Source: Candidatus Woesearchaeota archaeon | GTDB taxonomy: Archaea > Nanobdellota > Nanobdellia > SCGC-AAA011-G17 > PNOQ01 | Reading direction: 5' to 3' | DNA length: 64,000 nt | Assembly (NCBI GenBank): GCA_964603065.1 | Contig: CAZRTL010000005.1 | Coordinates: 4,700-68,699 of the forward strand | Part shown: piece by piece, positions 1 through 64,000 of the stretch | Layout: the number at the start of each line of letters is the position of its first letter | Position numbering within the stretch: the stretch's first letter is position 1 | Notes under the pieces: generated by a model | What the model was told of the DNA's origin: nothing | What the model saw: only the letters and a program-made list of their open reading frames with translations | Database searches by the model: none | Translations under genes and position numbers: made by a program

Positions 1-795
1 AACATAGGTAATAAAAGCAAGGAAGCTATAACTGTAAATCCTTTCATAATATCATTTAATTTATTAGAAACAGAACTCATGTACATTTCCATAGCACTTG
101 TTAACCTTTCTCTAAGTAATTCAGTAACTGCTACAACTTGATCAGTCTCTATTTTCAATTCAGATAACCAATTTTGATTTTTTGCACTAATGTGCCTAGA
201 ATATCCTCCAGAAATTAAATCGACCAAATTTCTATTGGAGGTCAAAGCCCTTCTTATAGACATAACAGTACCTTTTAAATTATAAATTTGTGAAGGATCA
301 CTTACTTTCCCATCTAAAATATTATCTTCCAAGATATCAAATTCGTCCTCTAGTTTATCTAACTCAGAATGAAATTTCTTATTTACATAAGAGGCAATCC
401 GAAAAAAAATATAAGTCAAACCATTCGAAAAAAATTCTTTTCCTTCCTTCCCACTTAGCAAAGAAAATAAATCATCTATAGAATAAACTTTTTTCTTATG
501 TACTGTAACAATAAATTTATTATTGACAAACAAACCAAACGGAGCATAATTTCGCTTTTGAGTCAATGATCTTAAGACAACTATAGAATAACTCTTCCTA
601 TTTGTTACTCTTGGTAATGCATCCTTATCTAATGTTCTATTCAAATCATCAACATAAATTCCAGTAAGTTTACTTATTCTCTTCAACTCAAGAGGAGTTG
701 GGTTAGTAACATCGATCCATATTCTATCTCCAACACTAAGAGAAAAAACAGATTTTTTCACAACCCCTTTTGAATACTTCAAAGATCTAATCATT
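1..795 (-). CDS. corA: CorA-family Mg2+/Co2+ transporter; the TM/GMN C-terminal end lies off the window
   Basis: Minus-strand frame starts at ATG 795-793 and runs open to the window edge. My own translation gives an N-terminal cytoplasmic domain ending ...NKLNDIMKGFTVIASLLLLPM, which matches the pre-GMN TM1 consensus N..MK.LT.I..I..P. The ORF is absent from the track because it has no in-window stop. Confidence 0.55.
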
Positions 796-877
796 TACTA
801 TTAAATCTTTAAAAAATTAATTTTTAAAGGTTTCTATCTTCCATAAGATTTTTAAATTAATTAACACTAACAAAAAT

Positions 878-997
878 ATGGATGAAAACAAAGAGGAAAA
901 CGTTTACAGCGATGAAGTTGTAGAATCAAAAGTGGATGATGACGAGTTAGATCCTGAAGAAGCAGGCTTTATGCAAGGATATAACGAAGAAGAGTAA
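878..997 (+). CDS. small acidic protein, 39 aa (MDENKEENVYSDEVVESKVDDDELDPEEAGFMQGYNEEE)
   Basis: Open ATG..TAA frame in an intergenic gap with an A/T-rich TATA-like stretch upstream; no homology recognised. Confidence 0.2.
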   Translation: MDENKEENVYSDEVVESKVDDDELDPEEAGFMQGYNEEE

Positions 998-1179
998 AAA
1001 TAAGATTTTTTTCTAGTTCTGATAGAGACAAGAATATCAAAAAAAGTTTATATTGGCGTCAAAGCAAGAGACGAACAAGATTAACGTCATTCCTAAGTCA
1101 ACCGAAATTAACAGATCTCAAGTTGCTCCGCCAATACAACTAATATTAATCTAAAAAATATTTAAAACTACCTATACCA

Positions 1180-1779
1180 CTATTCTGCGGTAAAATCATC
1201 AATACTATACTTAAAATCCTTGCTAGTTTTGATTAAACCTTTATTCTTCATATACTCCTTGGCCAAAACCCAGAATAAAATTGCTAAGCTCTTTTTACCT
1301 TTATTATTGCATGGAACAACCAAATCAATATTTGCACACTCATTATTTGTATCACAAAAAGCAATAACTGGGATTCCTAGTTTTGCTGCGTCTTCAACAG
1401 CGTTCTTATCTGGCCACGGATCACTAACTAAAATTAATTTTGCTTCAATAAAATCTTCCAAGTCTGCATTAGTTAATAACCCTGGAGGATATCTTCCGGT
1501 AATAACTCTTATTCCAGTTAACTTAGAAAATAATTTAGTTGGCTTCCAACCATTCTCTCTTCTACATACAACCAAGATATCTTTAGGTTCATATTGTGAT
1601 AATACACTAATAGCATTTTTTATTCTTTCATTTATTTGTTCAACATTTAAAACAGATAAACTATCAGATCTAACTTTGTAAATAAACTTAGACATAAACT
1701 TGGTCCTAAATTTAGTACCTATGTGGATGCCTGCTTTCAAATAATCATCCAATTCCACCAATAATTGATCTTCTGCCAT
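1180..1779 (-). CDS. rps2: 30S ribosomal protein S2 (uS2)
   Basis: ELDDYLKAGIHIGTKF and the overall S2 fold signature; 199 aa. Confidence 0.85.
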   Translation of the reverse strand: MAEDQLLVELDDYLKAGIHIGTKFRTKFMSKFIYKVRSDSLSVLNVEQINERIKNAISVLSQYEPKDILVVCRRENGWKPTKLFSKLTGIRVITGRYPPGLLTNADLEDFIEAKLILVSDPWPDKNAVEDAAKLGIPVIAFCDTNNECANIDLVVPCNNKGKKSLAILFWVLAKEYMKNKGLIKTSKDFKYSIDDFTAE

Positions 1780-1804
1780 TATCTATTTAGGCAAAATTAT
1801 CTAT

Positions 1805-2962
1805 TTATAAAACTTTTTGTTTAGCTCTAGAAATCTTCTTCAATCTATTATATTTAACAACTCTTTCCTTACCATAAATGCCACTCTTCAAAAAATCTGC
1901 CCCAAACATATAACTCAAATCTGCCAAAAAATCTTCTCTAGTCTCTCCAGATCTATGTGAAAATATAGTTTTAATCCTATTTAATTTACAATATTCAACA
2001 ACTTTCTTGACTTCAATCAAAGAACCAATCTGATTGGGTTTAATAATCACCCCATCAACTTTTGCTTTCTTTACTCTTTCTAAACTAGTAACTGTCAAAT
2101 CATCTCCCACTATCAAACAATCACTAACTTTTTTTCTTAATTCTGAAAATCCGGAAAAGTCTTCTTCATCTAATGGATCTTCTAAATAACCAATCTTATA
2201 CTTCTTAACTAAATGTACCAAAAATTCAATTTGTTCACTTTTACTTAATTTAACTTCTCTCTTGCTCTTAGAATAATTTTTATAATGATATTTTCCATTC
2301 TTAAAAAAACTAGAAGCAGCTACATCAATTCCTATTCTAATCCTATATCCTAACTTATAAGATAACTGATCAACGGCCTTGTTCAAAACTTCTAAAACTT
2401 CTAAATTACTCAAGTTAGTAACCCATGCACCCTCATCATTTTTTCTTTTAGATTTCAAAAGTTTTCCCAAATACAAATGTAGGGCCCTATTTACTTTAAC
2501 TCTATTAATAAAATCTCTACAATTTTCTACATAAACTAAAAATTCTTGAAAATCAGGTATTTTTTTACCTTTAGTATGTAAACCTCCGCCAATAACATTT
2601 CCCAAAGGAATTGGCAAAGCTCTATATCCAAAATTAAATTTTTTATAGGGCTTCTTAAAGTTCTTCAAAATTGCATACTCCAAAGCAATATTTGGATTTG
2701 AACCGAAATCAAAAACATCTTCAACTCTTTTCAAATCATCATATTTCTCTATTTTCATTTCTTCTAGTTTATCAAAAGAATTTATTTTATTCACAACAGA
2801 GTTAACACTCCCTACAAAATATTTTTTTTCATGCTTACCTTTACTCTTTCCAGCAGGAGCCGAAGCTCTAGACTTCCCAATATTAGATTTAACAGAAATT
2901 TCTATAGTATCTTCATTTCTAGAATTTTTTATTTTTCTAGCTTTAACCCCTTTTATAATCAT
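1805..2962 (-). CDS. eno: enolase
   Basis: SHRSGETED active-site signature and C-terminal KYNRLxxI; 385 aa. Confidence 0.88.
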   Translation of the reverse strand: MIIKGVKARKIKNSRNEDTIEISVKSNIGKSRASAPAGKSKGKHEKKYFVGSVNSVVNKINSFDKLEEMKIEKYDDLKRVEDVFDFGSNPNIALEYAILKNFKKPYKKFNFGYRALPIPLGNVIGGGLHTKGKKIPDFQEFLVYVENCRDFINRVKVNRALHLYLGKLLKSKRKNDEGAWVTNLSNLEVLEVLNKAVDQLSYKLGYRIRIGIDVAASSFFKNGKYHYKNYSKSKREVKLSKSEQIEFLVHLVKKYKIGYLEDPLDEEDFSGFSELRKKVSDCLIVGDDLTVTSLERVKKAKVDGVIIKPNQIGSLIEVKKVVEYCKLNRIKTIFSHRSGETREDFLADLSYMFGADFLKSGIYGKERVVKYNRLKKISRAKQKVL

Positions 2963-3014
2963 AATTTAAAAATTAAAATTCAAATATATAAAATTAACGA
3001 AAAAAAATAAAAAA

Positions 3015-3311
3015 TCACCAGCCTACTAATTCTTTTATTTCAGTTTCCTCTATGTCCCTTTCATGATATTTATTTGGAATTTCAGAAAGATGCATATCTA
3101 AACTAACATATTCTCCACTACCTACAGGACTTTCAACAAATATCTGATCGGGCCGAAAAGGTTCTACAGTTCTCAAAACCTGCCTATCTTCATATTGAAA
3201 TGTCTGAACAGTATTTTTCATTTGATCATCGCCAAGTGTAGCGGAAACCCCTCCTACTACAGCCCCTAAACTAAGTATTGCCACTGCTACTGGAAATTTA
3301 TCATCTGCCAT
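3015..3311 (-). CDS. hypothetical small protein with a hydrophobic N-terminal segment
   Basis: ORF with an AVAILSLGAVVGG TM-like stretch; no recognised family. Confidence 0.3.
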   Translation of the reverse strand: MADDKFPVAVAILSLGAVVGGVSATLGDDQMKNTVQTFQYEDRQVLRTVEPFRPDQIFVESPVGSGEYVSLDMHLSEIPNKYHERDIEETEIKELVGW

Positions 3312-3405
3312 TTTATTATTTCTCCTTATAATTTGATAAAAATAGTCAATAACTACCTTTTATAAATCTTTTTATTTATAACTACTAAAAAGTAAAAAGA
3401 AAAAA

Positions 3406-3597
3406 TTAAGGCATAGGCCTTTTAATGGTTATTGGTAAAACACCTTTTTCAAACTCCAACATTGCTATTTTTATAGGATTATAGTTAACTCCAGTCAACT
3501 CATCCTTATTCATCTTAAGCAATAAAGGTGCCCCCATAGATAATTGGAGGGCTCTTGCCCCAATTATTCTAGCTTTCTCGTACTTAGTTAGTTTCAT
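3406..3597 (-). CDS. rpoK: DNA-directed RNA polymerase subunit Rpo6 (RpoK/Rpb6)
   Basis: TKYEKARIIGARALQLSMGAP matches the Rpb6/RpoK core motif; its stop overlaps the start of the upstream gene. Confidence 0.75.
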   Translation of the reverse strand: MKLTKYEKARIIGARALQLSMGAPLLLKMNKDELTGVNYNPIKIAMLEFEKGVLPITIKRPMP

Positions 3598-4364
3598 TTC
3601 AAAACCTTCCTAATCTCAGCAGATTTTTTAACAGCTAACCCAATCATTTCATCTATCTGGTCTATTTCTAAACCTACCATTCCAGCCTTCTGCATAGCGT
3701 GAACATCTCCTTTCTCAGAAACAGCCACATTTATTCTTGCATCAAAGTTTTTTTCTTCTTCTAAAACTGGATCAACCATTGCTTTTCCACCAACATTAAC
3801 AACCGTACATGTTATTGGAATCAAGTTCAAGGGAATTTTATTCTTTGTAAACTCCCCAAATAAGATTCTATCTCCATCTAATTTAGGAAATACAGCACTC
3901 TTCAAAGCAGCAACTGCAGCCAAAGAAGCAGCATCTATTAGATTTCCCGCATTATTTATTGGGTAGATATCCAAGAAGATTGTCCATACTAATTCCCCTT
4001 CTCTAATACAAAGTTTCTTAGTATCCATCATCTTACTTTCCCTGATTCCCCTATCAACAACTCTAGCCAATTCAATAGCTTCTGGTCCAGGAGGTCCAGG
4101 TAAAAATTCGGGATCAGACATTGGACTTAGTTCAGCACCAGTAATTAATACTCCTTGATCAGGGCTATCTGGATAAGGTGTACCAACTGCCATCTTGACT
4201 CCAACTACAACTTCGGTTTCTCCCCAAGTCACTTTAGCAGAACCTTCAGCTTTATTAGAAATTCCCAATTCAATATTAATGGGTTTCCTTATTTCATCGA
4301 ATTTTCTTCCATCAATTCTAGCATCTTTATCCGCTAATTCCTTTATAAAATTGTTATTACTCAT
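3594..4364 (-). CDS. rrp42: exosome complex component Rrp42 (RNase PH-like)
   Basis: RIDGRKFDEIR...GSAKV RNase-PH motifs; lies in the canonical superoperon 3' of rrp41 with a 4-nt overlap. Confidence 0.8.
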   Translation of the reverse strand: MSNNNFIKELADKDARIDGRKFDEIRKPINIELGISNKAEGSAKVTWGETEVVVGVKMAVGTPYPDSPDQGVLITGAELSPMSDPEFLPGPPGPEAIELARVVDRGIRESKMMDTKKLCIREGELVWTIFLDIYPINNAGNLIDAASLAAVAALKSAVFPKLDGDRILFGEFTKNKIPLNLIPITCTVVNVGGKAMVDPVLEEEKNFDARINVAVSEKGDVHAMQKAGMVGLEIDQIDEMIGLAVKKSAEIRKVLK

Positions 4365-5065
4365 TTTCCTGTCTCCTTATACTTATCATTCAAGGCTTTT
4401 ACTTGAAGCTTCTTAATGGCTTGGATAGATTTTTTACCCATTTCCAAAGCTTCTTTTATTTCCTTTTGTGTCATTTTTCCATCCATCTGTAATAAAGTCA
4501 CTTTCCCAGATCTTGGTAAAACAGCAATAGGTAAATCAGTAGCTCCTTCCTCGAAATCTTCTTCTTCTTTAGTTAGATCGACACAAATTTTGTCTCCAAC
4601 TTTTCCAACAGCAACACTGCATACCAAATCTTTCATTGGTATTCCTGCATCAGCCAAAGCCAAAGCGGCAGCATTTATTCCAGCAGTTCTTGTTCCTGCA
4701 TCTGCCTGTAGCATATTTATGTAAACATCAACCCCTGTATTTGGAAATTTACTTAAATCCAAAATAGGCATCAATGCAGCTTCAGTAACTTTAGAAATTT
4801 CAGTACTTCTCCTAGTTGGACCAGGCCTTTTTCTTTCAGTTACAGAAAAACTCATCATGTCATAATGACATCTCAATATTCCCCTACTGTTATTTTGTAA
4901 AAACGAAGGGAATACATCTCGTGGACCAAAAACGGCAGCTATTGCTATTGTATTTCCCATTTTAAACATAGCACTTCCAGTAGCTCTCTTAATTACACCC
5001 ACTTTGGCTTCCATTGGTCTTATTTCATCAAATTTTCTTCCATCTGATCTTTTTGTATATGCCAT
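4361..5065 (-). CDS. rrp41: exosome complex exonuclease Rrp41 (RNase PH)
   Basis: RSDGRKFDEIRP...TGSAMF; 234 aa. Confidence 0.85.
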   Translation of the reverse strand: MAYTKRSDGRKFDEIRPMEAKVGVIKRATGSAMFKMGNTIAIAAVFGPRDVFPSFLQNNSRGILRCHYDMMSFSVTERKRPGPTRRSTEISKVTEAALMPILDLSKFPNTGVDVYINMLQADAGTRTAGINAAALALADAGIPMKDLVCSVAVGKVGDKICVDLTKEEEDFEEGATDLPIAVLPRSGKVTLLQMDGKMTQKEIKEALEMGKKSIQAIKKLQVKALNDKYKETGK

Positions 5066-5066
5066 T

Positions 5067-5756
5067 TTATTTACTCTCCTTCTTCAAAAAAGCACTAATC
5101 TTATCAGTAAGTCCTTCCCCATGAGCATCTTTTTCAACTTGTCTGATTGCTTTAACAGCTAAAAGTTGTTTGTCTGGCTCACTTCCAGAGATCCATACAT
5201 ATCCATTCTGCCCTACAACAATAAAACAATCTGTATGTTCCTTAATCAAAGAAATCATACTTCCCTGTTTTCCAATAATTCTTGGGACTCTTGTAGGTTG
5301 GACTTCTATTAGTCTTCCATTTGTCAATTTTTTAGTTCCAGGTAGTTTCATACTTGCATCAATAATTTTACTACCCACAACTTTAGTTATCTTAGCTGCA
5401 ACATAGTCTCCAATAGCATAATACTGACTTAAATCGGCACCATTTGGAATAAAATCTCTACTTCCATCTTTTAAAGGAATTGTTGCAAAAAATGCCCAGC
5501 CAAAATTAACTCTCCAGCCAAACATACCAATATCAACTATCTTTCCAATAATTGTATCTCCATCCTTAGGGGTGTATTTTCCACCTAAAGGGATAACTTT
5601 CAAAAGTCTATTATCTATATGAGCTAATCCTACTTTCAAAGATAAAATTTTATCATCCTCTCTAAACGCTCCTTCTCCAGGCAAATAATCCATGCCTTCA
5701 GCCAATTCCTCTCCGGGAACGACCAATTTTCTTTCTTCTATTAATATTTTTCCCAT
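5067..5756 (-). CDS. rrp4: exosome RNA-binding subunit Rrp4 (S1 + KH)
   Basis: S1-like and KH-like segments; position between SBDS and rrp41. Confidence 0.7.
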   Translation of the reverse strand: MGKILIEERKLVVPGEELAEGMDYLPGEGAFREDDKILSLKVGLAHIDNRLLKVIPLGGKYTPKDGDTIIGKIVDIGMFGWRVNFGWAFFATIPLKDGSRDFIPNGADLSQYYAIGDYVAAKITKVVGSKIIDASMKLPGTKKLTNGRLIEVQPTRVPRIIGKQGSMISLIKEHTDCFIVVGQNGYVWISGSEPDKQLLAVKAIRQVEKDAHGEGLTDKISAFLKKESK

Positions 5757-5766
5757 TTTATTTCTC

Positions 5767-6468
5767 CTATTTCATTTCTTTCGATTCTATCTGACCATGA
5801 GCAATATTATTCAAATCATTAAATAATCCTTCCTGCAAACCTGCAGGAACTTCAATATTAACAGATAATCTTCCATCACTCAGCCATTCTTCTTTTAACA
5901 ATTTAGCATATTTTTTTAGTATACCAAAACTTTTTCCAGATGCTTCAGCAGGAATTATTAAAGTCAGTTTTTTTATTTCGTAAGACATGGGCAAAATTTC
6001 CCTTAATTCCGAAACAACATTTTCAACTTGTTCCTCTGCCGATTTAAATTCCTCAATTTTAATTCTTTTTTCATCCATTGCACTTTCAATTCTTTCCAAA
6101 GGATGAGGCGTATTACTTTGAGGATTTACAGCATACTGAGAAATTAAAAAAGCAATTTTCTTTTTCTTTTCCTCTCTTAACTTATTTTTATATTCTGTTG
6201 TTAACTGTATTTCTCCAGTCTTAATTATTTTCTCTGCAATTTGTCTTTTATCTTCGGTTCCAAAAATTTTCACCAAATCATGCTCAGAAGCATGCTCTCC
6301 TTTTTTAGAGTCCTTAAAAATATCTTCGGTGATTAACGCATCGTCAAGTTCAGCATTTCCTTTTCTAAAATCCATAGCCTTTTCACAATCAACTAATACT
6401 TCAAAATTATGTTCCTGTTTTTTCAGTCTTGCCAATACGCTATTCTCTACACCATTCATTTTAGACAT
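5767..6468 (-). CDS. sdo1: SBDS/Sdo1 ribosome maturation protein
   Basis: N-terminal FYSH-domain-like sequence; conserved placement next to psmA. Confidence 0.75.
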   Translation of the reverse strand: MSKMNGVENSVLARLKKQEHNFEVLVDCEKAMDFRKGNAELDDALITEDIFKDSKKGEHASEHDLVKIFGTEDKRQIAEKIIKTGEIQLTTEYKNKLREEKKKKIAFLISQYAVNPQSNTPHPLERIESAMDEKRIKIEEFKSAEEQVENVVSELREILPMSYEIKKLTLIIPAEASGKSFGILKKYAKLLKEEWLSDGRLSVNIEVPAGLQEGLFNDLNNIAHGQIESKEMK

Positions 6469-7175
6469 TTCCTAATATGTTCCTTTGTCAATTTCTTAAA
6501 TCTTTTATCGCTAGTTCCAATTGAACATCCATCCAATCTATCTAAACTAAAATCCTTACCTAAAACTGACTTCAAGGAATTTGCAGCCAATTTTATTCCT
6601 TCTTCCATAGACATGCCTTCTTTATAATTTTTAGATAGAATATCTTTTAATTCATCTTCAAACTCGCCAATAGCAGTTGCCCTATATTCCCAATGTATTC
6701 CAGTTGGATCTGTCAAGAACAACTGAGGATGATCATTTACTCCAGCAAACAATAATGAAACTCCAAAAGGTCTCGCTCCACCATATTGAGTATAAGCTTG
6801 CTTCAAATTTGAAACTTCTTTAACTAAAGAATGTGGTTCCATTGGAGCATCATAAGTAACTCTATGTTGTTGTGCCAAAACTTGAGCCTTCTCAATCAAA
6901 ATTCTAGCATCGCTCATTATTCCAGAAGCTGCAGCCGCAATGTGCTCATCAACCTGAAATACTTTTTCAACACTACTAACGACCATTAATTTATCAATAA
7001 CTCTTTTATCGGCTATTAAAATTACACCGTCTCTACAAACTACTCCAACAACAGGAGTACCTTGTTTAACTGTTTTTTTAGCATATTCTACTTGTAATAA
7101 TCTTCCATCAGGACTAAACATTGTGCTTGCCCTATCATAACCCATCATTTGATGTTGAACTGATTCTTGTTGCAT
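6456..7175 (-). CDS. psmA: proteasome alpha subunit
   Basis: YDRASTMFSPDGRLLQVEYA alpha-subunit signature. Confidence 0.9.
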   Translation of the reverse strand: MQQESVQHQMMGYDRASTMFSPDGRLLQVEYAKKTVKQGTPVVGVVCRDGVILIADKRVIDKLMVVSSVEKVFQVDEHIAAAASGIMSDARILIEKAQVLAQQHRVTYDAPMEPHSLVKEVSNLKQAYTQYGGARPFGVSLLFAGVNDHPQLFLTDPTGIHWEYRATAIGEFEDELKDILSKNYKEGMSMEEGIKLAANSLKSVLGKDFSLDRLDGCSIGTSDKRFKKLTKEHIRKCLK

Positions 7176-7180
7176 TTATA

Positions 7181-7519
7181 TCATGCCTCCACAAATTTTT
7201 TTCTTGCTTTATTTAATATACCCGAAACTCCACTAACATTAACAACTACCTTTTCTTTTCCTATATTTTTCATTAAATTTAATGCCATTTTCATTTCATC
7301 TTGATATTTTACGTTTGTCTTTATTATTCCTTTGTTTCCTTTTATTGCGTCTTTTACAAGCATAAAACCTGACTTTGCCACACCCAATTCTCCAAGAAAT
7401 CTAGTCACATTCTCCTGAATTCCCTTTTCAAGGGCATTTTCAGATATTTTCTTGTCAGAAACGACTTCAAAAACAATGTAACGCTTCTTTTCCTTTAAAG
7501 TAGGTAATATCGGTTTCAT
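7181..7519 (-). CDS. RNase P protein subunit Pop5 (probable)
   Basis: N-terminal EKKRYIVFEV motif and its position immediately upstream of psmA in the exosome superoperon. Confidence 0.5.
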   Translation of the reverse strand: MKPILPTLKEKKRYIVFEVVSDKKISENALEKGIQENVTRFLGELGVAKSGFMLVKDAIKGNKGIIKTNVKYQDEMKMALNLMKNIGKEKVVVNVSGVSGILNKARKKFVEA

Positions 7520-7646
7520 CCTGTTAACCGAGAAGATCTTTCAAATCAAACAATATATTCTTCTCACGACAAAATCCAGTAGAAATTTGGGGTTTATAAA
7601 CTTTTCTTTTACTTCAGTGATTTGGAATATAAATAAGCGAACTGAA

Positions 7647-8165
7647 CTATTTCTTTTTCTTAACGGTTTTCTTCTTAACCACCTTAGGTTTTTTCTTAGA
7701 AACAGGTTTTTTAGCTGGTTTCTTCACTACTTTCTTTTTAGCAGGTTTTTTTTTCACTTTCTTTTCTGCTTTTTTCTTAACGGTTTTCTTCTTAACAGCC
7801 TTCTTAATTTTAGTAGGTTTTCTAGTAAAATACTGCCAACAGGGATAAATTTTCTTTGTATATGGGCTAGCTTTCCAAATTTTAGTTACTTTCCCATTCA
7901 AAACATCTATTCTACAAAAAGTGGAATAAACTGCCGGTTGCATATAAGTACTTTCTTTCAAAACAAACTGTATATCATACATCCCAGAACTCCAATTTTC
8001 AGTAAATTGTTGAATATGTCTTTTCAAGTCCAACATACTATAAGCATTATGTCTCCTAATGTTAATATATTTATTTTTATGGTAAGGTGATTTATAGGTA
8101 TCTCTTATTTTCAAAACAATCATAGATCGAGTAAAATTAACCTTCAATTCTTCATCAATTTTCAT
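7647..8165 (-). CDS. hypothetical protein with a ~50-aa poly-Lys C-terminal tail (KKxxKK repeats)
   Basis: Globular N-terminal ~120 aa followed by KKAVKKKTVKKKAEKKVKKKPAKKKVVKKPAKKPVSKKKPKVVKKKTVKKKK. Confidence 0.4.
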   Translation of the reverse strand: MKIDEELKVNFTRSMIVLKIRDTYKSPYHKNKYINIRRHNAYSMLDLKRHIQQFTENWSSGMYDIQFVLKESTYMQPAVYSTFCRIDVLNGKVTKIWKASPYTKKIYPCWQYFTRKPTKIKKAVKKKTVKKKAEKKVKKKPAKKKVVKKPAKKPVSKKKPKVVKKKTVKKKK

Positions 8166-8191
8166 TTAAGAGAAAAAATAATAAAAGAAGT

Positions 8192-8623
8192 TTATAAATT
8201 TTTCGCGTATTTCGCCAAAATTCTCTCAAAAACTCGCATACAATCCTTATTTCTCTGCTCAAATTTACTTTTTGAAAAATTAGAAAAAATCATTTTAACT
8301 TTATATTTTTTGCATAATTTATAATTAAAAAACATTCTTCCAAGAATTTTAGCTCTCTCCTCAGTTCTCAATAACAAAGAAAAATCAAAACCGATGGCAA
8401 TATCATTTTTTTTAGCTAATTTACATAAAACCTGATTCAACCCGGATTTTCTATAATGAAAGCTATCTTTTTTATCATTCAACTCCGGGGAAAGTAAAAT
8501 ATCGACTTTTTTATTCTCTAGAGCGGACCTATTTATTTTATCATCTCCTCCCAAAACGATAACAGGACTTTTAGCTTTATTTATATCATTCCTCAGATCT
8601 TTGGAGTTTTTTATAATATTCAT
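8192..8623 (-). CDS. RNase P subunit Rpp30-like, N-terminally short (143 aa)
   Basis: VDILLSPE...IAIGFDFSLLL...KLCKKYKVKMIFSN aligns by eye to the C-terminal half of archaeal Rpp30. Confidence 0.45.
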   Translation of the reverse strand: MNIIKNSKDLRNDINKAKSPVIVLGGDDKINRSALENKKVDILLSPELNDKKDSFHYRKSGLNQVLCKLAKKNDIAIGFDFSLLLRTEERAKILGRMFFNYKLCKKYKVKMIFSNFSKSKFEQRNKDCMRVFERILAKYAKNL

Positions 8624-8646
8624 AAAAGCAAGCTGAAATTAAAAAT

Positions 8647-9132
8647 TTATAAAACTTCTTTTTTAACAAAATCCACTATATCTTTAATTTTATATCCTTC
8701 ACTAGTGTTAACAATCAATAAATTATGCTTTTTTTCTTTGGCCTCAATAACAAAGCTATCAAAAATCTCAACTTCCAGATTATCTTTTATTTTCTTAGAA
8801 GAATATTTTCTCTTTTTTAATCTCTTCTTCAATTCAGAAATGTCACAAGTTGTAATTATGCACAAATCAACATATTTTTTTGGAACTAAATGAGCGAAAA
8901 TAGAATCAATAACCAAATTTTTACCTTTTTTTATTTTTTCAACCAAAAACCTAATTAGTTTCTTTTCATCCATTATCAAACAATCTTTTTCTTTATCAAA
9001 ACCCTCCGATAATTTATTTTTTTTGATTTCCTTGGTAACATCAATATATTCGAAATTCAAACTTTTAGCCAATTTTTTGCTTAAATTAGTTTTACCAGAA
9101 CCGACTGAACCCGAAACACAAATTATTTTCAT
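8647..9132 (-). CDS. P-loop NTP kinase, adenylate kinase 6 / Fap7-like
   Basis: MKIICVSGSVGSGKT Walker A; ~160 aa, the size of AK6/Fap7. Confidence 0.5.
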   Translation of the reverse strand: MKIICVSGSVGSGKTNLSKKLAKSLNFEYIDVTKEIKKNKLSEGFDKEKDCLIMDEKKLIRFLVEKIKKGKNLVIDSIFAHLVPKKYVDLCIITTCDISELKKRLKKRKYSSKKIKDNLEVEIFDSFVIEAKEKKHNLLIVNTSEGYKIKDIVDFVKKEVL

Positions 9133-9244
9133 AAATAAATGATTTATATGGCGGTTAATAAAGTTTATTACTAGAAAATAGAACTACTTAAGAATAGTTA
9201 TTTATGGAAAAGTTTATAAATCATAAATAAACATCCGATTTAAA

Positions 9245-10141
9245 ATGTTTAAGGAAAATTTAGTTCAGGCAAACTTGAAGATATTAATGAATTTAGATCA
9301 ACAATCATTATCTCTTGAACAATTGGCCGATAATATGAAAATAAAGCAAGGTAAATTAGCAACCCCTTTAAGAATTCTTCAAGAACAAGGATTGATTCAA
9401 GAAGTTAATGGGTCTTATCAATTACATTCAACCTCAGAACCAATAAAAGAACTTCTAGCCTTAATAAAACCCTGGACGGATTATTTCGATGGCCAATATT
9501 ATGAAGTTGCAAAAGATGTAGCTGAAATAATCCTTACAAAATCATGGGGCGAAGTAGGAGTTAAAGATGTCCTTCTTTTTGGATCTGCATCTAGAGGGGA
9601 AACAAATCCTAATGATCTTGATATATTAATATTACATGAGGGGCATAAGCTTCAAGAATTTGACATAGATCCTTATGGGAAAAGATCGGATTGGGAAACA
9701 AAACACGATATGCCAGCTATTAAAGGAAATAAAAGGTATGATGCCTATAGCATTTTTAGTCAGTTAGGATATAAGGGAGATCCAATAGATAACTTTCAAA
9801 CCGATAACTTAAAAAAAGAGAGGGAATTACAAAAAGATTCGGCTTTCAATAATATTGTTAGAAGAGTCGAACCATTTGGAATTAGACTTCCAACAGAATG
9901 GAAATTTGAAGATAGAAATCAATTTGCCGCACTTTTTGATGTTCATGTTCTTTCAACAGAATTATTTGAAAGAGAAGGATATCGTGTAAAATATAGGGAA
10001 GAAGCAATAGAATCCTGCAGAGATCCAACTTTTTGGTATACAGTCTTAAGTGCTGGAAAACTATATGATCCAAAAAAACATGATTTCACTGGAAAGGTAG
10101 AAGATAAATATCCCGGCGTAATAGAATTGTTTGAGAGATAA
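9245..10141 (+). CDS. winged-helix + Pol-beta-superfamily nucleotidyltransferase domain protein
   Basis: N-terminal wHTH-like segment, then LFGSASRGETNPNDLDILIL (GS..DxD NTase motif). Confidence 0.6.
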   Translation: MFKENLVQANLKILMNLDQQSLSLEQLADNMKIKQGKLATPLRILQEQGLIQEVNGSYQLHSTSEPIKELLALIKPWTDYFDGQYYEVAKDVAEIILTKSWGEVGVKDVLLFGSASRGETNPNDLDILILHEGHKLQEFDIDPYGKRSDWETKHDMPAIKGNKRYDAYSIFSQLGYKGDPIDNFQTDNLKKERELQKDSAFNNIVRRVEPFGIRLPTEWKFEDRNQFAALFDVHVLSTELFEREGYRVKYREEAIESCRDPTFWYTVLSAGKLYDPKKHDFTGKVEDKYPGVIELFER

Positions 10142-10198
10142 CGTCAAATTCTTAAAAAACAAAATATTTATATACTATAGTTCAACTATAGTTATTCT

Positions 10199-10417
10199 AT
10201 GGCAACAACAATACAGGTCAGTCAAGAACTAAAAGATAAGTTATCCTTTCGAAAAGCATCTGAAAAAGATAGTTATGAAGAGGTCATTTGGGATTTATTA
10301 GAAGATACAATGGAATTAAACGACCAAACAAAAAAAGAAATTGAGATTGCAAGGAAAGAATTTAAACAAGGTAAATTTGTAACACACTCTCAATTAAAAA
10401 AAGAATTGGGATTATAA
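10199..10417 (+). CDS. putative antitoxin (small RHH/Phd-like partner of RelE)
   Basis: 72-aa ORF directly abutting the RelE/ParE gene (stop/start adjacent). Confidence 0.45.
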   Translation: MATTIQVSQELKDKLSFRKASEKDSYEEVIWDLLEDTMELNDQTKKEIEIARKEFKQGKFVTHSQLKKELGL

Positions 10418-10666
10418 ATGTATGAAATAAATTACTCTAATTCTGCAAGAAAATTTCTTAAAAAATTACCAAAAGAGAAACAAAAACATATTTTATCAGT
10501 TTTAGAAAGGTCAAGGATACGACCAGAATCTCACTTTGAACGATTAGTGGGTGAAAAAATTTATAAAATAAGAGCAGGAGATTACAGAATAATTGCAGAT
10601 ATTTACAATCAAAAAATGCTAATTTTAGTAATAAAAATAGGTCACAGGAAAAATATATACAAATAA
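10418..10666 (+). CDS. relE: RelE/ParE-family type II toxin
   Basis: IYKIRAGDYRIIADIYNQKMLILVIKIGHRKNIY is the typical RelE/ParE C-terminal consensus. Confidence 0.75.
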   Translation: MYEINYSNSARKFLKKLPKEKQKHILSVLERSRIRPESHFERLVGEKIYKIRAGDYRIIADIYNQKMLILVIKIGHRKNIYK

Positions 10667-10704
10667 TAATATAAATTGATAAAATGACTAATATAAAAGA
10701 AATA

Positions 10705-11379
10705 TCAAGAAATAACCGTTCCAATAAACTTTTTACCGCTCAAAACTTTCTTTAAATTACTCAAATTAGAACTAACAATAAAAGTCTTAATTTTATCCTT
10801 CTTAATCAATTTGGCAGAAACCTGATCCAAAACAAAATGTTGTCCGGCTTTATATTTAATTTTATTCGCCCTTCTCAAAAATTCATCAAAAGAAATCTCA
10901 GGAATGAACTTAGCATTCTTATTAGTAACAGGATTTTTATCATATAAACCTTTAACATTAGTAATATTAACAAAAAAATCGGCTTTCATAGCTTTAGCAA
11001 CCTCGGCCGCATTAGCATCCGAAGTCATTCCCATTCTCATCCCCAAAGCTCCACAAATAACTAAATTATTCTTCCTTAAGGCCTTTTTAACTTCATCTAA
11101 AGTTTCAGGTAATTTTTCATCAACATTAAATACTCTCCTAACAAGTCGAGCATTCATTCTAGTAGCTGCAATACCAATCAAACCATAGGCCCGATCTCCA
11201 GCTTTCAACTTAACTAAGGGAGCTATATATTTTCTAGCAGTATTCCCTCCACCTGTCAAAACTACAACTTTATTCTTCTTAGAAAATTTTTTAATCAATT
11301 TACTAAAATTCTTCAAATACTTATAATCGACATTATCAGGAATAATAACAGAACCACCTAAACTAATCACGACTTTCAT
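10705..11379 (-). CDS. pyrH: UMP kinase (archaeal amino-acid-kinase family)
   Basis: VVISLGGSV...VLTGGGNTARKYI...VNITNVKGLYDKNP. Confidence 0.7.
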   Translation of the reverse strand: MKVVISLGGSVIIPDNVDYKYLKNFSKLIKKFSKKNKVVVLTGGGNTARKYIAPLVKLKAGDRAYGLIGIAATRMNARLVRRVFNVDEKLPETLDEVKKALRKNNLVICGALGMRMGMTSDANAAEVAKAMKADFFVNITNVKGLYDKNPVTNKNAKFIPEISFDEFLRRANKIKYKAGQHFVLDQVSAKLIKKDKIKTFIVSSNLSNLKKVLSGKKFIGTVIS

Positions 11380-11415
11380 TAATTAAATCATGAAAATTCC
11401 AATATTTAAAGCTTT

Positions 11416-11607
11416 TCAACCAATGTAATGACTTTGTGCAGCAATATACATTTTACCTTTTGACTCAGCAGTTCTTTTCAAAGCTTTTATTGTACTTTCA
11501 CTCAAAAAAGGAAGCTCATCTATATTGGTTTCAATTTTTTTCAAAAGAGTGCCGCTCTTAGGTTCATAACCAATCTTAACAACACTTCCCTCTAAACTTT
11601 TATCCAT
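11416..11607 (-). CDS. hypothetical small protein
   Basis: ORF only. Confidence 0.2.
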   Translation of the reverse strand: MDKSLEGSVVKIGYEPKSGTLLKKIETNIDELPFLSESTIKALKRTAESKGKMYIAAQSHYIG

Positions 11608-11669
11608 AGTCAGAAAAAAAATATTGAAGTATATAAATGTTTTTAAATTAAATAGAATTCCTCATTCTA

Positions 11670-12665
11670 ATGATTATAGGAATAACTGGCTATTACAGCT
11701 CTGGAAAGGATTCTGTAGCAGAATATTTAGTTAAAAGGAGTTTCATCCATTACTCTTTGTCCAACGAAATACGTGAAGAATCCAAAAAAAGAAAAATAAA
11801 AATTACAAGAGAAAATTTAATCAAACTGGGAAATGAATTAAGAAAAAAAGAAGGTCCAAATGTCCTAGCAAAAAGAGCCATAAAAAAAATAGACACGGCA
11901 AGACACCATGTAGTGACCTCAATTAGAAATAAAAATGAAGTTCTAGCTCTAAAAGAATTAGATGACTTCCTCTTGGTTTACGTTAGGGCACCTATAGAAA
12001 AAAGATTTGAAAGATTAAAATCAAGAAATAGGGAAGAAGATCCAAAAAGCATAGAAGAATTAAAGCAAAAAGAATTACAGGAACAATCTAAAGATATAGA
12101 ACAACAACAATTACATCTAGCAGTGAAAATGGCAGATGTTACAATAAATAATGATGGATCAATAGAAGATTTACAAAAAAAGCTAGAAAAATTTTTACAA
12201 GATTGGTGGCCAAAATTATGTAAGGGAAGACCAAATTGGGATGGATATTTTATGAACATTGCTCATGAAGTAGCAAAACGTTCCAATTGCATGAAGCGTC
12301 ACACCGCTGCCATAATAGTAAAGGACAAAAGAATTATATCCACTGGGTATAATGGAACTCCGAAAGGATTAAAAAATTGTAATGAAGGTGGATGTGAAAG
12401 ATGCAATTCTTTTGAACTAACCGGAGAAAGATTAAGAGAATGTATTTGTTCACACGCTGAAGAAAATTCAATAGTTCAAGCAGCATATCATGGAATAAGT
12501 ATAAAAAATTCAACATTGTACACAACTCAATCTCCATGTACCTCTTGCGCAAAAATGATAATAAATTCTGGGATAACTGAAGTAATCTGTAACGACCAAT
12601 ATCCAATGGATAAGGGTGCTGGAAAATTATTGAAAAAATCTCACGTGAAATTTAGATTTCTCTAA
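11670..12665 (+). CDS. fusion: P-loop (d)NMP/dephospho-CoA-kinase-like domain + dCMP/cytidine deaminase domain
   Basis: N-terminal IGITGYYSSGKDS Walker A; C-terminal CICSHAEENSI...SPCTSCAKMIINSGI zinc-deaminase signature (H-A-E...PC..C). Confidence 0.75.
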   Translation: MIIGITGYYSSGKDSVAEYLVKRSFIHYSLSNEIREESKKRKIKITRENLIKLGNELRKKEGPNVLAKRAIKKIDTARHHVVTSIRNKNEVLALKELDDFLLVYVRAPIEKRFERLKSRNREEDPKSIEELKQKELQEQSKDIEQQQLHLAVKMADVTINNDGSIEDLQKKLEKFLQDWWPKLCKGRPNWDGYFMNIAHEVAKRSNCMKRHTAAIIVKDKRIISTGYNGTPKGLKNCNEGGCERCNSFELTGERLRECICSHAEENSIVQAAYHGISIKNSTLYTTQSPCTSCAKMIINSGITEVICNDQYPMDKGAGKLLKKSHVKFRFL

Positions 12666-13567
12666 ATCTTAAACTTCCTTCTTTTCTTATTATTTTTATT
12701 ACTCTTTCTCTTTCTATAAATAAAAAATCCTGCAACCAAAACTATTAAACCCCCAATAATATAAATATTAGTTCTATCGGGACCCATATTCTCTATAGAA
12801 TCAATAAAATAACTAGGATCATAAACTACTGTTTTCCCTATTGTCCTTCTTTCATTAGTAGAATCAGTATAATACAAAATTAAATTTATCTTTCCTTCTG
12901 AAGGAATAGCCTCAAAGTCTGCAGTAGTGTATTCATTTGAATCTAAATCTCCAACAATATTTCTATTTGAACCCTTAACAACAATACTATCTTGAGGAGG
13001 AATCTCCAAAGTCAAAGCTTCAATATCTTGATTTCCTGTATTCAAAACTTGAAAAACTAAATTTCTATCTTCAATTTTATGTTCATCAATATGAACTTCA
13101 AAATCAGTTCTTCCATCTTCTATAGTTATATTAAATCTTTTAACATAATAACCATCCATATTAAATCCTATCCCTCGCCCCACATATCTTAATTCTATTT
13201 CATATTCTCCCTCTATAGCATCCGGATCTATTCTAAGTTTATAAGGAATATTCCAGTTAGAATTATAACCATAGCCAGCATAAGTATTTGATTTCATAAG
13301 CCTAAAAGAATCTTCTTCATCCAAAGAAAAAGGATAATCTAAAACTAAATTAGCAATAGCCCCATTATCGCAACTTCCAAGTCCTCTTACTTGAAAAACA
13401 ATTTCAACATAATCTCCAACAATAGCAGGCTCCGGATCCTGATTTACAATATCTGCATCTAAACCACAAGTAGCCCTTTCCTCAGCAGACACATAGCTAA
13501 CTGCAAATACACTAAAAAATAGAGCGAAAACAATTCCTAATATCACAAACTTTTTCCCCATAATCAT
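12662..13567 (-). CDS. secreted protein with a C-terminal TM anchor and basic tail
   Basis: N-terminal signal peptide, C-terminal TM plus RKRKSNKNNKKRRKFKI. Confidence 0.45.
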   Translation of the reverse strand: MIMGKKFVILGIVFALFFSVFAVSYVSAEERATCGLDADIVNQDPEPAIVGDYVEIVFQVRGLGSCDNGAIANLVLDYPFSLDEEDSFRLMKSNTYAGYGYNSNWNIPYKLRIDPDAIEGEYEIELRYVGRGIGFNMDGYYVKRFNITIEDGRTDFEVHIDEHKIEDRNLVFQVLNTGNQDIEALTLEIPPQDSIVVKGSNRNIVGDLDSNEYTTADFEAIPSEGKINLILYYTDSTNERRTIGKTVVYDPSYFIDSIENMGPDRTNIYIIGGLIVLVAGFFIYRKRKSNKNNKKRRKFKI

Positions 13568-13592
13568 TTTTTAATTTATCCATATATAAATC

Positions 13593-14801
13593 TTACTCCT
13601 TTCTCAATGCATCCACAGGATTTATTCTTGCGGCCCTCAAAGCAGGTAAAGTCCCCGAAATAGCTCCAGTAACAACCGCAAACAATATTAATCCAATAAA
13701 TAAATAAACTGAAAAATAAGGTTGTAAAAAACTCCAACCAAGATTTTTCAAAATTGCTCCCCCAATACTTGATATGCCCCAACCTAAGGCACAACCAAGA
13801 ACTCCAGCAATAAAACCCAAAAATGAACTCTCAAATAAAAATATGTCAAATATTTCTCTATTCCTAGCTCCGACTGCTTTCAAAATACCTATTTCTTTAT
13901 ATCTTTCCAAAACTGAAGTTATCATAGTATTAGCAGTATTTATAGTAGAAACTAAAACAGAAATAAGTGCTATTAAAATAACAAAGCCTATAACAATGTT
14001 CAGGGCGCTAGAAAAGGATTCGATTAAATCATTAAACGATTGTACAGTAAAATCTTCCTTACCTTTTTCAACATCTCTAGATCTTCTCAAATTTTTTTCT
14101 ATATCTTCAACTACTCTATCAATATTTTCTATTTCAACTCTAGCAAATAATTGCATATAAGAATTTTCATCTGGATTCATTTCCAAAAATTGATCATTAG
14201 TTACATATATTTGGGAATCATCTTGGGGATTTCCTATTTCCTCCAGAAAACCAATAATCCTTAAATTTTCACCATTAACTTCTATATTATCATTTAATCT
14301 AAATGACTTACTAAATATTTTATCGGGAATAAGGTAATTATAACCTAAAAGAGCTTTACCTGTATCTCCAGATTTTAAAGTTCTGCCTTCTATGGCTTTA
14401 ACATTAAACGAGTCTAAAATCATATCTCTCTTGGGATCATATGAAATCATAAAAATATATTTCAATTCTTTATTCTGTTTAATCTCGACTGCATCATAAT
14501 ACAACCCCGTTACTTCGTATACTCCCGGGATTCTGTCTATCACATCTATGTCCAATTCATTTAAAACTATTGTATTGGCCAAATCAATTATTCCTCCTGC
14601 AGATTTAGGCATGATTAGAACTTTATCAGCAGATGAAGATGAAGATAAGTCATCAATATAATTATACAATCCAGATCCAAAACTTACAAAAATAAATATC
14701 GTCGCAATTCCAACTAAAATCGAAAAAATTGTTAAAAAACTTCGACCTTTATTTTTTTTCAAATTCTTCAAAGAATATTTTACGCCTTCTTTACTTATCA
14801 T
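13593..14801 (-). CDS. ABC transporter permease, FtsX/MacB-like
   Basis: N-terminal TM, large extracytoplasmic domain, C-terminal 3-TM FtsX-type block (ILKAVGARN). Confidence 0.75.
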   Translation of the reverse strand: MISKEGVKYSLKNLKKNKGRSFLTIFSILVGIATIFIFVSFGSGLYNYIDDLSSSSSADKVLIMPKSAGGIIDLANTIVLNELDIDVIDRIPGVYEVTGLYYDAVEIKQNKELKYIFMISYDPKRDMILDSFNVKAIEGRTLKSGDTGKALLGYNYLIPDKIFSKSFRLNDNIEVNGENLRIIGFLEEIGNPQDDSQIYVTNDQFLEMNPDENSYMQLFARVEIENIDRVVEDIEKNLRRSRDVEKGKEDFTVQSFNDLIESFSSALNIVIGFVILIALISVLVSTINTANTMITSVLERYKEIGILKAVGARNREIFDIFLFESSFLGFIAGVLGCALGWGISSIGGAILKNLGWSFLQPYFSVYLFIGLILFAVVTGAISGTLPALRAARINPVDALRKE

Positions 14802-16021
14802 CCTCTTAGGGCCTCCACTGGATTCTCTTTTGCAGCCTTCATAGCAGGGATTATTCCAGCTATTCCTCCTATCAAAAAACTACCAATTAAAGAAAATAAA
14901 ATTAAAAGAAAATCTATATTCAAAGATAAATCTGTTCCAATAAGATTGTTTATACTTATTATCCCAATTGCTCCAATAATTGTTCCAAACAGTGCTCCTA
15001 TAGCACCCCCTACTAGGCCAAGCAAACTTGATTCAATAAAAAATTGTACAAAAATATGTTTGTTTCTAGCTCCAACAGACTTTATAACCCCTATTTCTCT
15101 TCTTCTTTCGGTAACTGAAGTTATCATTGTATTTATTATTCCAATTCCTCCAATAAAAATAGAAATCGAGGCCACAATTACAATAAATATTCGAACTCCA
15201 TCAAGTACATCATTAACTGTAGACAATAGTGCTTCAGGAGTACTCACTTCAAAATTCTCTTCACCTTTATCAACATCTCTCCTTTGTCTCAAAAGATTTT
15301 CAATATCAAGTTTAGTCTCATCAATTTCCTCCTTATCCTTTGGCCTAACAATAATTACATCCGCGATTTGCCCAAAATTAAATATATCATCCATATCACT
15401 TTCTAACATGAGAACAACATTATCCATAATCAAGCTTCCTTTCTTTTCCATAATCCCCTTGACTTCAAATTTTTCACCTTCAATTAAAACTGACTTGCCA
15501 ACTGTTATTGATTTTCCTCCCCACTCCTCACTTTTAGCATAAAAATTATATCCCAAAACCACTTTTCCAGAATCAGATTCTTTTAGCATTTTTCCATACA
15601 ATGCTTTTTGATTTAATTGAGTATAAACTAAATCTAGATCTTCTTTATTCTGGGCCATACTTCCAACATATCTAAATTGAACATTATCATTAAATTCTAC
15701 TTGTCCCGATTTTATGTTTCTCACAACAGTATTCTCAACACTGCTTAGCTTTTCAATTGCATCCGCATCACTCCTAGTAACGGGGTCCACAACCGCACTC
15801 CCGGGAGGGCCAAATCCAGATATTCCTCCTGCCTGTACAGTTATCAACTCGTTAGCACTTACTCCAAACTGGTTAGCTACAGCCAATTGTAAACCATTAC
15901 CTAAAGAAATCAAAGAAACAACGGCAGTAACCCCTATAAATATTCCTAATAGAGTTAACCAAGATCTAATACCTCTTTTTTTTAGATTTTTAAAAGCTAA
16001 ATTAAAAAAATCTTTAATCAT
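14798..16021 (-). CDS. ABC transporter permease, FtsX/MacB-like (paralog)
   Basis: Same architecture (IKSVGARN); 4-nt overlap with the downstream permease. Confidence 0.75.
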   Translation of the reverse strand: MIKDFFNLAFKNLKKRGIRSWLTLLGIFIGVTAVVSLISLGNGLQLAVANQFGVSANELITVQAGGISGFGPPGSAVVDPVTRSDADAIEKLSSVENTVVRNIKSGQVEFNDNVQFRYVGSMAQNKEDLDLVYTQLNQKALYGKMLKESDSGKVVLGYNFYAKSEEWGGKSITVGKSVLIEGEKFEVKGIMEKKGSLIMDNVVLMLESDMDDIFNFGQIADVIIVRPKDKEEIDETKLDIENLLRQRRDVDKGEENFEVSTPEALLSTVNDVLDGVRIFIVIVASISIFIGGIGIINTMITSVTERRREIGVIKSVGARNKHIFVQFFIESSLLGLVGGAIGALFGTIIGAIGIISINNLIGTDLSLNIDFLLILFSLIGSFLIGGIAGIIPAMKAAKENPVEALRG

Positions 16022-16022
16022 C

Positions 16023-16739
16023 CTAACGTTTTCTCCGCTTCATCGCTTTTTTGGTTATTTTCTCAATCCTTCCATCTTTTAACCAATAAACAATATCTGC
16101 ATATCCTCTTGCTAAATCAGAATCATGTGTAACCATAACAATTGTCTTACCATTTTTATTTAATCTTTGTAAAAAATCCATAACCGTTTCTCCAGTTTTA
16201 GTATCTAAATTTCCAGTAGGTTCATCTGCCAAAACCACTTCTGGAGAATTCGCTAAGGATCTAGCAATTGCAACTCTCTGTTGTTGACCCCCTGATAACT
16301 CCCCTGGAGAATGATGCATTCTGTCTCTCAAATCAACTAATTGCATTAATTTATTCGCTCTAAAACTTCTCTCACCAGAATCATATCCTTGAAAAATCAT
16401 AGGGATCATAACATTTTCCTTGGCAGTCAGATTATTAACTAAATTAAAAGATTGAAAAATAAATCCTATTTTTTGCCCTCTAAGCTGAGCCAAATCAGAT
16501 TCACTAAAAGTAGATATATCCTCACCATCTAAAAATATTCTTCCCTTAGTAGGAACATCTAAACTACCTATCAAATTCATCATAGTACTTTTGCCAGAAC
16601 CTGAAGGGCCCATTATAGCAATAAATTCTCCTTCTCTAATTTTTAAAGAAACTCCATCCACTGCCCTAACAATACTATTCCCCATATGAAAATACTTATG
16701 GACATTGTGTAACTCAATAATCACCTTTTTTTCATCCAT
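16023..16739 (-). CDS. ABC transporter ATP-binding protein (MacB/LolD type)
   Basis: GPSGSGKST Walker A, LSGGQQQRVAIAR signature, ILLADEPT Walker B. Confidence 0.9.
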   Translation of the reverse strand: MDEKKVIIELHNVHKYFHMGNSIVRAVDGVSLKIREGEFIAIMGPSGSGKSTMMNLIGSLDVPTKGRIFLDGEDISTFSESDLAQLRGQKIGFIFQSFNLVNNLTAKENVMIPMIFQGYDSGERSFRANKLMQLVDLRDRMHHSPGELSGGQQQRVAIARSLANSPEVVLADEPTGNLDTKTGETVMDFLQRLNKNGKTIVMVTHDSDLARGYADIVYWLKDGRIEKITKKAMKRRKR

Positions 16740-16780
16740 AAAATATATTTAAAAAAAGAGATATATAAATCTAACTCAAA

Positions 16781-17059
16781 TCATTTATCATCAACTGTAA
16801 ACAGTCTAGAATCATGAACATCGAATATCTTTGCTCTTGCTCCAGCATCTAACCAACCATGGGCGTAATTTAAGGCTGCAAAGGCATTAACTAAATCTCC
16901 CTTCTCAAAAAAATGTCTTGCATCAGAAATATATCTAGAAATCATATCTAAAAAATCCTCCCCCAATTTCTTATCAGCAATGTTCTCCTTAGCCATTTCA
17001 TAAGCTTCTTCTGAGACTGAAAAATATTTTTCAACTTTTTCTTTAGTGATTTCCTTCAT
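16781..17059 (-). CDS. hypothetical protein; the track ORF extends to 17230, but internal Met 17059 avoids overlap with the opposite gene
   Basis: ORF; the longer start overlaps the ThyX-like gene by 106 nt. Confidence 0.3.
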   Translation of the reverse strand: MKEITKEKVEKYFSVSEEAYEMAKENIADKKLGEDFLDMISRYISDARHFFEKGDLVNAFAALNYAHGWLDAGARAKIFDVHDSRLFTVDDK

Positions 17060-17124
17060 ATATATCAAAAAATATACATCGCTTATAAATATATCTATAT
17101 AAATAAATTTAGATTCCCACGTTA

Positions 17125-18708
17125 ATGGAAACTCCATTTCTATCACCCGAACCAACAGTAAAATTACTCCATGCGCTTTCTTATAATCCCCAAAGTAATA
17201 CTCGTGCGGCTGCAAAAACTTGTTATTCACCCAAATTACTCACGGAAGAAGGATTTCAAAAAAGATTAGAAAATGCAAATGAGCAGGAAAGAATAATTCT
17301 ACTTGAAGATATGGACAGATTAATCAACGATTTATATGATTCTGGCCACCATACAACTCTCGAACATAATGTTTTCCAATTTGCATTAACTCAGACTTCA
17401 AGGGCAGCAATTCATTCATTTTTACATTCTCACCCATTTTACAACTCGGAACAACAAAGCCAAAGGTTTGCTCCAATAGACACAGAATCTTTTACAATCC
17501 CAAATATGTCTGAAAAAAACTTAGGAATATACCAAGGGACTTTAGATCTACAAATAGAAACATTTGAAAGATTACAAGATATTTTATTTTCTGGGGCAAA
17601 AGATGCATATCAAAAAATCTTCAAAAAGAGAGATCCAGAAAAACATAAAAAAGATATTGCAAAAAAGGCCCAAGAGATAGCAAGATATGTTCTTCCCATA
17701 GCAATGCATTCAAAATTGCATCACACAATAAACGAAATGACTCTCTTAAGAATGCATAGATTATCTCAACAACCAGATTTCCCACTAGAACAAAAACTAA
17801 TAGTCGAAGGAATGATGTCTGCATTAGAAGAAAACCAAATAGAACTAGGATCTATAGTGGAAGATTCGATAAATGAAACGGATATGCTAGAATATTCTCT
17901 AAGGGAATTACATAGGGGCCAAGTTTCAACAGAAGAATTTTTCAGAGAATTTGATAATTCCTTAAATGGAAGAAGATCTATTCTAGATGGCCATTATACA
18001 AATTCAGAATCCCTTTTAGCAAATACTGTAAGAGGAATAGTAGGAATTCCAACAAATGAACTGTCTGATGAAAAAGCAATAGCTTTGGTCTTAGATTCAA
18101 ATAATAATTCTTACCTATCAGAAAAAATGAATTTAAACTACCATTCTAAGATAATGAAAGCCTTACTCACAATTAATTATACTTTCAAAAAGAAATTAAG
18201 TCACACAGCAGACTCACAAAGCCAAAGACATAGAACGATGCCCGGAGCATACCCCATTTTAGGCCTAAACATAGGGGAAGAACCTGATGTAGTCATTCCT
18301 TCCCTAATAGAATCGAACCAAGAAGCTCTTGACTTATTTATGGAAACAAATCAAGAAACATGGAAAAATATTCAAAAACTAACAGAAAACGGAGTTCCAA
18401 CAGAACAAGTACTTTATTTATTACCAAATGCAAAAGCAATAAGAAAATGGGAATCTGGTTCATTAGTGGGGCTATTACATAAACAAAACAAAAGATTATG
18501 TTATAATTCACAAGAAGAAATTTGGAGAATCGCTCAAGATGAAGCCAACGCAATAAAAAAAGTACATCCAGAAATCGGAAAATATTTCGGAGCACCATGC
18601 GATTTAAGGTCTGTTGGAAATGTAAAACCTTATTGCTCAGAAGGACCAAGATTTTGTGGAGTACCGGTATGGAAAATACCTGAAGAAGAAAGAGAAAGAG
18701 TGATATAA
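17125..18708 (+). CDS. ThyX (Thy1)-homologous protein, 527 aa, divergent motifs
   Basis: GHHTTLEHNVFQF...SRAAIHSFLHSHPFYNSEQQSQRF aligns to the ThyX HETPFEH...RQWFRHRIASYNELSGRY region; a second SQSQRHR stretch follows later. Confidence 0.5.
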   Translation: METPFLSPEPTVKLLHALSYNPQSNTRAAAKTCYSPKLLTEEGFQKRLENANEQERIILLEDMDRLINDLYDSGHHTTLEHNVFQFALTQTSRAAIHSFLHSHPFYNSEQQSQRFAPIDTESFTIPNMSEKNLGIYQGTLDLQIETFERLQDILFSGAKDAYQKIFKKRDPEKHKKDIAKKAQEIARYVLPIAMHSKLHHTINEMTLLRMHRLSQQPDFPLEQKLIVEGMMSALEENQIELGSIVEDSINETDMLEYSLRELHRGQVSTEEFFREFDNSLNGRRSILDGHYTNSESLLANTVRGIVGIPTNELSDEKAIALVLDSNNNSYLSEKMNLNYHSKIMKALLTINYTFKKKLSHTADSQSQRHRTMPGAYPILGLNIGEEPDVVIPSLIESNQEALDLFMETNQETWKNIQKLTENGVPTEQVLYLLPNAKAIRKWESGSLVGLLHKQNKRLCYNSQEEIWRIAQDEANAIKKVHPEIGKYFGAPCDLRSVGNVKPYCSEGPRFCGVPVWKIPEEERERVI

Positions 18709-18709
18709 A

Positions 18710-19327
18710 ATGTCAAAATTTATAGTATTTGAAGGAATAGATGGATCAGGAAAAACAACGCAGATGCTCAAAACCATCGATTTGTTAAAAGATCACAAAA
18801 CATTATTCGTTACAAAAGAACCTTCTACACTAAAAACTGGAAAATATATTAAAAAACTACTAAAGGAAGACCAAGATCCAAAAGCAAACGCAGAAAAATA
18901 TGTAAAATTATACACTAAAGATAGAGCAGAACACAACAAAATAATTCTTAAACAGTTAAATCAAAACCATACTGTGATTTGTGATAGATATTATTACACA
19001 ACTATAGCTTATCAACAACTTCAAGGATATAATGTAAAAAAAATAATAAATCAATCTAGAAAATTTTTGGTTCCAGATTTAACATTTATAATTGATATAC
19101 CAATAAAAACCGCATTAGAAAGATTGAAAGCAAGAGGTAAAAAAACAGAAAAATTTGAAAAACAAAAATTCTTAGAAGAAGCTAGAAAATTATATCTAAA
19201 AATGCCGTACTATGGAAAAATATTGGATAGAAACTCGGATAGAAAAGAAAACATAATAATTATAGATGGCAACCACAAACCAGAAAAAGTTTTTGAACAA
19301 ATAAAAGAAGAACTGAAAAAGCTATAA
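18710..19327 (+). CDS. tmk: thymidylate kinase
   Basis: FIVFEGIDGSGKTTQ P-loop and Tmk length. Confidence 0.85.
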   Translation: MSKFIVFEGIDGSGKTTQMLKTIDLLKDHKTLFVTKEPSTLKTGKYIKKLLKEDQDPKANAEKYVKLYTKDRAEHNKIILKQLNQNHTVICDRYYYTTIAYQQLQGYNVKKIINQSRKFLVPDLTFIIDIPIKTALERLKARGKKTEKFEKQKFLEEARKLYLKMPYYGKILDRNSDRKENIIIIDGNHKPEKVFEQIKEELKKL

Positions 19328-19361
19328 AAACATTTAAAAACTAATATTTCTAAAATTAAGT

Positions 19362-20048
19362 ATGTTTATAGGTATCTACTTAGCCCTAATTTTAAGTATA
19401 TTTCACTTCGTTAGTGAAATCTTTGTCAAGTTTACAAGAAAACATATCTCAAAACTAATGAGCCTAGCAGCAGGAATTTTATTATCAATCATTTTCATAA
19501 AAATGCTTCCCGATTTTGCAAAACAAACTTTAGAAATAAATTATTTGCTCTTCATACTTCCTCTAATGGGTTTCGTGGCTTTCCATGCAATAAGAGCATA
19601 TAATTTCAAACATATCCAAACAAAAAAAGAATTAAAAGCAAGGTTCAGAAAAAATCATATTCTAGCTTTCTTTATGGAACACTTCATCATAGGTTTTACT
19701 TTAACTTTAACTTTTAAAGATCCAGTAGTTTCAGTGTTACTATTTCTCCCATTTATCTTATTAACTATATCATCATCTATTTTACTAAAAATTATAGATA
19801 AAACCTCTAAATCTGGAATGATAAAATTAATTTTAGGTTCCTCTACATTACTCGGCGCAATTGTAGGAACATTATTTTCATTTAGTCATATACTTTACAT
19901 AGGAGCATTTGGATATGTTTTAGGGTCTTTAATCTATATAGTATCTAGAGATATAATACCCATGGAAGAGAAAAAAGAAAATTTAACATTTTTTACTATA
20001 GGTTTAGTATTAACTTCAGCAGTACTTTTAATTAATGGGATAGTATAA
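19362..20048 (+). CDS. polytopic membrane protein (possibly a ZIP-like metal permease)
   Basis: About 7 predicted TM segments; weak HxxxE/G-type TM motifs. Confidence 0.35.
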   Translation: MFIGIYLALILSIFHFVSEIFVKFTRKHISKLMSLAAGILLSIIFIKMLPDFAKQTLEINYLLFILPLMGFVAFHAIRAYNFKHIQTKKELKARFRKNHILAFFMEHFIIGFTLTLTFKDPVVSVLLFLPFILLTISSSILLKIIDKTSKSGMIKLILGSSTLLGAIVGTLFSFSHILYIGAFGYVLGSLIYIVSRDIIPMEEKKENLTFFTIGLVLTSAVLLINGIV

Positions 20049-20572
20049 TGAAAAAAGTTTTAGCCTCAATATTTTTAATAATTTTTGTTATTTTAACGGC
20101 CTTAAATTTAATATTTTTTATTGAAATATATCAAAATAAAGATTTAAAAGAATTTTACCTCGGAGCGGAACTTCCAAGCGATTATTCAGAAAAAGAAAAA
20201 ATCCACATGGAAGAAGTTAAAATATTGACAAATATCCCATTATTACTAAATTTAATATTCTTAGTTGCAATTTTATTATTTAGAAACCCAGACTTCAAAA
20301 AAACAGGTAAGTCTTTAATAATAATCTCAATTTTACTTTTTATTGGTGCACTATTTTTTCAGAGTTTCTTTAGACAATTTCATTTATTACTTTTCAATTC
20401 AGACAATTGGTTATTACCTAAAGATTCCATTTTAATTCAAACCTATCCACTAGAATTTTTTAGAAATAAATTTATTTTAATTAACACAATAATTCTACTT
20501 ACTGGTGTTTTTTTGAGAAGCTACGGATTGCCCTTTAAAAGATTTTTTCAAAAACCACAAAGAAAAAGCTAG
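20048..20572 (+). CDS. membrane protein, hypothetical
   Basis: TAATG overlap with the upstream gene; 4-5 TM segments. Confidence 0.4.
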   Translation: MKKVLASIFLIIFVILTALNLIFFIEIYQNKDLKEFYLGAELPSDYSEKEKIHMEEVKILTNIPLLLNLIFLVAILLFRNPDFKKTGKSLIIISILLFIGALFFQSFFRQFHLLLFNSDNWLLPKDSILIQTYPLEFFRNKFILINTIILLTGVFLRSYGLPFKRFFQKPQRKS

Positions 20573-20661
20573 CCAAATAATTGCTCCAATAACAACATAA
20601 GAAATGTAAAGTATTTTTTCGGCCATAAACAAAAATTAAAAAAAGAAGTATTTAAAGGTAT

Positions 20662-21273
20662 TTATTCAAAATGATGTCCTAACAAAAAGGACCAGTCATC
20701 TTGATTATCCGCACGAGGTTCAACTCTATCATTAAATAATCCTAACTGGACATAATTACCTTGCTCTTGAGCAAAATTACCCAATAATGAAACTTGTAAA
20801 CCATTTATTTTAGGAACATCTTCTGGGTACTCTTCTCCATCCTGGAAAGGAACAGAATACCTATCCCCTACATTTAAAAGAATGGCAGATTCTAAACCAT
20901 TTACAGTGCCCCCTCGAGAAATATTACCAAATATACTAGAATTTGCTCCATTTACAGTACCATTATTCATTCCCACAACTTGTAAGTTCGCTCCATTAAC
21001 AGTTCCTTTATTTTCTGTCACTATCGAAAGATTAGCCCCATGTAATTGAGAATTTTCTTTAAACGTATTATAAAAACCAAGATTAATTCCATAAAATTTA
21101 GATCCAGGTGCAAATTCAGTTACAGCCCCTATGCAAATTCCTCCAGTGGTACCAGTTTTCTTAACATAAAACGGAGGAAATCCTCCTTCATTTCCTGAAT
21201 AAGTGCCAATTAAAGTAGGTATCGCCAAAGTCAATAATATTTTCTTCCATGTTTTCATAATTACCATCTCCAA
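20662..21273 (-). CDS. secreted protein with GTVNGAN(L/S) beta-helix-like repeats
   Basis: Signal peptide plus five or more GTVNGAN repeats. Confidence 0.4.
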   Translation of the reverse strand: MEMVIMKTWKKILLTLAIPTLIGTYSGNEGGFPPFYVKKTGTTGGICIGAVTEFAPGSKFYGINLGFYNTFKENSQLHGANLSIVTENKGTVNGANLQVVGMNNGTVNGANSSIFGNISRGGTVNGLESAILLNVGDRYSVPFQDGEEYPEDVPKINGLQVSLLGNFAQEQGNYVQLGLFNDRVEPRADNQDDWSFLLGHHFE

Positions 21274-21314
21274 ATGATTGTAAAAAAGGAATAAAGTAAG
21301 GTTTAAAAACTATT

Positions 21315-22457
21315 CTATTTCAACTTCCTAATCTTCTCTAACTCTTCATTAAAAATCTTAACTTCTTCCAAAGTGTTATACAAATAAAAACTAGCCCGAG
21401 CACTACCCTTAATTTGCCTAGAATTATACCAAGAGTGAGCACAATGCATACCGCTCCTAATCATAATGTTCTTACTATGGTCTAATAAACCAGCAACCTC
21501 ATGAAAATCAATTTTAGGGATATTAAAATTAAATATTCCTCTCTCACCCTTAAAACCAATTTCCTTAATTTTATCTTTATCAACAGCTTTAACTAACTTT
21601 TTCTCATGATCTTCAATATTAGACATACCAACCTTACTCAAAAATTTAACCGCCTCTCCAAAGCCTAAAATCCCAGAATAATTCTGCAATCCTGCTTCAA
21701 ATCTATGAGGCAAACTCTCCAAAACATAACTATCATAACTACTATCCGAAACGGTTTCTCCACCAATCAAAAAAGGCTTCATATCATCCAAAATCTTTTC
21801 TTTAACATACATAGCCCCAGTTCCAGTAGGACCCAACATTTTATGTCCAGAGAAAGTTAAAAAGTCAACATCTAATTTTTTAACATTAATTTCTTTATGG
21901 GGAGCAGCTTGTGCAGCATCAAAATGAACTTTCGCTTTATTCTCATGCGCTATCTTAACTATTTCCCTAACTGGCAAAGTGTATCCATCAATATTACTTG
22001 TATAAACAAAACTAACCATATCATAATTTTTAATCGCCTCAGAAAATTTTTCTAAATCAAAAGTATAATCTTCTTTACTCCTCAAAACTCCATATTTGAA
22101 TTTTTGCCAAGGTAGTAAGTTAGAATTATGTTCTCTGTCTGTAAGTAAAACTTTATCAAACTTAAATGAATTAGACAATAAATTTATACTTTCACTAGTG
22201 TTTTTTGAAAAAACAATTTCACTTGATTTCTTTGCTCCAATAAATTTCTGAATTAATTTTCTAGCGTTATCCATCTCGCCATCTAATTTCAAACCAAACT
22301 TATGAACACTTCTACCTGAACAAACAGGATACTCACTGTAATATTCATTGATCTTATCTATAACTTGTTTAGGCCTCAAAGACATACATGCACTATCTAA
22401 ATATACTATATTCTTTTTCAAAATTGGAAAGTTCTCTCTTATTTTTTCAACATTCAT
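21315..22457 (-). CDS. cysteine desulfurase (class V aminotransferase, SufS/Csd type)
   Basis: FSGHKMLGPTGTGAMYV PLP-lysine region and IRSGMHCA catalytic Cys loop. Confidence 0.85.
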   Translation of the reverse strand: MNVEKIRENFPILKKNIVYLDSACMSLRPKQVIDKINEYYSEYPVCSGRSVHKFGLKLDGEMDNARKLIQKFIGAKKSSEIVFSKNTSESINLLSNSFKFDKVLLTDREHNSNLLPWQKFKYGVLRSKEDYTFDLEKFSEAIKNYDMVSFVYTSNIDGYTLPVREIVKIAHENKAKVHFDAAQAAPHKEINVKKLDVDFLTFSGHKMLGPTGTGAMYVKEKILDDMKPFLIGGETVSDSSYDSYVLESLPHRFEAGLQNYSGILGFGEAVKFLSKVGMSNIEDHEKKLVKAVDKDKIKEIGFKGERGIFNFNIPKIDFHEVAGLLDHSKNIMIRSGMHCAHSWYNSRQIKGSARASFYLYNTLEEVKIFNEELEKIRKLK

Positions 22458-22921
22458 TCTTTACACTCTCCACAACTACAGTCATCTCCACAAATTTCAC
22501 ACTGTCCAGAATCACATAAAGGATCCCCACAATCTACTGGCTCTGCATTAGGTGTAAATATACAAGTTTCAGGATCTGCATTTGGGCCATTACAATTGTC
22601 ATAAATAGCTAAATTATAAACTGCTTGAGCGGAAAAAAACAAACTCACAAAAAATAAAACAACAAACAGCCACGAAACAACCTCAAAATATTTATACACA
22701 GGCTTAGCTAAACCAGAATTTTTTCTCATCAAAGTTCCAACTAATTTAGATTTTAACTTCACATCTAAACCAGATTGGCATTTTCTAAGAGTAATCCTTC
22801 TAAAAACACAATCGAATGCCTCTTTTGCTATTGGCCTATGGCTAGCCGAAAAAATAGCCATAATTCCAAAAACAATCATTGCAATTAAACAAATCATGGA
22901 GTTTACAAAAATGATGGTCAT
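22454..22921 (-). CDS. membrane protein with a Cys-rich C-terminal tail
   Basis: Two to three TM segments plus CGDPLCDSGQCEICGDDCSCGECKE; ATGA overlap with the desulfurase start. Confidence 0.45.
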   Translation of the reverse strand: MTIIFVNSMICLIAMIVFGIMAIFSASHRPIAKEAFDCVFRRITLRKCQSGLDVKLKSKLVGTLMRKNSGLAKPVYKYFEVVSWLFVVLFFVSLFFSAQAVYNLAIYDNCNGPNADPETCIFTPNAEPVDCGDPLCDSGQCEICGDDCSCGECKE

Positions 22922-22970
22922 ATAAAAACATTTCTATAGTTTTAAAAATACTTGACAACCTCAAAAAATC

Positions 22971-23705
22971 ATGATAAACCCAATAGCGTTTTCAATAGGA
23001 AACATAAATATCAATTGGTATGGTATAATCTTCGCACTAGGTTTCATAATCGCAATCCCTATAATGATCAAACTAGGAAAGCAAAAAAATATCACAAAAC
23101 AACAAATATATGATTATTTTATCTACCTAATTCCTCCTAGTATAATAGGAGCTAGATTATTAGCAGTTATCTTAAATTTCAATTTATATCAAGATAATTT
23201 ACTAAAAATATTTTATATCTGGCAAGGGGGAATGGCATTTCATGGAGGTTTAATAGGAGCAATAATAGGAACTTATTTTTTCTGTAAAAAACACAAAGTG
23301 CACTTTTATGACATAGCTGATATTATCTCAATTCCACTAGCTTTAGGACTATCTTTAGGAAGACTTGGAAATTTCATAAACCAGGAATTCTACGGAAGAT
23401 TAACAAATCTGCCATGGGGAATTCATTACGATGTTGTTGAAGGAAAAAGGCATCCCTCTCAAATTTATGAATCAATAAAAAACTTCATAATTTTCATATT
23501 CTTATTAAATTTTTATAAGTTAAAGAAACTAAAAAAAGGAGTAATATTTTGGCTTTTCATATTTCTCTACTCTTTATTCAGATTTCTTGTAGAATTCTAC
23601 AAAGATCAACCATTACTCTACCTAAACTTAACATACGGACAAATAATCAGCATTCCTCTCTTCATACTATCGATAATAATACTAAGGAAAATAGGTAAAA
23701 AATGA
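22971..23705 (+). CDS. lgt: prolipoprotein diacylglyceryl transferase
   Basis: PIAFSIGNININWYGIIFALGF (compare E. coli [22 protein letters not shown]), MAFHGGLIGA, GRLGNFINQEFYGR (Lgt signature). Confidence 0.8.
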   Translation: MINPIAFSIGNININWYGIIFALGFIIAIPIMIKLGKQKNITKQQIYDYFIYLIPPSIIGARLLAVILNFNLYQDNLLKIFYIWQGGMAFHGGLIGAIIGTYFFCKKHKVHFYDIADIISIPLALGLSLGRLGNFINQEFYGRLTNLPWGIHYDVVEGKRHPSQIYESIKNFIIFIFLLNFYKLKKLKKGVIFWLFIFLYSLFRFLVEFYKDQPLLYLNLTYGQIISIPLFILSIIILRKIGKK

Positions 23706-24139
23706 ACTTAATAGAAAGACTAGAATTATTAGCAATAAACCCACTTGAACCAGTAGAAGAAACAATTCAAAGTTCATGGAACATAGTAAAAACTCCCCAT
23801 AAAGTAGTAGAACATTATGTTTGGGGATTATTGCCTTCAGAACAACAAGAGAATTATACCACACACAATGGATTACCTTATGATTATCCAACAAAAGTAT
23901 CATGTGGGGGAAATTTAACAGCATCATTAATAAAATTCAGTGGGGCAATGCTACTTCCAGCAGGTTTTTTATTCAATGCTCCTTCCTTATTATTAAAATT
24001 ATCAGCTCTAGGAGTAGCCGGGGAATCATTTTACAGATTATATAGAATTAAAAGAACAAAGAAGCCTTTTGGCAATTTTCCTTTCGAATTTGGAAATTCA
24101 ATATATCAAAATCTAAAGGAAAGATTTAAAAGAAACTAA
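23702..24139 (+). CDS. hypothetical protein, translationally coupled to lgt
   Basis: ATGA overlap with the lgt stop. Confidence 0.35.
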   Translation: MNLIERLELLAINPLEPVEETIQSSWNIVKTPHKVVEHYVWGLLPSEQQENYTTHNGLPYDYPTKVSCGGNLTASLIKFSGAMLLPAGFLFNAPSLLLKLSALGVAGESFYRLYRIKRTKKPFGNFPFEFGNSIYQNLKERFKRN

Positions 24140-24178
24140 TCAGTTCTAAATTTAAGAAGAAATTAGGGGGATTTTAAA

Positions 24179-25111
24179 TTGACTAAAAAATTAAACAAGT
24201 GGAAAATTAGTACATTCGTACTTATTCTTATATTAATCATTGTAATTGTCTTTTCTGGTTTCAATCCTTTAAGCTTAACAACTGGAAATGCAGTTGCACA
24301 AAATGCTGTTAGTTTTATTAACACAAATATGTTACAAGGTCAAACAGCAACAGTTGAAGATGTAAGTTCTATAAGTGGAGTTTACAAGGCATCTATTAAT
24401 ATACAGGGACAACCTGCAGAAGTCTATGTAACAAAAGATGGAAAATTAATGTTTTTACAGGCAGTACCATTAGTTCCAGTAGATACTCCTACTGGCACAA
24501 ATACAGATACTAACACAAATACAAATATAGATGTACCAAAATCAGATAAACCCTCAGTAGAATTATTCGTGATGAGTCTTTGTCCATTCGGAAATAAAGC
24601 GGAGGACACGATGTTGTCAGTATACAATCTACTAAAAGACAAAGTAGAGTGGAAGATAAATTACATAGTTTCTACAGAAGGCGACACAATCAGATCATTA
24701 CATGGTCAACCAGAAACAGATCAAAACATACAAGAAGTATGTGTAAAAAAGGAATATGGTCTAAATTCATTCTGGGATTTTATTACTTACATAAACAAAA
24801 ACTGTGGAAGCAACGGAAATTGTTGGGAAGATGGAGCGATAGAATTAGGATTGGATGTAACAACAATACAAGAATGCTTTGATAATGAAGGAATAAGCTT
24901 GATGCAAGTGGAAGCACAAATATCCGGAGAAGCTGGAGCAACAGGATCACCAACATTATTGATAAATGGTGTAAAATCCAGTGAAGTCTATAAGTATAGT
25001 AACTCTGAAGCATACAAACAAGCAATTTGTTCTGCATTCAACGAAGCTCCTGAAGAATGTTCAGAAACCTTAGAAAGTTCAACTACAACATCCAACGGGG
25101 GAAGTTGCTAA
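24179..25111 (+). CDS. membrane-anchored secreted protein with a Thr/Asn-rich linker
   Basis: N-terminal TM, TPTGTNTDTNTNTNID low-complexity linker, C-terminal Cys-containing globular domain. Confidence 0.45.
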   Translation: MTKKLNKWKISTFVLILILIIVIVFSGFNPLSLTTGNAVAQNAVSFINTNMLQGQTATVEDVSSISGVYKASINIQGQPAEVYVTKDGKLMFLQAVPLVPVDTPTGTNTDTNTNTNIDVPKSDKPSVELFVMSLCPFGNKAEDTMLSVYNLLKDKVEWKINYIVSTEGDTIRSLHGQPETDQNIQEVCVKKEYGLNSFWDFITYINKNCGSNGNCWEDGAIELGLDVTTIQECFDNEGISLMQVEAQISGEAGATGSPTLLINGVKSSEVYKYSNSEAYKQAICSAFNEAPEECSETLESSTTTSNGGSC

Positions 25112-25175
25112 AACTATTATTTCTTTTTCTTTTTACATTCTTGAAAATACAAATATTTACATACTAAAAAAACAA

Positions 25176-26201
25176 TTGATTTATATGAAAATTAAATACT
25201 CTGACTTTGTTAAAACTTACTCTAAAATACATAGGAATTCCATCTATTACCCAAAAGTTATGAAATTTCATGATAAAGGCCTTAAAGTTAAAAATATTTC
25301 CAAAAAACTAAATTTACCATATCTTCTTGTCTGGAGATGGGTAAATAACAAAACCATTCCTCATTCATATTTAGAATATTCAAAAATTAAGAAAAAATTT
25401 AATTCTAAAGAGATAAAAAATCTCGCTAAAGTAATGGGATATATTTATGGAGATGGAGGAATATTAAAAAATGGAAGGATTCATTACTGTAATACTGAGA
25501 AATTCTTAATAAGTGACTTCATAAAATCAGTAAACAAAGTATTTGCACAAAATCCACATATTAAAAAAGAGTCAAAAATATTCCGTGTTAAGTTCTCTGC
25601 GATAATGGGTAAAACCTTGTGGTGACTATTTGGAAAATTTAGTTATGGCAAAGACACTAAAAAAGTTACTGAACAAATAAAGAAGATGCCTTTAGAGTGG
25701 AAAGCAAATATGTTACAAACCTGGTTCAATGACGATGGTAGCGTACCAAATTATGGTGTGATCGCAATTAAACAAAAACCCAAACACTTGATTGAATTCA
25801 TACAAACTACATTAATGGAATTTAATATAAAATCAATAGTATCCAGAGATGGAGATACGTGGCTTCTAAGAATATGTAGCTACTTGGATTTAAAAAAATT
25901 TCAAGAAAAAATTAATTTTACAAAGGGATACAGAAAAAGAGAATTATTAGAAAAAACCATCTCAGAAAAGAAAAATCCTACAAATGTTACAAAAAATAAA
26001 ATATTGGAATTATTGCAAAACTCTCCAAGAACTCTAAAAGAGCTACAATACAATTTAAGTATAAACAGAAATGTCATATATGGGCACCTTCATGGATGGA
26101 AAAGAAAAAGCAAAAACAAGAAAAGTACACTAGGATTAGTCGATTTAAACTTAATAGGGGTCAAAGGAAAGGGTAAAGATAAAATTTTTTACATAAAATA
26201 A
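25176..26201 (+). pseudogene. LAGLIDADG homing-endonuclease-like gene interrupted by an in-frame TGA (25626-25628)
   Basis: Two LAGLIDADG-type motifs (MGYIYGDGGI; LQTWFNDDGSV) in the same frame, separated by a single TGA; C-terminal HTH-like tail. Confidence 0.55.
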
Positions 26202-26202
26202 C

Positions 26203-26222
26203 GTCGCATCTTGCGGCGCTTA
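26203..26222. terminator. hairpin + T-tract between convergent genes
   Basis: CGTCGCA-TCT-TGCGGCG (7-bp stem with one G:U in RNA) followed by TTAATTTCTTTTCTTTTTT. Confidence 0.35.
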
Positions 26223-26236
26223 ATTTCTTTTCTTTT

Positions 26237-26749
26237 TTAATCTACCTTAACAGTAGATTGTCTTTCTCGTATATCTATCCGTTCAAACTCTCCACCATAA
26301 AAAAATACCTCAGCATCAAAATCCCCAGTCAGCTTCTCATCAAGATTATCGTTAAATTCCGGTAAATAATCCACATTTAGAAACAAAGAAACAGAACCCT
26401 CCGTAATCTCATCACCTTCCATAAAATCAGCATTTACAGTAGCTTTATCCTCTAACCTAACATCTCTTTGTCTGAAAGCAAAAACTTCTCCTTCATAATC
26501 ACATAAACTCCCTAAACTCTTACTCTCCAAAAGATATTCTCTAGCATTTTCAACTAAATCTATTAAATAATCATCTGGAAGCTCCATTAATCTAGCATCT
26601 AAAGAATCGATATGACTATACGTATGTATAAACCCAGTTTTTTCAGAATAAGGAAGATCTACATTAGGTGAATAATTCACTCTTGAAGCTCCACATCCAA
26701 CAACAAGCGACACCAATAAAGTCAGTAAACTTTTCCTAAAATTAATCAT
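26237..26749 (-). CDS. putative lipoprotein (lipobox LVVGC)
   Basis: Signal peptide MINFRKSLLTLLVSLVVGCGAS with a Cys at the lipobox position. Confidence 0.5.
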   Translation of the reverse strand: MINFRKSLLTLLVSLVVGCGASRVNYSPNVDLPYSEKTGFIHTYSHIDSLDARLMELPDDYLIDLVENAREYLLESKSLGSLCDYEGEVFAFRQRDVRLEDKATVNADFMEGDEITEGSVSLFLNVDYLPEFNDNLDEKLTGDFDAEVFFYGGEFERIDIRERQSTVKVD

Positions 26750-27050
26750 TTTTGTAAAAAACCCTCATCAAAATCTTAAAATCACCCATAGACATATCAT
26801 CAGGAGAAATAGTTTTTGTTTCAGTTCTATCATAACCATCTTTTGTAAAAGACATTCTTAAAATAAACATTCCACCTTTTACTCCTAAAATTTCATAATG
26901 AGCATCTGCTATCAATCTAGTTTCTTGAGAAGGAAAATAATCAGGTTGAAATTCTGTACTTACTCCTCCAGAAGGCCCACAGCCAAACAAAAAGGGGGTT
27001 AATAAAGCGGTAATTCCTAATCCTTTTCTAAACTTACTTGAAATATCCAT
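26742..27050 (-). CDS. putative lipoprotein (lipobox LFGC)
   Basis: ITALLTPFLFGCGPS lipobox-like; overlaps the downstream lipoprotein gene by 8 nt. Confidence 0.5.
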   Translation of the reverse strand: MDISSKFRKGLGITALLTPFLFGCGPSGGVSTEFQPDYFPSQETRLIADAHYEILGVKGGMFILRMSFTKDGYDRTETKTISPDDMSMGDFKILMRVFYKND

Positions 27051-27106
27051 AAAGAAAGAAATTAAAAAGAAAATATAAAGGTTTCTAAAAATTTTAATTA
27101 ATAATT

Positions 27107-29350
27107 CTAAGCCCCCAACCTGTTTATTCTTTCATCAAATTCTTCTTGAGATTCCTCAACTTTCTCTTCAAACAATGGCAATCTAATCTCTTCTCTAACA
27201 TCCAAGGCCTTGTATGGACTTTCATCTTCCATGTTATTCATTTCCAAAACCCTAACAATAAAGTTAGATAATTTTGTAGCATCTTCACTTGGAATTAAAA
27301 AGTCATTTTCAAACCGAACATCTAACTTAGTACCAGTAGCATGTTCATACCATAATTTTGACAGTGTCCAAGGACTTTCATTCTCTCTCGCTTTAACTTC
27401 TACAAAACCATCTCCCCTATCAAATCTATCATCTATTTCCTTAAGAGCATTAACCTCATCAAGTTGTACTTGATATTTCTCCTCTCCAACAATACGGCCA
27501 GCCTCCAGTAAAGCAAGTCTCGCCCTGCTATAATCCTCTCTGTTCATAGCATCTAAATACATGCCTTGAAACTTACTCTCAAGACTATCTGCTAACTCTG
27601 AAAAATCTCCACCCAATAATCGGCCCTTTTCCAAATTTGCTAAAGCAAAGGTATAATCTCCTTCATCAAATGCAGCCCGTGTAGTAGCTCTCACATTAAT
27701 AATAGACTCTCTTCTTTTTCTTCTCTCCACCCCTTTTTCTATATCATTAACAATAACTTCTAAAGAATCCAAAGAAGATTTACTAAAAGTTTCCCTACTT
27801 GAACCAATCAAACCCTTAGCTTCTTGAAACGCTTCATCTTCAAGTAAACTAGAAACTTCCTTTCCTAATTCTACAAAAGCAGAATCCTTATCTTCCTGTC
27901 TAAATTGATTTATCAAAGTTTGAAATTCTTGTGTCAACAAATCAACATTGGCTCCATACTTTCCAGCTGAATTAATTTTATCCAATGCTCCTTCATAATT
28001 TCTTGCAACAACCAAACTTTCAGCTTCAGAAACTAATCCATCAACAACTATACCTTTAACCTCATCTATTAAATATTGGTTCACTTCCAAAGCTTGCTGA
28101 TCTTTTTCAGTCATCATTTTAAGATCTGCTCTTCTTCCATACAAATTGATACATTCATTCAAACAAGCCAAAGCTTCATCATGCTCCTCTTGTCCAATGA
28201 ACATTAAAAATTCTTTAAAACTAGCTTTTTCTTTTCTTTCCAATTGTAATTCTGCAGCGCCTTTGACATCTTCTATTAAATTTTCATCTGCACCAATTTC
28301 TTGAATTCTTTGGTAAAGAGTCTCAAAACTTTTACTCTCTACTAACTCACTTAATGATTCGTGTCTATCTTCTCTTGTTTTCAAATCAGTCAAAAATGCT
28401 CTAGCTGAGCTAAAAGATTCATTAACCTTAACATCATAGTCCTCAGGTAAAATATTTTCTGTCAGTAAAAGTGAAACTGCATCATCAATATTTCCACTTT
28501 CGTAAGACAAAGTAACATCAGTAAGTTGATCTTCCAAAGCATTCTGATTCATTGCCTCTCTAGCATTGCCTAATACTTCATGACCTTGATTATACAAAGA
28601 TCTAATTTCTTCTTCGTCTTGATGTAATAAATCAGACATTTTTTCTATCAAAGATTCCTCCACATTAAGTTGTGCCTGAACTCTTTGATCTTCAGTAGCT
28701 CTAAAGTAAATAACATCTCCAACCTCCAAATGATTTGGATTTTTTCCTTCAGCAACCAATCTATCATAAACATCTGCCCAAACTTCAGAAACCTCTCTAC
28801 TATCTGAACCCTCTCCTAAATTTTGGACAGTTAGATAATCATCAACAGAGCTCCATAAATTCTCTCCAAACTTAATTGTATAGGGAGTTAGTCCTGTTCT
28901 TGGATCTACATCTCTATACTGGGCCTTTAAGCTTGCAATTCTTGCTTCTTCAGCTTTTTCAATAGCAGCCGCACTATCTAAAATAGCCTTCCTTGCCTGT
29001 ATTTCCATAATTTGAGCTCTAAAAGAAGGGTCTAATTCATTTTCTGGAAAAATATCTTCTGCTCTATCATATAATTTTAAAGCATCACTATAATTTTCCA
29101 CATAAAACGCACTTTGAGCCTGATTAAATAAATTCACTTCATCTCGAACTCTTCTTTCATGTGCAGCTTCTTCTGCATTTTTGTCTTGAACATAATTAAC
29201 GAGAGAAGTAACTCCCACAGTAGCAACTGCAGCAACCCCCAAACTTCCAAAAATCCATGCCTTAGCTTTTCCAGAAAGTCCGCCATTTCCTCCTCTACTG
29301 TAATGAGAACCTGGATGTCTTTCTTTAATTTTCAAACGATCATCAGCCAT
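27107..29350 (-). CDS. large membrane-anchored protein with a helical-repeat ectodomain (TPR-like, LysM-like segment)
   Basis: Start re-assigned to ATG 29350 (MADDRLK), which has GGAGG 12 nt upstream; the track ORF extends to 29404. Single TM near the N-terminus. Confidence 0.5.
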   Translation of the reverse strand: MADDRLKIKERHPGSHYSRGGNGGLSGKAKAWIFGSLGVAAVATVGVTSLVNYVQDKNAEEAAHERRVRDEVNLFNQAQSAFYVENYSDALKLYDRAEDIFPENELDPSFRAQIMEIQARKAILDSAAAIEKAEEARIASLKAQYRDVDPRTGLTPYTIKFGENLWSSVDDYLTVQNLGEGSDSREVSEVWADVYDRLVAEGKNPNHLEVGDVIYFRATEDQRVQAQLNVEESLIEKMSDLLHQDEEEIRSLYNQGHEVLGNAREAMNQNALEDQLTDVTLSYESGNIDDAVSLLLTENILPEDYDVKVNESFSSARAFLTDLKTREDRHESLSELVESKSFETLYQRIQEIGADENLIEDVKGAAELQLERKEKASFKEFLMFIGQEEHDEALACLNECINLYGRRADLKMMTEKDQQALEVNQYLIDEVKGIVVDGLVSEAESLVVARNYEGALDKINSAGKYGANVDLLTQEFQTLINQFRQEDKDSAFVELGKEVSSLLEDEAFQEAKGLIGSSRETFSKSSLDSLEVIVNDIEKGVERRKRRESIINVRATTRAAFDEGDYTFALANLEKGRLLGGDFSELADSLESKFQGMYLDAMNREDYSRARLALLEAGRIVGEEKYQVQLDEVNALKEIDDRFDRGDGFVEVKARENESPWTLSKLWYEHATGTKLDVRFENDFLIPSEDATKLSNFIVRVLEMNNMEDESPYKALDVREEIRLPLFEEKVEESQEEFDERINRLGA

Positions 29351-29442
29351 TTTTATTATGCCTCCTAAAATTAACATAATTTTATAATTCGGAGAACTAT
29401 ACAAAATTTATAAAGGTTTTTATTTAAAAATAGAAATAAAGA

Positions 29443-29937
29443 TTAAAAAACTTCTTCTAAATTAACGAGATAAACTTTCTTTTTACTAATTTCCTCTCCA
29501 ACCCTATCAAAATCTTCTTCTACATCAAACTTAATATCATATTCAACAGTTCTATCATTAGGATAACTAACTCTGATTCTTGCTTTCAATCCCCACTCAA
29601 TAGGATTTTCTCTAGAATCAACATCATCTATACAAGTATAATGAACTTTAACTAATTTAATTTTTAAATCATTATATCTAAAATATTCTCCTTCATATTC
29701 ACATAAATCACCAGCAAATTCTAAAATTCCTTCTTTCTCAAAATATTTTCTTAATCTCTTACCATGTTTTTTCATAACTCTTTCGTATAAAGAAGAGTCA
29801 GCTATCTCACTTAACTCAAAACCTGTTTTATAATCTTGTTTCTCTTTAGCTTGAACAGGCAAAGCATCTAAAGCCCCCATAATTAACAAACCTGCTAATC
29901 CTGTTGTAATTCCCTTCTTTACACCTTTAAGTACCAT
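29443..29937 (-). CDS. secreted hypothetical protein
   Basis: N-terminal signal peptide. Confidence 0.4.
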   Translation of the reverse strand: MVLKGVKKGITTGLAGLLIMGALDALPVQAKEKQDYKTGFELSEIADSSLYERVMKKHGKRLRKYFEKEGILEFAGDLCEYEGEYFRYNDLKIKLVKVHYTCIDDVDSRENPIEWGLKARIRVSYPNDRTVEYDIKFDVEEDFDRVGEEISKKKVYLVNLEEVF

Positions 29938-30014
29938 AAAAAAGAAAATTACATATCCTTTTTAAAAGTTTTCAAAAAAATAGTTTTATAAACCTTCTAT
30001 TTTTCAATCTTAAT

Positions 30015-30923
30015 ATGTGTAATAGATGTAAAACAAAACCTGTAATAAAGCTTCCAAATAGTAATATCTCTCTCTGCAAATCATGCTTCATAAAATACTT
30101 TGAAAGAAAAGTTAGAAAAACAATAAGACAATACAAACTATTCAAAAAAGGTCAACACATCGGAGTAGCCTTATCTGGAGGAAAAGATTCTCTTACAACT
30201 TTGTACATATTAAACAAAATAACAAAACCTCAGAAAATAACAAAAATAACTGCAATCGCAATAGATGAAGGGATAAAAGGATATCGAGACGAAACTCTGA
30301 AGTTTGCAAAAAAAGTTTGTAAAGAGTTAGACATCCCACTAAAAACAACATCATATAAAAAAGAATTCGGAAAAACTCTAGATCAAATACTTAAGAAAAA
30401 CAAAATAAAGCCTTGTACAGTATGTGGAGTTTTCAGAAGATTTTTACTAAATAAACACGCTCAGAAATTAAAATTTGATATTATTGCTACTGGGCATAAT
30501 TTAGATGATGAGGCCCAATCTGTTCTAATGAACCAATTTAGAAATAATATAACTGCCTCAGCTCGTTTAGGCCCAATAACTGGAATAAAATCTGATAAAA
30601 AATTCATAAGAAGAATAAAACCTCTTTATTTTCTAACTGAAAAAGAGATTATGACTTACGCATATCTAAAAAACCTAGCAACTCCTTTCAATGAATGTCC
30701 ATACTCAAAAAATTCATATAGGGGAGAAATAAGAAACCTAATTAACAATTTTGATAAAAAATATCCCTCATCAAAACATTCAGTAATAAATTCATTTATG
30801 GAAATACTACCCTTATTAAAAGAAAATTATAAAAGTGGAGAATTAAAATATTGTAAATCTTGCGGAGAACCTTCTTCAAAAGAAATTTGCCAAACTTGTA
30901 ACTTAATAAGGGAAATTGTATAA
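30015..30923 (+). CDS. tRNA 2-thiolation PP-loop ATPase (TtuA/NcsA/Ncs6 family)
   Basis: N-terminal CxxC...CxxC zinc finger, SGGKDS PP-loop, C-terminal CKSCGEP...CQTC zinc finger. Confidence 0.8.
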   Translation: MCNRCKTKPVIKLPNSNISLCKSCFIKYFERKVRKTIRQYKLFKKGQHIGVALSGGKDSLTTLYILNKITKPQKITKITAIAIDEGIKGYRDETLKFAKKVCKELDIPLKTTSYKKEFGKTLDQILKKNKIKPCTVCGVFRRFLLNKHAQKLKFDIIATGHNLDDEAQSVLMNQFRNNITASARLGPITGIKSDKKFIRRIKPLYFLTEKEIMTYAYLKNLATPFNECPYSKNSYRGEIRNLINNFDKKYPSSKHSVINSFMEILPLLKENYKSGELKYCKSCGEPSSKEICQTCNLIREIV

Positions 30924-31214
30924 ATGGAAGTAGCACAAATATTAGGATGGATTGCAACTTTTTTATTTTCTATAATGATTATTCCACAAATGATTAAGAC
31001 AGTTAAATCAAAAGACACAAATGGTGTTAGTTTACTCCTATTCATAATATTTTTAGTCGCCAACATAATAGCCCTAACTTATGCCATTTTGATCTCACAA
31101 TCACCTTTAATAATAAAATATGGTATTGCTATTATAACAACTGTTATATACATCATATTATTTTTATTCTACTTTACAAAAAACAAGAAAAAAATCAGAT
31201 TTTACTCTCCATAA
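30924..31214 (+). CDS. 3-TM PQ-loop (SemiSWEET/MtN3-like) membrane protein
   Basis: IPQMIKTVKSKDTNGVS PQ motif; 96 aa with 3 TM; TAAATG junction with the upstream gene. Confidence 0.5.
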   Translation: MEVAQILGWIATFLFSIMIIPQMIKTVKSKDTNGVSLLLFIIFLVANIIALTYAILISQSPLIIKYGIAIITTVIYIILFLFYFTKNKKKIRFYSP

Positions 31215-31259
31215 TATTACGGAAAATTATTTATACTGAAAACAAACATAACTAAGAAA

Positions 31260-31457
31260 ATGAAAATAACAATAATAGATGAAAAAAACGATGTAAAAAA
31301 ACAATTAGAAATTTCTTCAATTAAAGAAGCAGCAGAAAAACTAAACATTAATTTAGAAGAGGTAATCATAACAAGAAACAATGAATTAGTAACTGAAGAT
31401 TCAAAACTAAAAGACAAAGATGAGTTAAAATTTCTATCCGTTATTTCTGGCGGATAA
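31260..31457 (+). CDS. ubiquitin-like sulfur carrier (MoaD/ThiS/SAMP/TtuB family) ending in Gly-Gly
   Basis: 65 aa with beta-grasp-like pattern; C-terminus ...VISGG. Confidence 0.65.
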   Translation: MKITIIDEKNDVKKQLEISSIKEAAEKLNINLEEVIITRNNELVTEDSKLKDKDELKFLSVISGG

Positions 31458-31494
31458 AAAGATTTATATAATATATCCTAGTCCTCTTTCTCAC

Positions 31495-32109
31495 ATGAGT
31501 TTAAAACAAATTTTAGTAGGAACTGGAATTATGCTTTGTTCAATTTTACCTACTTTAAGTTTTGCTCAAGAAACAATACCAAGAATATATCATGGTTTAG
31601 GGGCATATGCTAGCACAAATTCAGAGGTTACACAAGGAAACATGTCCCTAGGTTTTTGTTATTCTCCTACAGAATTGTATGGCATTAAACCTTGGGTAAA
31701 TATAGGAGTCAAAACAGAGTCAAGATTTCCTGGAAAGGCAAATACAATGATAGAAATAGGTGGAGCCCTAGAGAGAGACTTAGGAATATATGATTTAAAA
31801 TTGGGGCTGGGCGGATCATGGTCAAGTTCAGGTTCATCCAAATATGTAGCAGGACAAGAAGCAGGAGAAAGCGCAGGAATCTTAACAGAAACAGAATTAA
31901 AAGAATTAAACACATACATAGTTAAATCTTTTACAAAAGAAGAAAAAAAGAAAAAGGGTATAAAAGAATCCCACATAGATTTATATGCAGGTTTTGCCCA
32001 AAAATGGGGAGAATTCAAAACTGAATCTACGGAGGGCATAGAAAACCCAAATAAACCTTTCAAATTCAAAGACCCAGTTTTCAAGGCAGGAGTAAGAGTT
32101 TCCTTCTAA
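31495..32109 (+). CDS. secreted hypothetical protein
   Basis: Signal peptide. Confidence 0.4.
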   Translation: MSLKQILVGTGIMLCSILPTLSFAQETIPRIYHGLGAYASTNSEVTQGNMSLGFCYSPTELYGIKPWVNIGVKTESRFPGKANTMIEIGGALERDLGIYDLKLGLGGSWSSSGSSKYVAGQEAGESAGILTETELKELNTYIVKSFTKEEKKKKGIKESHIDLYAGFAQKWGEFKTESTEGIENPNKPFKFKDPVFKAGVRVSF

Positions 32110-32116
32110 ACTCAAC

Positions 32117-32233
32117 TTAACTAATTTCTAACAAACCTACGTTTCTGTTATCAATAAACTCTCCTTCTTCAAAATAATCCAAATCAAAGAACTTTGAAAC
32201 GTAAATTCGATTATATCCTCTTTTAAATTTCAT
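32117..32233 (-). CDS. unannotated mini-protein (38 aa), overlapping the upstream one by 11 nt (ATGAAATTTAA)
   Basis: Open frame with a coupled start inside the stop region of the upstream mini-ORF. Confidence 0.25.
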   Translation of the reverse strand: MKFKRGYNRIYVSKFFDLDYFEEGEFIDNRNVGLLEIS

Positions 32234-32330
32234 AATCTATCACCTCATCAATTAGCTCATGATATTTTTCCCAGTGTTGAATCCTCAACTCCTTAAATCT
32301 AAGGTCTAAAACAGTGTCAAGTTTATCCAT
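32223..32330 (-). CDS. unannotated mini-protein (35 aa, MDKLDTVLDLRFKELRIQHWEKYHELIDEVIDYEI)
   Basis: ATG preceded by GGAGGTGAT (9-nt spacer) and TTTATAAAT about 45 nt upstream. Confidence 0.35.
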   Translation of the reverse strand: MDKLDTVLDLRFKELRIQHWEKYHELIDEVIDYEI

Positions 32331-32370
32331 ACTATATCACCTCCTCAATTATACTAATTTTTTAGATTTT

Positions 32371-32380
32371 ATTTATAAAT
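32371..32380 (-). promoter_or_regulatory. TATA box (TTTATAAAT) for the mini-ORF pair
   Basis: Archaeal TATA consensus about 45 nt upstream of ATG 32330. Confidence 0.35.
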
Positions 32381-32461
32381 GCCTTATTAAACAGAAATCA
32401 GAGTTAACATACAGAAAAAAAATCCATAAACCTTAAAAATAGACCCGCATTTACCAAATCA

Positions 32462-33124
32462 ATGGTATCATTGGGATTCGCACCAGTTTGGTTTTCTTAT
32501 CAAAGTATAATCTTCGAATTAGTTTTTGCTATAATAACTTTGCTAGTGGCGTTTGCATCATTCAGAATATACCACCTATCAAAAGAAAAATCTGCGGCGT
32601 GGTTTGGATCAGGATTCTTATTATTCTCAATTTCATATTTTATACAATTAATGTTAAACATTGGAATTAAGTACAGGTTAAGTGAAAATATACAAATAAT
32701 AAGCGAAGCAAGAGAAATTATAAATCTTGGTTTAACAGCATTAAATCTTCATATGATTTTAATGATTACTGGATTAGTTATACTAACTCACATCAATTTA
32801 AAAGAAAAAAGTTTTAGAAACTTCCTATTATTATTAGCAGTTACGCTAACCCCGATCTATTTTAGTCATCACCCAATATTTCTATTTTTCACAATATCTT
32901 CAATATTATTAGGATTCATAACGTTAAGCTACTTATTTAATTATTTAGAAAAAAAGAGATTTAATACATATTTAGTATTTTCAGCATTTTTACTTTTATT
33001 CTTAAGTAATATCCATTTTATATTTTCAATACAAAACACTATATTTTATGTAATCGCTCATTTCTTTGAGTTATTTTCATACTTACTAATATTAATAAAT
33101 TTAACGATGTGTTTAAAAAGATGA
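32462..33124 (+). CDS. polytopic membrane protein, hypothetical
   Basis: 6-7 TM segments. Confidence 0.4.
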   Translation: MVSLGFAPVWFSYQSIIFELVFAIITLLVAFASFRIYHLSKEKSAAWFGSGFLLFSISYFIQLMLNIGIKYRLSENIQIISEAREIINLGLTALNLHMILMITGLVILTHINLKEKSFRNFLLLLAVTLTPIYFSHHPIFLFFTISSILLGFITLSYLFNYLEKKRFNTYLVFSAFLLLFLSNIHFIFSIQNTIFYVIAHFFELFSYLLILINLTMCLKR

Positions 33125-33396
33125 GCAAAAAAAGAGACAGACTTCGAGTCATCTTTGATATACTTGATGTCATAAGGGAAAAAGGAGAGACGATTAAACC
33201 TACCCATATATTGTATAAATCTAATCTATCTCATCAAATGATGCAGCAATATCTAAACGAATTAATTGGTAAAGGTTTCTTAATAGAAAAAGTAGCTGAA
33301 AAAGGAAAAACTTATTCTCTAACTGAAAAAGGTTTTAACTATTTAAAAGAGTATAATAAAATAACAACATTCGTAGAATCTTTTGGGTTGGGTTAG
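33109..33396 (+). CDS. small winged-helix DNA-binding protein
   Basis: About 95 aa; basic N-terminus and a wHTH-like pattern. Confidence 0.35.
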   Translation: MFKKMSKKRDRLRVIFDILDVIREKGETIKPTHILYKSNLSHQMMQQYLNELIGKGFLIEKVAEKGKTYSLTEKGFNYLKEYNKITTFVESFGLG

Positions 33397-33542
33397 ATTA
33401 TGTTTCACCTTAACTTTTATTTAGTAATATTTTTATACAAACATTTAGCTAAACAGGCGTTATATCTAATAATTTTTAGAGTCTAAATACGAAGGAGGCT
33501 GAATTACAAACTTTTATATAAACTCAATTTTTTACTAATATT

Positions 33543-34133
33543 ATGAAGTTGATAATAGTTAGACATGGAGAAACTTTTGAAAATCTAAATAAAATTTCAC
33601 AAGGACATTTAAATTCTCAATTAACCCCAAAGGGAATTGAACAAGCAAAAAAAGTTTCTCAAATATTAAAAGACGAGAAAATTGTTATTGCCTTTTCAAG
33701 TGATTTAGATAGGGCATTAAATACTTGTAATGAAATTTTAAAATTCCACACAGACACAAAATTGGTCAAAACTTCTATTTTACGAGAACAAGCAAAAGGA
33801 ATATTTGAAGGCAAAACAAGAGAGGAAAGAAACAAAATATTAGCAAACGATAATACTCCTTTTCATGAATGGCATCCTGAAGGAGGAGAAAGACTAATTG
33901 ATGTTTGGGATAAAGTTATTCCTTTTCTTGAGAAAATAAAAAAAGACCATTCTAATGAAACTGCTTTGCTTGTAAGCCATGGCGGACCAATTTCATGTAT
34001 TTTGGCTTATCTGCATGATAAAAATATTGAAAATTTCAGAGATTATCTTCCTGAAAATACGGCAATATCAATTGTAAATATCAAGGACAAAAAAATTGAG
34101 TTTCATACTTTAAATTGTGCACAACATTTGTAG
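33543..34133 (+). CDS. histidine phosphatase (phosphoglycerate mutase-like) family protein
   Basis: LIIVRHGETFEN catalytic RHG motif. Confidence 0.75.
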   Translation: MKLIIVRHGETFENLNKISQGHLNSQLTPKGIEQAKKVSQILKDEKIVIAFSSDLDRALNTCNEILKFHTDTKLVKTSILREQAKGIFEGKTREERNKILANDNTPFHEWHPEGGERLIDVWDKVIPFLEKIKKDHSNETALLVSHGGPISCILAYLHDKNIENFRDYLPENTAISIVNIKDKKIEFHTLNCAQHL

Positions 34134-34432
34134 TAATTCAACCCCTTGATTCTTATTCTTGATAGTCGCTATTCGCTCCATTGATAGAACGCTCCTAAAA
34201 ATTACTCTTCGGGTTTCGGCTTCGCCGACCGTTGCACTATACTCCTTTGTGAAACTAGTTTCAAAATAACCCTTTTAAGGTGTTTCAACTTACAAATAAA
34301 TATGGAAATAAGTTTCAAAAACTTTTTAAAGAGTAAAACGAAGATAAGTAAAACTAATTCTCGTAACCACTTATCCAAATTTAACACTAGGCAGGATAAT
34401 GTCACGAGAAATCATATTGAAACGGAGGTAAT

Positions 34433-35086
34433 ATGAATATGAAAAACAAAGGTTTAAAGATTACAATTGGAGTTTTAGCAGTAGTACTAGTCATTAGCAT
34501 TTTCGCTAATTTTGGAAACACTAGCAATGGGACAGCAAATGCAGTAAAACCGACAGGAACATCTAGAGTAGAGGTGTCAGTAGATGATGATACAATAAAA
34601 GGAAATCCAAATGCACCTGTTACAATAGTAGAATTTTCTGACTTCCAATGTTCATTCTGTGCTAGATTTTACGAGCAAACTCTACTACAATTACGACAAC
34701 AATACATTGATACTGGAAAAGTAAAATTCGTATACAGAGATTTCCCATTAGGTAATCATGAATATGCACAAAAAGCAGCAGAAGCAACAGAGTGTGCAGA
34801 TGATCAAGGAAAATTCTGGGAAATGCATGACTTGTTATTCGAAACAGGTTTATTAGCACCAAGTGACTTAAAACAACATGCAGTTACTTTAGGACTAGAT
34901 ACAACAGAGTTTAACGAATGTTTAGATTCTGGAAAATATACTGGTGAAGTGCAAAAAGATCTAAAAGATGGACAAGCTGCTGGAGTACAAGGAACACCGA
35001 GTTTCTTCATTAATGGAGTATTATTAAGAGGAGCACAACCGTTCAGCGCATTTCAACAAGTAATAGAAGCAGAATTAGCTTCTTAA
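34433..35086 (+). CDS. DsbA-like thiol:disulfide oxidoreductase, membrane-anchored
   Basis: EFSDFQCSFCARF thioredoxin-fold CxxC; N-terminal TM. Confidence 0.75.
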   Translation: MNMKNKGLKITIGVLAVVLVISIFANFGNTSNGTANAVKPTGTSRVEVSVDDDTIKGNPNAPVTIVEFSDFQCSFCARFYEQTLLQLRQQYIDTGKVKFVYRDFPLGNHEYAQKAAEATECADDQGKFWEMHDLLFETGLLAPSDLKQHAVTLGLDTTEFNECLDSGKYTGEVQKDLKDGQAAGVQGTPSFFINGVLLRGAQPFSAFQQVIEAELAS

Positions 35087-35091
35087 TTTTT

Positions 35092-35841
35092 TTATTTTTT
35101 TCCACACCTATCTTCAAACTTCTTTCCAGCTAAATAATCATATTCACCATTGCACGTTTTACAATTTTTCTTCTTATCAACTTTAATTTTATCGAAATTA
35201 TTCTTATCCAATCTAACATAAACTAAATCTTCTTCTGATTTCTTACCAATTAATAACTTCAAGGCCTCATTGACCTGTAAACTTGAAACTAGCGAGCTAA
35301 TACCATTCAATACTCCAAGAGTTTCACAAGAATCAATACTTTTCAAACCTGAAAAAATACAACCATAACAAGCTTTCTTGGGAGAATAAACATAAACATA
35401 ACCTTTATTTTGAATAGCAGAAGCAAATACACAATTTATTTTGTTTTTAACACAAAAATCATTAAGTAAAAATCTCGTTTGCATATTATCTGTGCAATCT
35501 AAAACTAAATCAACTTTATTTATTTTCTTAATATTCTCCGAACTCAAACTTTCATTATATTCTTTAATAGAAACTTTTGGATTAACTTCCTTTAAATATT
35601 TCTTAGCAACTTTAACTTTTGATTCATGAATATCACTAAATTTAAACAAATGCTGCCTCTGTAAATTAGAAGATTCAATAAAATCATGATCAAATAATAT
35701 TAGTTTTTTAACTCCACTTCTAACTAACAATTCACTTGTCAAACTACCCAAGGCCCCAACTCCAATTACAGCTACTTTTGACTTTTCTAACTTTTTTTGG
35801 GCTTTCTTTCCAATAACTAACTCTTGTCTTGAATAATCCAT
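35092..35841 (-). CDS. E1-like ThiF/MoeB/UbaA activating enzyme
   Basis: VAVIGVGALGS nucleotide-binding loop; CYGC and CKTC zinc-site cysteines. Confidence 0.8.
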   Translation of the reverse strand: MDYSRQELVIGKKAQKKLEKSKVAVIGVGALGSLTSELLVRSGVKKLILFDHDFIESSNLQRQHLFKFSDIHESKVKVAKKYLKEVNPKVSIKEYNESLSSENIKKINKVDLVLDCTDNMQTRFLLNDFCVKNKINCVFASAIQNKGYVYVYSPKKACYGCIFSGLKSIDSCETLGVLNGISSLVSSLQVNEALKLLIGKKSEEDLVYVRLDKNNFDKIKVDKKKNCKTCNGEYDYLAGKKFEDRCGKK

Positions 35842-35892
35842 AAAAATAAAACAAAAAAAACCTTTTTAAAGCCTCCTAAAAGCTAAAATTTC

Positions 35893-37206
35893 ATGGTAGA
35901 GCTATTATCTCCAGTAGGAGATTTCGAAACATTGCAAGCAGCAATAAAATCCGGAGCCAATGCAGTTTACTTTGGAATAAAAGGGATCAATATGCGATCT
36001 GGCTCAGCTAGAAACTTCAGTAAAGAAGAATTAAAAGAAGTAATGGAAACTCTCCACAAAAATAAGGTAAAGGGATATTTAACACTTAATACAATAATTT
36101 ATGATCATGAGCTAGAAAGAGTAAAAGATATTTTAAAAGAAGTAAAAAACTCAAAAGTTGACGCAGTAATTGCAACAGATATGGCAGTAATACAATTATG
36201 CAATGAAAAAAATATAGAAGTACACATGTCAACTCAATTATCAACTTCAAATTACGAAGCAGTAAAATTCTTTTCAAAATTCTCGCCCAGAATGGTTCTA
36301 GCAAGAGAATGTAGCTTAGAACAAATAAAATCAATAAAAGAAAAAATAGAAAAAAACAATCTAAATTTTAATGGAAGAAAAATAGAACTAGAAACATTTA
36401 TTCATGGAGCCTTATGTGTATCTTATTCTGGAAGATGTTTTATGTCTCAATTTCAAAATAGATTATCCGCAAATCGTGGTCAGTGTCTACAAGAATGTAG
36501 AAGACAATATAAATTAACGGATTTGGAAAACCCCAAAAAAGAACTAATTTTAGATGGAAACTATGTATTATCTCCGAAAGATTTGTGTACCCTGCCCATA
36601 TTAGACAAATTAGTAGAAGCTAAAATAGATGTTTTCAAAATAGAGGGGCGTGCAAAGGGGGCAGATTATATTTATACTGTAACAAAAGCATATAGAGAAG
36701 CACTAGATTTAATCGAAAAAAATAAATTTACAGACAAAGAAAAACTAAAACTACTAAAAGAACTAGAAAAAGTTTTCAACAGAGGGTTCACAACCAATTT
36801 CTTTTTAGGAGCCCCAACAAACAATTCTTGGACAAAATTTTATGGTTCAATTTCAAAAGAAAAAAAGAAACAAATAGGAAAAGTAACTGAATACTATCCA
36901 AAATTAAAAGTTGTAGCAATAAAAATAGAACAAGATGAACTGAACGAAAACGATGAAATTTGTTTTATAGGAAAATCAGTCGGATTTTATAAAACTAAAG
37001 TTAAAAAAATGAGATTAGAAGATAAGGAAATAAAAAAAGCTAAAAAGGGAGATGAAATTTCTTTTAAAGTTGAAGAAAAACTGAAACCTGATGATCAAGT
37101 ATATTTAATAAAGAAAATAAAACTTACTAAAGAAGAAAAAAATTTATACAAAAAATTTGGAGAGATAACAATTTACAAACCATTCAAGCAAACAAAACGC
37201 ATATAA
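35893..37206 (+). CDS. peptidase U32 family protein
   Basis: VELLSPVGDFETLQAAIKSGANAVYFG N-terminal U32 signature; 437 aa. Confidence 0.8.
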   Translation: MVELLSPVGDFETLQAAIKSGANAVYFGIKGINMRSGSARNFSKEELKEVMETLHKNKVKGYLTLNTIIYDHELERVKDILKEVKNSKVDAVIATDMAVIQLCNEKNIEVHMSTQLSTSNYEAVKFFSKFSPRMVLARECSLEQIKSIKEKIEKNNLNFNGRKIELETFIHGALCVSYSGRCFMSQFQNRLSANRGQCLQECRRQYKLTDLENPKKELILDGNYVLSPKDLCTLPILDKLVEAKIDVFKIEGRAKGADYIYTVTKAYREALDLIEKNKFTDKEKLKLLKELEKVFNRGFTTNFFLGAPTNNSWTKFYGSISKEKKKQIGKVTEYYPKLKVVAIKIEQDELNENDEICFIGKSVGFYKTKVKKMRLEDKEIKKAKKGDEISFKVEEKLKPDDQVYLIKKIKLTKEEKNLYKKFGEITIYKPFKQTKRI

Positions 37207-37229
37207 GTTTTCCCCCTTTCTCCAAAATC

Positions 37230-38084
37230 ATGGAAAAACCCGATATATACTTTGTGATAACACCAAATTGCAATTATTCTTGTAAACATTGTTATATAAC
37301 TGCAGGTCCAAAAAGAAAGTCCGAAACAATTTCCGAAAAAGATTTTAGACAATCGGTAAGACACTTACCTAAAATCGCTCTAAATTTTGGTATGTCTGGA
37401 GGAGAAATTTTTACTATCAAAGATACATTATATAGTTTTTTAGATTATTTAAATTTTGAAAATCGGAGAAGAGAACGAAAGGGGCAAGGCCAGATAGATA
37501 TATGGCTTCAAACAAATGGTTTCTGGGGAACTAACGAAGATCGAACAAATAAGATCTTGGAAGAATTAGCTTCTTTTAATGTTATGGATTTAAACTTTGC
37601 TGCCGACGATAAATATCACCGAGATCAAGGTGCAAATAAAAAAAAGATAGAGAAATTAATAAATATAGCAAAAGAAAGTAGACTTTTCGATGAGATATCT
37701 TTCATAGGAACAGAAAGGAGAGAACATATAGTTCCAATGGGTAGAGCAAAAGAAATGAATCTTAGATTATCTGAAATAAGAGCAAATCCCGAATTTGTTT
37801 GCAACGAGGCTCTAGATAAATATGATTTATCAATAATGTACAATGGAGATGTGAGAATATGTTGTATGCTACAACTACCTTCCATGGGAAATATCATTAA
37901 AGAACCTTTAGTGGATATAGTTAGAAGAGCAAAAAAAGATCCCTTATTTTCATTAATGAACAGAGAAGGAATAGAAGGGCTTCTAAAAAGGGACGGAATG
38001 AAAAAGAAAGATATTAGAGAATTGGTGGATAAACAAGGTACTTGTGGAGCTTGCTTTAAAGTTTATAGAAAAGAGATTGAATGA
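37230..38084 (+). CDS. radical SAM protein with a Cys-rich C-terminal (SPASM/twitch-like) region
   Basis: CNYSCKHC (Cx3Cx2C) plus C-terminal VCNEA...CCML...CGAC. Confidence 0.75.
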   Translation: MEKPDIYFVITPNCNYSCKHCYITAGPKRKSETISEKDFRQSVRHLPKIALNFGMSGGEIFTIKDTLYSFLDYLNFENRRRERKGQGQIDIWLQTNGFWGTNEDRTNKILEELASFNVMDLNFAADDKYHRDQGANKKKIEKLINIAKESRLFDEISFIGTERREHIVPMGRAKEMNLRLSEIRANPEFVCNEALDKYDLSIMYNGDVRICCMLQLPSMGNIIKEPLVDIVRRAKKDPLFSLMNREGIEGLLKRDGMKKKDIRELVDKQGTCGACFKVYRKEIE

Positions 38085-38155
38085 GCCTGGCCGGATTCGA
38101 ACCGGCGACCTCTGCCTTGTAAGGGCAACGCTCCACCAGGCTAAGCTACAGGCTC
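38082..38155 (-). tRNA. tRNA-Val (anticodon TAC)
   Basis: Cloverleaf folded by hand: acceptor GAGCCUG/CAGGCUC; D arm GCUU/GAGC; anticodon stem UUGCC/GGCAG with loop CUUACAA; T arm GCCGG-UUCGAAU-CCGGC; discriminator A; no encoded CCA. Confidence 0.85.
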
Positions 38156-38225
38156 ATAGAAAAAAGACTTAATTTTAATTTTAAAAACCTTTCTATTTCA
38201 AAATTAAAAAGAAAAAATATGGAGA

Positions 38226-40226
38226 TTACTCTTCTCCGCCTTCAGACTCAGCTTCTCCTTCTCCTTCAGATTCGGCTTCACCTTCACCCTCAGATTCAGC
38301 TTCGCCTTCCCCTTCAGACTCGCCCTCACCACTACTATCATCTTCATAGTAGCATACACAGTGGTCGTCTATACAATCGGTTCCTGAAGATCCTGGACAC
38401 TCGTCCATACACCCATCTTGACATTCACTCCAAGTATCATCATCTCCCTCACTCCAATCATCCCAGTCATCCTGCCATTCATCTGGTCCATCCTGCTGTT
38501 CCTCATACTGGCCAAAGTCTATACATCTCAAATCGATTGGGCACTGATGTCCTTCTCCTGAGTCCCCCATTATTGGTTCATCTCCAGCATGTTGACCATA
38601 GAGATCCCTGCATCCCTGTTTTTTAACTTCCCAATCCTGTTCAGTCATACATGGCCCCACATAATCACCATCAGATACACCGTGGTACCCCCCAACTTGA
38701 GATCCAGCATTGTCATAACAATCCAACCTTTCCATAGGGTCTTCTATTTCTCTACAATTAAAATCAAATCTTGGTCCGCCCATTTTTGGGTCCTTATCTC
38801 TGCCTCTTCTCAAAAATTCTTCACAATCTCTAAAATCATGAATTTGATTTGCTTGACATTCTGAAGGTCTATTTCCTATACCCCACATGAAATCCTTACA
38901 TTCTTCGTCATCAGTTATTCCCCTCTCAATACATTCTGGAGGGGCATGTAGCTCATACATTATTTTATCACATATCTCTCTACCTTCCATCTCAGTCCTT
39001 GGATTCGCTGCTAAAAGAGCTTCCTTACACTCCTCTGGAGCATGTGTAGTAATCATAATTTTACTACAATCTTCAGGAGTAGTAGCTCCTGCTTCCACAC
39101 ATTCAGGAGGCATATGTAAATCAAATTTCTTATGTTGTATATCTCCTTCTAAAAATCTCATAACTTCTTCTAAATGGGGTGGCAACTCTGGCATATCCAA
39201 ACTATCAAGTTTTTCACATGCCTTCTCATCACCCTCAATATCACAAGCGGTTGCTAGTGGGGCAGCTCTAGAACATGCATTTGCAAAACTGGAATAAGGT
39301 ATTTCATCACACCTACACTCTTGTCCAGAAGTTTCAAAACACTGTCCCATTATTTCAGCAAATTTCTTTGCTTCTTTCTTCTGCTCTTCAGTCAAATCAT
39401 CAAACATTTCCTTGTGCCACCTTGGTCCCTCATCATCAACCCTACAATTTTGATAAAACAGTTCAGGATCTAAATCAGATAGCTCCCTACATAACTCATT
39501 AATTTTAGAAGCAATTTCAGCAGCAGTAGCAATAGAATGCTCCCTATCAATAATATCATGAACAAACTCATCCCTTTCACCAGGAGGAACTTTATCTTGT
39601 ATGTCCCTCATAGCATTTCTTATAGCAGCTGAACTCCTTAATGCCTCTTCTCTTCTCTCAGGACCCACCTCTTTCTCGAATTCTTCGGCAGTTTCAATAT
39701 AAATCATTAAAGCTTTTTTTGCAGACTCAATATCTCCTGCTTCAACCATTGCTTTAATTTCGGCAATTTTTTCTTCTCTAACTTCTATATCATCTCCGAA
39801 CCGATCAAAAAACTTATCAAAAACATATAAAGCACTATCTGGAGTCGTTCCAGCATCAACTTCTAATTCAGAATCTTCATAACCTTCAAATATATAATCC
39901 TCTTTTTCTTTAACAACACATTCACCATCTTCATATCCACAATCAAATTCTCTAGTTGGCGGCAAACACTCGGCCACAACTACAAAATCATACGGAGCAC
40001 ACGCATCGCCACACGGCAAACAACTCAATTCATCTATTTGATCTCCATATTGTTCTTTACATTCCTGAATACAAGGCCTTCTATCTGCTTCATCAGTAAA
40101 ATCTGCCTTACAGCCACCTATACATTTATCCAATTCATTAATACTTTCACGAGCACTTGCGGATTCAAAAGAAAAAATACTAATTAACAAAATACTCACC
40201 AATAGAATAATATACCTCTTTTCCAT
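38226..40226 (-). CDS. large secreted Cys-rich protein with a C-terminal acidic (SEGEGEAE)n tail
   Basis: Signal peptide, more than 50 Cys, and a terminal GEGESEGEGEAESEGEGEAESEGEGEAESEGGEE tail. Confidence 0.55.
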   Translation of the reverse strand: MEKRYIILLVSILLISIFSFESASARESINELDKCIGGCKADFTDEADRRPCIQECKEQYGDQIDELSCLPCGDACAPYDFVVVAECLPPTREFDCGYEDGECVVKEKEDYIFEGYEDSELEVDAGTTPDSALYVFDKFFDRFGDDIEVREEKIAEIKAMVEAGDIESAKKALMIYIETAEEFEKEVGPERREEALRSSAAIRNAMRDIQDKVPPGERDEFVHDIIDREHSIATAAEIASKINELCRELSDLDPELFYQNCRVDDEGPRWHKEMFDDLTEEQKKEAKKFAEIMGQCFETSGQECRCDEIPYSSFANACSRAAPLATACDIEGDEKACEKLDSLDMPELPPHLEEVMRFLEGDIQHKKFDLHMPPECVEAGATTPEDCSKIMITTHAPEECKEALLAANPRTEMEGREICDKIMYELHAPPECIERGITDDEECKDFMWGIGNRPSECQANQIHDFRDCEEFLRRGRDKDPKMGGPRFDFNCREIEDPMERLDCYDNAGSQVGGYHGVSDGDYVGPCMTEQDWEVKKQGCRDLYGQHAGDEPIMGDSGEGHQCPIDLRCIDFGQYEEQQDGPDEWQDDWDDWSEGDDDTWSECQDGCMDECPGSSGTDCIDDHCVCYYEDDSSGEGESEGEGEAESEGEGEAESEGEGEAESEGGEE
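38241..38330. repeat. about 3.75 tandem copies of a 24-nt unit encoding the acidic tail
   Basis: ttcagactcagcttctccttctcc / ttcagattcggcttcaccttcacc / ctcagattcagcttcgccttcccc... Confidence 0.7.
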
Positions 40227-40260
40227 AACAATTCCTAGAAAAAAGAATATTTAAGTCTTT

Positions 40261-40908
40261 TTATTTATTAAAAATAATAATATTGCCTCTTCCTTTCTTA
40301 ATTCTTTTAACAATTTTTTTATGCTCCAATTCTGTAACTATTAAACTTGCTTTAGCTTCAGATAATCCCAAATTTTTCCTAATATCTTTTTGTGTAGTTC
40401 TTCCACCTTCTTTCCTAATAAAATTCAAAACCTCATCCGCCTCATCTTTCTCCAACCCTAAAACTTTTTTCTTTGGAAGTTTTTTCTTAAATACAAAAAA
40501 TATCAAACTTAAAATAATCACGATAGCCAAAATAATATATCCCATATTTAAACTGTTATCCTCTAAATCAAAATCAAAATCTTCAACCAGTTCATCTTCA
40601 AATTCAGGAAATAGAATCAAATCTAAAACATAATCCCCATCATCCACAATATTAACTTCTTCTTCAACACTAGAAATCAAAGAACTACCAATATAATATT
40701 TAGCAACCAAGGTATAACCTCCAGGATTCAACTCAAAAGAATAACCTCCATCTATAGCTATCATATTCTGCTTAGGCTGGGAATCAACTTCAACAACTGC
40801 ATTTTCAACAACCTCAAAATCTAAATCATAAACAGTTCCATGAAGGGTAGCTGCACTAGCCAAACTAGGTACTAATAATAAAACTAATAATAAAACTAAT
40901 TTTTTCAT
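40261..40908 (-). CDS. membrane-anchored protein with a C-terminal winged-helix domain
   Basis: Signal/TM (start moved to MKKLVLLL), Ig-like ectodomain, TM, then a cytoplasmic GGRTTQKDIRKNLGLSEAKASLIVTELEHKKIVKRIKKGRG wHTH. Confidence 0.45.
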   Translation of the reverse strand: MKKLVLLLVLLLVPSLASAATLHGTVYDLDFEVVENAVVEVDSQPKQNMIAIDGGYSFELNPGGYTLVAKYYIGSSLISSVEEEVNIVDDGDYVLDLILFPEFEDELVEDFDFDLEDNSLNMGYIILAIVIILSLIFFVFKKKLPKKKVLGLEKDEADEVLNFIRKEGGRTTQKDIRKNLGLSEAKASLIVTELEHKKIVKRIKKGRGNIIIFNK

Positions 40909-41110
40909 AATTAAATTTATAAAAAACTCTTTTAAATAACTTTTTATTTCCAAATTTTGTCCCTCTAGAATTTTCTCAGGTTGATAAAGAAATAAAAGCT
41001 TCATGAAAAATTAAAGCTTCCTAAAGCTTCTAAAGTATCCTAAAAAAAGTTTTTTTATAAACAACACGGCCATACTTACTATATCAAAACATTCCACGGA
41101 GGGAAAAATA

Positions 41111-42103
41111 ATGAAAAAAATACTATCAATTGCAATACTTGCATTGTTTTTATTCAGCACAATGCCACTGGCAGAAGCAAATCCAGTTCCTACATTGGGA
41201 GGAATAAGAATGGCAAATTTAAATCATACTAAAGAATATAATGCAAAAATAACAAAAATAACAAAATTAGAACCAAAACAAGATTATAATATAAGAGTAA
41301 CAAAAATAAGAAACTTAGATCAAATACAAGAGTATAACCAAGCAAAAGAAAAATATCAAGAAACTAAAGAAGAGTGGAAAATAGCAAGACAAAATTACCT
41401 AAAAACAAAAAATTCGTTAAATAAAATTCCAATAAAAAACATAGGGACATTAGAAGGAAGGGAAAACACAGAATCGGATATAACAAATATCAAAGCTTTC
41501 CTAACAAAAACAGTAGAAAGGATGCAAAACCATGTAGAAATCTTAAAAAAATGGACTGAAATGGTAGTCCAAGATGAAGAACTAGAAAAACAAATCTTAA
41601 GCCAATTAGAAGAAGATTCAAAAGAACTTGAAAATTATAAATTGAAAATTGAAAATTCTTCAACAGTAGAAGAATTAAGAAATTTAGGAAAAGAACTTAA
41701 GGATTTCTGGAAAGAAACAAGACTTCATTTAAAGAAATATCATGGGATAATTTTACCAGCTAAAGCATTAAGTACAATAGAAAGATCGGAAGATATATAT
41801 GATAAATTATATAAAAAAATATCTACCTCAAGTCTTGGTACAGTTGCAAATCTTTTACCTTTATTAGAAGAGTATAAGGATTTAATTGCAAGTGCAAGAG
41901 AATCACACGAAAAAGCGGTAGCGGTTTATACAAGTGAAGGGGTTTCAAGTAATAATTTAGAAGATGTAAAAAGTAATTTAAGAGATGCACACAGCTATCT
42001 AAAAGAAGCCCACAAAAAACTTAGAGTGATAGTAAAGCTATATAGAGATTACACTGGAGATTTTCCAAATCCAAGTTTGACAGAGCAAACTACGTCCGTA
42101 TAA
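41111..42103 (+). CDS. secreted coiled-coil protein
   Basis: Signal peptide, then a long heptad-rich sequence. Confidence 0.45.
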   Translation: MKKILSIAILALFLFSTMPLAEANPVPTLGGIRMANLNHTKEYNAKITKITKLEPKQDYNIRVTKIRNLDQIQEYNQAKEKYQETKEEWKIARQNYLKTKNSLNKIPIKNIGTLEGRENTESDITNIKAFLTKTVERMQNHVEILKKWTEMVVQDEELEKQILSQLEEDSKELENYKLKIENSSTVEELRNLGKELKDFWKETRLHLKKYHGIILPAKALSTIERSEDIYDKLYKKISTSSLGTVANLLPLLEEYKDLIASARESHEKAVAVYTSEGVSSNNLEDVKSNLRDAHSYLKEAHKKLRVIVKLYRDYTGDFPNPSLTEQTTSV

Positions 42104-42104
42104 A

Positions 42105-42299
42105 ATGAAGAGGATATTAATTATACTGACACTAGTAGTTTTGTTAGTCTCTAGTTGTACTCAAATACAAACCGAAGACACAGAAAAAACTGGAGATGAA
42201 TCCACGGATAATTTAGAAGATTATATCTCCAATTTTGATAACTTAGATTCTGATCTAAATGAACTAGATGATTTTAACCTAAATGATTTAGATTTTTAA
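42105..42299 (+). CDS. small acidic lipoprotein-like protein (LVSSC lipobox)
   Basis: MKRILIILTLVVLLVSSCTQ followed by a D/E/N-rich tail. Confidence 0.4.
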   Translation: MKRILIILTLVVLLVSSCTQIQTEDTEKTGDESTDNLEDYISNFDNLDSDLNELDDFNLNDLDF

Positions 42300-42384
42300 A
42301 TTATTTTTATGGGGGCTATAAAATCCCCCCTTCTTCCTTTATAATCAAAACCTTTAAAAACCATTTAATTTCCTTTTAAAGTAT

Positions 42385-44148
42385 ATGAATCAATTACCCC
42401 CAACCCAACCCAATATGCCTTCTCCTGAAGAACAGGAAAAAATAAAAGCTAAAATTGAGAAGATAAAGGCAAAGGTTGAAAAATTTAAAGATAAAATTCT
42501 AAAAACTCATAAAAAAGAAGTTATGGGTGTGGCTTTACTACCTCCGAAAAAAGAGGAGCCTGACAAAATTAATGTTCTAATCGTAGTTGACGATTCAAAA
42601 GCAGAATTTAGACCAGATTTCAAACTAAGAGATAAAACATTCACAGAATTATCAAAAGTAGCAAAAGAGCAGGATAAGGATTTAATTCCAGAAGTTTATA
42701 CAGTATCCGAAATAAAAGAATCATTATACGATTCAAAATATGAAGTTTTGCAATTAGTAGCAATGTCTGCTATCCTATATGATCCAGCAGATTTCTTAGG
42801 AGCATTAAAAATTTCAGAAGTGCATAAAAGCATGGTTCTACAAAAATTCGAAAAATATATTGTTAGTTATGTAGCAGCCGGTTCATTATTTAGAGGAGAA
42901 AAATCCAATGATATTGACGTATATGTTGTTATTGATGATACTGATGTTAGAAGGATGACTCGTGCTGAACTTAGAGATAAATTAAGATCATTAATAATTT
43001 CACAAGGTTTTGAAGCCGCGGCAATGACTGGCGTCAAAAAAGAATTTCACGTTCAAATTTACATCTTAACTGATTTCTGGGAATCTATCAAAGATGCGCA
43101 CCCAGTTATATTCACATTATTAAGAGATGGAGTTCCAATTTATGATAGGGGAGTTTTCACACCATGGAGACTATTACTAAATATGGGACGTATCAGGCCC
43201 TCTCCAGAAGCAATCGATATGCAAATGGACACAGGTGAAAAATTACTAGAAAGAGCAAGAAAAAAATTACTTATGATTGCCGGTGAAGATTTATATTATG
43301 GAATTTTAAATCCTTCTCAAGCAGCACTTATGCTTTACGGAATTTCTCCACCAACACCAAAAGAAACTGTTAAGTTACTAGAAGAAGTATTCGTGAAGAA
43401 AGAAAAAATCTTAGAACAAAGATATGTTAATATTCTAGAAAAAATCAGAGTATTCTTTAAAGGAATTGAACATGGGAAAGTAAAAGATATTTCTGGAAAA
43501 GAAATTGATGAGTTATTAAAAGATTGTGACGATTATTTAAAAAGAATAAAGAAATTATTTACACAAATAGAAAAGAAGGCAGAAAAAGAAACCTTCACAG
43601 AATTATATAACACTTTAATAAAAACTGTAGGGGATGCACTAGCTGCAGAGAGTATTAAATATACAAAACTAGATTTAGGGTTTAAAAAATTCTGCCAAAA
43701 AGAAAACCTACCGGAATCTCTGGTTAACAACTTAAAATCATTCATGAAAGCACACCAAGAGTTTAAAGCTAAAAAATTAATAAAAGCAGAATCTGATAAA
43801 ATCAAGAGAGAAATCAGAACTTTCTTAAGGATTGTAGTTGAACACGGACAAAGAAAGAAATTCTTGGGTGTAGAAAGAGCAAAAATAAGATTTAAAGTAA
43901 AAGATAAAATGGGAGAAGTTCTCTTACTAAAAGATCAGGCATTTATTGTTAAAGATTTAAAACAAAAGGACAAAATAGAGAAAGTAGATTTAGTTAAAGG
44001 TAGATTGAAAAAAGCAGAAAAATCAACTAGGGATGAATATGATAAAACACTAGTCGATGTAGAAGTTCCGCAGTCCATTACTCTAACTCCAGAATTATTT
44101 AGCGATTTAGAAAAACTAGTTGGTAAAGATATCGAAATATTACTTTAA
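42385..44148 (+). CDS. tandem nucleotidyltransferase-domain protein (degenerate NTase + NTase + helical C-domain)
   Basis: GSLFRGEKSNDIDVYVVIDD (GS..DxD); an upstream degenerate copy; the C-terminal half is paralogous to 49624..50502. Confidence 0.6.
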   Translation: MNQLPPTQPNMPSPEEQEKIKAKIEKIKAKVEKFKDKILKTHKKEVMGVALLPPKKEEPDKINVLIVVDDSKAEFRPDFKLRDKTFTELSKVAKEQDKDLIPEVYTVSEIKESLYDSKYEVLQLVAMSAILYDPADFLGALKISEVHKSMVLQKFEKYIVSYVAAGSLFRGEKSNDIDVYVVIDDTDVRRMTRAELRDKLRSLIISQGFEAAAMTGVKKEFHVQIYILTDFWESIKDAHPVIFTLLRDGVPIYDRGVFTPWRLLLNMGRIRPSPEAIDMQMDTGEKLLERARKKLLMIAGEDLYYGILNPSQAALMLYGISPPTPKETVKLLEEVFVKKEKILEQRYVNILEKIRVFFKGIEHGKVKDISGKEIDELLKDCDDYLKRIKKLFTQIEKKAEKETFTELYNTLIKTVGDALAAESIKYTKLDLGFKKFCQKENLPESLVNNLKSFMKAHQEFKAKKLIKAESDKIKREIRTFLRIVVEHGQRKKFLGVERAKIRFKVKDKMGEVLLLKDQAFIVKDLKQKDKIEKVDLVKGRLKKAEKSTRDEYDKTLVDVEVPQSITLTPELFSDLEKLVGKDIEILL

Positions 44149-44233
44149 TTTTATTTTTTAATTTATTAGAATAGATAGAAAAATTTATAAAGATTCCATT
44201 TAGTCCCAAAAAAAGATTTGAAGGAAATCAAAA

Positions 44234-44644
44234 ATGAATAGATCATTAATCGCTGCAACAACAACTCTACTACTATCTTTAGGTATAGCTGGAAGTTGCG
44301 TAGCATACAAACAAAATAGATGGATTTCAAGAGATAATAGCATAACTATTGAGGGAAGAGTAATTGATGAAAATATGTATTGGAATGACGGAGAAAATTT
44401 GCATAACCCCTCATTACTCAATTTGAATGTTCAAAGAAGGGGATACACAATAAAAAGTGATTCTGGAGAGTTTTATTTAGCACTTACACCTTCCCCAAAA
44501 GCTGACCCATTGAACGTAGGATATAAAGGACAATTTAGTCTAGGAACTCATCTAAGAAATAAGGTAGAAGAAGTATATCATAATGGTAAATTAACTCCTA
44601 CAAAAATATCTGTAAGACCTCTCTTTGAATATGATTTAGAATAA
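44234..44644 (+). CDS. secreted hypothetical protein
   Basis: Signal peptide. Confidence 0.4.
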   Translation: MNRSLIAATTTLLLSLGIAGSCVAYKQNRWISRDNSITIEGRVIDENMYWNDGENLHNPSLLNLNVQRRGYTIKSDSGEFYLALTPSPKADPLNVGYKGQFSLGTHLRNKVEEVYHNGKLTPTKISVRPLFEYDLE

Positions 44645-44714
44645 AATAAATAATCTCTTTTTTCTTATAAAAAACATAAACCTTATAAATCAAACTTTTC
44701 CCCAAATTCTTAAT

Positions 44715-44972
44715 ATGGAAGGCACAATAGTAAATTACAGAGGAAGTCACAAAACTCAACATCCTAACCAGATGGTTGTAAAAGTAGACTCCATTGAAAC
44801 TAAAGAAAAAGCTAAAGATTTACTTAAAAAAACAGTTACCTGGACTACTCCAACAAAAAAAGAAATTAAAGGGGTAATTATGAAAGAACACGGGAATAAG
44901 GGTGCCGTAAGAGTAAAATTCGAAAAAGGTCTTCCAGGGCAAGCTTTAGGAACTAAAGTAAAAATTGAATAA
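44715..44972 (+). CDS. rpl35ae: 50S ribosomal protein L35Ae
   Basis: GTIVNYRGS...NQMVVKV...KKTVTW...IKGVIMKEHGNKGAVRVKFEKGLPGQALGTKV. Confidence 0.8.
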   Translation: MEGTIVNYRGSHKTQHPNQMVVKVDSIETKEKAKDLLKKTVTWTTPTKKEIKGVIMKEHGNKGAVRVKFEKGLPGQALGTKVKIE

Positions 44973-45492
44973 AATGACATGTAAGAGAACTACTTTTGAA
45001 GAGAGAACATTAGATTCGTACAAATCGTGGTGGCCCAATACACTATTATGGAAACCTCATATTGTAATAAGTCATACTTTATGGTTCAACAATCTAAATG
45101 ATTTTGAAAAAAACAAAGATTCATTAGAAAGATTAGTAGGTACTACAGAAAAACCATTTTCAGACAAATCATGGAGGGAGAAACTTAGAGAATATTCGTA
45201 CGGAATTTCTGAAGCAAGAGTGGGGGAGTTAATTATGAATGATTCCACTCCTTCTGGAATAATACTTTTAGATGAAAATGAAAATGAACATAGGTATAGT
45301 TTTAAGCACATCAAAAATGCATTTAGGTCTCATCCCACAGTAACCAAGATAGCAATGGGCGCCGATTATGGACGTCTAGCCGTAAATACAATGAGGAATA
45401 TCGGAATGTTGAAATCAGGAGATCCAATATATTTTCAAGCATTTAAAATGATTCCAGAAATTTGGCAATTAGGGATAAGAGGTAATCAATAA
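44965..45492 (+). CDS. hypothetical protein between L35Ae and L10e
   Basis: ORF coupled at both ends (8-nt overlap upstream; 2-nt gap downstream). Confidence 0.4.
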   Translation: MNKMTCKRTTFEERTLDSYKSWWPNTLLWKPHIVISHTLWFNNLNDFEKNKDSLERLVGTTEKPFSDKSWREKLREYSYGISEARVGELIMNDSTPSGIILLDENENEHRYSFKHIKNAFRSHPTVTKIAMGADYGRLAVNTMRNIGMLKSGDPIYFQAFKMIPEIWQLGIRGNQ

Positions 45493-45494
45493 AA

Positions 45495-46010
45495 ATGGCA
45501 CAATTAAGAAAAGCAAACGCATACAAGAAAACGACAAGAGCCTACACCAGAAAATCAAAATATAAGAAAAAAGGTTTCATAAAGGTAGTTCCAGCTTCAA
45601 AAATAATCAAATTCAATATGGGGGATCTAAAAAAAGAATTTCCAAAAAAAGTAAAATTAATTTCTAAAGATACATTCCAAGTAAGACATAATGCTTTGGA
45701 ATCTTGTAGAACTTTAGTTAATAGACAATTATCGAAAAGATTTGGGAATAAAGGTTATAGATTCACAATAAACCAATTTCCCCACCATGTTCTAAGAGAA
45801 AATAAGATGCTTACAGGTGCTGGTGCAGATAGAATGCAATCCGGAATGAAACACTCCTTTGGAAAGGCAATGGGTACAGCAGCTCAGTTAAAACCTGGAA
45901 AAACAATATTTACAGTAGATGTAAATGAATCTGACGTAGAATTTGCAAAAAAAGCTCTGGAAAAAACAAAGTCAAGAATTCCTGGCAAAGTTAGAGTAGA
46001 GATAATTTAA
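45495..46010 (+). CDS. rpl10e: 50S ribosomal protein L10e (uL16)
   Basis: MAQLRKANAYKK...RxxxGADRMQSGM; 171 aa. Confidence 0.85.
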   Translation: MAQLRKANAYKKTTRAYTRKSKYKKKGFIKVVPASKIIKFNMGDLKKEFPKKVKLISKDTFQVRHNALESCRTLVNRQLSKRFGNKGYRFTINQFPHHVLRENKMLTGAGADRMQSGMKHSFGKAMGTAAQLKPGKTIFTVDVNESDVEFAKKALEKTKSRIPGKVRVEII

Positions 46011-46077
46011 TTCTAATAAATATCAATATGGTCCAATCGAAACATTTATATACTACTTAGTAGTAAGTAAAAATACA

Positions 46078-46467
46078 ATGACAATTTATAGAATAGTTTC
46101 GAAAACCTCATGGAATAGGAGTTCTGCTAATCAAGAAGATGATCAATTTATCGATGCTAGTGATGAAACTGAAGCCAGAACCAAATATAACCCAATGGGC
46201 AGCAAAGATACTATTGAATCAGTAGTTGAAACACCATTTAAAGAAGTAAATGATTTAAAATTTTATTTAGTGGGATTGTCTCCAAATTGGTTTACTAGGG
46301 ATCAAAGAGCATCACATTACTTCTTAGTTCAAGCTACAGACGGTAGAAATGCAACCAAAATCATTGAAAAAAATAAAGTTGGAAAACATGGAACATCAAC
46401 AAAAGTAAATGATATTAGATATTTAGGAAAACCGGATTTAAATCAAGATATAACCCAACTTCTATAA
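46078..46467 (+). CDS. hypothetical protein
   Basis: ORF only. Confidence 0.3.
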   Translation: MTIYRIVSKTSWNRSSANQEDDQFIDASDETEARTKYNPMGSKDTIESVVETPFKEVNDLKFYLVGLSPNWFTRDQRASHYFLVQATDGRNATKIIEKNKVGKHGTSTKVNDIRYLGKPDLNQDITQLL

Positions 46468-46547
46468 ATACAAAATATTTATCTAAAATTTGTTTAGCAA
46501 AACATTTATATAATTCCATTCAATTCTAAAGAGTAAAAGGTGATATA

Positions 46548-48857
46548 ATGTCAAATATATTATGGTTAAATGAAATTTCTAAAGACTCTATTCCAACAGT
46601 TGGAGGAAAAGGAGCCAACCTAGGGGAAATGTATAATAATAACTTTCCAGTTCCAAAAGCATTTGTAATTACCGCCGATGCCTACAAAGAATTCTTAAAT
46701 TCAACAGGAATCCAAGAAAAAATAAATGAAATCTTAAACAATTTAAACGTAGAAAACACGGAGCAACTAAGAGAGGCTTCCGAAAAAATTCAAGACATTA
46801 TTCTAGCCATGCAAATCCCTGAAGAACTCAAAAAAGAAATAATAAAATCTTATTCAGATTTAAATGTAAATCACGATCTATTAAACAAAGCTCCACAAGC
46901 CTTACACTTAATAAAAGCGGGCAGAGATAATCCTTTTGTAGCGGTAAGATCTAGCGCAACAGCAGAAGATCTACCCACTGCTTCTTTCGCAGGACAGCAA
47001 GAAACCTTTCTAAACGTAAAAGGGATAGAGCAAGTACTCCAAGCAGTACATCAATGCTGGGCATCATTATACACTTCAAGAGCAATTTATTACAGAGTAA
47101 AAAACAATTTCGAACATTCCAAAGTTTTTATAGCAGTAGTCGTCCAAAAAATGATTAATTCAGATAAAGCTGGAGTCATATTTTCAATAAATCCAAACAC
47201 GAATGAAGAAGAAGTAATAATAGAAGCATCTTATGGCCTAGGTGATGCAGTTGTCTCCGGATCAATTTCTCCAGATCAATATATAATAGATAAAAAAGAT
47301 ATGCGAATAAAAGATATAAAAGTAAATAAAAAAGAATGGATGTTATACCGAGATTCAAATACTGGAAGAACAACAAAAAGGGTTCTAAACGATGAAAAAG
47401 CAACTTCCCAAGTTCTAACTGAAAATGAAATAAACAAATTAGCAACTCTAGCAGTAAATGTTGAAGATTATTATCAAAAACCCCAAGATATAGAATTTGC
47501 AACAGAAAATCAAAATATATTCTTAATACAAACAAGACCAATAACAACAATAGAAAAAGTAGAAAAAAAGACGGAAGAAACTCAAGAAGCAGAAGGAAAT
47601 TCAATCCTAAAAGGCATTCCAGCCTCTCCGGGATTAGGATCTGGAAAAGTAAAGATAATTACTTCTTTAGACAATCTATCAAAAATAGAAAAAGGAGATA
47701 TTTTAGTAGCAAAAATGACAAATCCTGATTATGTGACTGCAATGGAAAAAGCCTCCGCAATAGTAACGGATGAAGGAGGAACATCTTCACATGCAGCTAT
47801 TGTTTCTAGAGAAATGGGAATACCTGCAATAGTCGGAACAAAAGAGGCCACAACAAAACTTCAAGAAAACCAAGAAATAACTGTTGATGGAACGAAGGGA
47901 ATAGTAACAGAAGGATTAACAGAAATAGCTCCAAAAGAAACTTTCAAAGTTCCAGAACATATTCCAGAAACAAAAACTAAAATCAAAGTTAATCTAGATA
48001 TGCCACAATTAGCAGAAAAAGCTTCTATGTTAAAACCGGATGGAATTGGCCTTATGAGAATTGAATTTATGATTGCAGATTCAAAAATACATCCAATAAA
48101 ATATATCAAAGAAAATAGAGAGGAAGAATATACTCAAATGTTAATGAAAGATATTGAAAACATAGTTAAATATTTCAAAGAAAAACCAGTTTGGATTAGA
48201 ACTTCAGATATTAGAACGGATGAATATAGAAACCTTGAAGGTGGAGAAAGCGAACCTCACGAATCTAATCCGATGATGGGCATCCATGGAATTAGAAAAG
48301 GATTAAGAGAACCTAGATTACTAAAAGCAGAACTAAAAGCAATAAAAAATCTAAGAGAAAAAGGTTACAATAATTTAGCCGTAATGCTCCCAATGGTTTC
48401 CCATATGGAACAAATAGAAAAAACTAAGGAGATTTTAAAAGAACTTGATATGTATGATATTAAATTGGGAGTAATGATAGAAACTCCTGCAGCTTGTTTT
48501 ATAATTCACGAAATATGTAAAGATGAAAAAATAGAATTTGTAAGTATAGGTTCAAATGATCTAACTCAGTTCACATTAGGCGTAGATAGAAATAACTCTG
48601 AAGTTCAAGATTTATACAATGAAATGCACCCCTCAGTACTAAGATTAATTAAAAAAGTAGTAAAAATAGCCGAAAATCATAATGTAGAATCTAGTATTTG
48701 TGGCCAAGCGGGTTCAAATGAAAATATGGCCAAATATTTGACTGAAATCGGTATAAAATCTATTTCTGTAAACCTCGATTCTGTCAATAAAATAAGAAAT
48801 TTAGTCTCTGAAATAGAGAAATCTAGCAATTCTGAGCCTCCTAAAGACCAATCGTAA
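46548..48857 (+). CDS. ppsA: phosphoenolpyruvate synthase (PEP-utilising enzyme)
   Basis: GGKGANLGEM ATP-grasp N-terminus and GGTSSHAAIVSREMGIPAIVG phospho-His domain; 769 aa. Confidence 0.85.
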   Translation: MSNILWLNEISKDSIPTVGGKGANLGEMYNNNFPVPKAFVITADAYKEFLNSTGIQEKINEILNNLNVENTEQLREASEKIQDIILAMQIPEELKKEIIKSYSDLNVNHDLLNKAPQALHLIKAGRDNPFVAVRSSATAEDLPTASFAGQQETFLNVKGIEQVLQAVHQCWASLYTSRAIYYRVKNNFEHSKVFIAVVVQKMINSDKAGVIFSINPNTNEEEVIIEASYGLGDAVVSGSISPDQYIIDKKDMRIKDIKVNKKEWMLYRDSNTGRTTKRVLNDEKATSQVLTENEINKLATLAVNVEDYYQKPQDIEFATENQNIFLIQTRPITTIEKVEKKTEETQEAEGNSILKGIPASPGLGSGKVKIITSLDNLSKIEKGDILVAKMTNPDYVTAMEKASAIVTDEGGTSSHAAIVSREMGIPAIVGTKEATTKLQENQEITVDGTKGIVTEGLTEIAPKETFKVPEHIPETKTKIKVNLDMPQLAEKASMLKPDGIGLMRIEFMIADSKIHPIKYIKENREEEYTQMLMKDIENIVKYFKEKPVWIRTSDIRTDEYRNLEGGESEPHESNPMMGIHGIRKGLREPRLLKAELKAIKNLREKGYNNLAVMLPMVSHMEQIEKTKEILKELDMYDIKLGVMIETPAACFIIHEICKDEKIEFVSIGSNDLTQFTLGVDRNNSEVQDLYNEMHPSVLRLIKKVVKIAENHNVESSICGQAGSNENMAKYLTEIGIKSISVNLDSVNKIRNLVSEIEKSSNSEPPKDQS

Positions 48858-48916
48858 GGTTTATATATCATTAGTTACAGTAGAGTAGTAACAAAAAGGA
48901 GGAAAACATACTAAAA

Positions 48917-49621
48917 ATGACAGAAGAAAGAACAGAACCCGGATTTAAGGATTATCTAGGTAGCTATAATGGACTAAATCAATTAGGTGAAGAAACTCTG
49001 GCAAAACCATATGATGCAAGTTTAAGAAGCACCACAGCAAAGGTTTTAGGTCTTGATGAAAAAACATTTTGGAATGTAACTCCAGACAGTATTCATAGAG
49101 AAATCTCAATAGCAAAAGAACAAACAGGATCTAAATTAGTCGAACAAATTGATGCTAACTTAGAAGAGATATTAAATACTGAAACTGCAGGATTAGATAT
49201 GGGAAAAACGAGTAATCTTTTATTATATACTGCTCAAAATTCAAAACCGGTAGTGGCAGATCCTGAAAATCCAACATCTACTGAAATTTTCCATTCTCAG
49301 CTTTATAATGCAGCTAAAATTGCGGAAGCTAGAAAAGAAAATCCAGAAGAAGCTAAAGAAATGATGAAAGAATCTCTAAGATATATAAATGGAGAAATGA
49401 TTGATAGATTAACTATAAATCAATCACAAGTCTTAGATACATTATACGGTAGTTTTGTTGAAACAGCAACAGAACAATATCTACAAACATTTATGAAAAA
49501 AGGAGCAAAAACTCCTGAATTTAAAATGGGAGTAGTTAAAGGTTACCTAGCTAAAACAATGCAAGGATCTGATGCTGAAACCAAAATAAAACTAGCTAAT
49601 GGATTAGTTTCAATTAATTAA
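48917..49621 (+). CDS. hypothetical protein
   Basis: ORF only. Confidence 0.35.
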   Translation: MTEERTEPGFKDYLGSYNGLNQLGEETLAKPYDASLRSTTAKVLGLDEKTFWNVTPDSIHREISIAKEQTGSKLVEQIDANLEEILNTETAGLDMGKTSNLLLYTAQNSKPVVADPENPTSTEIFHSQLYNAAKIAEARKENPEEAKEMMKESLRYINGEMIDRLTINQSQVLDTLYGSFVETATEQYLQTFMKKGAKTPEFKMGVVKGYLAKTMQGSDAETKIKLANGLVSIN

Positions 49622-49623
49622 AA

Positions 49624-50502
49624 TTAATTTTCTTTTTTTTCTACCATTATTATTTTTCTATTCTCAATTAATTTAGAAGTTATTGATCTCATAACTTTCT
49701 CAAATTCTTCAGCTCTCTTAAGATATTTATCCACTTCTTTACCTTCTATATACTTAACATTGCCATGCATAACATCATGAGCCAACTCGTACATTTCCTT
49801 GAACCAATCCACATATTTCCCATTCAAAAATTTTCTTTTTACAAACATGCTTTCTAACAACTCGGCAACATGTTCGGGGCTAGGAGGAACATGACCAGCA
49901 GCCATCAAGGCAGCATGTGAGCTATCTACCATAGCCCAATAAACATTCTCTATAGAAGCAACAATATCAATTTTAGCCTTAGCCAAGTGCATAGGACTTC
50001 TTCTTAAAGTAAGGAAAATAGACTCTGCAGTAGGTCTTATTTTACCTTTAGCTAATAAAACTTTCAAAGGGTTGAAAAACCCACCATGATCAATCAGAGT
50101 TTCCCCATATCTCAACATATTAATAACAGCTGGCTCTCCAGCTCTAACTTCTTCCATAAAAGTGCTCAGAGTAATAGTAGTAAGATGTAACTCTTTCTTG
50201 TATCTCTGTTCACCTAACAATTCACTTAATTCTTGTCGATACCAGGCAATTAATTCCTGATCCCAATCAATAACACAATCATCTATAATAATAACAATAT
50301 CAATATCACTCCCTTTCTTGGCCTCATTTTTAACAACGCTTCCAAACAAAACTATGGATTTTATAACTTCCTTAAATTTTTTATAGGATTTAATAGCAAA
50401 ATCATAAGCAATATCTCTATCATTCTCAAATTTCTTCTCAGAAGTTTTTTTCTTCACAGGAGCTTTTTTCTTTTTAGTTGCTTTTTTCTTTTTTGCGGGC
50501 AA
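49624..50502 (-). CDS. nucleotidyltransferase-domain protein with a poly-Lys N-terminus
   Basis: LFGSVVKNEAKKGSDIDIVIIIDD motif and MPAKKKKATKKKKAPVKKK tail; paralog of the C-terminal half of 42385..44148. Confidence 0.6.
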   Translation of the reverse strand: MPAKKKKATKKKKAPVKKKTSEKKFENDRDIAYDFAIKSYKKFKEVIKSIVLFGSVVKNEAKKGSDIDIVIIIDDCVIDWDQELIAWYRQELSELLGEQRYKKELHLTTITLSTFMEEVRAGEPAVINMLRYGETLIDHGGFFNPLKVLLAKGKIRPTAESIFLTLRRSPMHLAKAKIDIVASIENVYWAMVDSSHAALMAAGHVPPSPEHVAELLESMFVKRKFLNGKYVDWFKEMYELAHDVMHGNVKYIEGKEVDKYLKRAEEFEKVMRSITSKLIENRKIIMVEKKEN

Positions 50503-50545
50503 ACTACCACCTCTTAATTTATTTTAATTTTCCCTATTTAAAAAT

Positions 50546-52465
50546 TTATTGATTGGCAAACCTTCCTTTATCTCCGCCTGCCTGCCCGCCCAACTCTTTA
50601 GGTAACATTGAAAATCCTCCACCTTGCATCTTAAAGTTCTGTTCGGGCAACATATCTCCAAATCCAAATAAGTATGATGAATAAACATCTCTAACATCTG
50701 TCCAACTTGGTCCTTTATCATATGAATAAAAGGGACTATTCAATCCTTCAACAGCATAAGAAACGGGGCTCATTTTGAATTGATTTATCATACCCCCTGC
50801 TTCAACAACTGCCGGACCTTCCCATTTCTTTCCTTGAGCTTTCTCAATGGCTTCAACTTGTTCCTTTATTGGAACATTTCCCATTCCTGGAGCCAAATGT
50901 GTATCCCCATATCCAAAATTATCTGTAAGGTGTAGATGTTTAACATGTTTACCTATTTTCTTAGCTTCCTCAACAATCTCTTTTTCACTATAACCATATT
51001 TTCTCAACTGATTGATATGGCCAACATCCCAAGTAACACCCACATTTTTTTCGGCTACTTTTTCGGCTGATCCCTTACTCATTCCCTCCTTAACTAATTT
51101 TTCACTAAATTGTTTTTTAGAACTTTCAATCATTTTCTTCAAAGATTCCGCTCTAGATAAAGTCCACTCGGGAAAAACGTTCTCAACAGCAATCAAAGGC
51201 ATCTTATCCCCAAATTTTTTATAAGCATGTAAGGCAACATTAGCAAATGTTTCGGCGGCTTTTTCTTGAGCAACATCATCTACCGGCCTATATATTTCTG
51301 GAGTTTGTAAATCAATCAAAGAGTTAGAAATTATTTCAGGAGTAATTCTTTGACCAACTTGATTTTGAATTCTATTCTCCATCTCTTGTTGCATTTCCAT
51401 TATACGAGGATTCATTTCCTCTCTACTCATTTTTCCTTTATTATCTTTTATCCATTTATTTATTTTTCCTTCTTTGCCTAAATAAGCGATTTCTATTTTA
51501 TTTTGGTTTTCAAAATCTGTAGTTAATTTTTTCAACTCAACCTCTTTTTCCTCATAATCATAAATTTCTTTTTCAGTTTTTCCTTCTTTATTAAATCCTT
51601 TTTTATAAGTATGATAAACATCGTTCAAATGTGAAAATAAATAAGAATTATACTGCCTCTTTTGCTCCTCATATCTATCCTCAACACTTTTCAAAGCTTT
51701 AATCTCATCCATTTCTCCCTGACTTATTCTCCCGCCAGTTTGTCTATATTTTTGTTCCAAAAGCATCAATTTCTTTCCCTCATCACTATTAAATTGCCAA
51801 TTTCTTTGTAAGGCCTCAGTTTCCTCTTTTTGTTTCATCAAACTCAAGAACTCCATTTTCTTTTGTTCCCAAGAACTATCATTCATAGTTTTTAATCTCC
51901 TATCAACATCTAATATTTCTTTCCCAGTTAACCACTCAACTTCTTCATGTATTACGGGGGTTATTTGGCCTGTTTGAGTATTAACAACACTCATCATCTC
52001 TCTTGTTTCTCCACCACCTTCCTCTTTCTTACCCCAGATATTAGCAGCCACTCCTCCGCCCGAAGCGTGAAAATTAACGGGGATATTTCCATCTGGGTCT
52101 AATTGATGTGCCCTCTCAATAACATCTTTAAATTCTTGTTCTGCCAATTTCCTTTGATGCTCATTCCAACCCTGCTGTGAAAATCCTGCTGGATCAGTCT
52201 GAACAGGAGCGTGAACGGAAAGCTTACTATCAGTTAACTTAGACAATCTTCTCATCTCATCCATATGTTGAGCAGGAATAGCACTAAAAACATCCTGACT
52301 TAAAGAGCCAATCTCTACATTCTTAACCCCTTCATTTAGTCTCATTCCTAGTTCTCCTAATTGATTAGCCGTCTGAGGATTAGTACTCCAACTCAAATTA
52401 CCAAAATGCATAGAAAAATCATTTTCCATTCCACCCATCCTTTTATCTCGAAATCTATCTACCAT
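50546..52465 (-). CDS. xylose-isomerase/Endonuclease-IV-like TIM-barrel protein with a ~250-aa charged insertion
   Basis: NFHASGG, IAVENV, WDVGH and HLHLTDN..G.GDTHLAPGMGN resemble the Nfo motifs NFHPGS, VIENTAG, IDTCH and MHLNDAK...DRHH.LGEGNIG. Confidence 0.45.
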   Translation of the reverse strand: MVDRFRDKRMGGMENDFSMHFGNLSWSTNPQTANQLGELGMRLNEGVKNVEIGSLSQDVFSAIPAQHMDEMRRLSKLTDSKLSVHAPVQTDPAGFSQQGWNEHQRKLAEQEFKDVIERAHQLDPDGNIPVNFHASGGGVAANIWGKKEEGGGETREMMSVVNTQTGQITPVIHEEVEWLTGKEILDVDRRLKTMNDSSWEQKKMEFLSLMKQKEETEALQRNWQFNSDEGKKLMLLEQKYRQTGGRISQGEMDEIKALKSVEDRYEEQKRQYNSYLFSHLNDVYHTYKKGFNKEGKTEKEIYDYEEKEVELKKLTTDFENQNKIEIAYLGKEGKINKWIKDNKGKMSREEMNPRIMEMQQEMENRIQNQVGQRITPEIISNSLIDLQTPEIYRPVDDVAQEKAAETFANVALHAYKKFGDKMPLIAVENVFPEWTLSRAESLKKMIESSKKQFSEKLVKEGMSKGSAEKVAEKNVGVTWDVGHINQLRKYGYSEKEIVEEAKKIGKHVKHLHLTDNFGYGDTHLAPGMGNVPIKEQVEAIEKAQGKKWEGPAVVEAGGMINQFKMSPVSYAVEGLNSPFYSYDKGPSWTDVRDVYSSYLFGFGDMLPEQNFKMQGGGFSMLPKELGGQAGGDKGRFANQ

Positions 52466-53907
52466 GTCATCATCCTATGTGCTTTCTTAAAAACATCATA
52501 TAAAGTAAAACATCTGGACTTAGCAACACTTTGAGCCTCACTAAGAACTTTCTTCTCTTCAAAACTTCCAGCCTTTTTTTCAGAGCCTGGAACAAAACTA
52601 CCTAAAATATTCCCAAATTCACCAAGCCCCTTAAATCCTTTTTTCAAAGATACAAAAAAATCTTCTTCTTTCTCTCCTTCTTTCTTCTTTTCTGGATAAA
52701 TATACTCATCTAAATCGGCTTGTAACTTTTCCAAACTGAATTCTGTCAATTCTTCTACCATTGCCATATTCTCATAAACTTCTTGTGCATAAATATCATC
52801 TAAATCGGCTTGATCAAAAACATATGCTCTAAAAAAAACATCTATTGTTCCCATATGAGCAAAGTGTTGGCTCTGGCCTTGCCTTACAACCTGCGGAGCA
52901 GTTCTGTACTGGAACTCTGCCTCTAAACACATATAATAATCCTTACTAAATTTAAATTTTTTAAAAGATGGGTGAACACTATCCGGACTAATTTTCTTCT
53001 TTGCCATTAACTTAAGTTCCATTTGCATACTATCAAAAGTAGTAACCATGTCTGGACTAGGCAACCCCGCCTTTGTCTTAAATTCCTTCATACCTAATTT
53101 CTGGGCAGCTCTTAAATAAGGCCTCGCCCAAGTAGTATATAATTTCAAACTATCAACTTGTGCTCTCAAATAGTTTTTCTCTATATCATGTCTCTTCCTT
53201 AATTCTCTCTCACTAGCTTCTTTCCAAGCATTATACTCTCCAAATTTTTTCTTTATGATCGTTTTAACTCTTTTATTTAAATCCATTCTATCTACATCTT
53301 TTGAAGAAGTCGCTTGCATAAAAGCATCTCTTAACGTAACAAAATTTAAGTCCCCTCTAGTTAACTGGTTTATACTTCCTAATCCAGTTTTGACATCAAC
53401 TTGATCCATCCATATTCCTCTTAAAGAATACTCTCCCTCAAGCTTAGTATTTTTATCTTTAGATTTAATAGAATCATAAGCTTGTAATCGCATATCAAAT
53501 TCCTTCAAATCATAAATTAAATTAATAATTGTTCTCAAAACGGCATTAACAGTTTCTAATATTTTCATAGCTCTGTCTTGCATAACACTAGCTTTACTTC
53601 CCAATTCCCCAAAAAATCCTCCCCCAGAACTGGCCTCAAACTCCTCCGTAACTTTATCAACTTCAAACCCTAATCCAGAAGGATCATCAGCTCTTAAAAA
53701 ATCTAAAGTCCAGAAATAAACAGGCTCCAAAGTATTAGAAAATGTGTCATAAATAATATGGTATTCAACAGGGTTTCCACTATCAAATTTAACTATTCCC
53801 TTTTTTTTAATCAACTCAATTAATTTTTCCCTTTTCTCTTTTTTTTCCTTAAAAGAAATATCTTCATTTTTAAGCTCCGCTCTAAGAGAATTTATGTTAA
53901 CCACCAT
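52459..53907 (-). CDS. hypothetical 482-aa protein, translationally coupled to the TIM-barrel gene
   Basis: 7-nt overlap with the downstream gene; no recognised motifs. Confidence 0.45.
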   Translation of the reverse strand: MVVNINSLRAELKNEDISFKEKKEKREKLIELIKKKGIVKFDSGNPVEYHIIYDTFSNTLEPVYFWTLDFLRADDPSGLGFEVDKVTEEFEASSGGGFFGELGSKASVMQDRAMKILETVNAVLRTIINLIYDLKEFDMRLQAYDSIKSKDKNTKLEGEYSLRGIWMDQVDVKTGLGSINQLTRGDLNFVTLRDAFMQATSSKDVDRMDLNKRVKTIIKKKFGEYNAWKEASERELRKRHDIEKNYLRAQVDSLKLYTTWARPYLRAAQKLGMKEFKTKAGLPSPDMVTTFDSMQMELKLMAKKKISPDSVHPSFKKFKFSKDYYMCLEAEFQYRTAPQVVRQGQSQHFAHMGTIDVFFRAYVFDQADLDDIYAQEVYENMAMVEELTEFSLEKLQADLDEYIYPEKKKEGEKEEDFFVSLKKGFKGLGEFGNILGSFVPGSEKKAGSFEEKKVLSEAQSVAKSRCFTLYDVFKKAHRMMTW

Positions 53908-53984
53908 ACTAAAATTTTAGTTTGGAACTTTTTAAATATTTCTATCAACAAAAGCTTTTTAATATCCTTCAGAATATTTAAACT

Positions 53985-54377
53985 ATGAAAAAATTCTTCA
54001 TTATAGCGGCCATAATAGTAGTTTTAGACCAAATTACAAAAATTCTATTTACTAACAAACATTTTGGTATCATAAATTACACCACAAACACTGGAGCAGC
54101 TTTCTCTTTATTTCAAGGATATACCTTTTTTCTGGCAATAATTTCAATTTTAATAGCAATTTTTATATATTTTCTAGCTAAAAAAAATAAAAATTTGCAA
54201 ATCCCCCTTGCTTTCATATTTGGAGGGGCAGTAGGAAATTTAATAGACAGGTTATTTCTAGGTCATGTAAGAGACTTTATTGATTTGCAAGTTTGGCCAA
54301 TATTTAACATAGCAGATTCTTTCAATGTAATTGGAGTTGTAATAATAGCATATTTAATTTTAAAAGGAAAAACTTAA
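53985..54377 (+). CDS. lspA: lipoprotein signal peptidase (signal peptidase II)
   Basis: Four TM segments, NTGAAFSLF and FNIADSF signature blocks; 130 aa. Confidence 0.8.
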   Translation: MKKFFIIAAIIVVLDQITKILFTNKHFGIINYTTNTGAAFSLFQGYTFFLAIISILIAIFIYFLAKKNKNLQIPLAFIFGGAVGNLIDRLFLGHVRDFIDLQVWPIFNIADSFNVIGVVIIAYLILKGKT

Positions 54378-54396
54378 ACTTAACACCCACTTTTCA

Positions 54397-55035
54397 ATGA
54401 TAAGCAAAGGTTTATTAATTTTATTATCCTTAATTTCTTTAATGAAGTATGATATCAAAATAAATAATATTCCAATACCAAAAAAGATTTCTAATAAGTG
54501 GCAAGATATGATGAACTTGCTGGCAGAATATGCAAAGATACCGGCAGCACTAATTATGAAAGTAGAACCTCCAAAAATTGAAGTTTTTATTTCAAGCAAA
54601 ACAAAAAACAATCCCTATAATAAAGGGGAATCAGAAAAGCTCACGGGATTATATTGTGAAACGGTAATTGGGAAAAATAAGAGGTTGTTAATACCTAATG
54701 CTTTAAAGAGTAAAAAATGGAGAAATAATCCAGATATTAAATCGGGAATGATTTCCTACCTCGGATTTCCACTAAGATGGCCAGATGGAAAACCCTTCGG
54801 TACAATATGTATCCTTGATTCAAAAGAAAACAAATATAATAAAAAAATTGAAAGACTTATCATAAGTTTCAAAGAGTTGATAGAATTTAATCTAGATTTG
54901 ATACAAATGTACCATCTTCAAGGTCGCAAAGTAAAAGAATTAGAAAAATATCGTAAACATATAATTAGTAGAGAATTGAAAATGGTCGAATTAAAGAACC
55001 GTATTAAGGAATTAGAAAAAGGGCTTAAAAATTAA
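54397..55035 (+). CDS. GAF-like domain protein with a C-terminal coiled coil
   Basis: Weak GAF-like pattern (GFPLRWPDGKPFGTICILD). Confidence 0.35.
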   Translation: MISKGLLILLSLISLMKYDIKINNIPIPKKISNKWQDMMNLLAEYAKIPAALIMKVEPPKIEVFISSKTKNNPYNKGESEKLTGLYCETVIGKNKRLLIPNALKSKKWRNNPDIKSGMISYLGFPLRWPDGKPFGTICILDSKENKYNKKIERLIISFKELIEFNLDLIQMYHLQGRKVKELEKYRKHIISRELKMVELKNRIKELEKGLKN

Positions 55036-55063
55036 TTATAAATCAACAATATTATCTTTAAAA

Positions 55064-55429
55064 TTAAAAAGTAGAAAGTAAGTTCTCGATTCCAGAAACA
55101 AGTTCTTCATTATTTGAATATTCGACAAAATGGTTGGTCACCATTCGCAAAGAACCTGCAATTTTAGCGCCTTTTTGATAAACACAAATAATAGGAATTC
55201 CATAAATATCAGCCCAACCTAATTCTATTCCTAATCCCGTTGCAGGAAACGAAACCTCAGCAATCATCACATCACATGTTTGTATAAACTCCTTAGAATT
55301 AAAGGGTTCTTGATTTTCCTCATGAGGAAGAACAATATTATGTTTATCATTTAATGAACTTGTTCTTAGTGGGTCATACAATAAGGTTTGATAATCCATC
55401 CTTCGTTTGTGAGCAACATAGATTTTCAT
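55064..55429 (-). CDS. nucleoside 2-deoxyribosyltransferase / Rcl (DNPH1)-like protein
   Basis: MKIYVAH...CDVMIAEVSFPATGLGIELGWA is the Rcl/NDT catalytic Glu region pattern. Confidence 0.5.
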   Translation of the reverse strand: MKIYVAHKRRMDYQTLLYDPLRTSSLNDKHNIVLPHEENQEPFNSKEFIQTCDVMIAEVSFPATGLGIELGWADIYGIPIICVYQKGAKIAGSLRMVTNHFVEYSNNEELVSGIENLLSTF

Positions 55430-55515
55430 AAAACTGTGATGCTACCATTAAATATAAGTGTATCGGACAAATCCAAACAAAAAAGCTTAAATATAAACTA
55501 ATCAAAAACTAAACT

Positions 55516-56520
55516 ATGAAAACATATGATCTAATAACTAGAAATCTACAAGAAATTATTGAAGAAAAAGAACTAAAAGAATTATTAAAAAAGAAAAAAA
55601 CTCCGGTAGTATACTGGGGAACAATGCCAACAGGAAGCATTTCAATAGCATACTTCTTTCCAATGTTAAAAATAGCAGATTTCCTCAAAGCAGGATTAAA
55701 AGTGAAAATTCTCCTAGCGGACTTACATGCCGCCCTAGATGGTGTACCTTGGGAAATCCTAGAAAAAAGATACAAATTTTATAAAGAAGCAATAATCACA
55801 ATATTAAAAACAATAGGGGTAAGTGTAGAAAAACTAGAATTTGTAAAGGGAAGTGATATTCAATTAAGTAAAGAATATTTTCATGATTTATTAAAAATAA
55901 GTAGTTTCTCAACAATTCATGATTCAAAAAAAGCTGCATCAGAAGTTGTTAAATTAGGAGACTCTCCAAAAATGTCCGGAGTAATATACCCCTTAATGCA
56001 AGCACTAGATGAAGAGTATCTCCAAGTGGATATACAGTTTGGAGGAATGGATCAAAGAAAAATTATGGTATTTGCTCGTGAACATCTACCAAAAATGGGT
56101 TATAAAAAAAGAGTAGAACTAATTAACCCTTTAATTCGTGGTTTAGTTGGAGAAAAAATGTCTTCTAGCATTGAAGCAACAAAAATAGATTTAATGGATT
56201 CAGAAGATACTGTAAAGAAAAAATTGAATAAAGCAGACTGTGTAACTGGAGATGCAAATAATGGGGTAATGGCACTTCTAGAATATTTCATTATGGTGCT
56301 AAAAGAAGATAAAAAAGAAAAATTCATAATTGAACGTCCAGAAAAATATGGCGGAAATTTAGAATTTTCAAGTTACTCAGAGATAGAAAAAGAATTCACA
56401 AGAAAAAGATTGCACCCCTTAGACTTAAAAAATGGGGTGGCAACAGAAATAAATATTCTACTAAAAAAATTCAGAGAGAATAAAAAACTAAAAAAATATC
56501 ACAAAGAAGCTTACAAATGA
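55516..56520 (+). CDS. tyrS: tyrosyl-tRNA synthetase (archaeal type)
   Basis: Class I fold, [16 protein letters not shown] (HIGH-variant region), KMSSS; 334 aa. Confidence 0.75.
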
Positions 56521-56930
56521 AATTCCATACAGAATATTTATATTTCGAAACTAAAAAAAGACAAGAATTTCTAAATATAACTAACAAAATAGAAGAAGTA
56601 ATAAAAAAATCAAAAATAAAAGAAGGTTTAGTTTTAATTAATCCTATGCATATAACTGCAGCAGTTTATGTAAACGACGCAGAATCTGGATTAATCCAAG
56701 ATTTTCAAGAATGGTTGGAGAAAATAGCTCCGTATGGCCTTGATTACAAACACCATCAAACTGGAGAAGACAACGCTGATGCCCATCTAAAAAGAACTCT
56801 AATGGGGCACCAAGTTACAATGGCAATAACGGACAATTCTTTAGACCTGGGACCATGGGAACAAATTTATTATGCAGAGTTCGATGGCAAAAGAAAAAAG
56901 CGGGTCATTGTAAAAATAATAGGAGAATAA
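56517..56930 (+). CDS. YjbQ/UPF0047 family protein
   Basis: [15 protein letters not shown]...[13 protein letters not shown]...[23 protein letters not shown]. Confidence 0.75.
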
Positions 56931-56970
56931 GATAGCACAAAAAAATTTCCAGAATTAATTAAAGAAATAA

Positions 56971-57576
56971 CTAACTCTTCCTAGCATAAATTTCTAACCA
57001 TTTGTTATCTTCAGTAGAATTAACCTCAGAAATAGAAACCTCAAAACCTGCTTCTTCCAAATATTCACTCATTTCTTTCTCTTCGTATAAATAAATTCTC
57101 CTAGCTTCTTCACCATACTCGGCTTTCTCAACGTCAACTTCTCCTTCCCCTTCATAAACTGACAAATATAAAACACCTTTCTCCCCCAAAACTCTATTAA
57201 ATTCTTTCAAAACACTAGGAAGTTCTTTAGGGGAAATGTGGTATAAACTAGCCATACACCAAATTCCGTCAAAAGAATTATCTTTGAAGGACATTTTTCT
57301 AAAATCCATAACTTTGAATTTTCCTTCTGGAACATTCTTTTTAGATTCTGCTATCATATTTCTAGAAGCATCTATACCAATTGGCTCAAAACCATCTTCT
57401 AGAAAGTACTCGACATCTCTTCCAACTCCACATCCGGCATCTAAAACTCTTTTGCCTTTCAACATAGAACTAAATTTTGTTAATTGAAATTGCATAAGCT
57501 TATGATAATTATATTCAGAATAAATCTTAGCTATTTTATTATAAACCTTAACAGCTTCTTTTAACTTATCTTCCAT
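56971..57576 (-). CDS. class I SAM-dependent methyltransferase
   Basis: VLDAGCGVGRD motif I. Confidence 0.75.
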   Translation of the reverse strand: MEDKLKEAVKVYNKIAKIYSEYNYHKLMQFQLTKFSSMLKGKRVLDAGCGVGRDVEYFLEDGFEPIGIDASRNMIAESKKNVPEGKFKVMDFRKMSFKDNSFDGIWCMASLYHISPKELPSVLKEFNRVLGEKGVLYLSVYEGEGEVDVEKAEYGEEARRIYLYEEKEMSEYLEEAGFEVSISEVNSTEDNKWLEIYARKS

Positions 57577-57628
57577 AAAATTAAAGATAAAATTAAATTT
57601 AAAAAGTTTTCTTTAGTACAAAATAACC

Positions 57629-58072
57629 TTAAAACTTAACTCTTCTTCCTTTTGGGACAAAATTCAACACTCTTTCTCCTAAAGATTTCCCACAACCCAA
57701 AAATTCATTTTTATGTTTAACAATAACATAACCCTTATCAAATTCTAAATTCAAATCATTACCAACCATCCACTCTTCAAACTGTTTTTCATCCAACTCT
57801 AAAATATTTTTTTTCGCTTCAAATAATTGAGAACCATCAATACTGAATCTCAAACCATCATTCATAATAGTTAAAAAATATAAACCAATATTATTAATTT
57901 TTATTTTAGAAAAATCATGCTCTCCAAATTCTTTAGTAATAATATAAATTCTATCTTTTGGAGTTCTAAAAACTAAATAATTTTTAAAATCAAAAACATT
58001 TCCAAATTGTTCTTTCAACTGATTATTTAATTTTTTAATTCTCTTACTGTTTAACAACTCAAAGTTTTTCAT
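57629..58072 (-). CDS. hypothetical protein
   Basis: ORF only. Confidence 0.3.
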   Translation of the reverse strand: MKNFELLNSKRIKKLNNQLKEQFGNVFDFKNYLVFRTPKDRIYIITKEFGEHDFSKIKINNIGLYFLTIMNDGLRFSIDGSQLFEAKKNILELDEKQFEEWMVGNDLNLEFDKGYVIVKHKNEFLGCGKSLGERVLNFVPKGRRVKF

Positions 58073-58149
58073 AAATATAAATACAATAACCCACTTTTAA
58101 AACTATTCAAAATAGCAAAATTTAAATATAAATCCTACTCCATAAGGGC

Positions 58150-59577
58150 ATGAAAGTAAAAAAGGGGGTAATGACATTTCTCATACTATTAATCTTAACT
58201 AACTCTACATACGCGATAACCGAAATACTATTCTCGATTCCTTGCATTCCAAGTAATCCAGACTGGCCAGACTGTTTAAATGATGAAAATTCTTTACCAG
58301 AACCGGGGGAAGAAAAATCTAGTTTCAAACAATGTGATTATCCTGGAGAATGTCTCACACCCGATTCAATTCTTTATCAACCTGGCATGTACTGCAACGA
58401 AAATGGAGTATTAGAAGCGAACTGCCAAACATGTGGCTGTGACGGAAATGGAGTTTGCAACGCACCAACTGGAACCTGTACTTGTACAGATGGTACTCCT
58501 TTAGGAGCGTGTTCAACAAATAAACCAAAATTCTGTAATGGTGGATATCTAGTAAATAATTGTGAATATTGTGGTTGTTCTGAAAATGCTTGTTGCTATG
58601 AAGATTCCGGAATGTGCTCTCCTTACAATCAAGAATGTTATGATGGATGCATAGCAAATTATGTTGAAAATAGCAGAACAATAGGAGAAGAATGTGAATC
58701 GACAGAAGACTGTCCTGAAGGAACAAGGTGTTACGGCTGTCAATGTATAGAAATACACGCAGATACACAGTCTTCTTGTCCAAATTATTGGGGGGAAGTG
58801 GGATTTGAGTATCAAGATGGCATTTACTCTTGCCAATTAATCAATGTAAATAGTGGCTATACAGATCCATTATATGCAGATTATATGGATTATTTAATTG
58901 ACGATGCTTTAGACTGTTGTGAAAACCAAGAAGCAGTATCTGAAGGAAACAAAGATATTTGTGAAGCAATACACGAAGCGTACGATCCTCAAACAATAAG
59001 GGATTGCACAGCTAGATTCATAAATAAACATATCAATGATTGCTTTTACAATCCTGAAAGTGAAGGGTGTTTTTATTTTGGAAATTATTACTATCCTGAA
59101 TTATGTTGTGCAGATCACGAACTATGTGAGTTTGGAGGGGGCACTCCTAACACATGCAGCCCTAATGAATCAACCATAGGTGTGTATAATAACTATGTCC
59201 AATCATTAACTTGCGCCTATAATGATTGTCGATTTACCCCTCAACCAGCGTGGAAAAGTATGATGTTATTACAAACGGGGACATGTCAAGATTACTCTTT
59301 TGTTTTGACCACCCTCAATAGAAGAACTGGATATCATAATTTAGATCAAGGAGATCTAGTACTGTCTACAGATAACAATGTGCACACTTATAATTTTATT
59401 TGGCTTGATGTGTATGGTAAATGGGTAGTTTCGAATTATGGTAAATTTTACCCGAGCGATACTGAAGATTTACATCAGTGTACCACTGATGCCCAGAGAT
59501 GCTATAATGAATATGAAGAATTTTATTGTAGCTCATCATGGAAACAAGATCATCTATCTGGTTGTGAAAATGGATAA
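58150..59577 (+). CDS. secreted Cys-rich protein (about 50 Cys)
   Basis: Signal peptide plus dense CxC/CxxC content. Confidence 0.5.
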   Translation: MKVKKGVMTFLILLILTNSTYAITEILFSIPCIPSNPDWPDCLNDENSLPEPGEEKSSFKQCDYPGECLTPDSILYQPGMYCNENGVLEANCQTCGCDGNGVCNAPTGTCTCTDGTPLGACSTNKPKFCNGGYLVNNCEYCGCSENACCYEDSGMCSPYNQECYDGCIANYVENSRTIGEECESTEDCPEGTRCYGCQCIEIHADTQSSCPNYWGEVGFEYQDGIYSCQLINVNSGYTDPLYADYMDYLIDDALDCCENQEAVSEGNKDICEAIHEAYDPQTIRDCTARFINKHINDCFYNPESEGCFYFGNYYYPELCCADHELCEFGGGTPNTCSPNESTIGVYNNYVQSLTCAYNDCRFTPQPAWKSMMLLQTGTCQDYSFVLTTLNRRTGYHNLDQGDLVLSTDNNVHTYNFIWLDVYGKWVVSNYGKFYPSDTEDLHQCTTDAQRCYNEYEEFYCSSSWKQDHLSGCENG

Positions 59578-60382
59578 AGCAAAATTAACTGGAATACTAA
59601 TACTGTTCATCCTTTCAATAAATTTAAGCTTAGCAAATGTAAATGAAATAATATTAGAAAACAATATGGATGGAAGTTATAATATAGAAGAGAACACAAT
59701 TCACAAATTTACAGTAACCAACACAAAAAATACACTCCAATCAATAAAAATAATAAGACAAATCAATCCAGAAGAAACTCTAGTCTCATACCCTAATGCA
59801 ATTATTAAGTATATGCAACTAGAACACATGGAAATTCCTTACTTAGAATATGATATAGATCTCCAAAAAAACCAAGAGAAACAATTTGAAGTAAAAGTAA
59901 AATATGATTATCTACCTTATAATGGAAAGGTTATTCTTCCAAGTATATTCGTAAAAGATTCTAAAACCGAAAGATTAGTTGGAAAATCTATGTACGAAGT
60001 AATTCAAATAGAGTGTAAAATTGATAATATATGTGACAAAAAAGTCAAAGAAAATAGCCTAAACTGTCCAGAAGACTGCCAATCTGGAGAAGAAGATGGT
60101 ATTTGTGATATGAAAGAAGACGGAAAATGTGATCCAAATTGCTTAACATATCTAGACTCAGATTGTGAAGAGGGGGAAGGAATAATAAAAATACCAGAAA
60201 TTCCAAAAAAAGAAATAATTGAAAAGAAAACAAAATCTAAAATTAAAATTACCCAAGAAGAAATTAATAAAGTAATAGAAAATTTTGAAAAAAATAACTT
60301 TGGAATACAAAAAGAAATAAAAAAATCTCAAGAAACTTTATTAAATAAGATAATAAAATTCTTCAAAGAAACAATGTTATAA
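59570..60382 (+). CDS. secreted protein with a C-terminal Cys/acidic module
   Basis: Start moved to MDKAKLTGILILF (ATGGATAA overlaps the upstream stop); DCQSGEEDGICDMKEDGKCDPNC. Confidence 0.45.
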   Translation: MDKAKLTGILILFILSINLSLANVNEIILENNMDGSYNIEENTIHKFTVTNTKNTLQSIKIIRQINPEETLVSYPNAIIKYMQLEHMEIPYLEYDIDLQKNQEKQFEVKVKYDYLPYNGKVILPSIFVKDSKTERLVGKSMYEVIQIECKIDNICDKKVKENSLNCPEDCQSGEEDGICDMKEDGKCDPNCLTYLDSDCEEGEGIIKIPEIPKKEIIEKKTKSKIKITQEEINKVIENFEKNNFGIQKEIKKSQETLLNKIIKFFKETML

Positions 60383-60383
60383 T

Positions 60384-62018
60384 TTATCTGTGTGTAAAAA
60401 TAAACTCCAAAGTTTTTCCTTTTCTATCTAACCTAACAAAACCAAATCTCTCAAATTGAGCAACATCACCCTCATTCAATTTTTTCACAGAAGGTTCAAC
60501 AACCCCACTAATATATTTACCATTATCCATCAAAACTTTAACTTTAACTAAATCTTTCGAAACAGGCAACCAATGAATTAATTTAGCCTTTAATTTTTTA
60601 TCCAATTCCTCAGAAATAAATTTATTATTTTTAAAATTAAATAAGTGCATAAACCTATAATTTTTGCCTTTCTTCAAAACATCAGAAACATAAAATTCAT
60701 TTTCAACCTTAAATTTTCTATTCCCTCTTTCCAAATGGTCTGGATGTAAAGGCACTTCAACTCTTTTTCCTATAAAATCAGCTATCCTAACTTTTTTAGG
60801 TTTCTCAATAAAAAAATATCTATTTGCTTTATCATCGATAATTCTCCTATTTTTAACAACCAAATCGTCCCAAGTCATAGTACTTTCAGATTTAGAAATT
60901 CCAGTGGACAAAGTAAAATTAATTAAAGATTCGGGTAAAAACCCCCTTCTTCTTAAAGCAACCAAGGTTGTTAATCTAGGATCATCCCAACCTTTCAACT
61001 GTTTTTTCTTAATTTTTTCTCTAATTATTCTCCCGGATGATAAAATTCCTTTCATATTAAATCTAGCAAATTCATAAGTTTTAGTAACAGTCAATTTTAA
61101 CATTTCTTGAATATGTCTTTGCAACTCGGCCATAGCCTCAAACTCCTTTCCCCTCAATCTATGAGTAACTCCAAAATAACCATCCATAATGGAATTCTGA
61201 AATTCATAAGTTGGCCAAATCCTATAACTTTTTTTTGTTCTTGGATGTTCTTTAGTAATTATTCTAAAAATAGCTGGATCTCTCATAATTGCATTTTTAT
61301 GATTCATATCGACTTTTAATCTAACAATACTACTTCCTTTCCTAGCTTCAAAAAAATCCAACCAATTTCTTAAATTTTGATTTTCATCAACGCTTCTACA
61401 CTTACATGAAGTTTTTTTTCTTCTATTTTCTTTTATCGTATCAGGTTTACAAAAACAAATATAAGCTTGATTCTTCTCAATTACCTTCCTTCCAAAATCA
61501 TAAAACATATCCATATAATCAGAAGCATATTGTAGCTTATCCCATTTCACATCCATCCATTTAAAATTATCCAACATAATATCATAAAATTTATTTTCAA
61601 CTAATTCAGGATTAGTATCTTCAAACCTCAAAATAAATTTACCCCCATATTCCTTAGCTAACAAATAATTTAACAATAAGGCCTTGGCATGTCCAATATG
61701 GGGGTATTTTTCTGGCCCTGGAGGAAATGCAGTAACAATTTTCTCATTATCGCCAATTTTCAAAAAATCGAAAATTCCAGTTTCTTTTTTTATTTTTTCA
61801 ACTTCCCCTAATTTTTCAAGTTCTTTCTTTTGATCCTCTAATTTCATAGAATTAACATCATTAACAACTTTATTCAAGTCCTGCATAGTTTTCTTCATAT
61901 CCCCTTTCAACTTAGGGTATTTTCCAATTAAATGTCCAACCACTGCCTTAATATTTGCTTTTCCATTATAAGAAACGGCATTATCTAGAACATATCGCTT
62001 AATATCTGCTTTATTCAT
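60384..62018 (-). CDS. gltX: glutamyl-tRNA synthetase (archaeal Glu/GlnRS type)
   Basis: PPGPEKYPHIGHAKALLLNY...LRFEDTNP; 544 aa. Confidence 0.85.
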   Translation of the reverse strand: MNKADIKRYVLDNAVSYNGKANIKAVVGHLIGKYPKLKGDMKKTMQDLNKVVNDVNSMKLEDQKKELEKLGEVEKIKKETGIFDFLKIGDNEKIVTAFPPGPEKYPHIGHAKALLLNYLLAKEYGGKFILRFEDTNPELVENKFYDIMLDNFKWMDVKWDKLQYASDYMDMFYDFGRKVIEKNQAYICFCKPDTIKENRRKKTSCKCRSVDENQNLRNWLDFFEARKGSSIVRLKVDMNHKNAIMRDPAIFRIITKEHPRTKKSYRIWPTYEFQNSIMDGYFGVTHRLRGKEFEAMAELQRHIQEMLKLTVTKTYEFARFNMKGILSSGRIIREKIKKKQLKGWDDPRLTTLVALRRRGFLPESLINFTLSTGISKSESTMTWDDLVVKNRRIIDDKANRYFFIEKPKKVRIADFIGKRVEVPLHPDHLERGNRKFKVENEFYVSDVLKKGKNYRFMHLFNFKNNKFISEELDKKLKAKLIHWLPVSKDLVKVKVLMDNGKYISGVVEPSVKKLNEGDVAQFERFGFVRLDRKGKTLEFIFTHR

Positions 62019-62134
62019 AAAATAAAATTAGTAACCTCCATTTATAAAATTTATTCTAGGGGTTTAATATTACTAATAAGTAATTACAGTAGAAAAGCTT
62101 AAATAAGAAAAAATTATCAAAATGTTCTATTAAA

Positions 62135-62576
62135 ATGAGAGAGAGAGAGATTATTCAAAACAATAAAAAAAGAACTTGATAATGGAAAATCGCCCAGCGA
62201 GGCAATTTCAGCAATAAAAGAAGATCCAAACTTACACAAAGAAGCAAATTTATTTTGTGAACAATGTGGGAATTGTTGCAAAAAAAGGTGCAGTAATATA
62301 GAAGTAGGAGAAGATGGATTAACTTATTGTCTATTACATGATGAAGATCCTGGAGAAAAAAAAGTTCCGAGCTCTTCAGATATCTATCAAAAACTAGATC
62401 CTTCAGAATTCACAAAGCCAGAAGTATGTCGGAGCTATGGTCCTCATACTGTATTTTCTGCAATTTTAAGTTATGAAATAAAAGGTGACTGGGCTATGGC
62501 TCAAGAAACAAAGAGATTTTGTAAAGGGGCACATAGTATGTTCATAGAATTTGAAAAATGGAAGAATCTAAGCTAA
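62135..62576 (+). pseudogene. YkgJ/UPF0153-like CxxCxxCC protein gene, out of frame with its ATG as sequenced
   Basis: Frame +1 is open for 145 codons (62139-62573; FCEQCGNCCKKRC) but has no ATG/GTG/TTG near its 5' end. ATG 62135 joins it only if the AG tract has 7 units. Confidence 0.4.
62138..62149. repeat. (AG)6 dinucleotide tract immediately 3' of an ATG
   Basis: atg AGAGAGAGAGAG a tt at 62135-62152. Confidence 0.9.
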
Positions 62577-62743
62577 AGGAAATACCTGATTATGAATTAA
62601 ACAGGAGGAGAGTAATAACTGGAATAACTCTTGCTACACTAATACTTGAATCACTTATATTCTTTTCAGTGAAAAATCAAGATTTAGAAGTTGAAAAAAA
62701 ACCAGAATATAATATTTCCTCAATCCATAAAACCCCTTATTAG
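62558..62743 (+). CDS. hypothetical 61-aa protein with one TM
   Basis: ORF; overlaps the 3' end of the CxxCxxCC frame. Confidence 0.2.
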   Translation: MEESKLKEIPDYELNRRRVITGITLATLILESLIFFSVKNQDLEVEKKPEYNISSIHKTPY

Positions 62744-62793
62744 AATTCATAACTACATCTCCAGAACTTTAGTTTTCAAAAAATAACAAAAAC

Positions 62794-62801
62794 TTTATAA
62801 A
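62794..62801 (+). promoter_or_regulatory. TATA box (TTTATAAA) for the L7Ae-S28e-L24e-ndk operon
   Basis: About 50 nt upstream of ATG 62850, which is preceded by TAGGAGGGTT. Confidence 0.4.
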
Positions 62802-62849
62802 CCCAACAAATTCTCAAAAACTAATTAACCTAATGATAGGAGGGTTAGA

Positions 62850-63143
62850 ATGGCGGAAATAACACAAGAAAAAGCTTATGAAAGTATTGAACTGGCAAAA
62901 AAATCCGGTAAGATAAAAAAAGGTACAAATGAAGTTACCAAGTCTGTTGAAAGAGGTACTGCAAAATTAGTAGTAGTTGCCAAGGATATTTCTCCTCAAG
63001 AGATTATTTTGCACTTAAAACCATTATGTGAAGAAAAAAGTATTCCTTTTGTAGAGGTTGATTCAAGAGAAGAATTAGGTGCAGCAGCAGGATTACAAGT
63101 TTCAACATCTGCGGTAGCAGTTCTTCAAGAAGGCAAGAAATAA
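62850..63143 (+). CDS. rpl7ae: 50S ribosomal protein L7Ae
   Basis: [48 protein letters not shown]. Confidence 0.85.
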
Positions 63144-63145
63144 AG

Positions 63146-63403
63146 ATGGCTGAGAAAAAAACCATAAAGAAAAAGGAAGATTCCAAACTCTTCAAAGAAG
63201 CAGTAGAAGCTAGAGTAGAAGAGATAGTTGGTAGAACCGGTATGAAAGGGGAAATTACCCAAGTTAGATGTAAAGTTCTTCAAGGAAGAGATGAAAATAA
63301 AATCCTAAGAAGAAATGTAAAGGGACCAATAAAACCTGGTGATTTATTAATGCTTAGAGAAACTGAAATAGAGGCTAGAAGAATTAATTCGAAAGGTAAA
63401 TAA
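63146..63403 (+). CDS. rps28e: 30S ribosomal protein S28e
   Basis: [51 protein letters not shown]. Confidence 0.85.
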
Positions 63404-63405
63404 GA

Positions 63406-63573
63406 ATGGCTAAATGTTCATTTTGCACAAAGGAAATAGAAAAGGGAACAGGAAAGATATATATTTTTAAAACTGGAAAAATCTTGAACTTTTGTTCCAA
63501 TAAGTGTGAAAAGAATTTATTAAAATTAAAAAGAAAGCCTGTAAAGTTTAAATGGACCAAAAAAGAGGAATAA
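63406..63573 (+). CDS. rpl24e: 50S ribosomal protein L24e (55 aa; absent from the ORF track because it is under 60 aa)
   Basis: [45 protein letters not shown] zinc-ribbon pattern. Confidence 0.8.
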
Positions 63574-64000
63574 TGGCAATTGAACAAACTTTAGTTTTAG
63601 TAAAACCTGATGGTGTTAAGAGAGGACTAATCGGGGAGATTATGAAAAGATTCGAACAAAGAGGTATGAAGATTGTCGGCCTAAAAATGGTCGAAGTTGA
63701 TCCAGATTTCTCAAAAAAACATTATGCTGCTCATGTTGATAAAGATTTTTACAAAGGATTAGAAACATTCATAACATCCGGTCCAGTTGTTGCTATGGTA
63801 ATCGAAGGAGTTTCATCCGTAGAAGTTGTAAGAAAAATAGTTGGCTCAACAGAACCAAAAACTGCACCAGTAGGAACAATTCGTGGGGATTATGCCCATG
63901 CTTCACTAGAACATGCAAATGGTAAAAAAGAATCTGCTCAAAATCTAATTCATGCTTCAGGAAATTTAGAAGAAGCTAAAGATGAAGTTGCTTTATGGTT
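63573..64000 (+). CDS. ndk: nucleoside diphosphate kinase (3' end beyond the window)
   Basis: EQTLVLVKPDGVKRGLIGEIMKRFEQRGMKIVGLKM...TSGPVVAMVIEG...PVGTIRGDYA; TAATG coupling with rpl24e. Confidence 0.85.
   Translation, partial: MAIEQTLVLVKPDGVKRGLIGEIMKRFEQRGMKIVGLKMVEVDPDFSKKHYAAHVDKDFYKGLETFITSGPVVAMVIEGVSSVEVVRKIVGSTEPKTAPVGTIRGDYAHASLEHANGKKESAQNLIHASGNLEEAKDEVALW

Follow-up and report, generated by a model that had tools for sequence, protein, structure and literature searches.

Two short, overlapping reading frames on the minus strand of the window (by which we mean the whole 64-kb stretch of DNA that was analyzed) are, judging by how their codons have changed among relatives, real and conserved protein-coding genes of uncultured Woesearchaeota (DPANN archaea). 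We refer to them as ORF A and ORF B, and to their products as A and B. The interpretation that we favor, and hold to be reasonably probable, is that they encode a translationally coupled pair of cytoplasmic micro-proteins that belongs to the module formed by the adjacent, divergent operon for a seven-transmembrane (7-TM) protein and a winged-helix (wHTH) protein, where they would act as modulators of output or feedback.

The features of the locus are collected in Table 1. The initial annotation had described a TATA box, a Shine-Dalgarno sequence, and ORFs of 35 and 38 amino acids, the second in the +1 frame, and on reading the sequence we located all of them where it had put them. The two ORFs overlap by 11 nt (ATGAAATTTAA), with ORF B in the +1 frame relative to ORF A. 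In both cases no earlier start is possible between the ATG and the in-frame stop that precedes it, and the starts are therefore unambiguous. The pair occurs once in the 64-kb window. It had been called unannotated, which is true of an ORF track with a 60-amino-acid cut-off, but not of the public assemblies, since both ORFs are already called, as hypothetical proteins, in assemblies from JGI, ENA, Logan, and NCBI. Eleven independent contigs that carry the exact A and B proteins are 100% identical across the region; their agreement excludes an assembly error and holds no evolutionary information. The window itself, which is archaeal, matches a 262-kb JGI contig (Ga0115649_1000033) and codes for TtuA, an Sso10a/HTH_45 protein, and a protein resembling ThiS; the source samples are from an oxygen-minimum zone (JGI 3300009008 and 3300007511; runs SRR8062320/21). 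Related contigs are labeled Woesearchaeota, Nanoarchaeia, or Pacearchaeota.

Table 1. Positions of the features in and around the ORF A/ORF B pair, numbered from the first nucleotide of the window
Feature	Position	Strand	Description
Gene downstream of the pair	31495-32109		Convergent with the pair
ORF B	32233..32117	-	38 aa; MKFKRGYNRIYVSKFFDLDYFEEGEFIDNRNVGLLEIS
Shine-Dalgarno 2, GAGGTGAT	32246-32239	-	Within ORF A, at its 3' end; 5 nt ahead of the ORF B ATG
ORF A	32330..32223	-	35 aa; MDKLDTVLDLRFKELRIQHWEKYHELIDEVIDYEI
Shine-Dalgarno 1, GGAGGTGAT	32344-32336	-	9 nt, perfect; 5 nt before the ORF A ATG (32330)
TATA box of the predicted A/B promoter, TTTATAAAT	32379-32371	-	Read from the sequence; TATA-like core in 8 of 8 aligned pair-bearing loci
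TTTAATAA element	32384..32391	-	Just upstream of the TATA box; possible BRE-like or second A/T element
Predicted divergent operon promoter, TCCATAAACCTTAAAAAT	32423..32440	+	TATA-like part centered ~26 nt before the 7-TM gene ATG
7-TM gene	32462..33124	+	220-aa membrane protein, seven transmembrane helices
wHTH gene	33121..33396	+	91 aa, Sso10a/HTH_45 winged-helix; 4-nt ATGA overlap with the 7-TM gene

The lengths of ORF A and ORF B, taken alone, are within chance expectation. In DNA of 31% G+C, an open frame of 35–38 codons has a probability of ~0.06–0.075 per frame, and there are 221 ATG-initiated ORFs of at least 30 amino acids in the 64-kb window. The ribosome-binding sites are of a different order. 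Most genes of the window have no Shine-Dalgarno sequence; among 70 long ORFs, only ~16% are preceded by a match of at least 5 nt, and none of these exceeds 7 nt. The matches in front of ORF A and ORF B are the strongest in the window. The 9-mer GGAGGTGAT that precedes ORF A is present in a single copy in the 64 kb. It had been said to lie 9 nt upstream of the ATG, which is correct when the distance is counted from the GGAGG core, but the end of GGAGGTGAT itself is only 5 nt away. The second Shine-Dalgarno sequence, GAGGTGAT, which precedes ORF B and is absent from the initial annotation, at the same time codes for E-V-I near the C-terminus of A. On its two strands together, the window contains just two copies of GAGGTGAT, each 5 nt ahead of the start of ORF A or ORF B, and the chance of both copies being placed in this way is ~1.5e-4. 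The conserved 3' end of archaeal 16S rRNA, the gene for which lies outside the window, has GGAGGUGAU as its complement.

Both Shine-Dalgarno sequences, the one before A and the one before B, are kept in relatives. In the 12 species-level loci that have both genes, the overlap of the two ORFs varies (11, 4, 0, or -1 nt), as does the offset of B from the frame of A (0, +1, or +2). An SD-like match of 4–9 nt nevertheless precedes B in 11 of the 12, the exception being L031, where none was found. The combination of an SD within A and a stop and start that overlap or abut is preserved in eight close and 12 species-level loci. Because the overlap and offset vary while B has an SD of its own, initiation at the two ORFs would be independent, but coupled, and the arrangement as a whole indicates that A and B are subject to coupled translation.

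The predicted promoter on the A/B side has a TATA core that reads TTTATAA in seven of the eight aligned pair-bearing loci and TATATAA in L024. As a word, TTTATAAAT is unenriched in the window (12 copies vs. 8.2 expected). The TTTAATAA element is invariant in seven of the same eight loci and missing in L024, the most distant of them; it is also found in L023, whose small ORF is a different one, and TTATTAA occurs on the opposite strand in 20 of 78 loci. The layout on this side is TTTAATAA-N4-(C/A)TTTATAA, with the Shine-Dalgarno sequence ~35–40 nt further on. If the usual archaeal spacing of ~26 nt applies, transcription of A/B would start near position 32349 and the leader would measure ~19 nt. 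On the other side, the TCCATAAACCTTAAAAAT promoter is kept in all close relatives, and a relaxed version of the motif (NCAYAA-N2-3-TTWAAAA) is present in 51 of 78 loci. The distance between its TATA-like part and the ATG suggests that the mRNA of the 7-TM gene is leaderless. The intergenic control region, of ~130 bp, is as conserved as coding DNA. A search of this region for inverted repeats returned nothing beyond A/T-rich low-complexity pairs.

Peptide sequence searches with A and B reached very close relatives only, and we therefore made use of synteny. Relatives were found through homologues of the neighboring 220-aa protein, graded from 84% down to 25% identity, and the percentages that we give for individual loci are identities of this neighbor to the window protein. 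Both ORFs were found in L013 (84%), where the end of the contig cuts B; in L015 (76%), where ATA replaces the ATG of A and B is intact; in L021 (60%), with a GTG start for B; in L022 (55%), with a TTG start for A; and in L024 (37%). A 172-kb JGI contig (61%) has called ORFs of 35 and 37 amino acids, which are known from its gene calls. A second pattern, in which A is intact and B is shortened to 20 amino acids or internally deleted (25–26 amino acids), was seen in four loci, namely L017 (73%; B of 20 amino acids), L019 (72%; B of 26 amino acids with an internal deletion), L026, and L027.

The changes that separate these relatives are those expected of protein-coding DNA. Between the window and L013, its closest relative, ORF A has accumulated 13 synonymous and three conservative non-synonymous changes. 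In pairwise comparisons by the Nei-Gojobori method, dN/dS in the closer pairs was 0.03–0.3 for A and 0.09–0.4 for B, in both cases at a saturated dS of ~1 or higher. Such low values point to purifying selection on both frames as protein. Conservation of the reading frames in related genomes was the check that the initial annotation had put forward, and both frames came through it; its suggestion of a real small-protein module is likewise supported by a predicted archaeal promoter, strong ribosome-binding sites, and conserved frames. When a profile built from eight A+B sequences was run against 5.8 billion proteins, all of the matches were of 33–43 amino acids, which argues that A and B represent micro-protein families, rather than fragments or domains of larger proteins. 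A word-indexed search of the same 5.8 billion proteins with a fused A+B query yielded no candidate, and a phmmer search with ORF A against 1.84 billion cluster representatives returned its own cluster only. Scanning metagenomes with A/B peptide patterns gave one short contig, no A or B was found in the viral contigs scanned, and a genome scan with the 220-aa neighbor as a single-sequence query had no match.

For the 220-aa neighbor, AlphaFold2 predicted a seven-helix bundle with a pLDDT of 88. A Foldseek search with this model gave generic rhodopsin/GPCR-like 7TM matches only, with E-values of at least ~0.03. Homologues of the protein have weak, sub-threshold matches to MASE3, 7TMR-DISM, and DUF7521, those to DUF7521 scoring no more than 25 bits against a Pfam threshold of 27. 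The identity of the second protein of the operon is much clearer, as it matches Pfam HTH_45 with an E-value of 1.6e-19 and the NCBIfam Sso10a_fam model with 65.1 bits (cut-off 60). It is 52–93% identical across loci.

A scan of GTDB genomes with the HTH_45 alignment identified 365 species-level wHTH loci. We examined the best 80 of the 365, of which 77 have enough upstream DNA to judge the presence of A/B. In 77 of these best loci, the 7-TM gene immediately precedes the wHTH gene; of the remaining three, two are without upstream DNA. Using iterated HMMs, we detected an A-like ORF in 19 of the 77 species-level loci (Woesearchaeota/Nanoarchaeia) and a B-like ORF in 18; both are present in 12, and at least one in 25. 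About two-thirds of the 7TM/wHTH loci have no A/B and possess other small ORFs, or none, instead, so the operon does not need A/B. Some loci appear to have A alone or B alone and, along with those in which B has decayed, they make it uncertain that A and B form an obligate heterodimer. The other small ORFs in this slot include acidic ..EAAFLEGY peptides, basic ..GxKPPP peptides, a ..WRGNSQL..ELKGG peptide followed by a hemerythrin, and a SHOCT-like ORF.

Where A and B do occur, their position is fixed. Every significant A/B HMM match in 88 loci (~6 kb each) is at one position, upstream of the 7-TM gene and divergent from it. In L024 the far flank is unrelated to that of the window (genes for PFK and aldolase vs. 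ThiS/TtuA), and the pair still adjoins the 7TM/wHTH operon. The initial annotation had drawn attention to the location of the pair, with a secreted-protein gene on one side and a membrane-protein gene on the other. Its link to the membrane-protein and wHTH genes holds up, but the secreted-protein flank varies between relatives. The best reading of these loci is that there is a slot for small ORFs, divergent from the 7TM/wHTH operon, and that the pair is what occupies it in some lineages. What suggests a functional link between A/B and the operon is their conserved adjacency and the control region that they share.

The A protein is acidic (pI 4.6, net charge -5), has no proline or glycine, and presents hydrophobic residues every 3–4 positions along its whole length, as might be expected of a single amphipathic helix. 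Its conserved core is KE.R(I/V)..WE.YH..(P). The B protein is hydrophilic and nearly neutral (GRAVY -0.47; maximum 19-residue hydropathy -0.03), with a conserved core of M(K/R)Y...GYNRL.VGDLY, also given as (G)YNR.(Y/L)V..L(F/Y). Modeled alone by AlphaFold2 with six homologues, it reached a pLDDT of 49, with no confident fold. Cysteines and zinc-finger motifs are absent from both. A hydropathy scan revealed no signal peptide or hydrophobic segment in either protein, the maximum Kyte-Doolittle value over an 11-residue window being 0.27 for A and 0.35 for B, compared to 2.1 for the neighboring secreted protein.

Neither A nor B, nor their diverged relatives, matched anything in Pfam, NCBIfam, PADLOC, or the sequences of the PDB, and in the case of B and its relatives, there was no match in these collections at E-values up to 1–10. 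We also considered whether B derives from the neighboring wHTH protein, as what is left of its recognition helix and wing, and rejected the idea; hhalign did align the expected region, but without significance (P=0.07, probability 0.8%). Comparison of A with the same wHTH protein gave nothing. Searches of the literature on HTH_45, DUF7521, and small proteins of DPANN/Woesearchaeota turned up no description of the A or B families, and as far as these tools can tell, both families are undescribed.

We propose the following scheme for the pair. A and B would be made from one short, SD-led mRNA that is transcribed from the predicted archaeal TATA promoter. Ribosomes that reach the end of A would meet the strong Shine-Dalgarno sequence in its last codons and start B, and the products would be two hydrophilic cytoplasmic micro-proteins, the amphipathic helix A and the 38-residue B. 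Translational coupling usually goes with stoichiometric partners. Based upon the conservation of the coupling, we infer that A and B probably act as a 1:1 complex. The A/B unit and the 7TM/wHTH operon would share the ~130-bp control region. In the most probable mechanism, the sensor-like 7-TM protein, whose homologues weakly match sensor domains, would set the activity of the winged-helix protein, which would in turn control the A/B promoter. By binding to either the 7-TM or the wHTH protein, A and B could then modulate the output of the module, or its feedback.

Annotation routinely leaves out proteins of fewer than 50 amino acids. Next to nothing has been learned about those of DPANN archaea, although many genes in the reduced genomes of this group are unexplained. 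The present analysis defines two micro-protein families with clear selection and strong signals for coupled translation, and ties them to an uncharacterized 7TM/wHTH operon of at least 365 species-level genomes. The result is a concrete, testable module of four genes with a conserved control region. The occupation of one slot by small-ORF families that differ among lineages may, in addition, point to a general regulatory or signaling design in these episymbiotic archaea.

Other explanations of the pair have to be weighed. The first is that A and B are abundant micro-proteins that stand on their own, for example as small subunits or chaperone-like partners, and that they adjoin the operon simply because a bidirectional promoter region has been inherited. 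Ribosome-binding sites stronger than any others in the window suggest high expression, as one would expect of such proteins, and the many operons without A/B are in keeping with it too. We nevertheless regard this explanation as rather unlikely, given that in L024 the surroundings have all changed and the pair is still divergent from the 7TM/wHTH operon, and that every one of the significant A/B matches in the ~6-kb loci is at this one position.

The second explanation makes signals of the small proteins. A and/or B, and the other peptides of the slot, would be exported, sensed by the 7-TM protein, and the information relayed through the wHTH protein; the slot would then be a variable peptide cassette and, together with the 7-TM and wHTH genes, constitute an undescribed peptide-sensing or signaling system of DPANN archaea, with a possible use in cell–cell or symbiont–host communication. 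In many species, a small ORF is indeed divergent from a receptor-like 7TM protein and a regulator, and the small-ORF family varies by lineage while receptor and regulator are conserved, as in pherotype diversification. The fold of the 7TM protein is receptor-like, though only generically. However, A and B are acidic or neutral hydrophilic peptides in which the hydropathy scan found neither a signal peptide nor a hydrophobic segment, and no gene for processing or export is conserved beside the pair. On balance, we think it improbable that the slot peptides are exported signals, or that the slot is a cassette of a peptide-sensing system.

A mini toxin–antitoxin system, in which B would be the toxin and the acidic A its antitoxin, was one of the functions suggested at the outset, and we now consider it very unlikely. 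The gene order would fit, in that the two overlapping genes are predicted to be co-transcribed and the acidic product comes first, and the decay of B in lineages where A persists is the order in which loss of a toxin would be tolerated. Against this, the searches of Pfam, NCBIfam, PADLOC, and PDB sequences produced no match to toxin, antitoxin, or defense models, and at 35 and 38 amino acids the proteins are far below the domain sizes of the type II families. B is neither basic nor, in contrast to type I toxins, hydrophobic. The pair is single-copy in the window and fixed in position, with no mobile-element context, no sign of mobility, and no counterpart in the viral contigs. Finally, the relative in which ATA has replaced the ATG of A (L015) retains an intact B.

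It is still harder to reconcile the data with regulatory uORFs or leader peptides, for which translation itself, rather than the product, would matter. The ORFs are short and have strong SDs, the basic ..KPPP peptide that other lineages have in the slot resembles a ribosome-arrest leader, and L024 and L023 have another gene after the slot, in the same direction. In the window, on the other hand, the next gene is convergent, which leaves nothing downstream to regulate, and in both ORFs purifying selection has acted on the amino acid sequence.

Even less credible is that ORF A and ORF B are parts of one gene of ~72 codons, whose frame is interrupted by an error of sequencing or bridged by a programmed frameshift. 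Their overlap, which is A/T-rich, would fit, but the eleven independent assemblies agree, the offset from A to B varies by lineage, each B has an SD and start codon of its own, and the profile search yielded no protein of ~70 amino acids. A programmed frameshift was rejected on account of the differing offset between lineages and of the AAATTTA heptamer, which is out of the frame of A. Lastly, the notion that a non-coding element (a promoter region or small RNA, for instance) merely happens to contain these ORFs can for practical purposes be set aside: A/T-rich DNA often has open frames as long as these and there is a weak match to the C/D-box RNA snoR160 at 32177-32257, but substitutions are frame-specific and mostly synonymous, and a C/D-box small RNA was rejected because the score is sub-threshold (28.7 bits vs. 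a gathering score of 42), the C box TGATGA is lost in relatives (GAAGAG in L017, GAGGAG in L019), and the match contains no D box (CUGA).

Returning to the coupled pair of cytoplasmic modulators that we favor, its likeness to characterized systems is partial in every case. With type II toxin–antitoxin systems (RelBE, VapBC, HicAB), it has in common small, overlapping, co-transcribed genes of which the first encodes an acidic product. It differs from them in that no fold of a toxin (RelE/ParE, MazF, PIN, HicA, Doc, or others) or of an antitoxin was detected in A or B and that both are only between a third and a half as large as the smallest partners known, as well as in its single copy in the window and its fixed position with no sign of mobility, where type II systems are patchy, mobile, and often multi-copy; the DNA-binding domains of type II antitoxins (RHH, HTH, AbrB, Phd/YefM) were sought in A and not found. 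A type I system would be expected to encode a small, hydrophobic, membrane-active toxin, and the negative GRAVY of B sets it apart from such toxins.

The peptide–regulator cassettes of Firmicutes (Rgg/SHP, PlcR/PapR, and other RRNPP systems; agrBDCA) offer a second parallel, which we regard as an analogy only. There, too, a small ORF adjoins the gene for a regulator or receptor, and is often divergent from it, and the family of the peptide diversifies against a conserved receptor and regulator. In contrast to the Firmicutes peptides, A and B are hydrophilic and have no signal or export features, the regulator is a 91-aa Sso10a-like winged helix, rather than a TPR protein, the candidate receptor is a stand-alone 7-TM protein that has no kinase domain, and the host is an archaeon.

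Among archaea, the nearest case that the literature searches produced is in Haloferax volcanii, which also encodes a membrane protein together with a small regulator of transcription. Its HVO_B0192/HVO_B0193 comprise a transmembrane protein and a DUF7521-annotated regulator, and the pair is strongly up-regulated in a quorum-sensing mutant (bioRxiv 10.1101/2025.11.10.687552). The tie of our operon to DUF7521 is sub-threshold, as noted above, and does not establish homology, and no A/B-like genes are reported for the Haloferax pair. The small proteomes of Methanosarcina mazei and Haloferax volcanii likewise consist of proteins of <70 amino acids that length cut-offs miss, and these are thought to act by binding larger proteins (PMC11456600, PMC10117724), which is the mode of action that we propose for A and B. 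Insofar as these accounts describe them, the characterized archaeal micro-proteins have no sequence relationship to A or B that we could find, and A and B differ from them in being without cysteines or a zinc finger, and in forming a coupled pair that is tied to one conserved neighboring operon.

Divergent from the small-ORF position (slot) that holds the overlapping pair ORF A and ORF B (A/B) lies an operon of a seven-helix membrane protein (7TM) gene and a winged-helix (wHTH) gene. Its distribution spans Woesearchaeota, Pacearchaeota and Nanoarchaeia, with at least 365 species-level genomes carrying it, and it appears to be uncharacterised. Across loci, the wHTH protein is much better conserved, at 52-93% identity vs 30-84% for the membrane protein. 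Several genome records with this DPANN-type module (L035, L041, L048, L052, L059, L062 and others) bear the title "uncultured Methanosarcinales archaeon" or "Alphaproteobacteria bacterium", probably through mislabelling or contamination of the bins.

The flanks of A/B are listed in the table below. The TtuA, PQ-loop, ThiS-like (likely TtuB) and ThiF-like E1 genes constitute a tRNA 2-thiolation/ubiquitin-like sulfur-carrier neighbourhood, which flanks A/B in the window's own clade only and not in L024, a relative reached via synteny. The convergent 204-aa protein had no family match. In close relatives, its gene is replaced or joined by others, such as that of a Yip1-domain protein, and it is a variable flank, outside the module formed by A/B and the 7TM/wHTH operon.

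Features around A/B in the window and in the slot of related loci (L013-L024, reached via synteny; L026-L105, best 80 of 365 species-level HTH_45 scan loci)
Feature	Location	Strand	Remarks
TtuA, PQ-loop protein and ThiS-like protein genes, with nearby ThiF-like E1 gene	window 30015-31457 and 35092-35841	+ and -, respectively	
Convergent 204-aa protein gene	window 31495-32109	+	signal peptide
Operon of 7TM gene and 91-aa Sso10a/HTH_45 wHTH gene	window 32462-33396	+	ATGA overlap
ORF B cut to 20 aa	L017 2723-2785	-	adjoins inserted Yip1 gene
ORF B with internal deletion, 25-26 aa	L019 2705-2785	-	likewise in L026, L027
Acidic ORF, ~43-46 aa, C-terminal end ..(E/D)AAFL(E/N)GY	<=300 nt upstream of 7TM gene	opposite	L052, L057, L059, L092, L098, L100
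Basic ORF, 25-35 aa, C-terminal end ..G.KPPP	slot		L056, L064, L067, L070, L079
..WRGNSQL.ELKGG.. small-ORF family	slot; L023 2127-2332	- (L023)	also L075, L076

Where ORF B is shortened, ORF A is full-length despite this. The ORF A start (window 32330-32328) is ATG in other loci and TTG in L022; in L015 and L016 it is ATA, with the frame, the Shine-Dalgarno (SD) sequence and ORF B all intact. This ATA is a start codon of non-canonical type or else marks gene loss at an early stage. An Rfam match to the C/D-box RNA snoR160 spans the A/B junction (window 32177-32257, minus strand), scoring 28.7 bits, below the gathering score of 42 (E=0.023 in a 701-nt search). This match arises because TGATGA falls within the SD region; the matched stretch contains no D box, and the TGATGA motif is not kept in relatives.

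Other small ORFs also occupy the slot. The acidic ORF replaces A/B there in the lineages tabulated for it, and one such ORF gave a weak SHOCT-like match (Pfam, E=0.013). The ..WRGNSQL.ELKGG.. ORF is followed by a hemerythrin gene on the same strand in L023 and L075; in the slot of another locus, L025, a 43-aa SHOCT-like ORF stands in its place. The basic ..G.KPPP ORF is frequently preceded by its own SD, and ORFs resembling it were seen in the slot of L069, L073, L082, L086, L089 and L101. Its C-terminal polyproline suggests that the basic ORF may encode a ribosome-arrest or aIF5A-dependent leader peptide.

What the first reader, a model, noticed from the sequence alone, without database searches (positions are those of the whole stretch)
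49624..53907. Uncharacterised three-gene operon: unknown 482-aa protein, Endo IV-like TIM barrel with a 250-aa insertion, and a poly-Lys NTase
The first two genes overlap by 7 nt, and the NTase follows 44 nt later on the same strand. The 639-aa protein has the Endonuclease IV/xylose-isomerase barrel motifs split by a long charged coiled-coil insertion and ends in a Gly-rich tail. The 482-aa partner has no recognisable motifs. A DNA-backbone-processing barrel, a nucleotidyltransferase with a nucleic-acid-binding tail and an unknown partner make this the best candidate in the window for an undescribed nucleic-acid repair, modification or defence module.
Basis: inference. Interest (0 to 1): 0.65.

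Follow-up and report, generated by a model that had tools for sequence, protein, structure and literature searches.

The report
Conserved Nanoarchaeota enzyme pair, function unknown
The three genes are real, but they are not a defence island: two of them are a vertically inherited pair found across the tiny symbiotic Nanoarchaeota/Woesearchaeota archaea, made of a metal enzyme with an Endonuclease IV-type active site plus a partner protein resembling nothing known, and what they act on is still unknown.

Summary
All three minus-strand ORFs exist as described: A (482 aa), B (639 aa) and C (292 aa). A and B overlap by 7 nt (ATGGTAG).

B is a xylose-isomerase-fold TIM barrel. It carries a confidently folded ~250-aa insertion between β4 and α4. 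It keeps residues at all nine Endonuclease IV metal-ligand positions, family-wide.

A has no Pfam, NCBIfam, PADLOC, PHROG, PDB or BFVD match. It still gives a confident model and has ≥700 homologs.

C is a minimal nucleotidyltransferase with a helical C-domain and a basic tail.

The A→B pairing is nearly universal in Woesearchaeota, Pacearchaeota and Nanobdellales. B lies <1.5 kb downstream in 59 of 65 loci, and also in Nanopusillus and the cultured strain YN1. A small acidic ORF X usually sits between them but is lost in this clade. C follows B in 43 of 56 loci, only in Woese/Pace lineages.

The setting is housekeeping and syntenic: ribosomal proteins, aminoacyl-tRNA synthetases, PEP synthase. 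There are no viral copies.

Best reading: an undescribed, lineage-wide housekeeping complex built around a multinuclear-metal phosphodiesterase, probably acting on nucleic acid. The substrate is inferred, not shown. The defence reading is rejected.

The parts
52459..53907 (-). Gene A: 482-aa orphan-family protein, the constant partner of B
   Evidence: ORF. Homologs: 700, 798 representatives of 50% clusters, and 578 confirmed stretches in species-representative genomes. No Pfam, NCBIfam, PADLOC, PHROG or PDB sequence hit. AF2 pLDDT 79.9. No Foldseek match with E<=0.001 in PDB or BFVD.
53098..53619 (-). A aa 97-270: long basic helical hairpin/bundle arm with a conserved tip (aa ~160-215: WMDQVD, FVTLRDAF, LNxRV)
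   Evidence: Secondary structure. Invariant residues. pI 9.6. Covariation supports antiparallel packing of H97-147 against H212-270, with H366-403 as a third helix.
52462..52500 (-). A C-terminal motif Y-x-V-[FY]-K-K-x-H-x-M-x-T-W; its last codons form the overlapping start of the next ORF
   Evidence: K474, K475, H477, M479 and W482 are invariant. The motif is kept in deep branches. An ATGGTAR junction occurs in 32 of ~60 loci.
52459..52465 (-). 7-nt A stop / B start overlap (ATGGTAG): translational coupling
50546..52465 (-). Gene B: 639-aa xylose-isomerase-fold (AP_endonuc_2) metalloenzyme
   Evidence: Pfam PF01261, 48.3 bits against a cut-off of 31.1. AF2 pLDDT 88.1, pTM 0.84. Foldseek TM 0.61-0.66 to ketose 3-epimerases and Endo IV. 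Closest solved sequence is MJ1311, PDB 3wqo. 550 homologs.
52043..52423 (-). B barrel N-half (aa 15-141) with invariant H85 (end of beta3) and H133 (end of beta4)
51284..52042 (-). B insertion (aa 142-394) in the beta4-alpha4 loop: beta-hairpins plus a helical bundle, likely a lid or substrate domain on the catalytic face
   Evidence: pLDDT >90. The insertion is present family-wide, with N195 and W199 conserved. No PDB or Pfam homology.
50681..51283 (-). B barrel C-half (aa 395-595) with E428, D480, H483, H512, D521, H523 and E555
   Evidence: Invariant or near-invariant residues. Eight of the nine align with the E. coli Nfo ligands. The same residues are visible in the YN1 and L087 homologs.
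50549..50680 (-). B Gly-rich disordered tail with a conserved LPxELGG...RF motif
   Evidence: pLDDT <50. P622 and G626 are invariant; E624, L625 and G627 are >=97% conserved. The motif is kept in Nanobdellales but absent in L087.
49624..50502 (-). Gene C: 292-aa nucleotidyltransferase with a basic N-tail, a minimal NTase core (G54 S55 ... D66 x D68) and a helical HEPN-like C-domain. It belongs to the operon in Woese/Pace lineages only.
   Evidence: C lies within 600 bp of B in 43 of 56 loci.
50507..50513 (-). Shine-Dalgarno-like GAGGTGG upstream of C's TTG start
53908..53984 (.). 77-bp AT-rich divergent intergenic region between A and the lspA-like gene (presumed promoters)
   Evidence: LspA is divergently adjacent in 45 of 55 loci. 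Promoter function is inferred only.

Best explanation
A and B form a vertically inherited, lineage-wide housekeeping enzyme complex of Nanoarchaeota/Nanobdellota (Woesearchaeales, Pacearchaeales, Nanobdellales). It is not a mobile or defence module.

B is the catalytic subunit. It is a xylose-isomerase-fold TIM barrel whose active site keeps the full H-H-E-D-H-H-D-H-E ligand set of the trinuclear Endonuclease IV/UvdE-type centre. The most likely chemistry is therefore metal-dependent phosphodiester or phosphomonoester hydrolysis. A 250-aa folded domain inserted in the beta4-alpha4 loop sits over the catalytic face as a lid or substrate-binding module.

A is translationally coupled to B. It is a non-enzymatic-looking protein with a split beta domain and a long, basic three-helix arm with a conserved tip. 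I infer that it binds B, and in most lineages the acidic adaptor X, and positions a polymeric substrate. The most probable substrate is damaged or end-blocked nucleic acid.

C is a KNTase/MNT-like nucleotidyltransferase with a Lys-rich tail. It is co-transcribed in Woese/Pace lineages and may act on the same substrate's ends, but it is not part of the conserved core.

Shown: gene structure, the fold of B, ligand conservation, orphan status of A, A-B co-conservation, housekeeping context.
Inferred: the A-B physical complex, hydrolytic chemistry, the nucleic-acid substrate, and C's involvement.

The confidence of 0.35 refers to the whole mechanistic chain. The sub-claim 'housekeeping A-B enzyme pair, not defence' I hold at about 0.85.
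For: Co-conservation:
- B lies on the same strand within 1.5 kb of A in 59 of 65 evaluable loci, and in the locus in 63 of 65.
- The pair is also adjacent in Nanopusillus, in the YN1 complete genome and in a deep branch, where the flanking genes differ.
- An overlapping ATGGTAR stop/start is conserved.

Vertical, housekeeping character:
- Divergence of A, B and C correlates among them and with PEP synthase and LspA (rho 0.57-0.85).
- Neighbours are L35Ae, L10e, TyrRS, GluRS, ThyX and PEP synthase.
- A has no copies in IMG/VR, and A and B have no PADLOC or PHROG hits.

Active site:
- H85, H133, E428, D480, H483, H512 and E555 are invariant. D521 and H523 are >=90% conserved across 108 sequences of 33% mean identity.
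- Eight of the nine align with Nfo H69, H109, E145, D179, H182, H216, D229 and H231 once the insertion is removed.
- The ninth, E555, ends beta8 in the model.
- The same residues are present in Nanobdellales homologs.

Other support:
- The closest solved sequence, MJ1311, was listed as an EndoIV homolog in PMC2770678.
- The N-half weakly resembles the phosphodiesterase CbiR.
- A's helical arm is basic (pI 9.6), the A family has a median pI of 8.4, and C has a median pI of 9.2 with a K/R tail.
- Some A homologs carry a zinc ribbon.
Against: - No direct evidence for any substrate.
- B is not detectably related to Nfo at sequence level: hhalign E=0.075 only after editing out the insertion, no NCBIfam nfo hit, and no Nfo PDB chain hit.
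- The Nfo residues that flip and intercalate DNA (Y72, L73) are not conserved in the alignment.
- Foldseek ranks ketose 3-epimerases above Endo IV.
- B and its insertion are acidic (pI 5.8 and 5.5).
- By my recollection, the same nine positions are also used by multinuclear-iron oxidases (MNIO/DUF692), so the ligand pattern alone does not prove hydrolysis.
- Canonical Endo IV works as a monomer without a partner.
- The B-C adjacency (77%) is no stronger than the LspA-A adjacency (82%), so it may be plain synteny.
It was checked only by the self-consistency of the published ligand numbering.
Confidence: 0.35

Rival explanations
1. B is a small-molecule enzyme: a sugar or sugar-phosphate isomerase, epimerase or dehydratase, or a CbiR-like small-molecule or lipid-headgroup phosphodiesterase. 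It would serve salvage or envelope metabolism, with A as a regulatory or scaffolding subunit.
For: - Foldseek top hits are D-psicose and D-tagatose 3-epimerases (E 3.5e-5 to 1e-3, TM 0.62-0.66 on the target).
- JGI and NCBI name homologs 'sugar phosphate isomerase/epimerase'.
- Weak NCBIfam hits to fructoselysine 3-epimerase and to CbiR.
- B is acidic.
- In some genomes B is followed by PIG-L and glycosyltransferase genes, and A is usually preceded by lspA.
Against: - To my knowledge, ketose epimerases need only the E-D-H-E subset. B additionally keeps H85, H133, D521 and H523 invariant or nearly so.
- NCBIfam scores are far below the equivalog cut-offs (27 bits against 305 and 105).
- These lineages have minimal sugar metabolism (bioRxiv 10.64898/2026.05.13.725050), yet the pair is retained everywhere.
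- None of the three proteins has a membrane segment.
Confidence: 0.2
2. B is an MNIO-like multinuclear-iron enzyme that modifies a protein or peptide. A would be the obligatory partner protein (analogous to MbnC or TglI), and the variable ORF X would be the substrate or a scaffold.
For: - TglHI chains appear among the Foldseek hits (8hci_B, 8hi7_B).
- MNIOs always work with an adjacent partner protein (PMC12452194).
- X has conserved termini and a hypervariable middle.
- The nine ligand positions are shared, by my recollection of the MbnB and TglH structures.
Against: - No Pfam DUF692 hit at E<=1, whereas PF01261 is significant.
- B has H483 where, as I recall, MNIOs typically have Asn.
- X is absent in the window clade, with no homolog elsewhere in the window, and absent in Nanobdellales.
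- RiPP clusters are patchy, whereas this pair is universal in the lineage.
- To my knowledge many hosts are anaerobes, while MNIO chemistry needs O2.
Confidence: 0.08
3. The trio is an anti-phage or anti-plasmid defence, or toxin-antitoxin, module, with C as an MntA/CBASS-like NTase.
For: C's NTase core weakly matches PADLOC candidate systems PDC-S09 and PDC-M05A, MntA and HalB. HEPN-like C-domain.
Against: - All of C's hits cover only the generic 30-60-residue NTase motif and fall below family cut-offs.
- A and B have no defence-family hits.
- The pair is conserved across the lineage in a syntenic housekeeping block and diverges with its neighbours.
- No viral copies of A.
- No compositional anomaly: GC 0.33-0.34 against ~0.31 for the window.
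Confidence: 0.03
4. A-B is mainly a structural or assembly machine, such as a cytoskeletal, chaperone-like or cell-biology scaffold. The barrel's catalysis would be secondary or regulatory.
For: - A's architecture is a beta domain split by a long helical arm with a conserved tip. It resembles oligomerising adaptor proteins; the best, non-significant, Foldseek hits are EmrA and MacA.
- A is more conserved than B (43% against 33% mean column identity).
- Both proteins carry conserved disordered tail motifs.
Against: - Strict conservation of nine metal ligands argues for a working enzyme.
- Fold matches for A are all non-significant (E>=0.012, TM<=0.24).
- No signal peptides or membrane anchors.
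Confidence: 0.1

Closest known systems
Endonuclease IV (E. coli Nfo) and UvdE, the trinuclear-metal DNA phosphodiesterases of the xylose-isomerase fold
   Same: Same TIM-barrel fold. The same nine ligand positions fall on beta3, beta4, beta5, beta6, beta7 (plus the D-x-H loop) and beta8. Local motifs are similar: NFH, (V/I)EN, DxxH, HLxD...DxH.
   Different: No significant sequence relationship. A 250-aa insertion sits on the catalytic face. The DNA-flipping residues are not conserved. B has an obligate partner gene. It is 639 aa against ~285 aa.
MJ1311 (PDB 3wqo), an uncharacterised Methanocaldococcus TIM-barrel protein listed as an EndoIV homolog in PMC2770678
   Same: Best solved-sequence match (E=6.6e-10 with the single sequence, 4.8e-11 with the profile). 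It shares HAP, DxGH and H-x-H-D-N-x-G-x-x-D-x-H-L-x-x-G-x-G-N motifs.
   Different: MJ1311 is 293 aa with no insertion. No A-like partner was examined. It has no assigned function, so it does not transfer one.
MNIO (DUF692) enzymes with partner proteins (MbnB/MbnC, TglH/TglI)
   Same: Xylose-isomerase-fold barrel with a multinuclear metal site, encoded next to an obligatory non-catalytic partner. Structural hits to TglHI.
   Different: No DUF692 sequence signal. A is unrelated to the known partners. The distribution is lineage-wide and housekeeping rather than biosynthetic-cluster-like.
CbiR, the cobamide-remodelling phosphodiesterase (AP_endonuc_2 superfamily)
   Same: B's N-terminal half gives a weak NCBIfam hit to it (E=3e-6). 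CbiR is a precedent for non-DNA phosphodiester hydrolysis in this fold.
   Different: The score of 26.9 bits is far below the 105-bit cut-off. CbiR has no insertion or partner.
Minimal nucleotidyltransferases with HEPN-type helical domains (MntA/HepT, KNTase/ANT enzymes), for gene C
   Same: hGS-x(9-12)-DxD NTase core followed by a helical domain. The best hits are MntA, ANT(9) and streptomycin 3''-adenylyltransferase.
   Different: All scores are below family cut-offs. The domains are fused, with no separate toxin. R167/R168...H172 lies outside the canonical HEPN motif position. The basic N-tail and a 50-88% conserved core define a distinct family.
Periplasmic adaptor proteins (EmrA, MacA), for the architecture of A only
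   Same: A beta domain interrupted by a long alpha-helical hairpin with a conserved tip. These are the top Foldseek hits.
   Different: E>=0.012, TM<=0.24, 7-10% identity. A is cytoplasmic with no signal peptide. This is resemblance of layout, not homology.

Membership tests
Xylose isomerase-like TIM barrel / AP_endonuc_2 (Pfam PF01261) | Significant match to the family HMM above its gathering score | tested here: met
   48.3 bits against a cut-off of 31.1, E=1.4e-12, aa 468-556. Nearly all listed homologs carry PF01261.
Xylose isomerase-like TIM barrel / AP_endonuc_2 (Pfam PF01261) | (beta/alpha)8 barrel fold | tested here: met
   AF2 pLDDT 88 with eight strands in order. Foldseek probability 1.00 and TM 0.61-0.66 on the target to family structures.
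Endonuclease IV (Nfo) family | Nine metal ligands (H69 H109 E145 D179 H182 H216 D229 H231 E261 in E. coli) | tested here: met
   B's H85, H133, E428, D480, H483, H512, D521 and H523 align to the first eight. E555 is assigned by its position at the end of beta8. All are invariant or >=90% conserved. The alignment itself is weak (E=0.075).
Endonuclease IV (Nfo) family | Sequence membership: match to Nfo family models or Nfo chains | tested here: not met
   No nfo model among NCBIfam hits at E<=1. No Nfo chain in the PDB sequence searches. hhalign against full-length Nfo gave nothing.
Endonuclease IV (Nfo) family | DNA-intercalating, AP-site-flipping residues (Tyr72/Leu73, Arg37) | tested here: not met
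   In the edited alignment Nfo H-D-S-Y-L faces B H-A-P-V-Q. B instead has a conserved HAPxxDPAGF...GW loop. The weak alignment limits certainty.
Endonuclease IV (Nfo) family | AP-endonuclease or 3'-diesterase activity on DNA | not testable with these tools
   Needs biochemistry.
Ketose 3-epimerase / sugar-phosphate isomerase families | Match to curated equivalog models | tested here: not met
   Fructoselysine 3-epimerase 27.4 bits against 305; IolO 12.7 bits against 300. The structural similarity is fold-level only.
MNIO (DUF692) | Match to the DUF692 family HMM | tested here: not met
   Not among Pfam hits at E<=1.
MNIO (DUF692) | Adjacent obligatory partner protein | tested here: inconclusive
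   A is an adjacent, co-conserved partner, but it shows no homology to anything, including the known MNIO partners.
Known anti-phage defence systems (PADLOC-DB) | Component proteins match defence-system models | tested here: not met
   A and B have zero hits. C shows only generic NTase-motif hits.
Known anti-phage defence systems (PADLOC-DB) | Patchy, island-like distribution or mobility | tested here: not met
   Found in >=578 species-representative genome stretches, in a conserved syntenic position. Divergence tracks housekeeping genes. Absent from IMG/VR.
MntA/HepT type VII TA (gene C) | MntA equivalog score; separate HEPN toxin with Rx4-6H | tested here: not met
   30.5 bits against a cut-off of 60. 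HEPN Pfam 16.3 bits against 22. The domains are fused in one conserved protein.
Pol-beta-fold nucleotidyltransferase superfamily (gene C) | hG[GS]...DxD catalytic motif and NTP_transf_2 HMM match | tested here: met
   PF01909 43.8 bits against 21. G54 is invariant and S55, D66 and D68 are >=90% conserved across orthologs.

The most novel reading that the evidence does not exclude
A-(X)-B is a previously unrecognised, phylum-defining molecular machine of Nanobdellota. A new-fold coiled-coil protein (A) would deliver a polymeric substrate to a lidded, Endo IV-type trinuclear phosphodiesterase (B). In these ultra-reduced symbionts this would replace a missing canonical nucleic-acid repair or processing pathway, or a host-molecule scavenging pathway.
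Probability: 0.25. Interest if true: 0.75.

Novelty: new variant of a known kind. Interest (0 to 1): 0.55.

Why it matters
Nanobdellota (Woesearchaeota, Pacearchaeota, Nanoarchaeota) are abundant archaea with tiny genomes. [quoted passage not shown]

A gene pair kept across such reduced genomes, evolving as slowly as PEP synthase, is likely important for these cells. One member has no detectable relatives in Pfam, PDB or viral structure sets.

The pair can be tested directly:
- The catalytic subunit has an obvious, mutable metal site.
- A cultured strain, YN1 (YN1_2290 and the next gene), carries it.

Identifying the substrate could expose a lineage-specific repair, RNA-processing or scavenging function, and would give the first function for a large orphan protein family.

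Tried and rejected
Searches on A that found nothing significant:
- Pfam, NCBIfam, PADLOC and PHROGs.
- PDB sequence searches with the single sequence and two profiles.
- Per-member Pfam scan of 73 diverse homologs: no recurrent family.
- Foldseek against PDB and BFVD.
- Pfam scan of N-terminally extended homologs.
- hhalign of A against B: no shared domain.

B's insertion alone, as profile A3: no PDB or Pfam homology.

hhalign of full-length B against Nfo failed. It worked only weakly after the insertion was removed.

Ideas considered and dropped:
- A 'GGQ' release-factor-like motif in B's tail. Q is only 75% conserved and is absent in YN1.
- PIP-box readings of the tails. The patterns do not fit.
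- The JGI label 'ribosomal protein L24E' on Nanopusillus A homologs. It is not supported by Pfam.
- The idea that the A and B tail motifs co-vary.

Other checks:
- A homolog of X elsewhere in the window: none.
- Canonical nfo in the window or related loci: none convincing.
- Literature searches for these proteins in DPANN or Woesearchaeota: nothing.
- The first mean-field DCA run was dominated by gap artefacts. The gap-filtered rerun gave usable helix-packing signal.

Full report
**Observation**

The three minus-strand ORFs exist exactly as reported:
- A: 52459..53907, 482 aa.
- B: 50546..52465, 639 aa.
- C: 49624..50502, 292 aa.

A's last codons read ACA TGG TAG and contain B's ATG, giving a 7-nt overlap. 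The B-C spacer is 43 nt. C starts at TTG, preceded by GAGGTGG. The window is AT-rich (GC ~0.31). It encodes archaeal L35Ae, L10e, TyrRS, GluRS, ThyX, PEP synthase and one tRNA-Val. Homolog names place it in Woesearchaeota/Nanoarchaeota, that is DPANN.

**Gene B**

Pfam AP_endonuc_2 matches only aa 468-556, above the cut-off. The N-half gives a weak CbiR-like hit. The best solved-sequence relative is the uncharacterised MJ1311, PDB 3wqo. PMC2770678 lists MJ1311 as an EndoIV homolog.

The AF2 model, built on 108 sequences, is confident (pLDDT 88.1, pTM 0.84). Eight barrel strands appear in order. Residues ~142-394 are inserted between beta4 and the following helix. The insertion is five short strands plus a helical bundle with pLDDT >90. 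It is a folded domain on the catalytic face, not merely a charged coiled coil. It has no detectable homology.

Foldseek confirms the fold. The TM-score on the target is 0.62-0.66 to ketose 3-epimerases and 0.61 to S. aureus Endo IV.

Across 108 homologs of 33% mean identity, the invariant residues include H85, H133, E428, D480, H483, H512 and E555. D521 and H523 are >=90% conserved. I removed the insertion and aligned the profile to E. coli Nfo. Eight ligands then paired exactly: H69, H109, E145, D179, H182, H216, D229 and H231. The alignment is statistically weak (E=0.075). It misplaces the last strand, where E555 ends beta8 in the model. The same residues are visible in homologs from the cultured nanoarchaeon YN1 and from a deep-branching lineage.

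B is nevertheless not an Nfo family member:
- No nfo model or Nfo chain matches it.
- The Tyr72/Leu73 positions are not conserved.

The Gly-rich tail is disordered but carries a near-invariant LPxELGG motif.

**Gene A**

A has no hit in Pfam, NCBIfam, PADLOC, PHROGs or PDB sequences, either as a single sequence or as two profiles. A per-member scan of 73 diverse homologs gave no recurrent family. The family is nonetheless large:
- 700 hits in the word-indexed search.
- 798 representatives of 50%-identity clusters.

AF2 gives pLDDT 79.9. The order of elements is:
- short N-terminal helices;
- two strands;
- a 50-residue helix;
- a conserved, less confident 'tip' region (aa ~160-215);
- a 59-residue return helix;
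- three long strands;
- a 38-residue helix;
- a disordered linker;
- a C-terminal helix ending in the conserved motif YxV[FY]KKxHxMxTW.

My gap-filtered mean-field DCA (Neff ~185) independently shows several packings:
- H97-147 packs antiparallel against H212-270.
- H366-403 joins as a third helix.
- N-terminal elements contact the C-terminal strands.

**Gene C**

C has an NTP_transf_2/Pol-beta NTase core (G54, S55, D66, D68) and a helical C-domain with a sub-threshold HEPN match. Its N-tail is basic in most orthologs but not conserved in sequence. Only the generic NTase motif matches solved or curated families such as MntA, ANT and HalB, always below cut-off. C is the most conserved of the three proteins (50-88% identity). 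It has a 587-aa paralog at 42385..44148.

**Co-conservation**

I counted gene order in 65 related loci with enough downstream sequence:
- B lies on the same strand within 1.5 kb of A in 59.
- B lies somewhere in the locus in 63.
- C follows B within 600 bp in 43 of 56.
- An lspA-like gene is divergently adjacent to A in 45 of 55.

Most lineages carry a small, acidic, fast-evolving ORF X between A and B. It is 160-355 aa, with a conserved N-terminal helix and a C-terminal K-Y-E/K motif. The window and its three closest relatives lack X, and no X homolog exists elsewhere in the window. The overlapping ATGGTAR junction after A is conserved in 32 of ~60 loci. It serves X, or B where X is lost.

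The A-B pair is also adjacent in Candidatus Nanopusillus and in the complete genome of strain YN1. There it lies next to SecY, TruD and a class Ib aminoacyl-tRNA synthetase gene (Pfam tRNA-synt_1b), without C or lspA. So A-(X)-B is the core unit, and C is a lineage-restricted operon member.

**Defence or housekeeping**

The evidence points to housekeeping:
- A and B have no PADLOC or PHROG hits.
- A is absent from IMG/VR viral contigs.
- The region has no compositional anomaly.
- Per-residue bit scores of A, B and C correlate with each other and with PEP synthase and LspA (Spearman 0.57-0.85). This is what vertical inheritance predicts.

I therefore reject the defence or toxin-antitoxin reading.

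**Mechanism**

Shown:
- a translationally coupled, co-inherited pair;
- a catalytic barrel with a complete Endo IV/UvdE-type ligand set and a folded lid;
- an orphan, basic, coiled-coil partner.

Inferred:
- B is a multinuclear-metal phosphoesterase.
- A, with X where present, binds B and presents a polymeric substrate, most likely nucleic acid with damaged or blocked ends.
- C may modify the same ends.

I put about 0.35 on this mechanistic chain, and much more on the statement 'housekeeping A-B enzyme complex, not defence'. The rivals, in order, are:
1. a small-molecule or sugar enzyme;
2. a mainly structural assembly;
3. an MNIO-like protein modifier;
4. a defence module.

**Literature**

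I found nothing on these proteins. A 2026 preprint on complete Nanobdellota genomes notes uncharacterised conserved orthologs among phylum markers. N. equitans has an abundant 293-aa EndoIV-like protein, NEQ368 (PMC3149612). That protein is not the long form described here.

**Verdict**

This is an undescribed, lineage-wide enzyme pair. B is a new variant of a known fold, and A is an orphan family. Interest is moderate to high for archaeal biology, and it depends on identifying the substrate.

Noticed in passing
window 53985..54377 (+): A homolog of bacterial lipoprotein signal peptidase II in an archaeon (Pfam Peptidase_A8, E=1e-29). It is divergently adjacent to gene A in 45 of 55 related loci. 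LspA is not, to my knowledge, a usual archaeal gene.
   Followed up: partly
window 42385..44148 (+): A 587-aa paralog of NTase C (~30% identity to C orthologs). The first NTase-like module looks degenerate and the second has an intact GS...DxD. It has no curated-family hit and is conserved in close relatives.
   Followed up: partly
related loci L001, L003, L007-L018, L087 (between A and B); absent at window 52459..52465: A small acidic, hypervariable ORF X (160-355 aa) with a conserved N-terminal helix and a C-terminal K-Y-E/K motif sits between A and B in most lineages. It has been cleanly lost in the window clade, where B now uses the overlapping ATGGTAG start.
   Followed up: yes
P0061 (A homolog) aa ~379-402; P0412 and others: Some A homologs carry a CxxC...CxxC zinc ribbon in the otherwise disordered linker. 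JGI labels several Nanopusillus homologs 'ribosomal protein L24E', which Pfam does not support.
   Followed up: partly
window 17125..18708 (+): A 527-aa ORF with two ThyX (Thy1) stretches, which from memory is about twice the usual ThyX length. It is possibly a tandem-duplicated or fused flavin-dependent thymidylate synthase.
   Followed up: no
window 38001..40000; ORF 38226..40226 (-): Local GC of 0.40 against ~0.30 background, over a 666-aa ORF with only a weak DUF5667 hit, next to tRNA-Val (38081..38156).
   Followed up: no
window 58150..59577 (+) and 59438..60382 (+): A 475-aa Cys-rich protein with a hydrophobic N-terminus and no Pfam hit, followed by a 314-aa ORF with a Cys/Asp/Glu-rich segment. 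Both look like secreted or surface proteins.
   Followed up: no
window 48917..49621 (+): A 234-aa ORF converging on gene C, with only 2 nt between the two ORF ends. It has no family hit and is poorly conserved: a tblastn match in only one related locus (L004, 48% identity).
   Followed up: partly

What the first reader, a model, noticed from the sequence alone, without database searches (positions are those of the whole stretch)
53985..54377. Signal peptidase II (LspA) homolog completing a lipoprotein maturation pathway
The 130-aa four-TM protein has the NTGAAF and FNIAD blocks of LspA. It lies 30 kb from lgt on the same contig, and together with lipobox-Cys proteins it argues for genuine bacterial-style diacylglyceryl lipoproteins in this archaeon.
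Basis: partly seen in the sequence, partly recalled or inferred. Interest (0 to 1): 0.65.

Follow-up and report, generated by a model that had tools for sequence, protein, structure and literature searches.

The report
Bacterial-type lipoprotein pathway in an archaeon
A small DPANN (Woesearchaeota-type) archaeon encodes intact bacterial-type lipoprotein enzymes (Lgt, a compact signal peptidase II and a Lit-like transacylase) plus lipobox proteins, although recent archaeal literature says no such homologs have been reported in archaea.

Summary
ORF 53985..54377(+) is a 130-aa LspA. It scores 103.8 bits on PF01252 (cutoff 25) and passes TIGR00077. All 14 highly conserved LspA residues are present, including the catalytic pair D97/D111. 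The AlphaFold model (pLDDT 92.7) matches only LspA crystal structures (TM 0.80-0.87).

The contig is archaeal on both sides of the gene. The lspA neighbourhood recurs on independent contigs of 262 kb and 346 kb. At least 120 close homologs of about 130 aa exist, and every named one is from Woesearchaeota, Nanoarchaeota or an unclassified "archaeon".

Lgt (22971..23705) is intact. Four credible lipobox proteins lie in the window.

It belongs to the Lit (lipoprotein intramolecular transacylase) family and keeps Lit's catalytic His pair. It stays linked to lgt in relatives. Lit chemistry needs an ester-linked acyl chain, so it supports the "diacylglyceryl" reading. The lipid itself remains inferred.

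The proteins are already auto-annotated in NCBI and JGI. Papers from 2022 to 2026 still state that no archaeal Lgt/Lsp homologs have been reported. Classification: new member of a known kind, with a shortened β-cradle. Interest is about 0.66.

The parts
53985..54377 (+). lspA: compact (130 aa) lipoprotein signal peptidase II. Catalytic Asp residues are D97 and D111. The four TM helices are 2-21, 47-67, 69-92 and 109-126.
   Evidence: PF01252 scores 103.8 bits and TIGR00077 scores 77.4. PDB hits are 6ryo at 9e-16 and 5dir at 2e-12. All 14 conserved residues are present. AF2 pLDDT is 92.7, with TMq 0.87 to 6ryo_A.
22971..23705 (+). lgt: prolipoprotein diacylglyceryl transferase, 244 aa. Key residues are Y17, H91 (HGGL motif), R131, N134, N137, E139, G142, E167, Y200, R204 and E208.
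   Evidence: PF01790 scores 249.6 bits and TIGR00544 scores 201.2 against a cutoff of 118.9. The match to 5azb has E 5e-36, with the signature motif GRLGNFINQEFYG. Essential residues are taken from PMC4728403.
20048..20572 (+). Lit-family (DUF1461/TIGR01906) membrane protein, 174 aa. It is a candidate lipoprotein intramolecular transacylase. The putative catalytic residues are H53 and H112.
   Evidence: PF07314 scores 52.6 bits against a cutoff of 24. The match to B. cereus Lit 7b0o has E 1.4e-5. H53, V57, K58, F108, H112, F116 and W121 correspond to Lit H85, V89, K90, F149, H153, F157 and W162. Foldseek's top five hits are all Lit. The gene is linked to lgt in L086, L087 and the 346-kb contig.
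26237..26749 (-). Predicted lipoprotein substrate, N-terminus MINFRKSLLTLLVSLVVG|C, Cys19.
   Evidence: It passes both the strict [LVI][ASTVI][GAS]C rule and the PROSITE-like rule. It has no Pfam family.
26742..27050 (-). Predicted lipoprotein substrate, N-terminus MDISSKFRKGLGITALLTPFLFG|C, Cys24. It is adjacent to the previous one.
   Evidence: It passes the PROSITE-like lipobox rule. It has no Pfam family.
42105..42299 (+). Predicted small lipoprotein, N-terminus MKRILIILTLVVLLVSS|C, Cys18.
   Evidence: It passes both the strict and the PROSITE-like rules.
44234..44644 (+). Predicted lipoprotein substrate, N-terminus MNRSLIAATTTLLLSLGIAGS|C, Cys22.
   Evidence: It passes the PROSITE-like rule. 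JGI and ENA both call it as a gene.
24179..25111 (+). Membrane-anchored DsbA/GILT-like thiol-disulfide oxidoreductase. It is a conserved downstream neighbour of lgt. No role in the pathway has been established.
   Evidence: PF03227 GILT scores 22.3 bits, marginal. Homologs lie directly downstream of lgt in L086, L087 and L088. The L088 copy carries DSBA/Thioredoxin_4 hits.
22454..22921 (-). Cys-rich membrane protein transcribed divergently from lgt. It is a conserved neighbour. No role has been established.
   Evidence: It is conserved next to lgt in L086 and L087. In L088 it is fused to a DsbA domain. It has no Pfam or NCBIfam family.
52459..53907 (-). 482-aa protein of unknown family, transcribed divergently from lspA. 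It is a conserved neighbour. No role has been established.
   Evidence: tblastn finds it beside lspA in L005, L006, L010, L012, L018 and L027 at 27-69% identity. It has no Pfam, NCBIfam or PDB match.

Best explanation
This Woesearchaeota-type DPANN archaeon runs a bacterial-type lipoprotein maturation pathway that was acquired long ago by gene transfer and is now a stable part of the genome. Inferred sequence of events: Sec-exported precursors carry a lipobox. Lgt attaches a glyceryl-lipid from a phosphatidylglycerol-type donor to the lipobox Cys as a thioether. The compact aspartyl protease LspA (D97/D111, active site at the outer membrane face) then cuts the signal peptide just before the lipidated Cys. 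A Lit-family enzyme (H53/H112) probably moves the sn-2 acyl chain to the new Cys alpha-amine, giving lyso-form lipoproteins. Shown here: the genes, the intact catalytic and substrate-site residues, the folds, the archaeal genomic setting, conservation across the lineage, and the presence of lipobox substrates. Inferred: enzymatic activity, the order of steps, and that the lipid is an ester-linked diacylglycerol, whether self-made or taken from a bacterial partner. The confidence of 0.8 applies to a functional Lgt-then-LspA lipoprotein pathway in this archaeon. My confidence in the ester-diacylglycerol and lyso-form part alone is about 0.5.
For: LspA family membership and active site are established. 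The fold is established. Across 92 archaeal homologs down to 48% identity, D15, Q16, K19, N35, T36, G37, G81, N85, D88, R89, D97, F98, P105, F107, N108, A110 and D111 are invariant, which indicates purifying selection. Lgt is intact. The Lit-family gene keeps both catalytic His residues plus V, K, F and W. The contig is archaeal and not chimeric. GC content is uniform at 28-35%, so there is no recent island. LspA and Lgt both lie on the 346,477-bp JGI contig. Matching contig lengths across the LspA, Lgt and Lit hit lists (80,626; 172,035; 178,900; 90,457; 34,500; 63,357; 132,110) suggest co-occurrence on further contigs. Lipobox substrates are present: four in the window. Over 231 kb of Woese/Nano loci, Cys is the most enriched residue (4.4-fold) at +1 after a lipobox-like signal peptide, with canonical ...VIAG|CQ paralogs in L010. 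Context for ester lipids comes from PlsC-family and PLD-family genes beside lgt in L088 and from published FabG/I/Z and CFA-synthase genes in Woesearchaeota (PMC10936187; PMC11868695).
Against: There is no biochemical or lipidomic evidence. Archaeal membranes are normally ether-linked isoprenoid lipids on glycerol-1-phosphate, and whether Lgt can use such donors is unknown. The Lit homolog fails NCBIfam's strict models (NF051877 scores 18.9 against 400; TIGR01906 scores 52 against 74.8). Its model is only moderately confident (pLDDT 73.8, Foldseek E about 0.02). The LspA β-cradle, thought to cover the diacylglycerol chains and the residues after the cut site (PMC6952399), is 11 residues shorter than in solved structures, so substrate handling may differ. 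Only 64 kb of the genome was seen, so a co-existing archaeal AliA/AliB system cannot be excluded.
Confidence: 0.8

Rival explanations
1. The enzymes are the same, but the lipid is archaeal. Lgt has adapted to archaetidylglycerol and attaches an ether-linked diphytanylglyceryl (archaeol) group, as reported for haloarchaeal halocyanin. LspA then cleaves. The DUF1461 protein does something other than O-to-N acyl transfer.
For: The host is an archaeon. Archaeol-modified lipobox proteins are the known archaeal precedent (PMC12462473). The Lit homolog does not reach the equivalog thresholds. The shortened LspA β-cradle and the shorter Lgt and Lit extracytoplasmic parts could reflect a different lipid.
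Against: The Lit catalytic dyad and surrounding conserved residues are invariant across the archaeal homologs, which is hard to explain without an acyl-ester substrate. Lgt residues that hydrogen-bond ester oxygens in E. coli (Y26 and R143) are kept as Y17 and R131. Ester-phospholipid enzymes lie next to lgt in L088. Many of these DPANN are reported to lack archaeal lipid synthesis and to carry bacterial-type lipid genes.
Confidence: 0.25
2. Artefact: lspA and lgt are bacterial DNA mis-assembled or mis-binned into an archaeal contig, or a very recent and possibly non-functional transfer.
For: Both families are otherwise bacterial. The closest non-archaeal relatives are Clostridia-type, Caldisericales, Omnitrophota and Chloroflexi at 41-46% identity.
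Against: Archaeal core genes flank both genes within a few kb. The same neighbourhoods recur in independent JGI, ENA and NCBI assemblies at 45-78% protein identity. At least 120 homologs form an archaeal group of about 130 aa. GC content is uniform. Catalytic residues are invariant. In the closest bacteria lgt sits immediately downstream of lspA, whereas in the archaeal loci the two genes are dispersed.
Confidence: 0.02
3. LspA has been repurposed. The protease processes something other than Lgt-lipidated prolipoproteins, such as other signal peptides or small secreted peptides, and its co-occurrence with Lgt is incidental.
For: The β-cradle is shortened, down to 7 residues between TM1 and the N-x-G motif in some Woesearchaeota. 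lspA and lgt are not in one operon (30 kb apart). A paper listed (PMC7157817), which I did not read, reports processing of linear peptides in S. aureus.
Against: All 14 substrate- and antibiotic-contacting residues are conserved. Lgt, LspA and Lit-like genes co-occur across the lineage. Proteins with -1 Gly/Ser and +1 Cys are present and enriched.
Confidence: 0.07

Closest known systems
Bacterial LspA / signal peptidase II (Peptidase A8). Structures: S. aureus 6RYO/6RYP and P. aeruginosa 5DIR.
   Same: The fold is the same four-helix fold (TMq 0.80-0.87). The Asp dyad is the same. All 14 highly conserved residues that surround globomycin and myxovirescin are present. The extracellular loop after N-T-G is retained. 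The inferred N-in/C-in topology matches.
   Different: The protein is 130 aa, against about 150-190 aa in bacteria. The segment between TM1 and the N-x-G motif (the first β-cradle hairpin) is 15 residues, against 25-29 in bacteria, and only 7 in some Woesearchaeota. The host is an archaeon. The gene is not next to lgt or ileS; instead it pairs with a conserved 482-aa gene of unknown function.
E. coli Lgt (5AZB/5AZC)
   Same: The HGGL motif, the signature motif G-R-L-G-N-F-I-N-x-E-x-x-G, and the equivalents of Y26, R143, N146, E151, G154, E202, Y235, R239 and E243 are all kept.
   Different: The protein is 244 aa, against 291 aa. In the pairwise alignment, about 15 residues of the periplasmic head region and 5 residues of loop L6-7 are absent. 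Y30 is replaced by F and R246 by K. The host is an archaeon, and the donor lipid is unknown.
Bacillus cereus Lit, lipoprotein intramolecular transacylase (7B0O/7B0P; PMC8275575)
   Same: It belongs to Pfam family PF07314. The equivalents of catalytic His85 and His153 are present, as are Val89, Lys90, Phe149, Phe157 and Trp162. The best structural matches are Lit only.
   Different: The protein is 174 aa against about 218 aa. The extracytoplasmic cap between the first two helices is much shorter. Identity is about 22%. It scores below NCBIfam's Lit equivalog and TIGR01906 cutoffs. Activity is untested.
Haloferax volcanii AliA/AliB (arCOG02177/02178), the only described archaeal lipoprotein lipidation components (PMC12462473)
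   Same: The biological outcome is the same: a lipobox Cys lipidated in an archaeon. AliA is reported to be present in DPANN, with gaps.
   Different: The families are unrelated or at best marginally related (HHpred 29% to Lgt, per the paper). The genes described here are true Lgt and LspA orthologs of the bacterial enzymes. No signal peptidase II partner has been described for the Ali pathway.

Membership tests
LspA / signal peptidase II (Pfam PF01252, TIGR00077, MEROPS A8) | Whole-protein match to the family profiles above the curated cutoffs | tested here: met
   PF01252 scores 103.8 against 25, covering profile positions 1-141 of 142. TIGR00077 scores 77.4 against 73.95.
LspA / signal peptidase II (Pfam PF01252, TIGR00077, MEROPS A8) | Catalytic aspartate dyad (S. 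aureus D118/D136; P. aeruginosa D124/D143) | tested here: met
   D97 (in VRDFI) and D111 (in FNIADS) align to the dyad. Both are invariant in 92 archaeal homologs.
LspA / signal peptidase II (Pfam PF01252, TIGR00077, MEROPS A8) | The 14 highly conserved residues lining the active and antibiotic-binding site (list in PMC6952399) | tested here: met
   D15, K19, N35, G37, G81, N85, D88, R89, V95, D97, F107, N108, A110 and D111 are all identical to the S. aureus residues in alignment A1.
LspA / signal peptidase II (Pfam PF01252, TIGR00077, MEROPS A8) | Four-TM fold with an extracytoplasmic β-cradle and loop | tested here: met
   AF2 pLDDT is 92.7. TMq is 0.87, 0.85 and 0.80 to 6ryo, 6ryp and 5dir, with no other fold matched. 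Caveat: the first β-cradle hairpin is 11 residues shorter.
LspA / signal peptidase II (Pfam PF01252, TIGR00077, MEROPS A8) | Cleaves lipid-modified prolipoprotein before +1 Cys, and is inhibited by globomycin | not testable with these tools
   This requires an enzyme assay or complementation experiment.
LspA / signal peptidase II (Pfam PF01252, TIGR00077, MEROPS A8) | Genome also encodes Lgt and lipobox substrates | tested here: met
   lgt is at 22971..23705. Four lipobox proteins are in the window, and Cys is enriched 4.4-fold at +1 across related loci.
Lgt (PF01790, TIGR00544) | Profile match above cutoffs, and the essential residues or motifs HGGL, G-R-L-G-N-F-I-N-x-E-x-x-G, Y235, R239 and E243 | tested here: met
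   The scores are 249.6 against 24.9 and 201.2 against 118.9. H91, R131, N134, E139, G142, Y200, R204 and E208 are present.
Lgt (PF01790, TIGR00544) | Transfers diacylglyceryl from phosphatidylglycerol to the lipobox Cys | not testable with these tools
   The donor lipid in this archaeon is unknown.
Lit, lipoprotein intramolecular transacylase (PF07314; NCBIfam NF051877) | Family-level profile match | tested here: met
   PF07314 scores 52.6 against 24. The match to 7b0o has E 1.4e-5.
Lit, lipoprotein intramolecular transacylase (PF07314; NCBIfam NF051877) | Equivalog-level match (same function as characterised Lit) | tested here: not met
   NF051877 scores 18.9 against 400. TIGR01906 scores 52 against 74.8. 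I therefore file it as Lit-family or Lit-like, not as Lit.
Lit, lipoprotein intramolecular transacylase (PF07314; NCBIfam NF051877) | Catalytic His85/His153 dyad, plus Val89, Lys90, Phe149, Phe157 and Trp162 | tested here: met
   H53, H112, V57, K58, F108, F116 and W121 are present. H53, V57, K58, H112 and F116 are invariant in 8 archaeal homologs.
Lit, lipoprotein intramolecular transacylase (PF07314; NCBIfam NF051877) | Four-TM fold with an extracytoplasmic cap | tested here: inconclusive
   The model has pLDDT 73.8 from a 7-sequence alignment. The top five Foldseek hits are all Lit (TMq 0.46-0.67; probability 1.0 for the top four, 0.84 for the fifth), but E is 0.016-0.27. The cap is much reduced.
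LolCDE lipoprotein-release ABC transporter (considered for 13593..16739) | Match to the LolC/E and LolD equivalog models above cutoff | tested here: not met
   TIGR02212 scores 65.8 and 51.5 against 362. TIGR02211 scores 232.7 against 307.75. This is a generic MacB/FtsX-type transporter.
AliA/AliB archaeal lipoprotein lipidation proteins (arCOG02177/02178) | Homology to HVO_2859 or HVO_2611-type proteins | not tested
   No AliA/AliB sequence or profile was available in the tools. In addition, only 64 kb of the genome is in hand.

The most novel reading that the evidence does not exclude
Woesearchaeota/Nanoarchaeota membranes contain bacterial-type ester phospholipids, scavenged from bacterial partners or partly self-made. 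These archaea have replaced or supplemented the native archaeal AliA/AliB route with a complete Firmicute-like Lgt, LspA and Lit pathway that yields lyso-form, diacylglycerol-derived lipoproteins. If so, the lipoprotein N-terminus would be a direct, mass-spectrometry-readable reporter of a natural breach of the archaeal/bacterial lipid divide.
Probability: 0.4. Interest if true: 0.85.

Novelty: new member of a known kind. Interest (0 to 1): 0.66.

Why it matters
A review and two papers from 2022, 2025 and 2026 state that no archaeal signal peptidase II or Lgt homolog has been identified or reported (PMC7613921, PMC12462473, 10.64898/2026.03.08.710431). They use that absence to argue that archaeal lipids require different enzymes. 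These data show that a large, widespread archaeal lineage carries true orthologs of Lgt and LspA, plus a Lit-family protein, all stably integrated and conserved. This corrects the phyletic picture. It gives a second, independent route to archaeal lipoproteins. It also offers a tractable test, by lipopeptide mass spectrometry or heterologous assays, of whether these DPANN archaea use bacterial-type ester lipids. That question is tied to their host range and to the lipid divide. The miniaturised enzymes (130-aa LspA, 244-aa Lgt, 174-aa Lit-like) may also be useful minimal scaffolds for structural work on antibiotic targets.

Tried and rejected
**Chimeric or contaminant contig.** Rejected on conserved archaeal synteny in independent assemblies.

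**Recent horizontally transferred island.** Rejected. GC content is flat at 28-35% around both genes, and the genes are dispersed, unlike the bacterial lspA-lgt operon.

**Pseudo-enzyme.** Rejected on invariant catalytic residues in 92 homologs.

**LolCDE reading of the ABC transporter at 13593..16739.** Rejected, because the equivalog cutoffs are not met.

**Neighbour-joining tree of LspA (65 sequences, 151 columns).** The core Woesearchaeota group clusters together. Other Woese/Nano sequences intermingle with bacterial ones, and the donor lineage is unresolved. I draw no conclusion about the number of transfers.

**Short D-to-FNxAD spacing.** I first took this as a special feature. It is common in many bacteria, so it was dropped.

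**Orthologs of the window's lipobox proteins in held loci.** Only identical copies of the 44234 gene were found, so conservation of the Cys could not be tested.

**Supplementary tables of Hong et al.** These would show which DPANN genomes and which arCOGs were screened. They are not held in the library.

**Cluster look-ups for organism names of the exact window proteins.** No names were returned.

**'Methanosarcinales' loci L017 and L025.** The flanking genes are uninformative, so these are left undecided.

**The 482-aa neighbour of lspA.** It has no Pfam, NCBIfam or PDB hit.

**Literature searches for a prior report of Lgt/Lsp in DPANN.** None was found in the held library. This is not proof that none exists elsewhere.
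Full report
**1. The observation**

An ATG-initiated ORF of 130 codons sits at exactly 53985..54377 on the + strand. Its product matches Pfam PF01252 (Peptidase_A8, signal peptidase II) over essentially the whole profile (positions 1-141 of 142). The score is 103.8 bits against a gathering cutoff of 25. It also just passes the TIGR00077 lspA equivalog (77.4 against 73.95). By sequence alone it finds the three solved LspA proteins: S. aureus 6RYO at E 9e-16, and P. aeruginosa 9EMZ and 5DIR at about 2e-12.

**2.

Olatunji et al. 2020 (PMC6952399) list 14 highly conserved LspA residues that surround globomycin and myxovirescin. In S. aureus numbering these are D21, K25, N52, G54, G102, N106, D109, R110, V116, D118, F132, N133, A135 and D136. 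The catalytic dyad is D118/D136.

In alignment A1 these map to D15, K19, N35, G37, G81, N85, D88, R89, V95, D97, F107, N108, A110 and D111 of the window protein. All 14 are identical. In an alignment of 92 archaeal homologs reaching down to 48% identity (A2), thirteen of these positions are invariant and V95 is at least 90% conserved. The enzyme is therefore under purifying selection and is not a decaying pseudogene.

**3. The fold**

AlphaFold2 on alignment A2 gives mean pLDDT 92.7 and pTM 0.85. The model has four long helices (2-21, 47-67, 69-92, 109-126) and short strands at 30-35 and 95-99. Foldseek against the PDB returns only LspA structures: 6ryo_A at TMq 0.87, 6ryp at 0.85 and 5dir at 0.77-0.80. 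Nothing else scores below E = 8.9. The K-rich N-terminus, the TM2-TM3 loop (AKKNKN) and the C-terminus fit the N-in/C-in topology of bacterial LspA, which places D97 and D111 at the outer face. This topology is my inference from the sequence.

**4. What differs from bacterial LspA**

The protein is short. The loss is concentrated between TM1 and the N-x-G motif, which forms the first hairpin of the β-cradle. That segment is 25-29 residues in all bacterial sequences measured. It is 15 in this subclade, 20-21 in some other Woesearchaeota, and only 7 in a further subgroup (P0119, L010, L027).

The 10-residue spacing between the first catalytic Asp and FNxAD, which I first took as special, is common in many bacteria and is not distinctive. 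The β-cradle is thought to cover the diacylglycerol chains and the residues just after the cleavage site (PMC6952399). Its reduction is therefore the one feature that might reflect a different substrate environment.

**5. The host is an archaeon and the contig is sound**

The window (31% GC) encodes the following archaeal markers:
- euk/arch-type uS2 and uL16
- archaeal proteasome alpha
- Rrp41, Rrp42 and Rrp4
- RNase P component 2
- archaeal GluRS and TyrRS

The identical LspA protein occurs on a 262,465-bp JGI contig and in three further assemblies with the same gene order. A homolog at 64% identity sits on a 346,477-bp contig in the same neighbourhood. That neighbourhood runs: 482-aa ORF and AP_endonuc_2 gene on the opposite strand, then lspA, then TyrRS, methyltransferase, PUA protein, GluRS and L7Ae-S28e-L24e-NDK.

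tblastn shows the 482-aa gene next to lspA in six further Woese/Nanoarchaeota loci. GC content is flat across the window. A chimeric assembly or a recent island is excluded.

**6. Distribution**

The word-indexed search found 2,749 relatives at E <= 1e-10. The best 120 (49-100% identity) are all about 120-147 aa. Every one that carries a name is labelled 'signal peptidase II' from Candidatus Woesearchaeota, Nanoarchaeota, Nanoarchaeia or 'archaeon'.

The species-representative genome scan recovered ten Woese/Nanoarchaeota loci. The nearest bacteria, at 41-46% identity, are Thermosediminibacteraceae, Thermovenabulum, Caldisericales, Chloroflexia and Omnitrophota. One locus labelled Methanobacteriota (L073) is archaeal by its neighbours, which include eIF2-gamma, an S-layer protein and a DHH-CID RecJ-like protein. 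LspA is therefore present in at least one further archaeal lineage.

A neighbour-joining tree did not resolve the donor or the number of transfers.

**7. Lgt**

ORF 22971..23705(+), 244 aa, scores 249.6 bits on PF01790 and 201 on TIGR00544 (cutoff 119). It aligns to E. coli Lgt 5AZB at E 5e-36.

The residues that Mao et al. 2016 (PMC4728403) report as essential or as part of the catalytic hydrogen-bond network are retained. These are Y26, H103 of the HGGL motif, R143, N146, N149, E151, G154, E202, Y235, R239 and E243. In the window protein they are Y17, H91, R131, N134, N137, E139, G142, E167, Y200, R204 and E208.

The 120 closest homologs again carry only Woesearchaeota, Nanoarchaeota or 'archaeon' names. 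LspA and Lgt homologs lie on the same 346,477-bp contig. Several other longest-contig lengths coincide between the two hit lists.

In relatives, lgt lies immediately upstream of the archaeal RNA polymerase operon. In many of the closest bacteria lgt directly follows lspA. In none of the archaeal lspA loci is lgt within 10 kb. This is consistent with an old acquisition followed by rearrangement.

**8.

ORF 20048..20572(+), 174 aa and 2.4 kb upstream of lgt, matches PF07314 'Lipoprotein intramolecular transacylase Lit' at 52.6 bits (cutoff 24). It also matches B. cereus Lit 7B0O by sequence at E 1.4e-5.

Olatunji et al. [quoted passage not shown] They list Val89, Phe149, Phe157 and Trp162 as highly conserved, with a cationic Lys90. 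The window protein has H53, H112, V57, F108, F116, W121 and K58 at the aligned positions. H53, V57, K58, H112 and F116 are invariant in eight archaeal homologs.

The AF2 model is only moderate (pLDDT 73.8 from a 7-sequence alignment). Even so, its five best PDB matches are all Lit (TMq 0.46-0.67), and the next hit has TMq 0.26.

The gene is kept a few kb from lgt, directly after thyX, in two other lineages. A profile search finds 2,043 cluster representatives. The named ones are 'DUF1461 domain-containing protein' from Woesearchaeota (one on a 1.13-Mb contig) and Nanoarchaeota.

It fails NCBIfam's Lit equivalog (18.9 against 400) and TIGR01906 (52 against 74.8). I therefore call it Lit-family, not Lit.

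**9. Substrates**

A PROSITE-PS51257-style rule finds six N-termini in the window. Two are antisense to real genes and are discarded. Four are credible:
- VVG|C at 26237..26749
- LFG|C at 26742..27050
- VSS|C at 42105..42299
- AGS|C at 44234..44644

I applied the rule to 231 kb of window plus Woese/Nanoarchaeota loci while leaving the +1 residue free. Cys came up 19 times out of 303, a 4.4-fold excess over its background frequency. This is the largest enrichment of any residue. Textbook examples include three tandem ...VIAG|CQ paralogs in L010. This agrees with the prediction by Hong et al. that lipobox proteins are prevalent in DPANN.

**10. How it most likely works**

The parsimonious reading is the canonical order. 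Lgt lipidates the lipobox Cys. LspA cleaves before it. The Lit-like enzyme then performs an sn-2 O-to-N acyl shift, producing lyso-form lipoproteins.

The identity of the lipid is not shown. Four observations favour an ester diacylglycerol:
- The Lit reaction cannot occur on an ether lipid. This follows from the established chemistry in PMC8275575.
- Lgt keeps Y17 and R131. Their E. coli counterparts hydrogen-bond the ester oxygens of the acyl chains.
- In a Nanoarchaeota MAG (L088), lgt is flanked by a PlsC-family acyltransferase and a PLD-family enzyme.
- Independent papers report FabG/I/Z, CFA synthase and other bacterial-type lipid genes in Woesearchaeota. They suggest the lipids may come from bacterial hosts.

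The main rival is an archaeol thioether, as in halocyanin. It remains possible, and I put it at about 0.25.

**11. Relation to what is known**

At family level this is an ordinary LspA, and NCBI and JGI already label these proteins correctly. The literature does not reflect this:
- van Wolferen et al. 2022 say an archaeal SPase II 'has yet to be identified'.
- Hong et al. [quoted passage not shown] - A DPANN protein-family survey and a Woesearchaeota ODZ genomics paper do not mention lipoproteins at all.
- My full-text searches found no paper reporting Lgt or Lsp in DPANN.

I classify the finding as a new member of a known kind, found in an unexpected domain, with a reduced β-cradle as a variant trait.

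**12. Verdict**

The lipid identity and enzyme activities remain inferred. Interest is 0.66. A cell-envelope specialist would find it surprising, and it makes the question of ester lipids in DPANN archaea directly testable. It is tempered by the fact that the sequences are already correctly auto-annotated in public databases.

Noticed in passing
window 20048..20572 (+): A Lit-family (PF07314/DUF1461) membrane protein with both catalytic histidines lies 2.4 kb upstream of lgt. It is conserved near lgt in relatives and widespread in Woese/Nanoarchaeota.
   Followed up: yes
window 22454..22921 (-), 24179..25111 (+), 34433..35086 (+); L086, L087, L088: lgt is flanked by a conserved Cys-rich membrane protein, which is fused to DsbA in L088. 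It is also flanked by a membrane-anchored DsbA/GILT-like oxidoreductase. A second DsbA (PF13462, 134 bits) lies at 34433. The window also encodes very Cys-rich secreted proteins at 38226..40226 and 58150..59577. Together these suggest an extracytoplasmic disulfide system linked to lgt.
   Followed up: partly
window 50546..53907 (-); L005, L006, L010, L012, L018, L027: A 482-aa protein with no detectable family lies next to lspA, together with an overlapping 639-aa AP_endonuc_2 (xylose-isomerase-like TIM barrel) protein. The 482-aa gene neighbours lspA across six Woese/Nanoarchaeota loci, and the AP_endonuc_2 gene accompanies it in L005, L006, L012 and L018. Their function is unknown.
   Followed up: partly
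L088 (NCBI GCA_018901245.1, JAHIFB010000042.1) 4161..5096 and 12117..12722: In a Nanoarchaeota MAG, lgt is flanked by a PLD-family (PF13091) gene and a PlsC-family acyltransferase (PF01553) gene. Both are enzymes of bacterial-type ester glycerophospholipid metabolism.
   Followed up: partly
window 13593..16739 (-): A MacB/FtsX-type ABC transporter has two permeases with MacB periplasmic core domains plus an ATPase, the same architecture as LolCDE. It scores far below the LolC/E and LolD equivalog cutoffs, so it is not assigned to Lol.
   Followed up: yes
L073 9792..10229 (contig DAOWFR010000052.1, 'Methanobacteriota archaeon'); L017, L025 ('Methanosarcinales'): LspA homologs also occur on contigs attributed to other archaeal groups. 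L073 is archaeal by its neighbours (eIF2-gamma, S-layer protein, DHH-CID protein). L017 and L025 could not be decided.
   Followed up: partly
L010 1200..2511 (-); L013 1773..2828 (-); L065 2552..3853 (+): These loci carry tandem paralogous small proteins with canonical lipoprotein signal peptides, such as MDKKILIFVLLSFSLLVIAG|CQ, within a few kb of lspA in other Woese/Nanoarchaeota genomes.
   Followed up: partly
L015, L019, L020, L022, L024, L026, L030, L035, L040, L059, L066, L072 and others: In many of the closest bacterial relatives (Omnitrophota, Elusimicrobiota, WOR-1, Planctomycetales), lgt lies immediately downstream of lspA. In the archaeal lspA loci, lgt is not within 10 kb.
   Followed up: partly
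window 25176..26201 (+): Two consecutive ORFs look like a split LAGLIDADG homing endonuclease. PF14528 matches the second ORF, and a 'YIYGDGG' motif is in the first. They are free-standing between the lgt cluster and the lipobox genes.
   Followed up: no
346-kb JGI contig (sample 3300072015), about 9 kb upstream of lspA: A 367-aa CMAS-family (cyclopropane-fatty-acyl-phospholipid synthase-like, PF02353) gene lies near lspA in a relative. This echoes the published report of CFA synthase genes in Woesearchaeota.
   Followed up: no
window 54397..55035 (+): A 212-aa protein with a hydrophobic N-terminus and a weak GAF_2 match starts 19 bp after the lspA stop codon and may be co-transcribed. A homolog is not obviously kept at this position in the 64%-identity relative.
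   Followed up: no

Follow-up and report, generated by a model that had tools for sequence, protein, structure and literature searches.

An (AG)6 tract sets the start codon of a conserved cysteine-cluster gene out of frame in a Candidatus Woesearchaeota archaeon

Organization of the locus

The window analysed here is a stretch of 64,000 nt from a Candidatus Woesearchaeota archaeon, and coordinates given without a contig label refer to it. The ancestral start codon of a small cysteine-cluster gene, ATG 62135-62137 (+ strand), is followed directly by an (AG)6 tract at 62138-62149 (+). The same tract reads as (GA)7 at 62137-62150 when the G of the ATG and A62150 are counted. The ATG lies 1 nt off the frame of the gene body, which is located at 62139..62576 (+) and comprises 145 open codons and the stop codon TAA (62574-62576). 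Translation from the ATG would give a 14-codon product, MREREIIQNNKKRT, ending at TGA 62177-62179 (+). The gene body occupies the +1 frame, which is closed by TGA 62136-62138, is open from 62139 onwards and contains FCEQCGNCCKKRC. The first ATG, GTG or TTG in this long frame is at 62496 and would yield 26 aa only, and the ORF listing has no entry there. The long-frame translation includes LFKTIKKELDNGK.... Either one additional AG unit or the loss of two units joins ATG 62135 to the long frame, giving (AG)7 or (AG)4. The present (AG)6 is one unit below (AG)7, the in-frame length that would encode R-E-R-E-R, and the 3′ end of the tract encodes the conserved E-R of an ERLF motif. The arrangement described in the initial annotation, with ATG 62135, six AG units, a 14-codon ATG frame and a start-less +1 frame of 145 codons, was confirmed in the sequence, as was the fusion of the ATG to the long frame by one added AG.

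The 14-mer of the tract was found in 0 of 100 dinucleotide-preserving shuffles and is beyond chance, and the remaining dinucleotide runs in the 64-kb window are all of four units or fewer. An AG tract as a by-product of codon choice is unlikely. GAG makes up 21.5% of Glu codons, and encoding RERER entirely with AG has p ~0.018; such encoding is not expected from codon choice because GAG is that infrequent among Glu codons.

A TATA-like box, CTTAAATAAG, was read from the sequence at 62098..62107 (+), ~28-37 nt 5′ of the ATG. Comparable A/T-rich boxes are found at a similar distance 5′ of the homologues in L021, L034 and L035. If it acts as its position suggests, the box predicts a leaderless or very short-leader mRNA.

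Downstream, an ORF of 61 aa with a single transmembrane segment (62558..62743, +) begins within the cysteine-cluster gene, sharing its final 19 nt, and was called in every assembly. The two are probably co-transcribed, and through polarity or coupling the frameshift may affect the 61-aa ORF as well. Its counterpart at the orthologous locus is 72 aa long (MEE.K.K.PD followed by a transmembrane segment; L021:3601-3819). Within the 3411-3819 region of L021, a start-less stretch between the gene and the 72-aa ORF resembles a second copy, EERECPDKKRLIYLTAAIIAIECLLLY.

The long frame is a conserved gene

The long frame is a genuine conserved gene. An open frame of 145 codons would arise by chance at the local composition with p ~1.3e-5. 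The codon-usage score of the long frame was +52.9 bits, against −46.6 and −42.7 bits for the other two frames, which hold 10 and 11 stops. Per codon the long frame scored 0.365 bits, and the long genes of the window scored 0.45 ± 0.17. An exhaustive HMMER search over 1.84 billion cluster representatives returned 23 homologues at E ≤ 0.001 (best E 6e-32), 18 of which, at E ≤ 1e-10, cover residues 2-143. The homologues are 106-194 aa in length, mostly 136-165 aa with a near full-length match, the exception being one partial match to a 535-aa protein. Ten residues are invariant in the family (C40, G44, C46, C47, C51, C64, L66, H67, P94 and C97), and in the alignment the window sequence keeps 10/10 of them. 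An AlphaFold model built on the family alignment had a mean pLDDT of 95.7, with helix 1 formed by residues 2-14 at pLDDT ~98. Because helix 1 starts at residue 2, the residues encoded right after the tract belong to the fold.

The product of the repaired gene is 147 aa in length, with neither a signal peptide nor a membrane segment. This cysteine-cluster protein is cytoplasmic; it is neither a surface protein nor one of restriction-modification. A CxxCGxCCxxxC motif, CEQCGNCCKKRC, is encoded at 62256..62291 (+) and is the presumed metal or Fe-S ligand cluster. A conserved C-L-L-H, of which C64, L66 and H67 are the invariant residues, is encoded at 62328..62339 (+). Seven conserved Cys residues together with the His are presumed to form a metal or Fe-S site, a ligand role to which the conservation pattern points. 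Homologues, codon usage and the orthologue described below all bear out the earlier claim that the gene is real and that its frame is broken exactly at the AG tract.

Protein family and genomic context

By full-length homology and by synteny with one member, P0003, the long-frame protein belongs to an unnamed family (P0001-P0025) that occurs mainly in DPANN archaea; one relative is labelled Aenigmarchaeota. The protein had been called YkgJ-like. This holds at the level of the CxxCGxCC motif, which is present as CEQCGNCC with C43 conserved in at least 90% of sequences, and not at the level of a family assignment. Pfam PF03692 (CxxCxxCC) gave no match for the window protein and none for the 23 family members (0/23), even at E ≤ 1. 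The NCBIfam YcgN models matched two of the 23 relatives faintly (E 0.0015-0.004) and did not match the window protein. Searches of Pfam, NCBIfam and PDB sequences with the window protein returned no family assignment. With PF03692/UPF0153 (YkgJ, YcgN; putative zinc- or iron-chelating proteins) the family shares a small size and a CxxCGxCC motif near the N-terminal third. The family is an uncharacterised one of DPANN archaea with a very confidently predicted fold and no solved structural relative.

No relative of the protein was found on the genome contigs of GTDB species representatives, and a scan of metagenome contigs returned one distant homologue, in L026. An exact 28-mer adjoining the tract had no match among those metagenome contigs, a collection that does not include the contigs of this locus. 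A word-index search with the repaired protein gave no match, a weak negative result since the same index also missed P0001-P0013, which were included in the query alignment. In other genomes the family gene lies among housekeeping and translation genes and has no constant partner; its neighbours there include S3Ae and EF-2, GatB, RIO1 and FtsZ, an RNase Z-like metallo-beta-lactamase gene and an Obg-like GTPase. The nearest GTDB species representative has a GluRS 73% identical to the window GluRS; this representative and most other matches are labelled Candidatus Woesearchaeota. Archaeal ribosomal genes are present in the window too, and the organism is accordingly an uncultured DPANN archaeon whose own species lacks a representative genome. 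The GluRS/L7Ae slot of this nearest representative holds an unrelated 129-aa lipoprotein-like ORF (L009:3517-3906). The GluRS/L7Ae intergenic slot turns over between related Woesearchaeota.

Start codon and syntenic orthologue

Most homologues begin with M and 3-8 residues in front of (E/K)RLF, and the long frame of the window opens with E-R-E-R-L-F. P0003 (136 aa), the relative nearest in sequence at 57% identity, is an intact syntenic orthologue from a sister woesearchaeote. The window and the P0003 locus have the same gene order: GluRS on the opposite strand, the gene, a small transmembrane ORF, L7Ae, S28e, L24e and NDK. The orthologue begins ATG AAT CCC ACC GAA ATA TTG TTT AAA ACA ATA. Counted from the first base of the ATG, the Leu codon is preceded by 18 nt in the orthologue and by 16 nt in the window. 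An (AG)7 tract would give M-RERER-LFKTI, which is exactly collinear with M-NPTEI-LFKTI of the orthologue. One AG unit was lost from the window, as indicated by its 2-nt deficit and by the restoration of collinearity with (AG)7. ATG 62135 is, on this comparison, the true start of the gene. The comparison with orthologues proposed in the initial annotation thus placed the start at ATG 62135, and the homologue N-termini gave no support for a start further downstream.

The tract in independent assemblies

The consensus sequences of eight assemblies were compared: JGI 3300009008 and 3300007510, Logan SRR8062321, and assemblies of five ENA BioSamples (SAMN10231912, SAMN10231913, SAMN10231914, SAMN10231923 and SAMN11854485). 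They had been retrieved by exact-protein look-up of the neighbours L7Ae, S28e, orf61 and GluRS, and some may share raw data. All eight (8/8) contain (AG)6. They represent at least five BioSamples, three pipelines (JGI, ENA third-party and Logan) and two projects. The assemblies are 99.98-100% identical to the window over 1-7.6 kb. Apparent differences in L028, L029 and L022 are scaffold N-gaps, and L028 also has a divergent stretch at its scaffold end. The same look-ups with L7Ae, S28e, orf61 and GluRS, used to seek intermediate strains, returned this one genotype, and a single nearly clonal genotype is what has been sampled. The lesion is therefore present in the DNA at the true start of the gene, with the remainder of the gene intact and with one tract length in every assembly.

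No gene was called in this slot in any of the assemblies, and every annotation pipeline left a 540-nt "intergenic" gap here. A real gene can be hidden in annotation as such a gap.

Beyond the right end of the window, a ParE/MazE-like toxin-antitoxin pair follows NDK (L003/L004, 5203-7633). After the pair come a DDE_Tnp_1 transposase and an MFS gene in sample 3300007510, and IF-2 in 3300009008. The genotype being identical apart from this, the difference is a strain-level rearrangement or an IS insertion. Inside the window, at ~10181-10666 (+), which corresponds to L031:1114-1581, another ParE-like gene (82 aa) lies next to a partner of 72 aa; the two abut in the same frame (stop 10415-10417, ATG 10418).

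Origin of the frameshift

We favour, with modest confidence, a null allele produced by slipped-strand mispairing and fixed at the consensus level in one clonal population, that is, a stable OFF allele or a young pseudogene. An (AG)7 run specific to this lineage would have occupied the first codons and encoded M-RERER-LF. The run would probably have grown by slippage from the GAR-AGA codons of the conserved E-R. P0001 reads GAA AGA TTA TTC at the same positions, and because of this the tract probably nucleated on the E-R codons. Slipped-strand mispairing during replication would then have deleted one AG unit (−2 bp). A ribosome starting at ATG 62135 would read 14 codons and stop, and the 147-aa protein would not be made. 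Reversion would be possible in principle by regain of one AG unit. We infer slippage as the mechanism, a recent date for the event and the loss of expression. If correct, the locus illustrates cleanly how a streamlined genome can lose a conserved gene through slippage at a repeat confined to one lineage.

Several observations count against the null allele. The 145 codons after the tract are undecayed: there is no stop, although 6.4% of possible substitutions would make one, and no ligand residue has been lost. Either the event is very young or selection still acts on the frame. Among ~80 genes of the window no other coding frame lacks a start, and pseudogenes are thus not abundant in the genome. 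The tract is placed exactly where a contingency repeat would sit. Moreover, (AG)6 is the consensus state, and a minority ON subpopulation would be invisible in consensus sequences. In favour of the null allele, the window matches 27 of 32 conserved columns versus 30 of 32 for the orthologue, a modestly longer branch for the window lineage that is consistent with some relaxation. An undecayed frame, a sole start-less gene and a modest branch fit a very recent inactivation, a switching locus or recoding, which the consensus data cannot separate.

A sequencing or assembly error in an organism that truly carries (AG)7 would account for the perfect collinearity of the repaired gene with its orthologue, and dinucleotide repeats are prone to stutter. 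PCR stutter at seven units, however, gives a minority of reads and not the consensus. A consensus error is very unlikely because at least five BioSamples and three pipelines agree on (AG)6, identical in eight assemblies from two projects; this alternative of the initial annotation is effectively refuted. Normal expression from another start in the long frame, downstream or non-canonical, is extremely improbable. The frame is intact and offers the near-cognate codons TTA (62151) and ATA (62163), but it has no ATG, GTG or TTG before 62496 and is closed directly upstream by TGA 62136-62138. In addition, homologues begin 3-8 residues before the conserved RLF, and a downstream start would truncate a fold whose helix 1 begins at residue 2 (pLDDT 98). 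Recoding, by which DNA fixed at (AG)6 would still give the full-length protein through a −2 ribosomal slip or through RNA-polymerase slippage adding AG, is quite improbable. It has points in its favour: on the geometry of the sequence, a −2 shift on A_GAG_AGA would keep full P- and A-site pairing and land in the long frame, and the downstream frame is undecayed. The slip site would lie at codons 2-5, the first codons, where reading-frame maintenance is weakest, and, given a functional TATA-like box at 62098-62107, the tract would be part of the first ~20 nt transcribed. Against these points, no downstream stimulatory structure was found (MFE −9.6 kcal/mol, z = +1.03, with 176 of 200 shuffles folding at least as well), Rfam gave no match at E ≤ 1, and no relative shares the frameshift, each of the 22 homologue sequences retrieved (22/22) being an ordinary unshifted ORF. 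In archaea, as far as we know, neither programmed −2 shifts nor dinucleotide transcriptional slippage has been documented. That the AG tract is itself an expression device, a −2 slip by the ribosome or RNA polymerase restoring the frame in a fraction of products, is decidedly improbable. If recoding were true, the gene would be kept at a low, tunable level, and neither archaea nor any other cellular organism would have provided such a dinucleotide-repeat −2 recoding site before. Two other translational routes were rejected. A +1 ribosomal shift allows no tRNA re-pairing on AGA/GAG in the +1 register. With TGA as a sense codon, the very next codon of the ATG frame is a TAA, and following the long frame upstream leads to TAA 62100 without passing a start.

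The initial annotation had pointed to the classic geometry of slipped-strand phase variation. Under true phase variation the tract would toggle often between in-frame (n = 4, 7, 10) and out-of-frame lengths, and the sampled populations would be mostly OFF. The geometry is the textbook one, with the repeat at codons 2-6, one unit restoring the frame and an orthologue collinear with (AG)7, and it is the design of H. pylori oipA (PMC4225565). The tract far exceeds the length expected by chance and is confined to this lineage; the remainder of the gene is intact with normal codon usage, and no other gene of the window is start-less. The data nevertheless went against active switching: the eight consensus assemblies contain no length variant, and the ON products of (AG)1, (AG)4, (AG)7, (AG)10 and (AG)13 were absent from ~15 billion public proteins in an exact look-up. 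Other genes with 5′ dinucleotide tracts, a further expectation of that proposal, were not found either. The 64-kb window and ~10 kb more of the same contig hold no other 5′ tract of comparable length and no other dinucleotide run above four units, leaving a single locus in ~74 kb of genome, and the 5′ repeat is absent from all seven homologue gene starts read as DNA, the orthologue included. In ~100 kb of other Woesearchaeota loci, a few short runs were all that was seen. The product is cytoplasmic and its gene lies among translation genes in relatives, which is not a typical target. The prior is also low, the archaeal distribution of such loci being named as future work in a 2025 review (PMC11868660). 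Phase variation is thus unlikely. Of the features of a contingency locus, a frame-switching repeat position and a tract longer than composition predicts are present; length differences between samples (in consensus sequences), both ON and OFF states, and several loci (in ~74 kb) were not seen. These data do not support an evolved, actively switching contingency locus. Should the tract toggle at the level of reads, archaea would have a concrete, testable case of a contingency locus based on a simple repeat. Its host would be a DPANN lineage with a reduced genome, and the gene concerned would encode a cytoplasmic protein instead of a surface one.

Other repeats were noted in passing. The only other 5′ repeat in the stretch searched is (CCCAA)3 at 42399-42413, which covers codons 5-10 of a 587-aa ORF (42385..44148, +) and encodes PPTQPN. 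Gain or loss of a single unit would alter the frame, but at three units the repeat is short. A G5/C6 inverted repeat, GGGGGCTATAAAATCCCCCC, is located 5′ of the same ORF at 42312-42331 and is terminator-like for the preceding gene. In another DPANN genome, the Nanoarchaeota MAG H51-bin037_1, G7 and G8 homopolymers lie within 1.4 kb of each other (L019:7691-7697 and 9025-9032) and are possible slippage-prone tracts.

Comparison with known systems

Repeats in archaeal coding regions have been surveyed earlier (PMC3315296, PMC2831843), and the 2025 review of phase variation lists archaeal phylogenies among those in which the distribution of loci remains to be expanded (PMC11868660). In H. pylori, oipA is switched by slipped-strand mispairing at CT repeats near the 5′ end of its coding sequence, in the part for the signal peptide, and is in frame at 6 or 9 units (PMC4225565). 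The woesearchaeote locus shares with oipA, and also with hopZ and sabA, a CT/AG tract in the first codons whose unit count sets the ATG frame, and ~6-9 units are the functional lengths in oipA (PMC4225565). In H. pylori the tract length varies between and within strains, many loci are involved and the products are outer-membrane proteins, whereas the woesearchaeote has no variation in eight assemblies, a single locus, a cytoplasmic protein and an archaeal host. Six or seven units are near the lower limit for fast switching.

Programmed −2 ribosomal frameshifting is known from nsp2TF of arteriviruses. Common to both is that a two-base shift with tRNA pairing kept would give the needed frame; the locus described here differs in having no stimulator, no conservation and a cellular archaeal setting.

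In the reduced genome of the symbiont Buchnera, frameshifts at poly(A) tracts are partly rescued by transcriptional slippage. Such cases involve homopolymers and a rescue shown at the RNA level, while here the repeat is a dinucleotide and is known from DNA alone. The woesearchaeote gene shares with them a simple-repeat frameshift in a conserved, otherwise intact gene, a small-genome host-dependent organism and a downstream frame that is undecayed.
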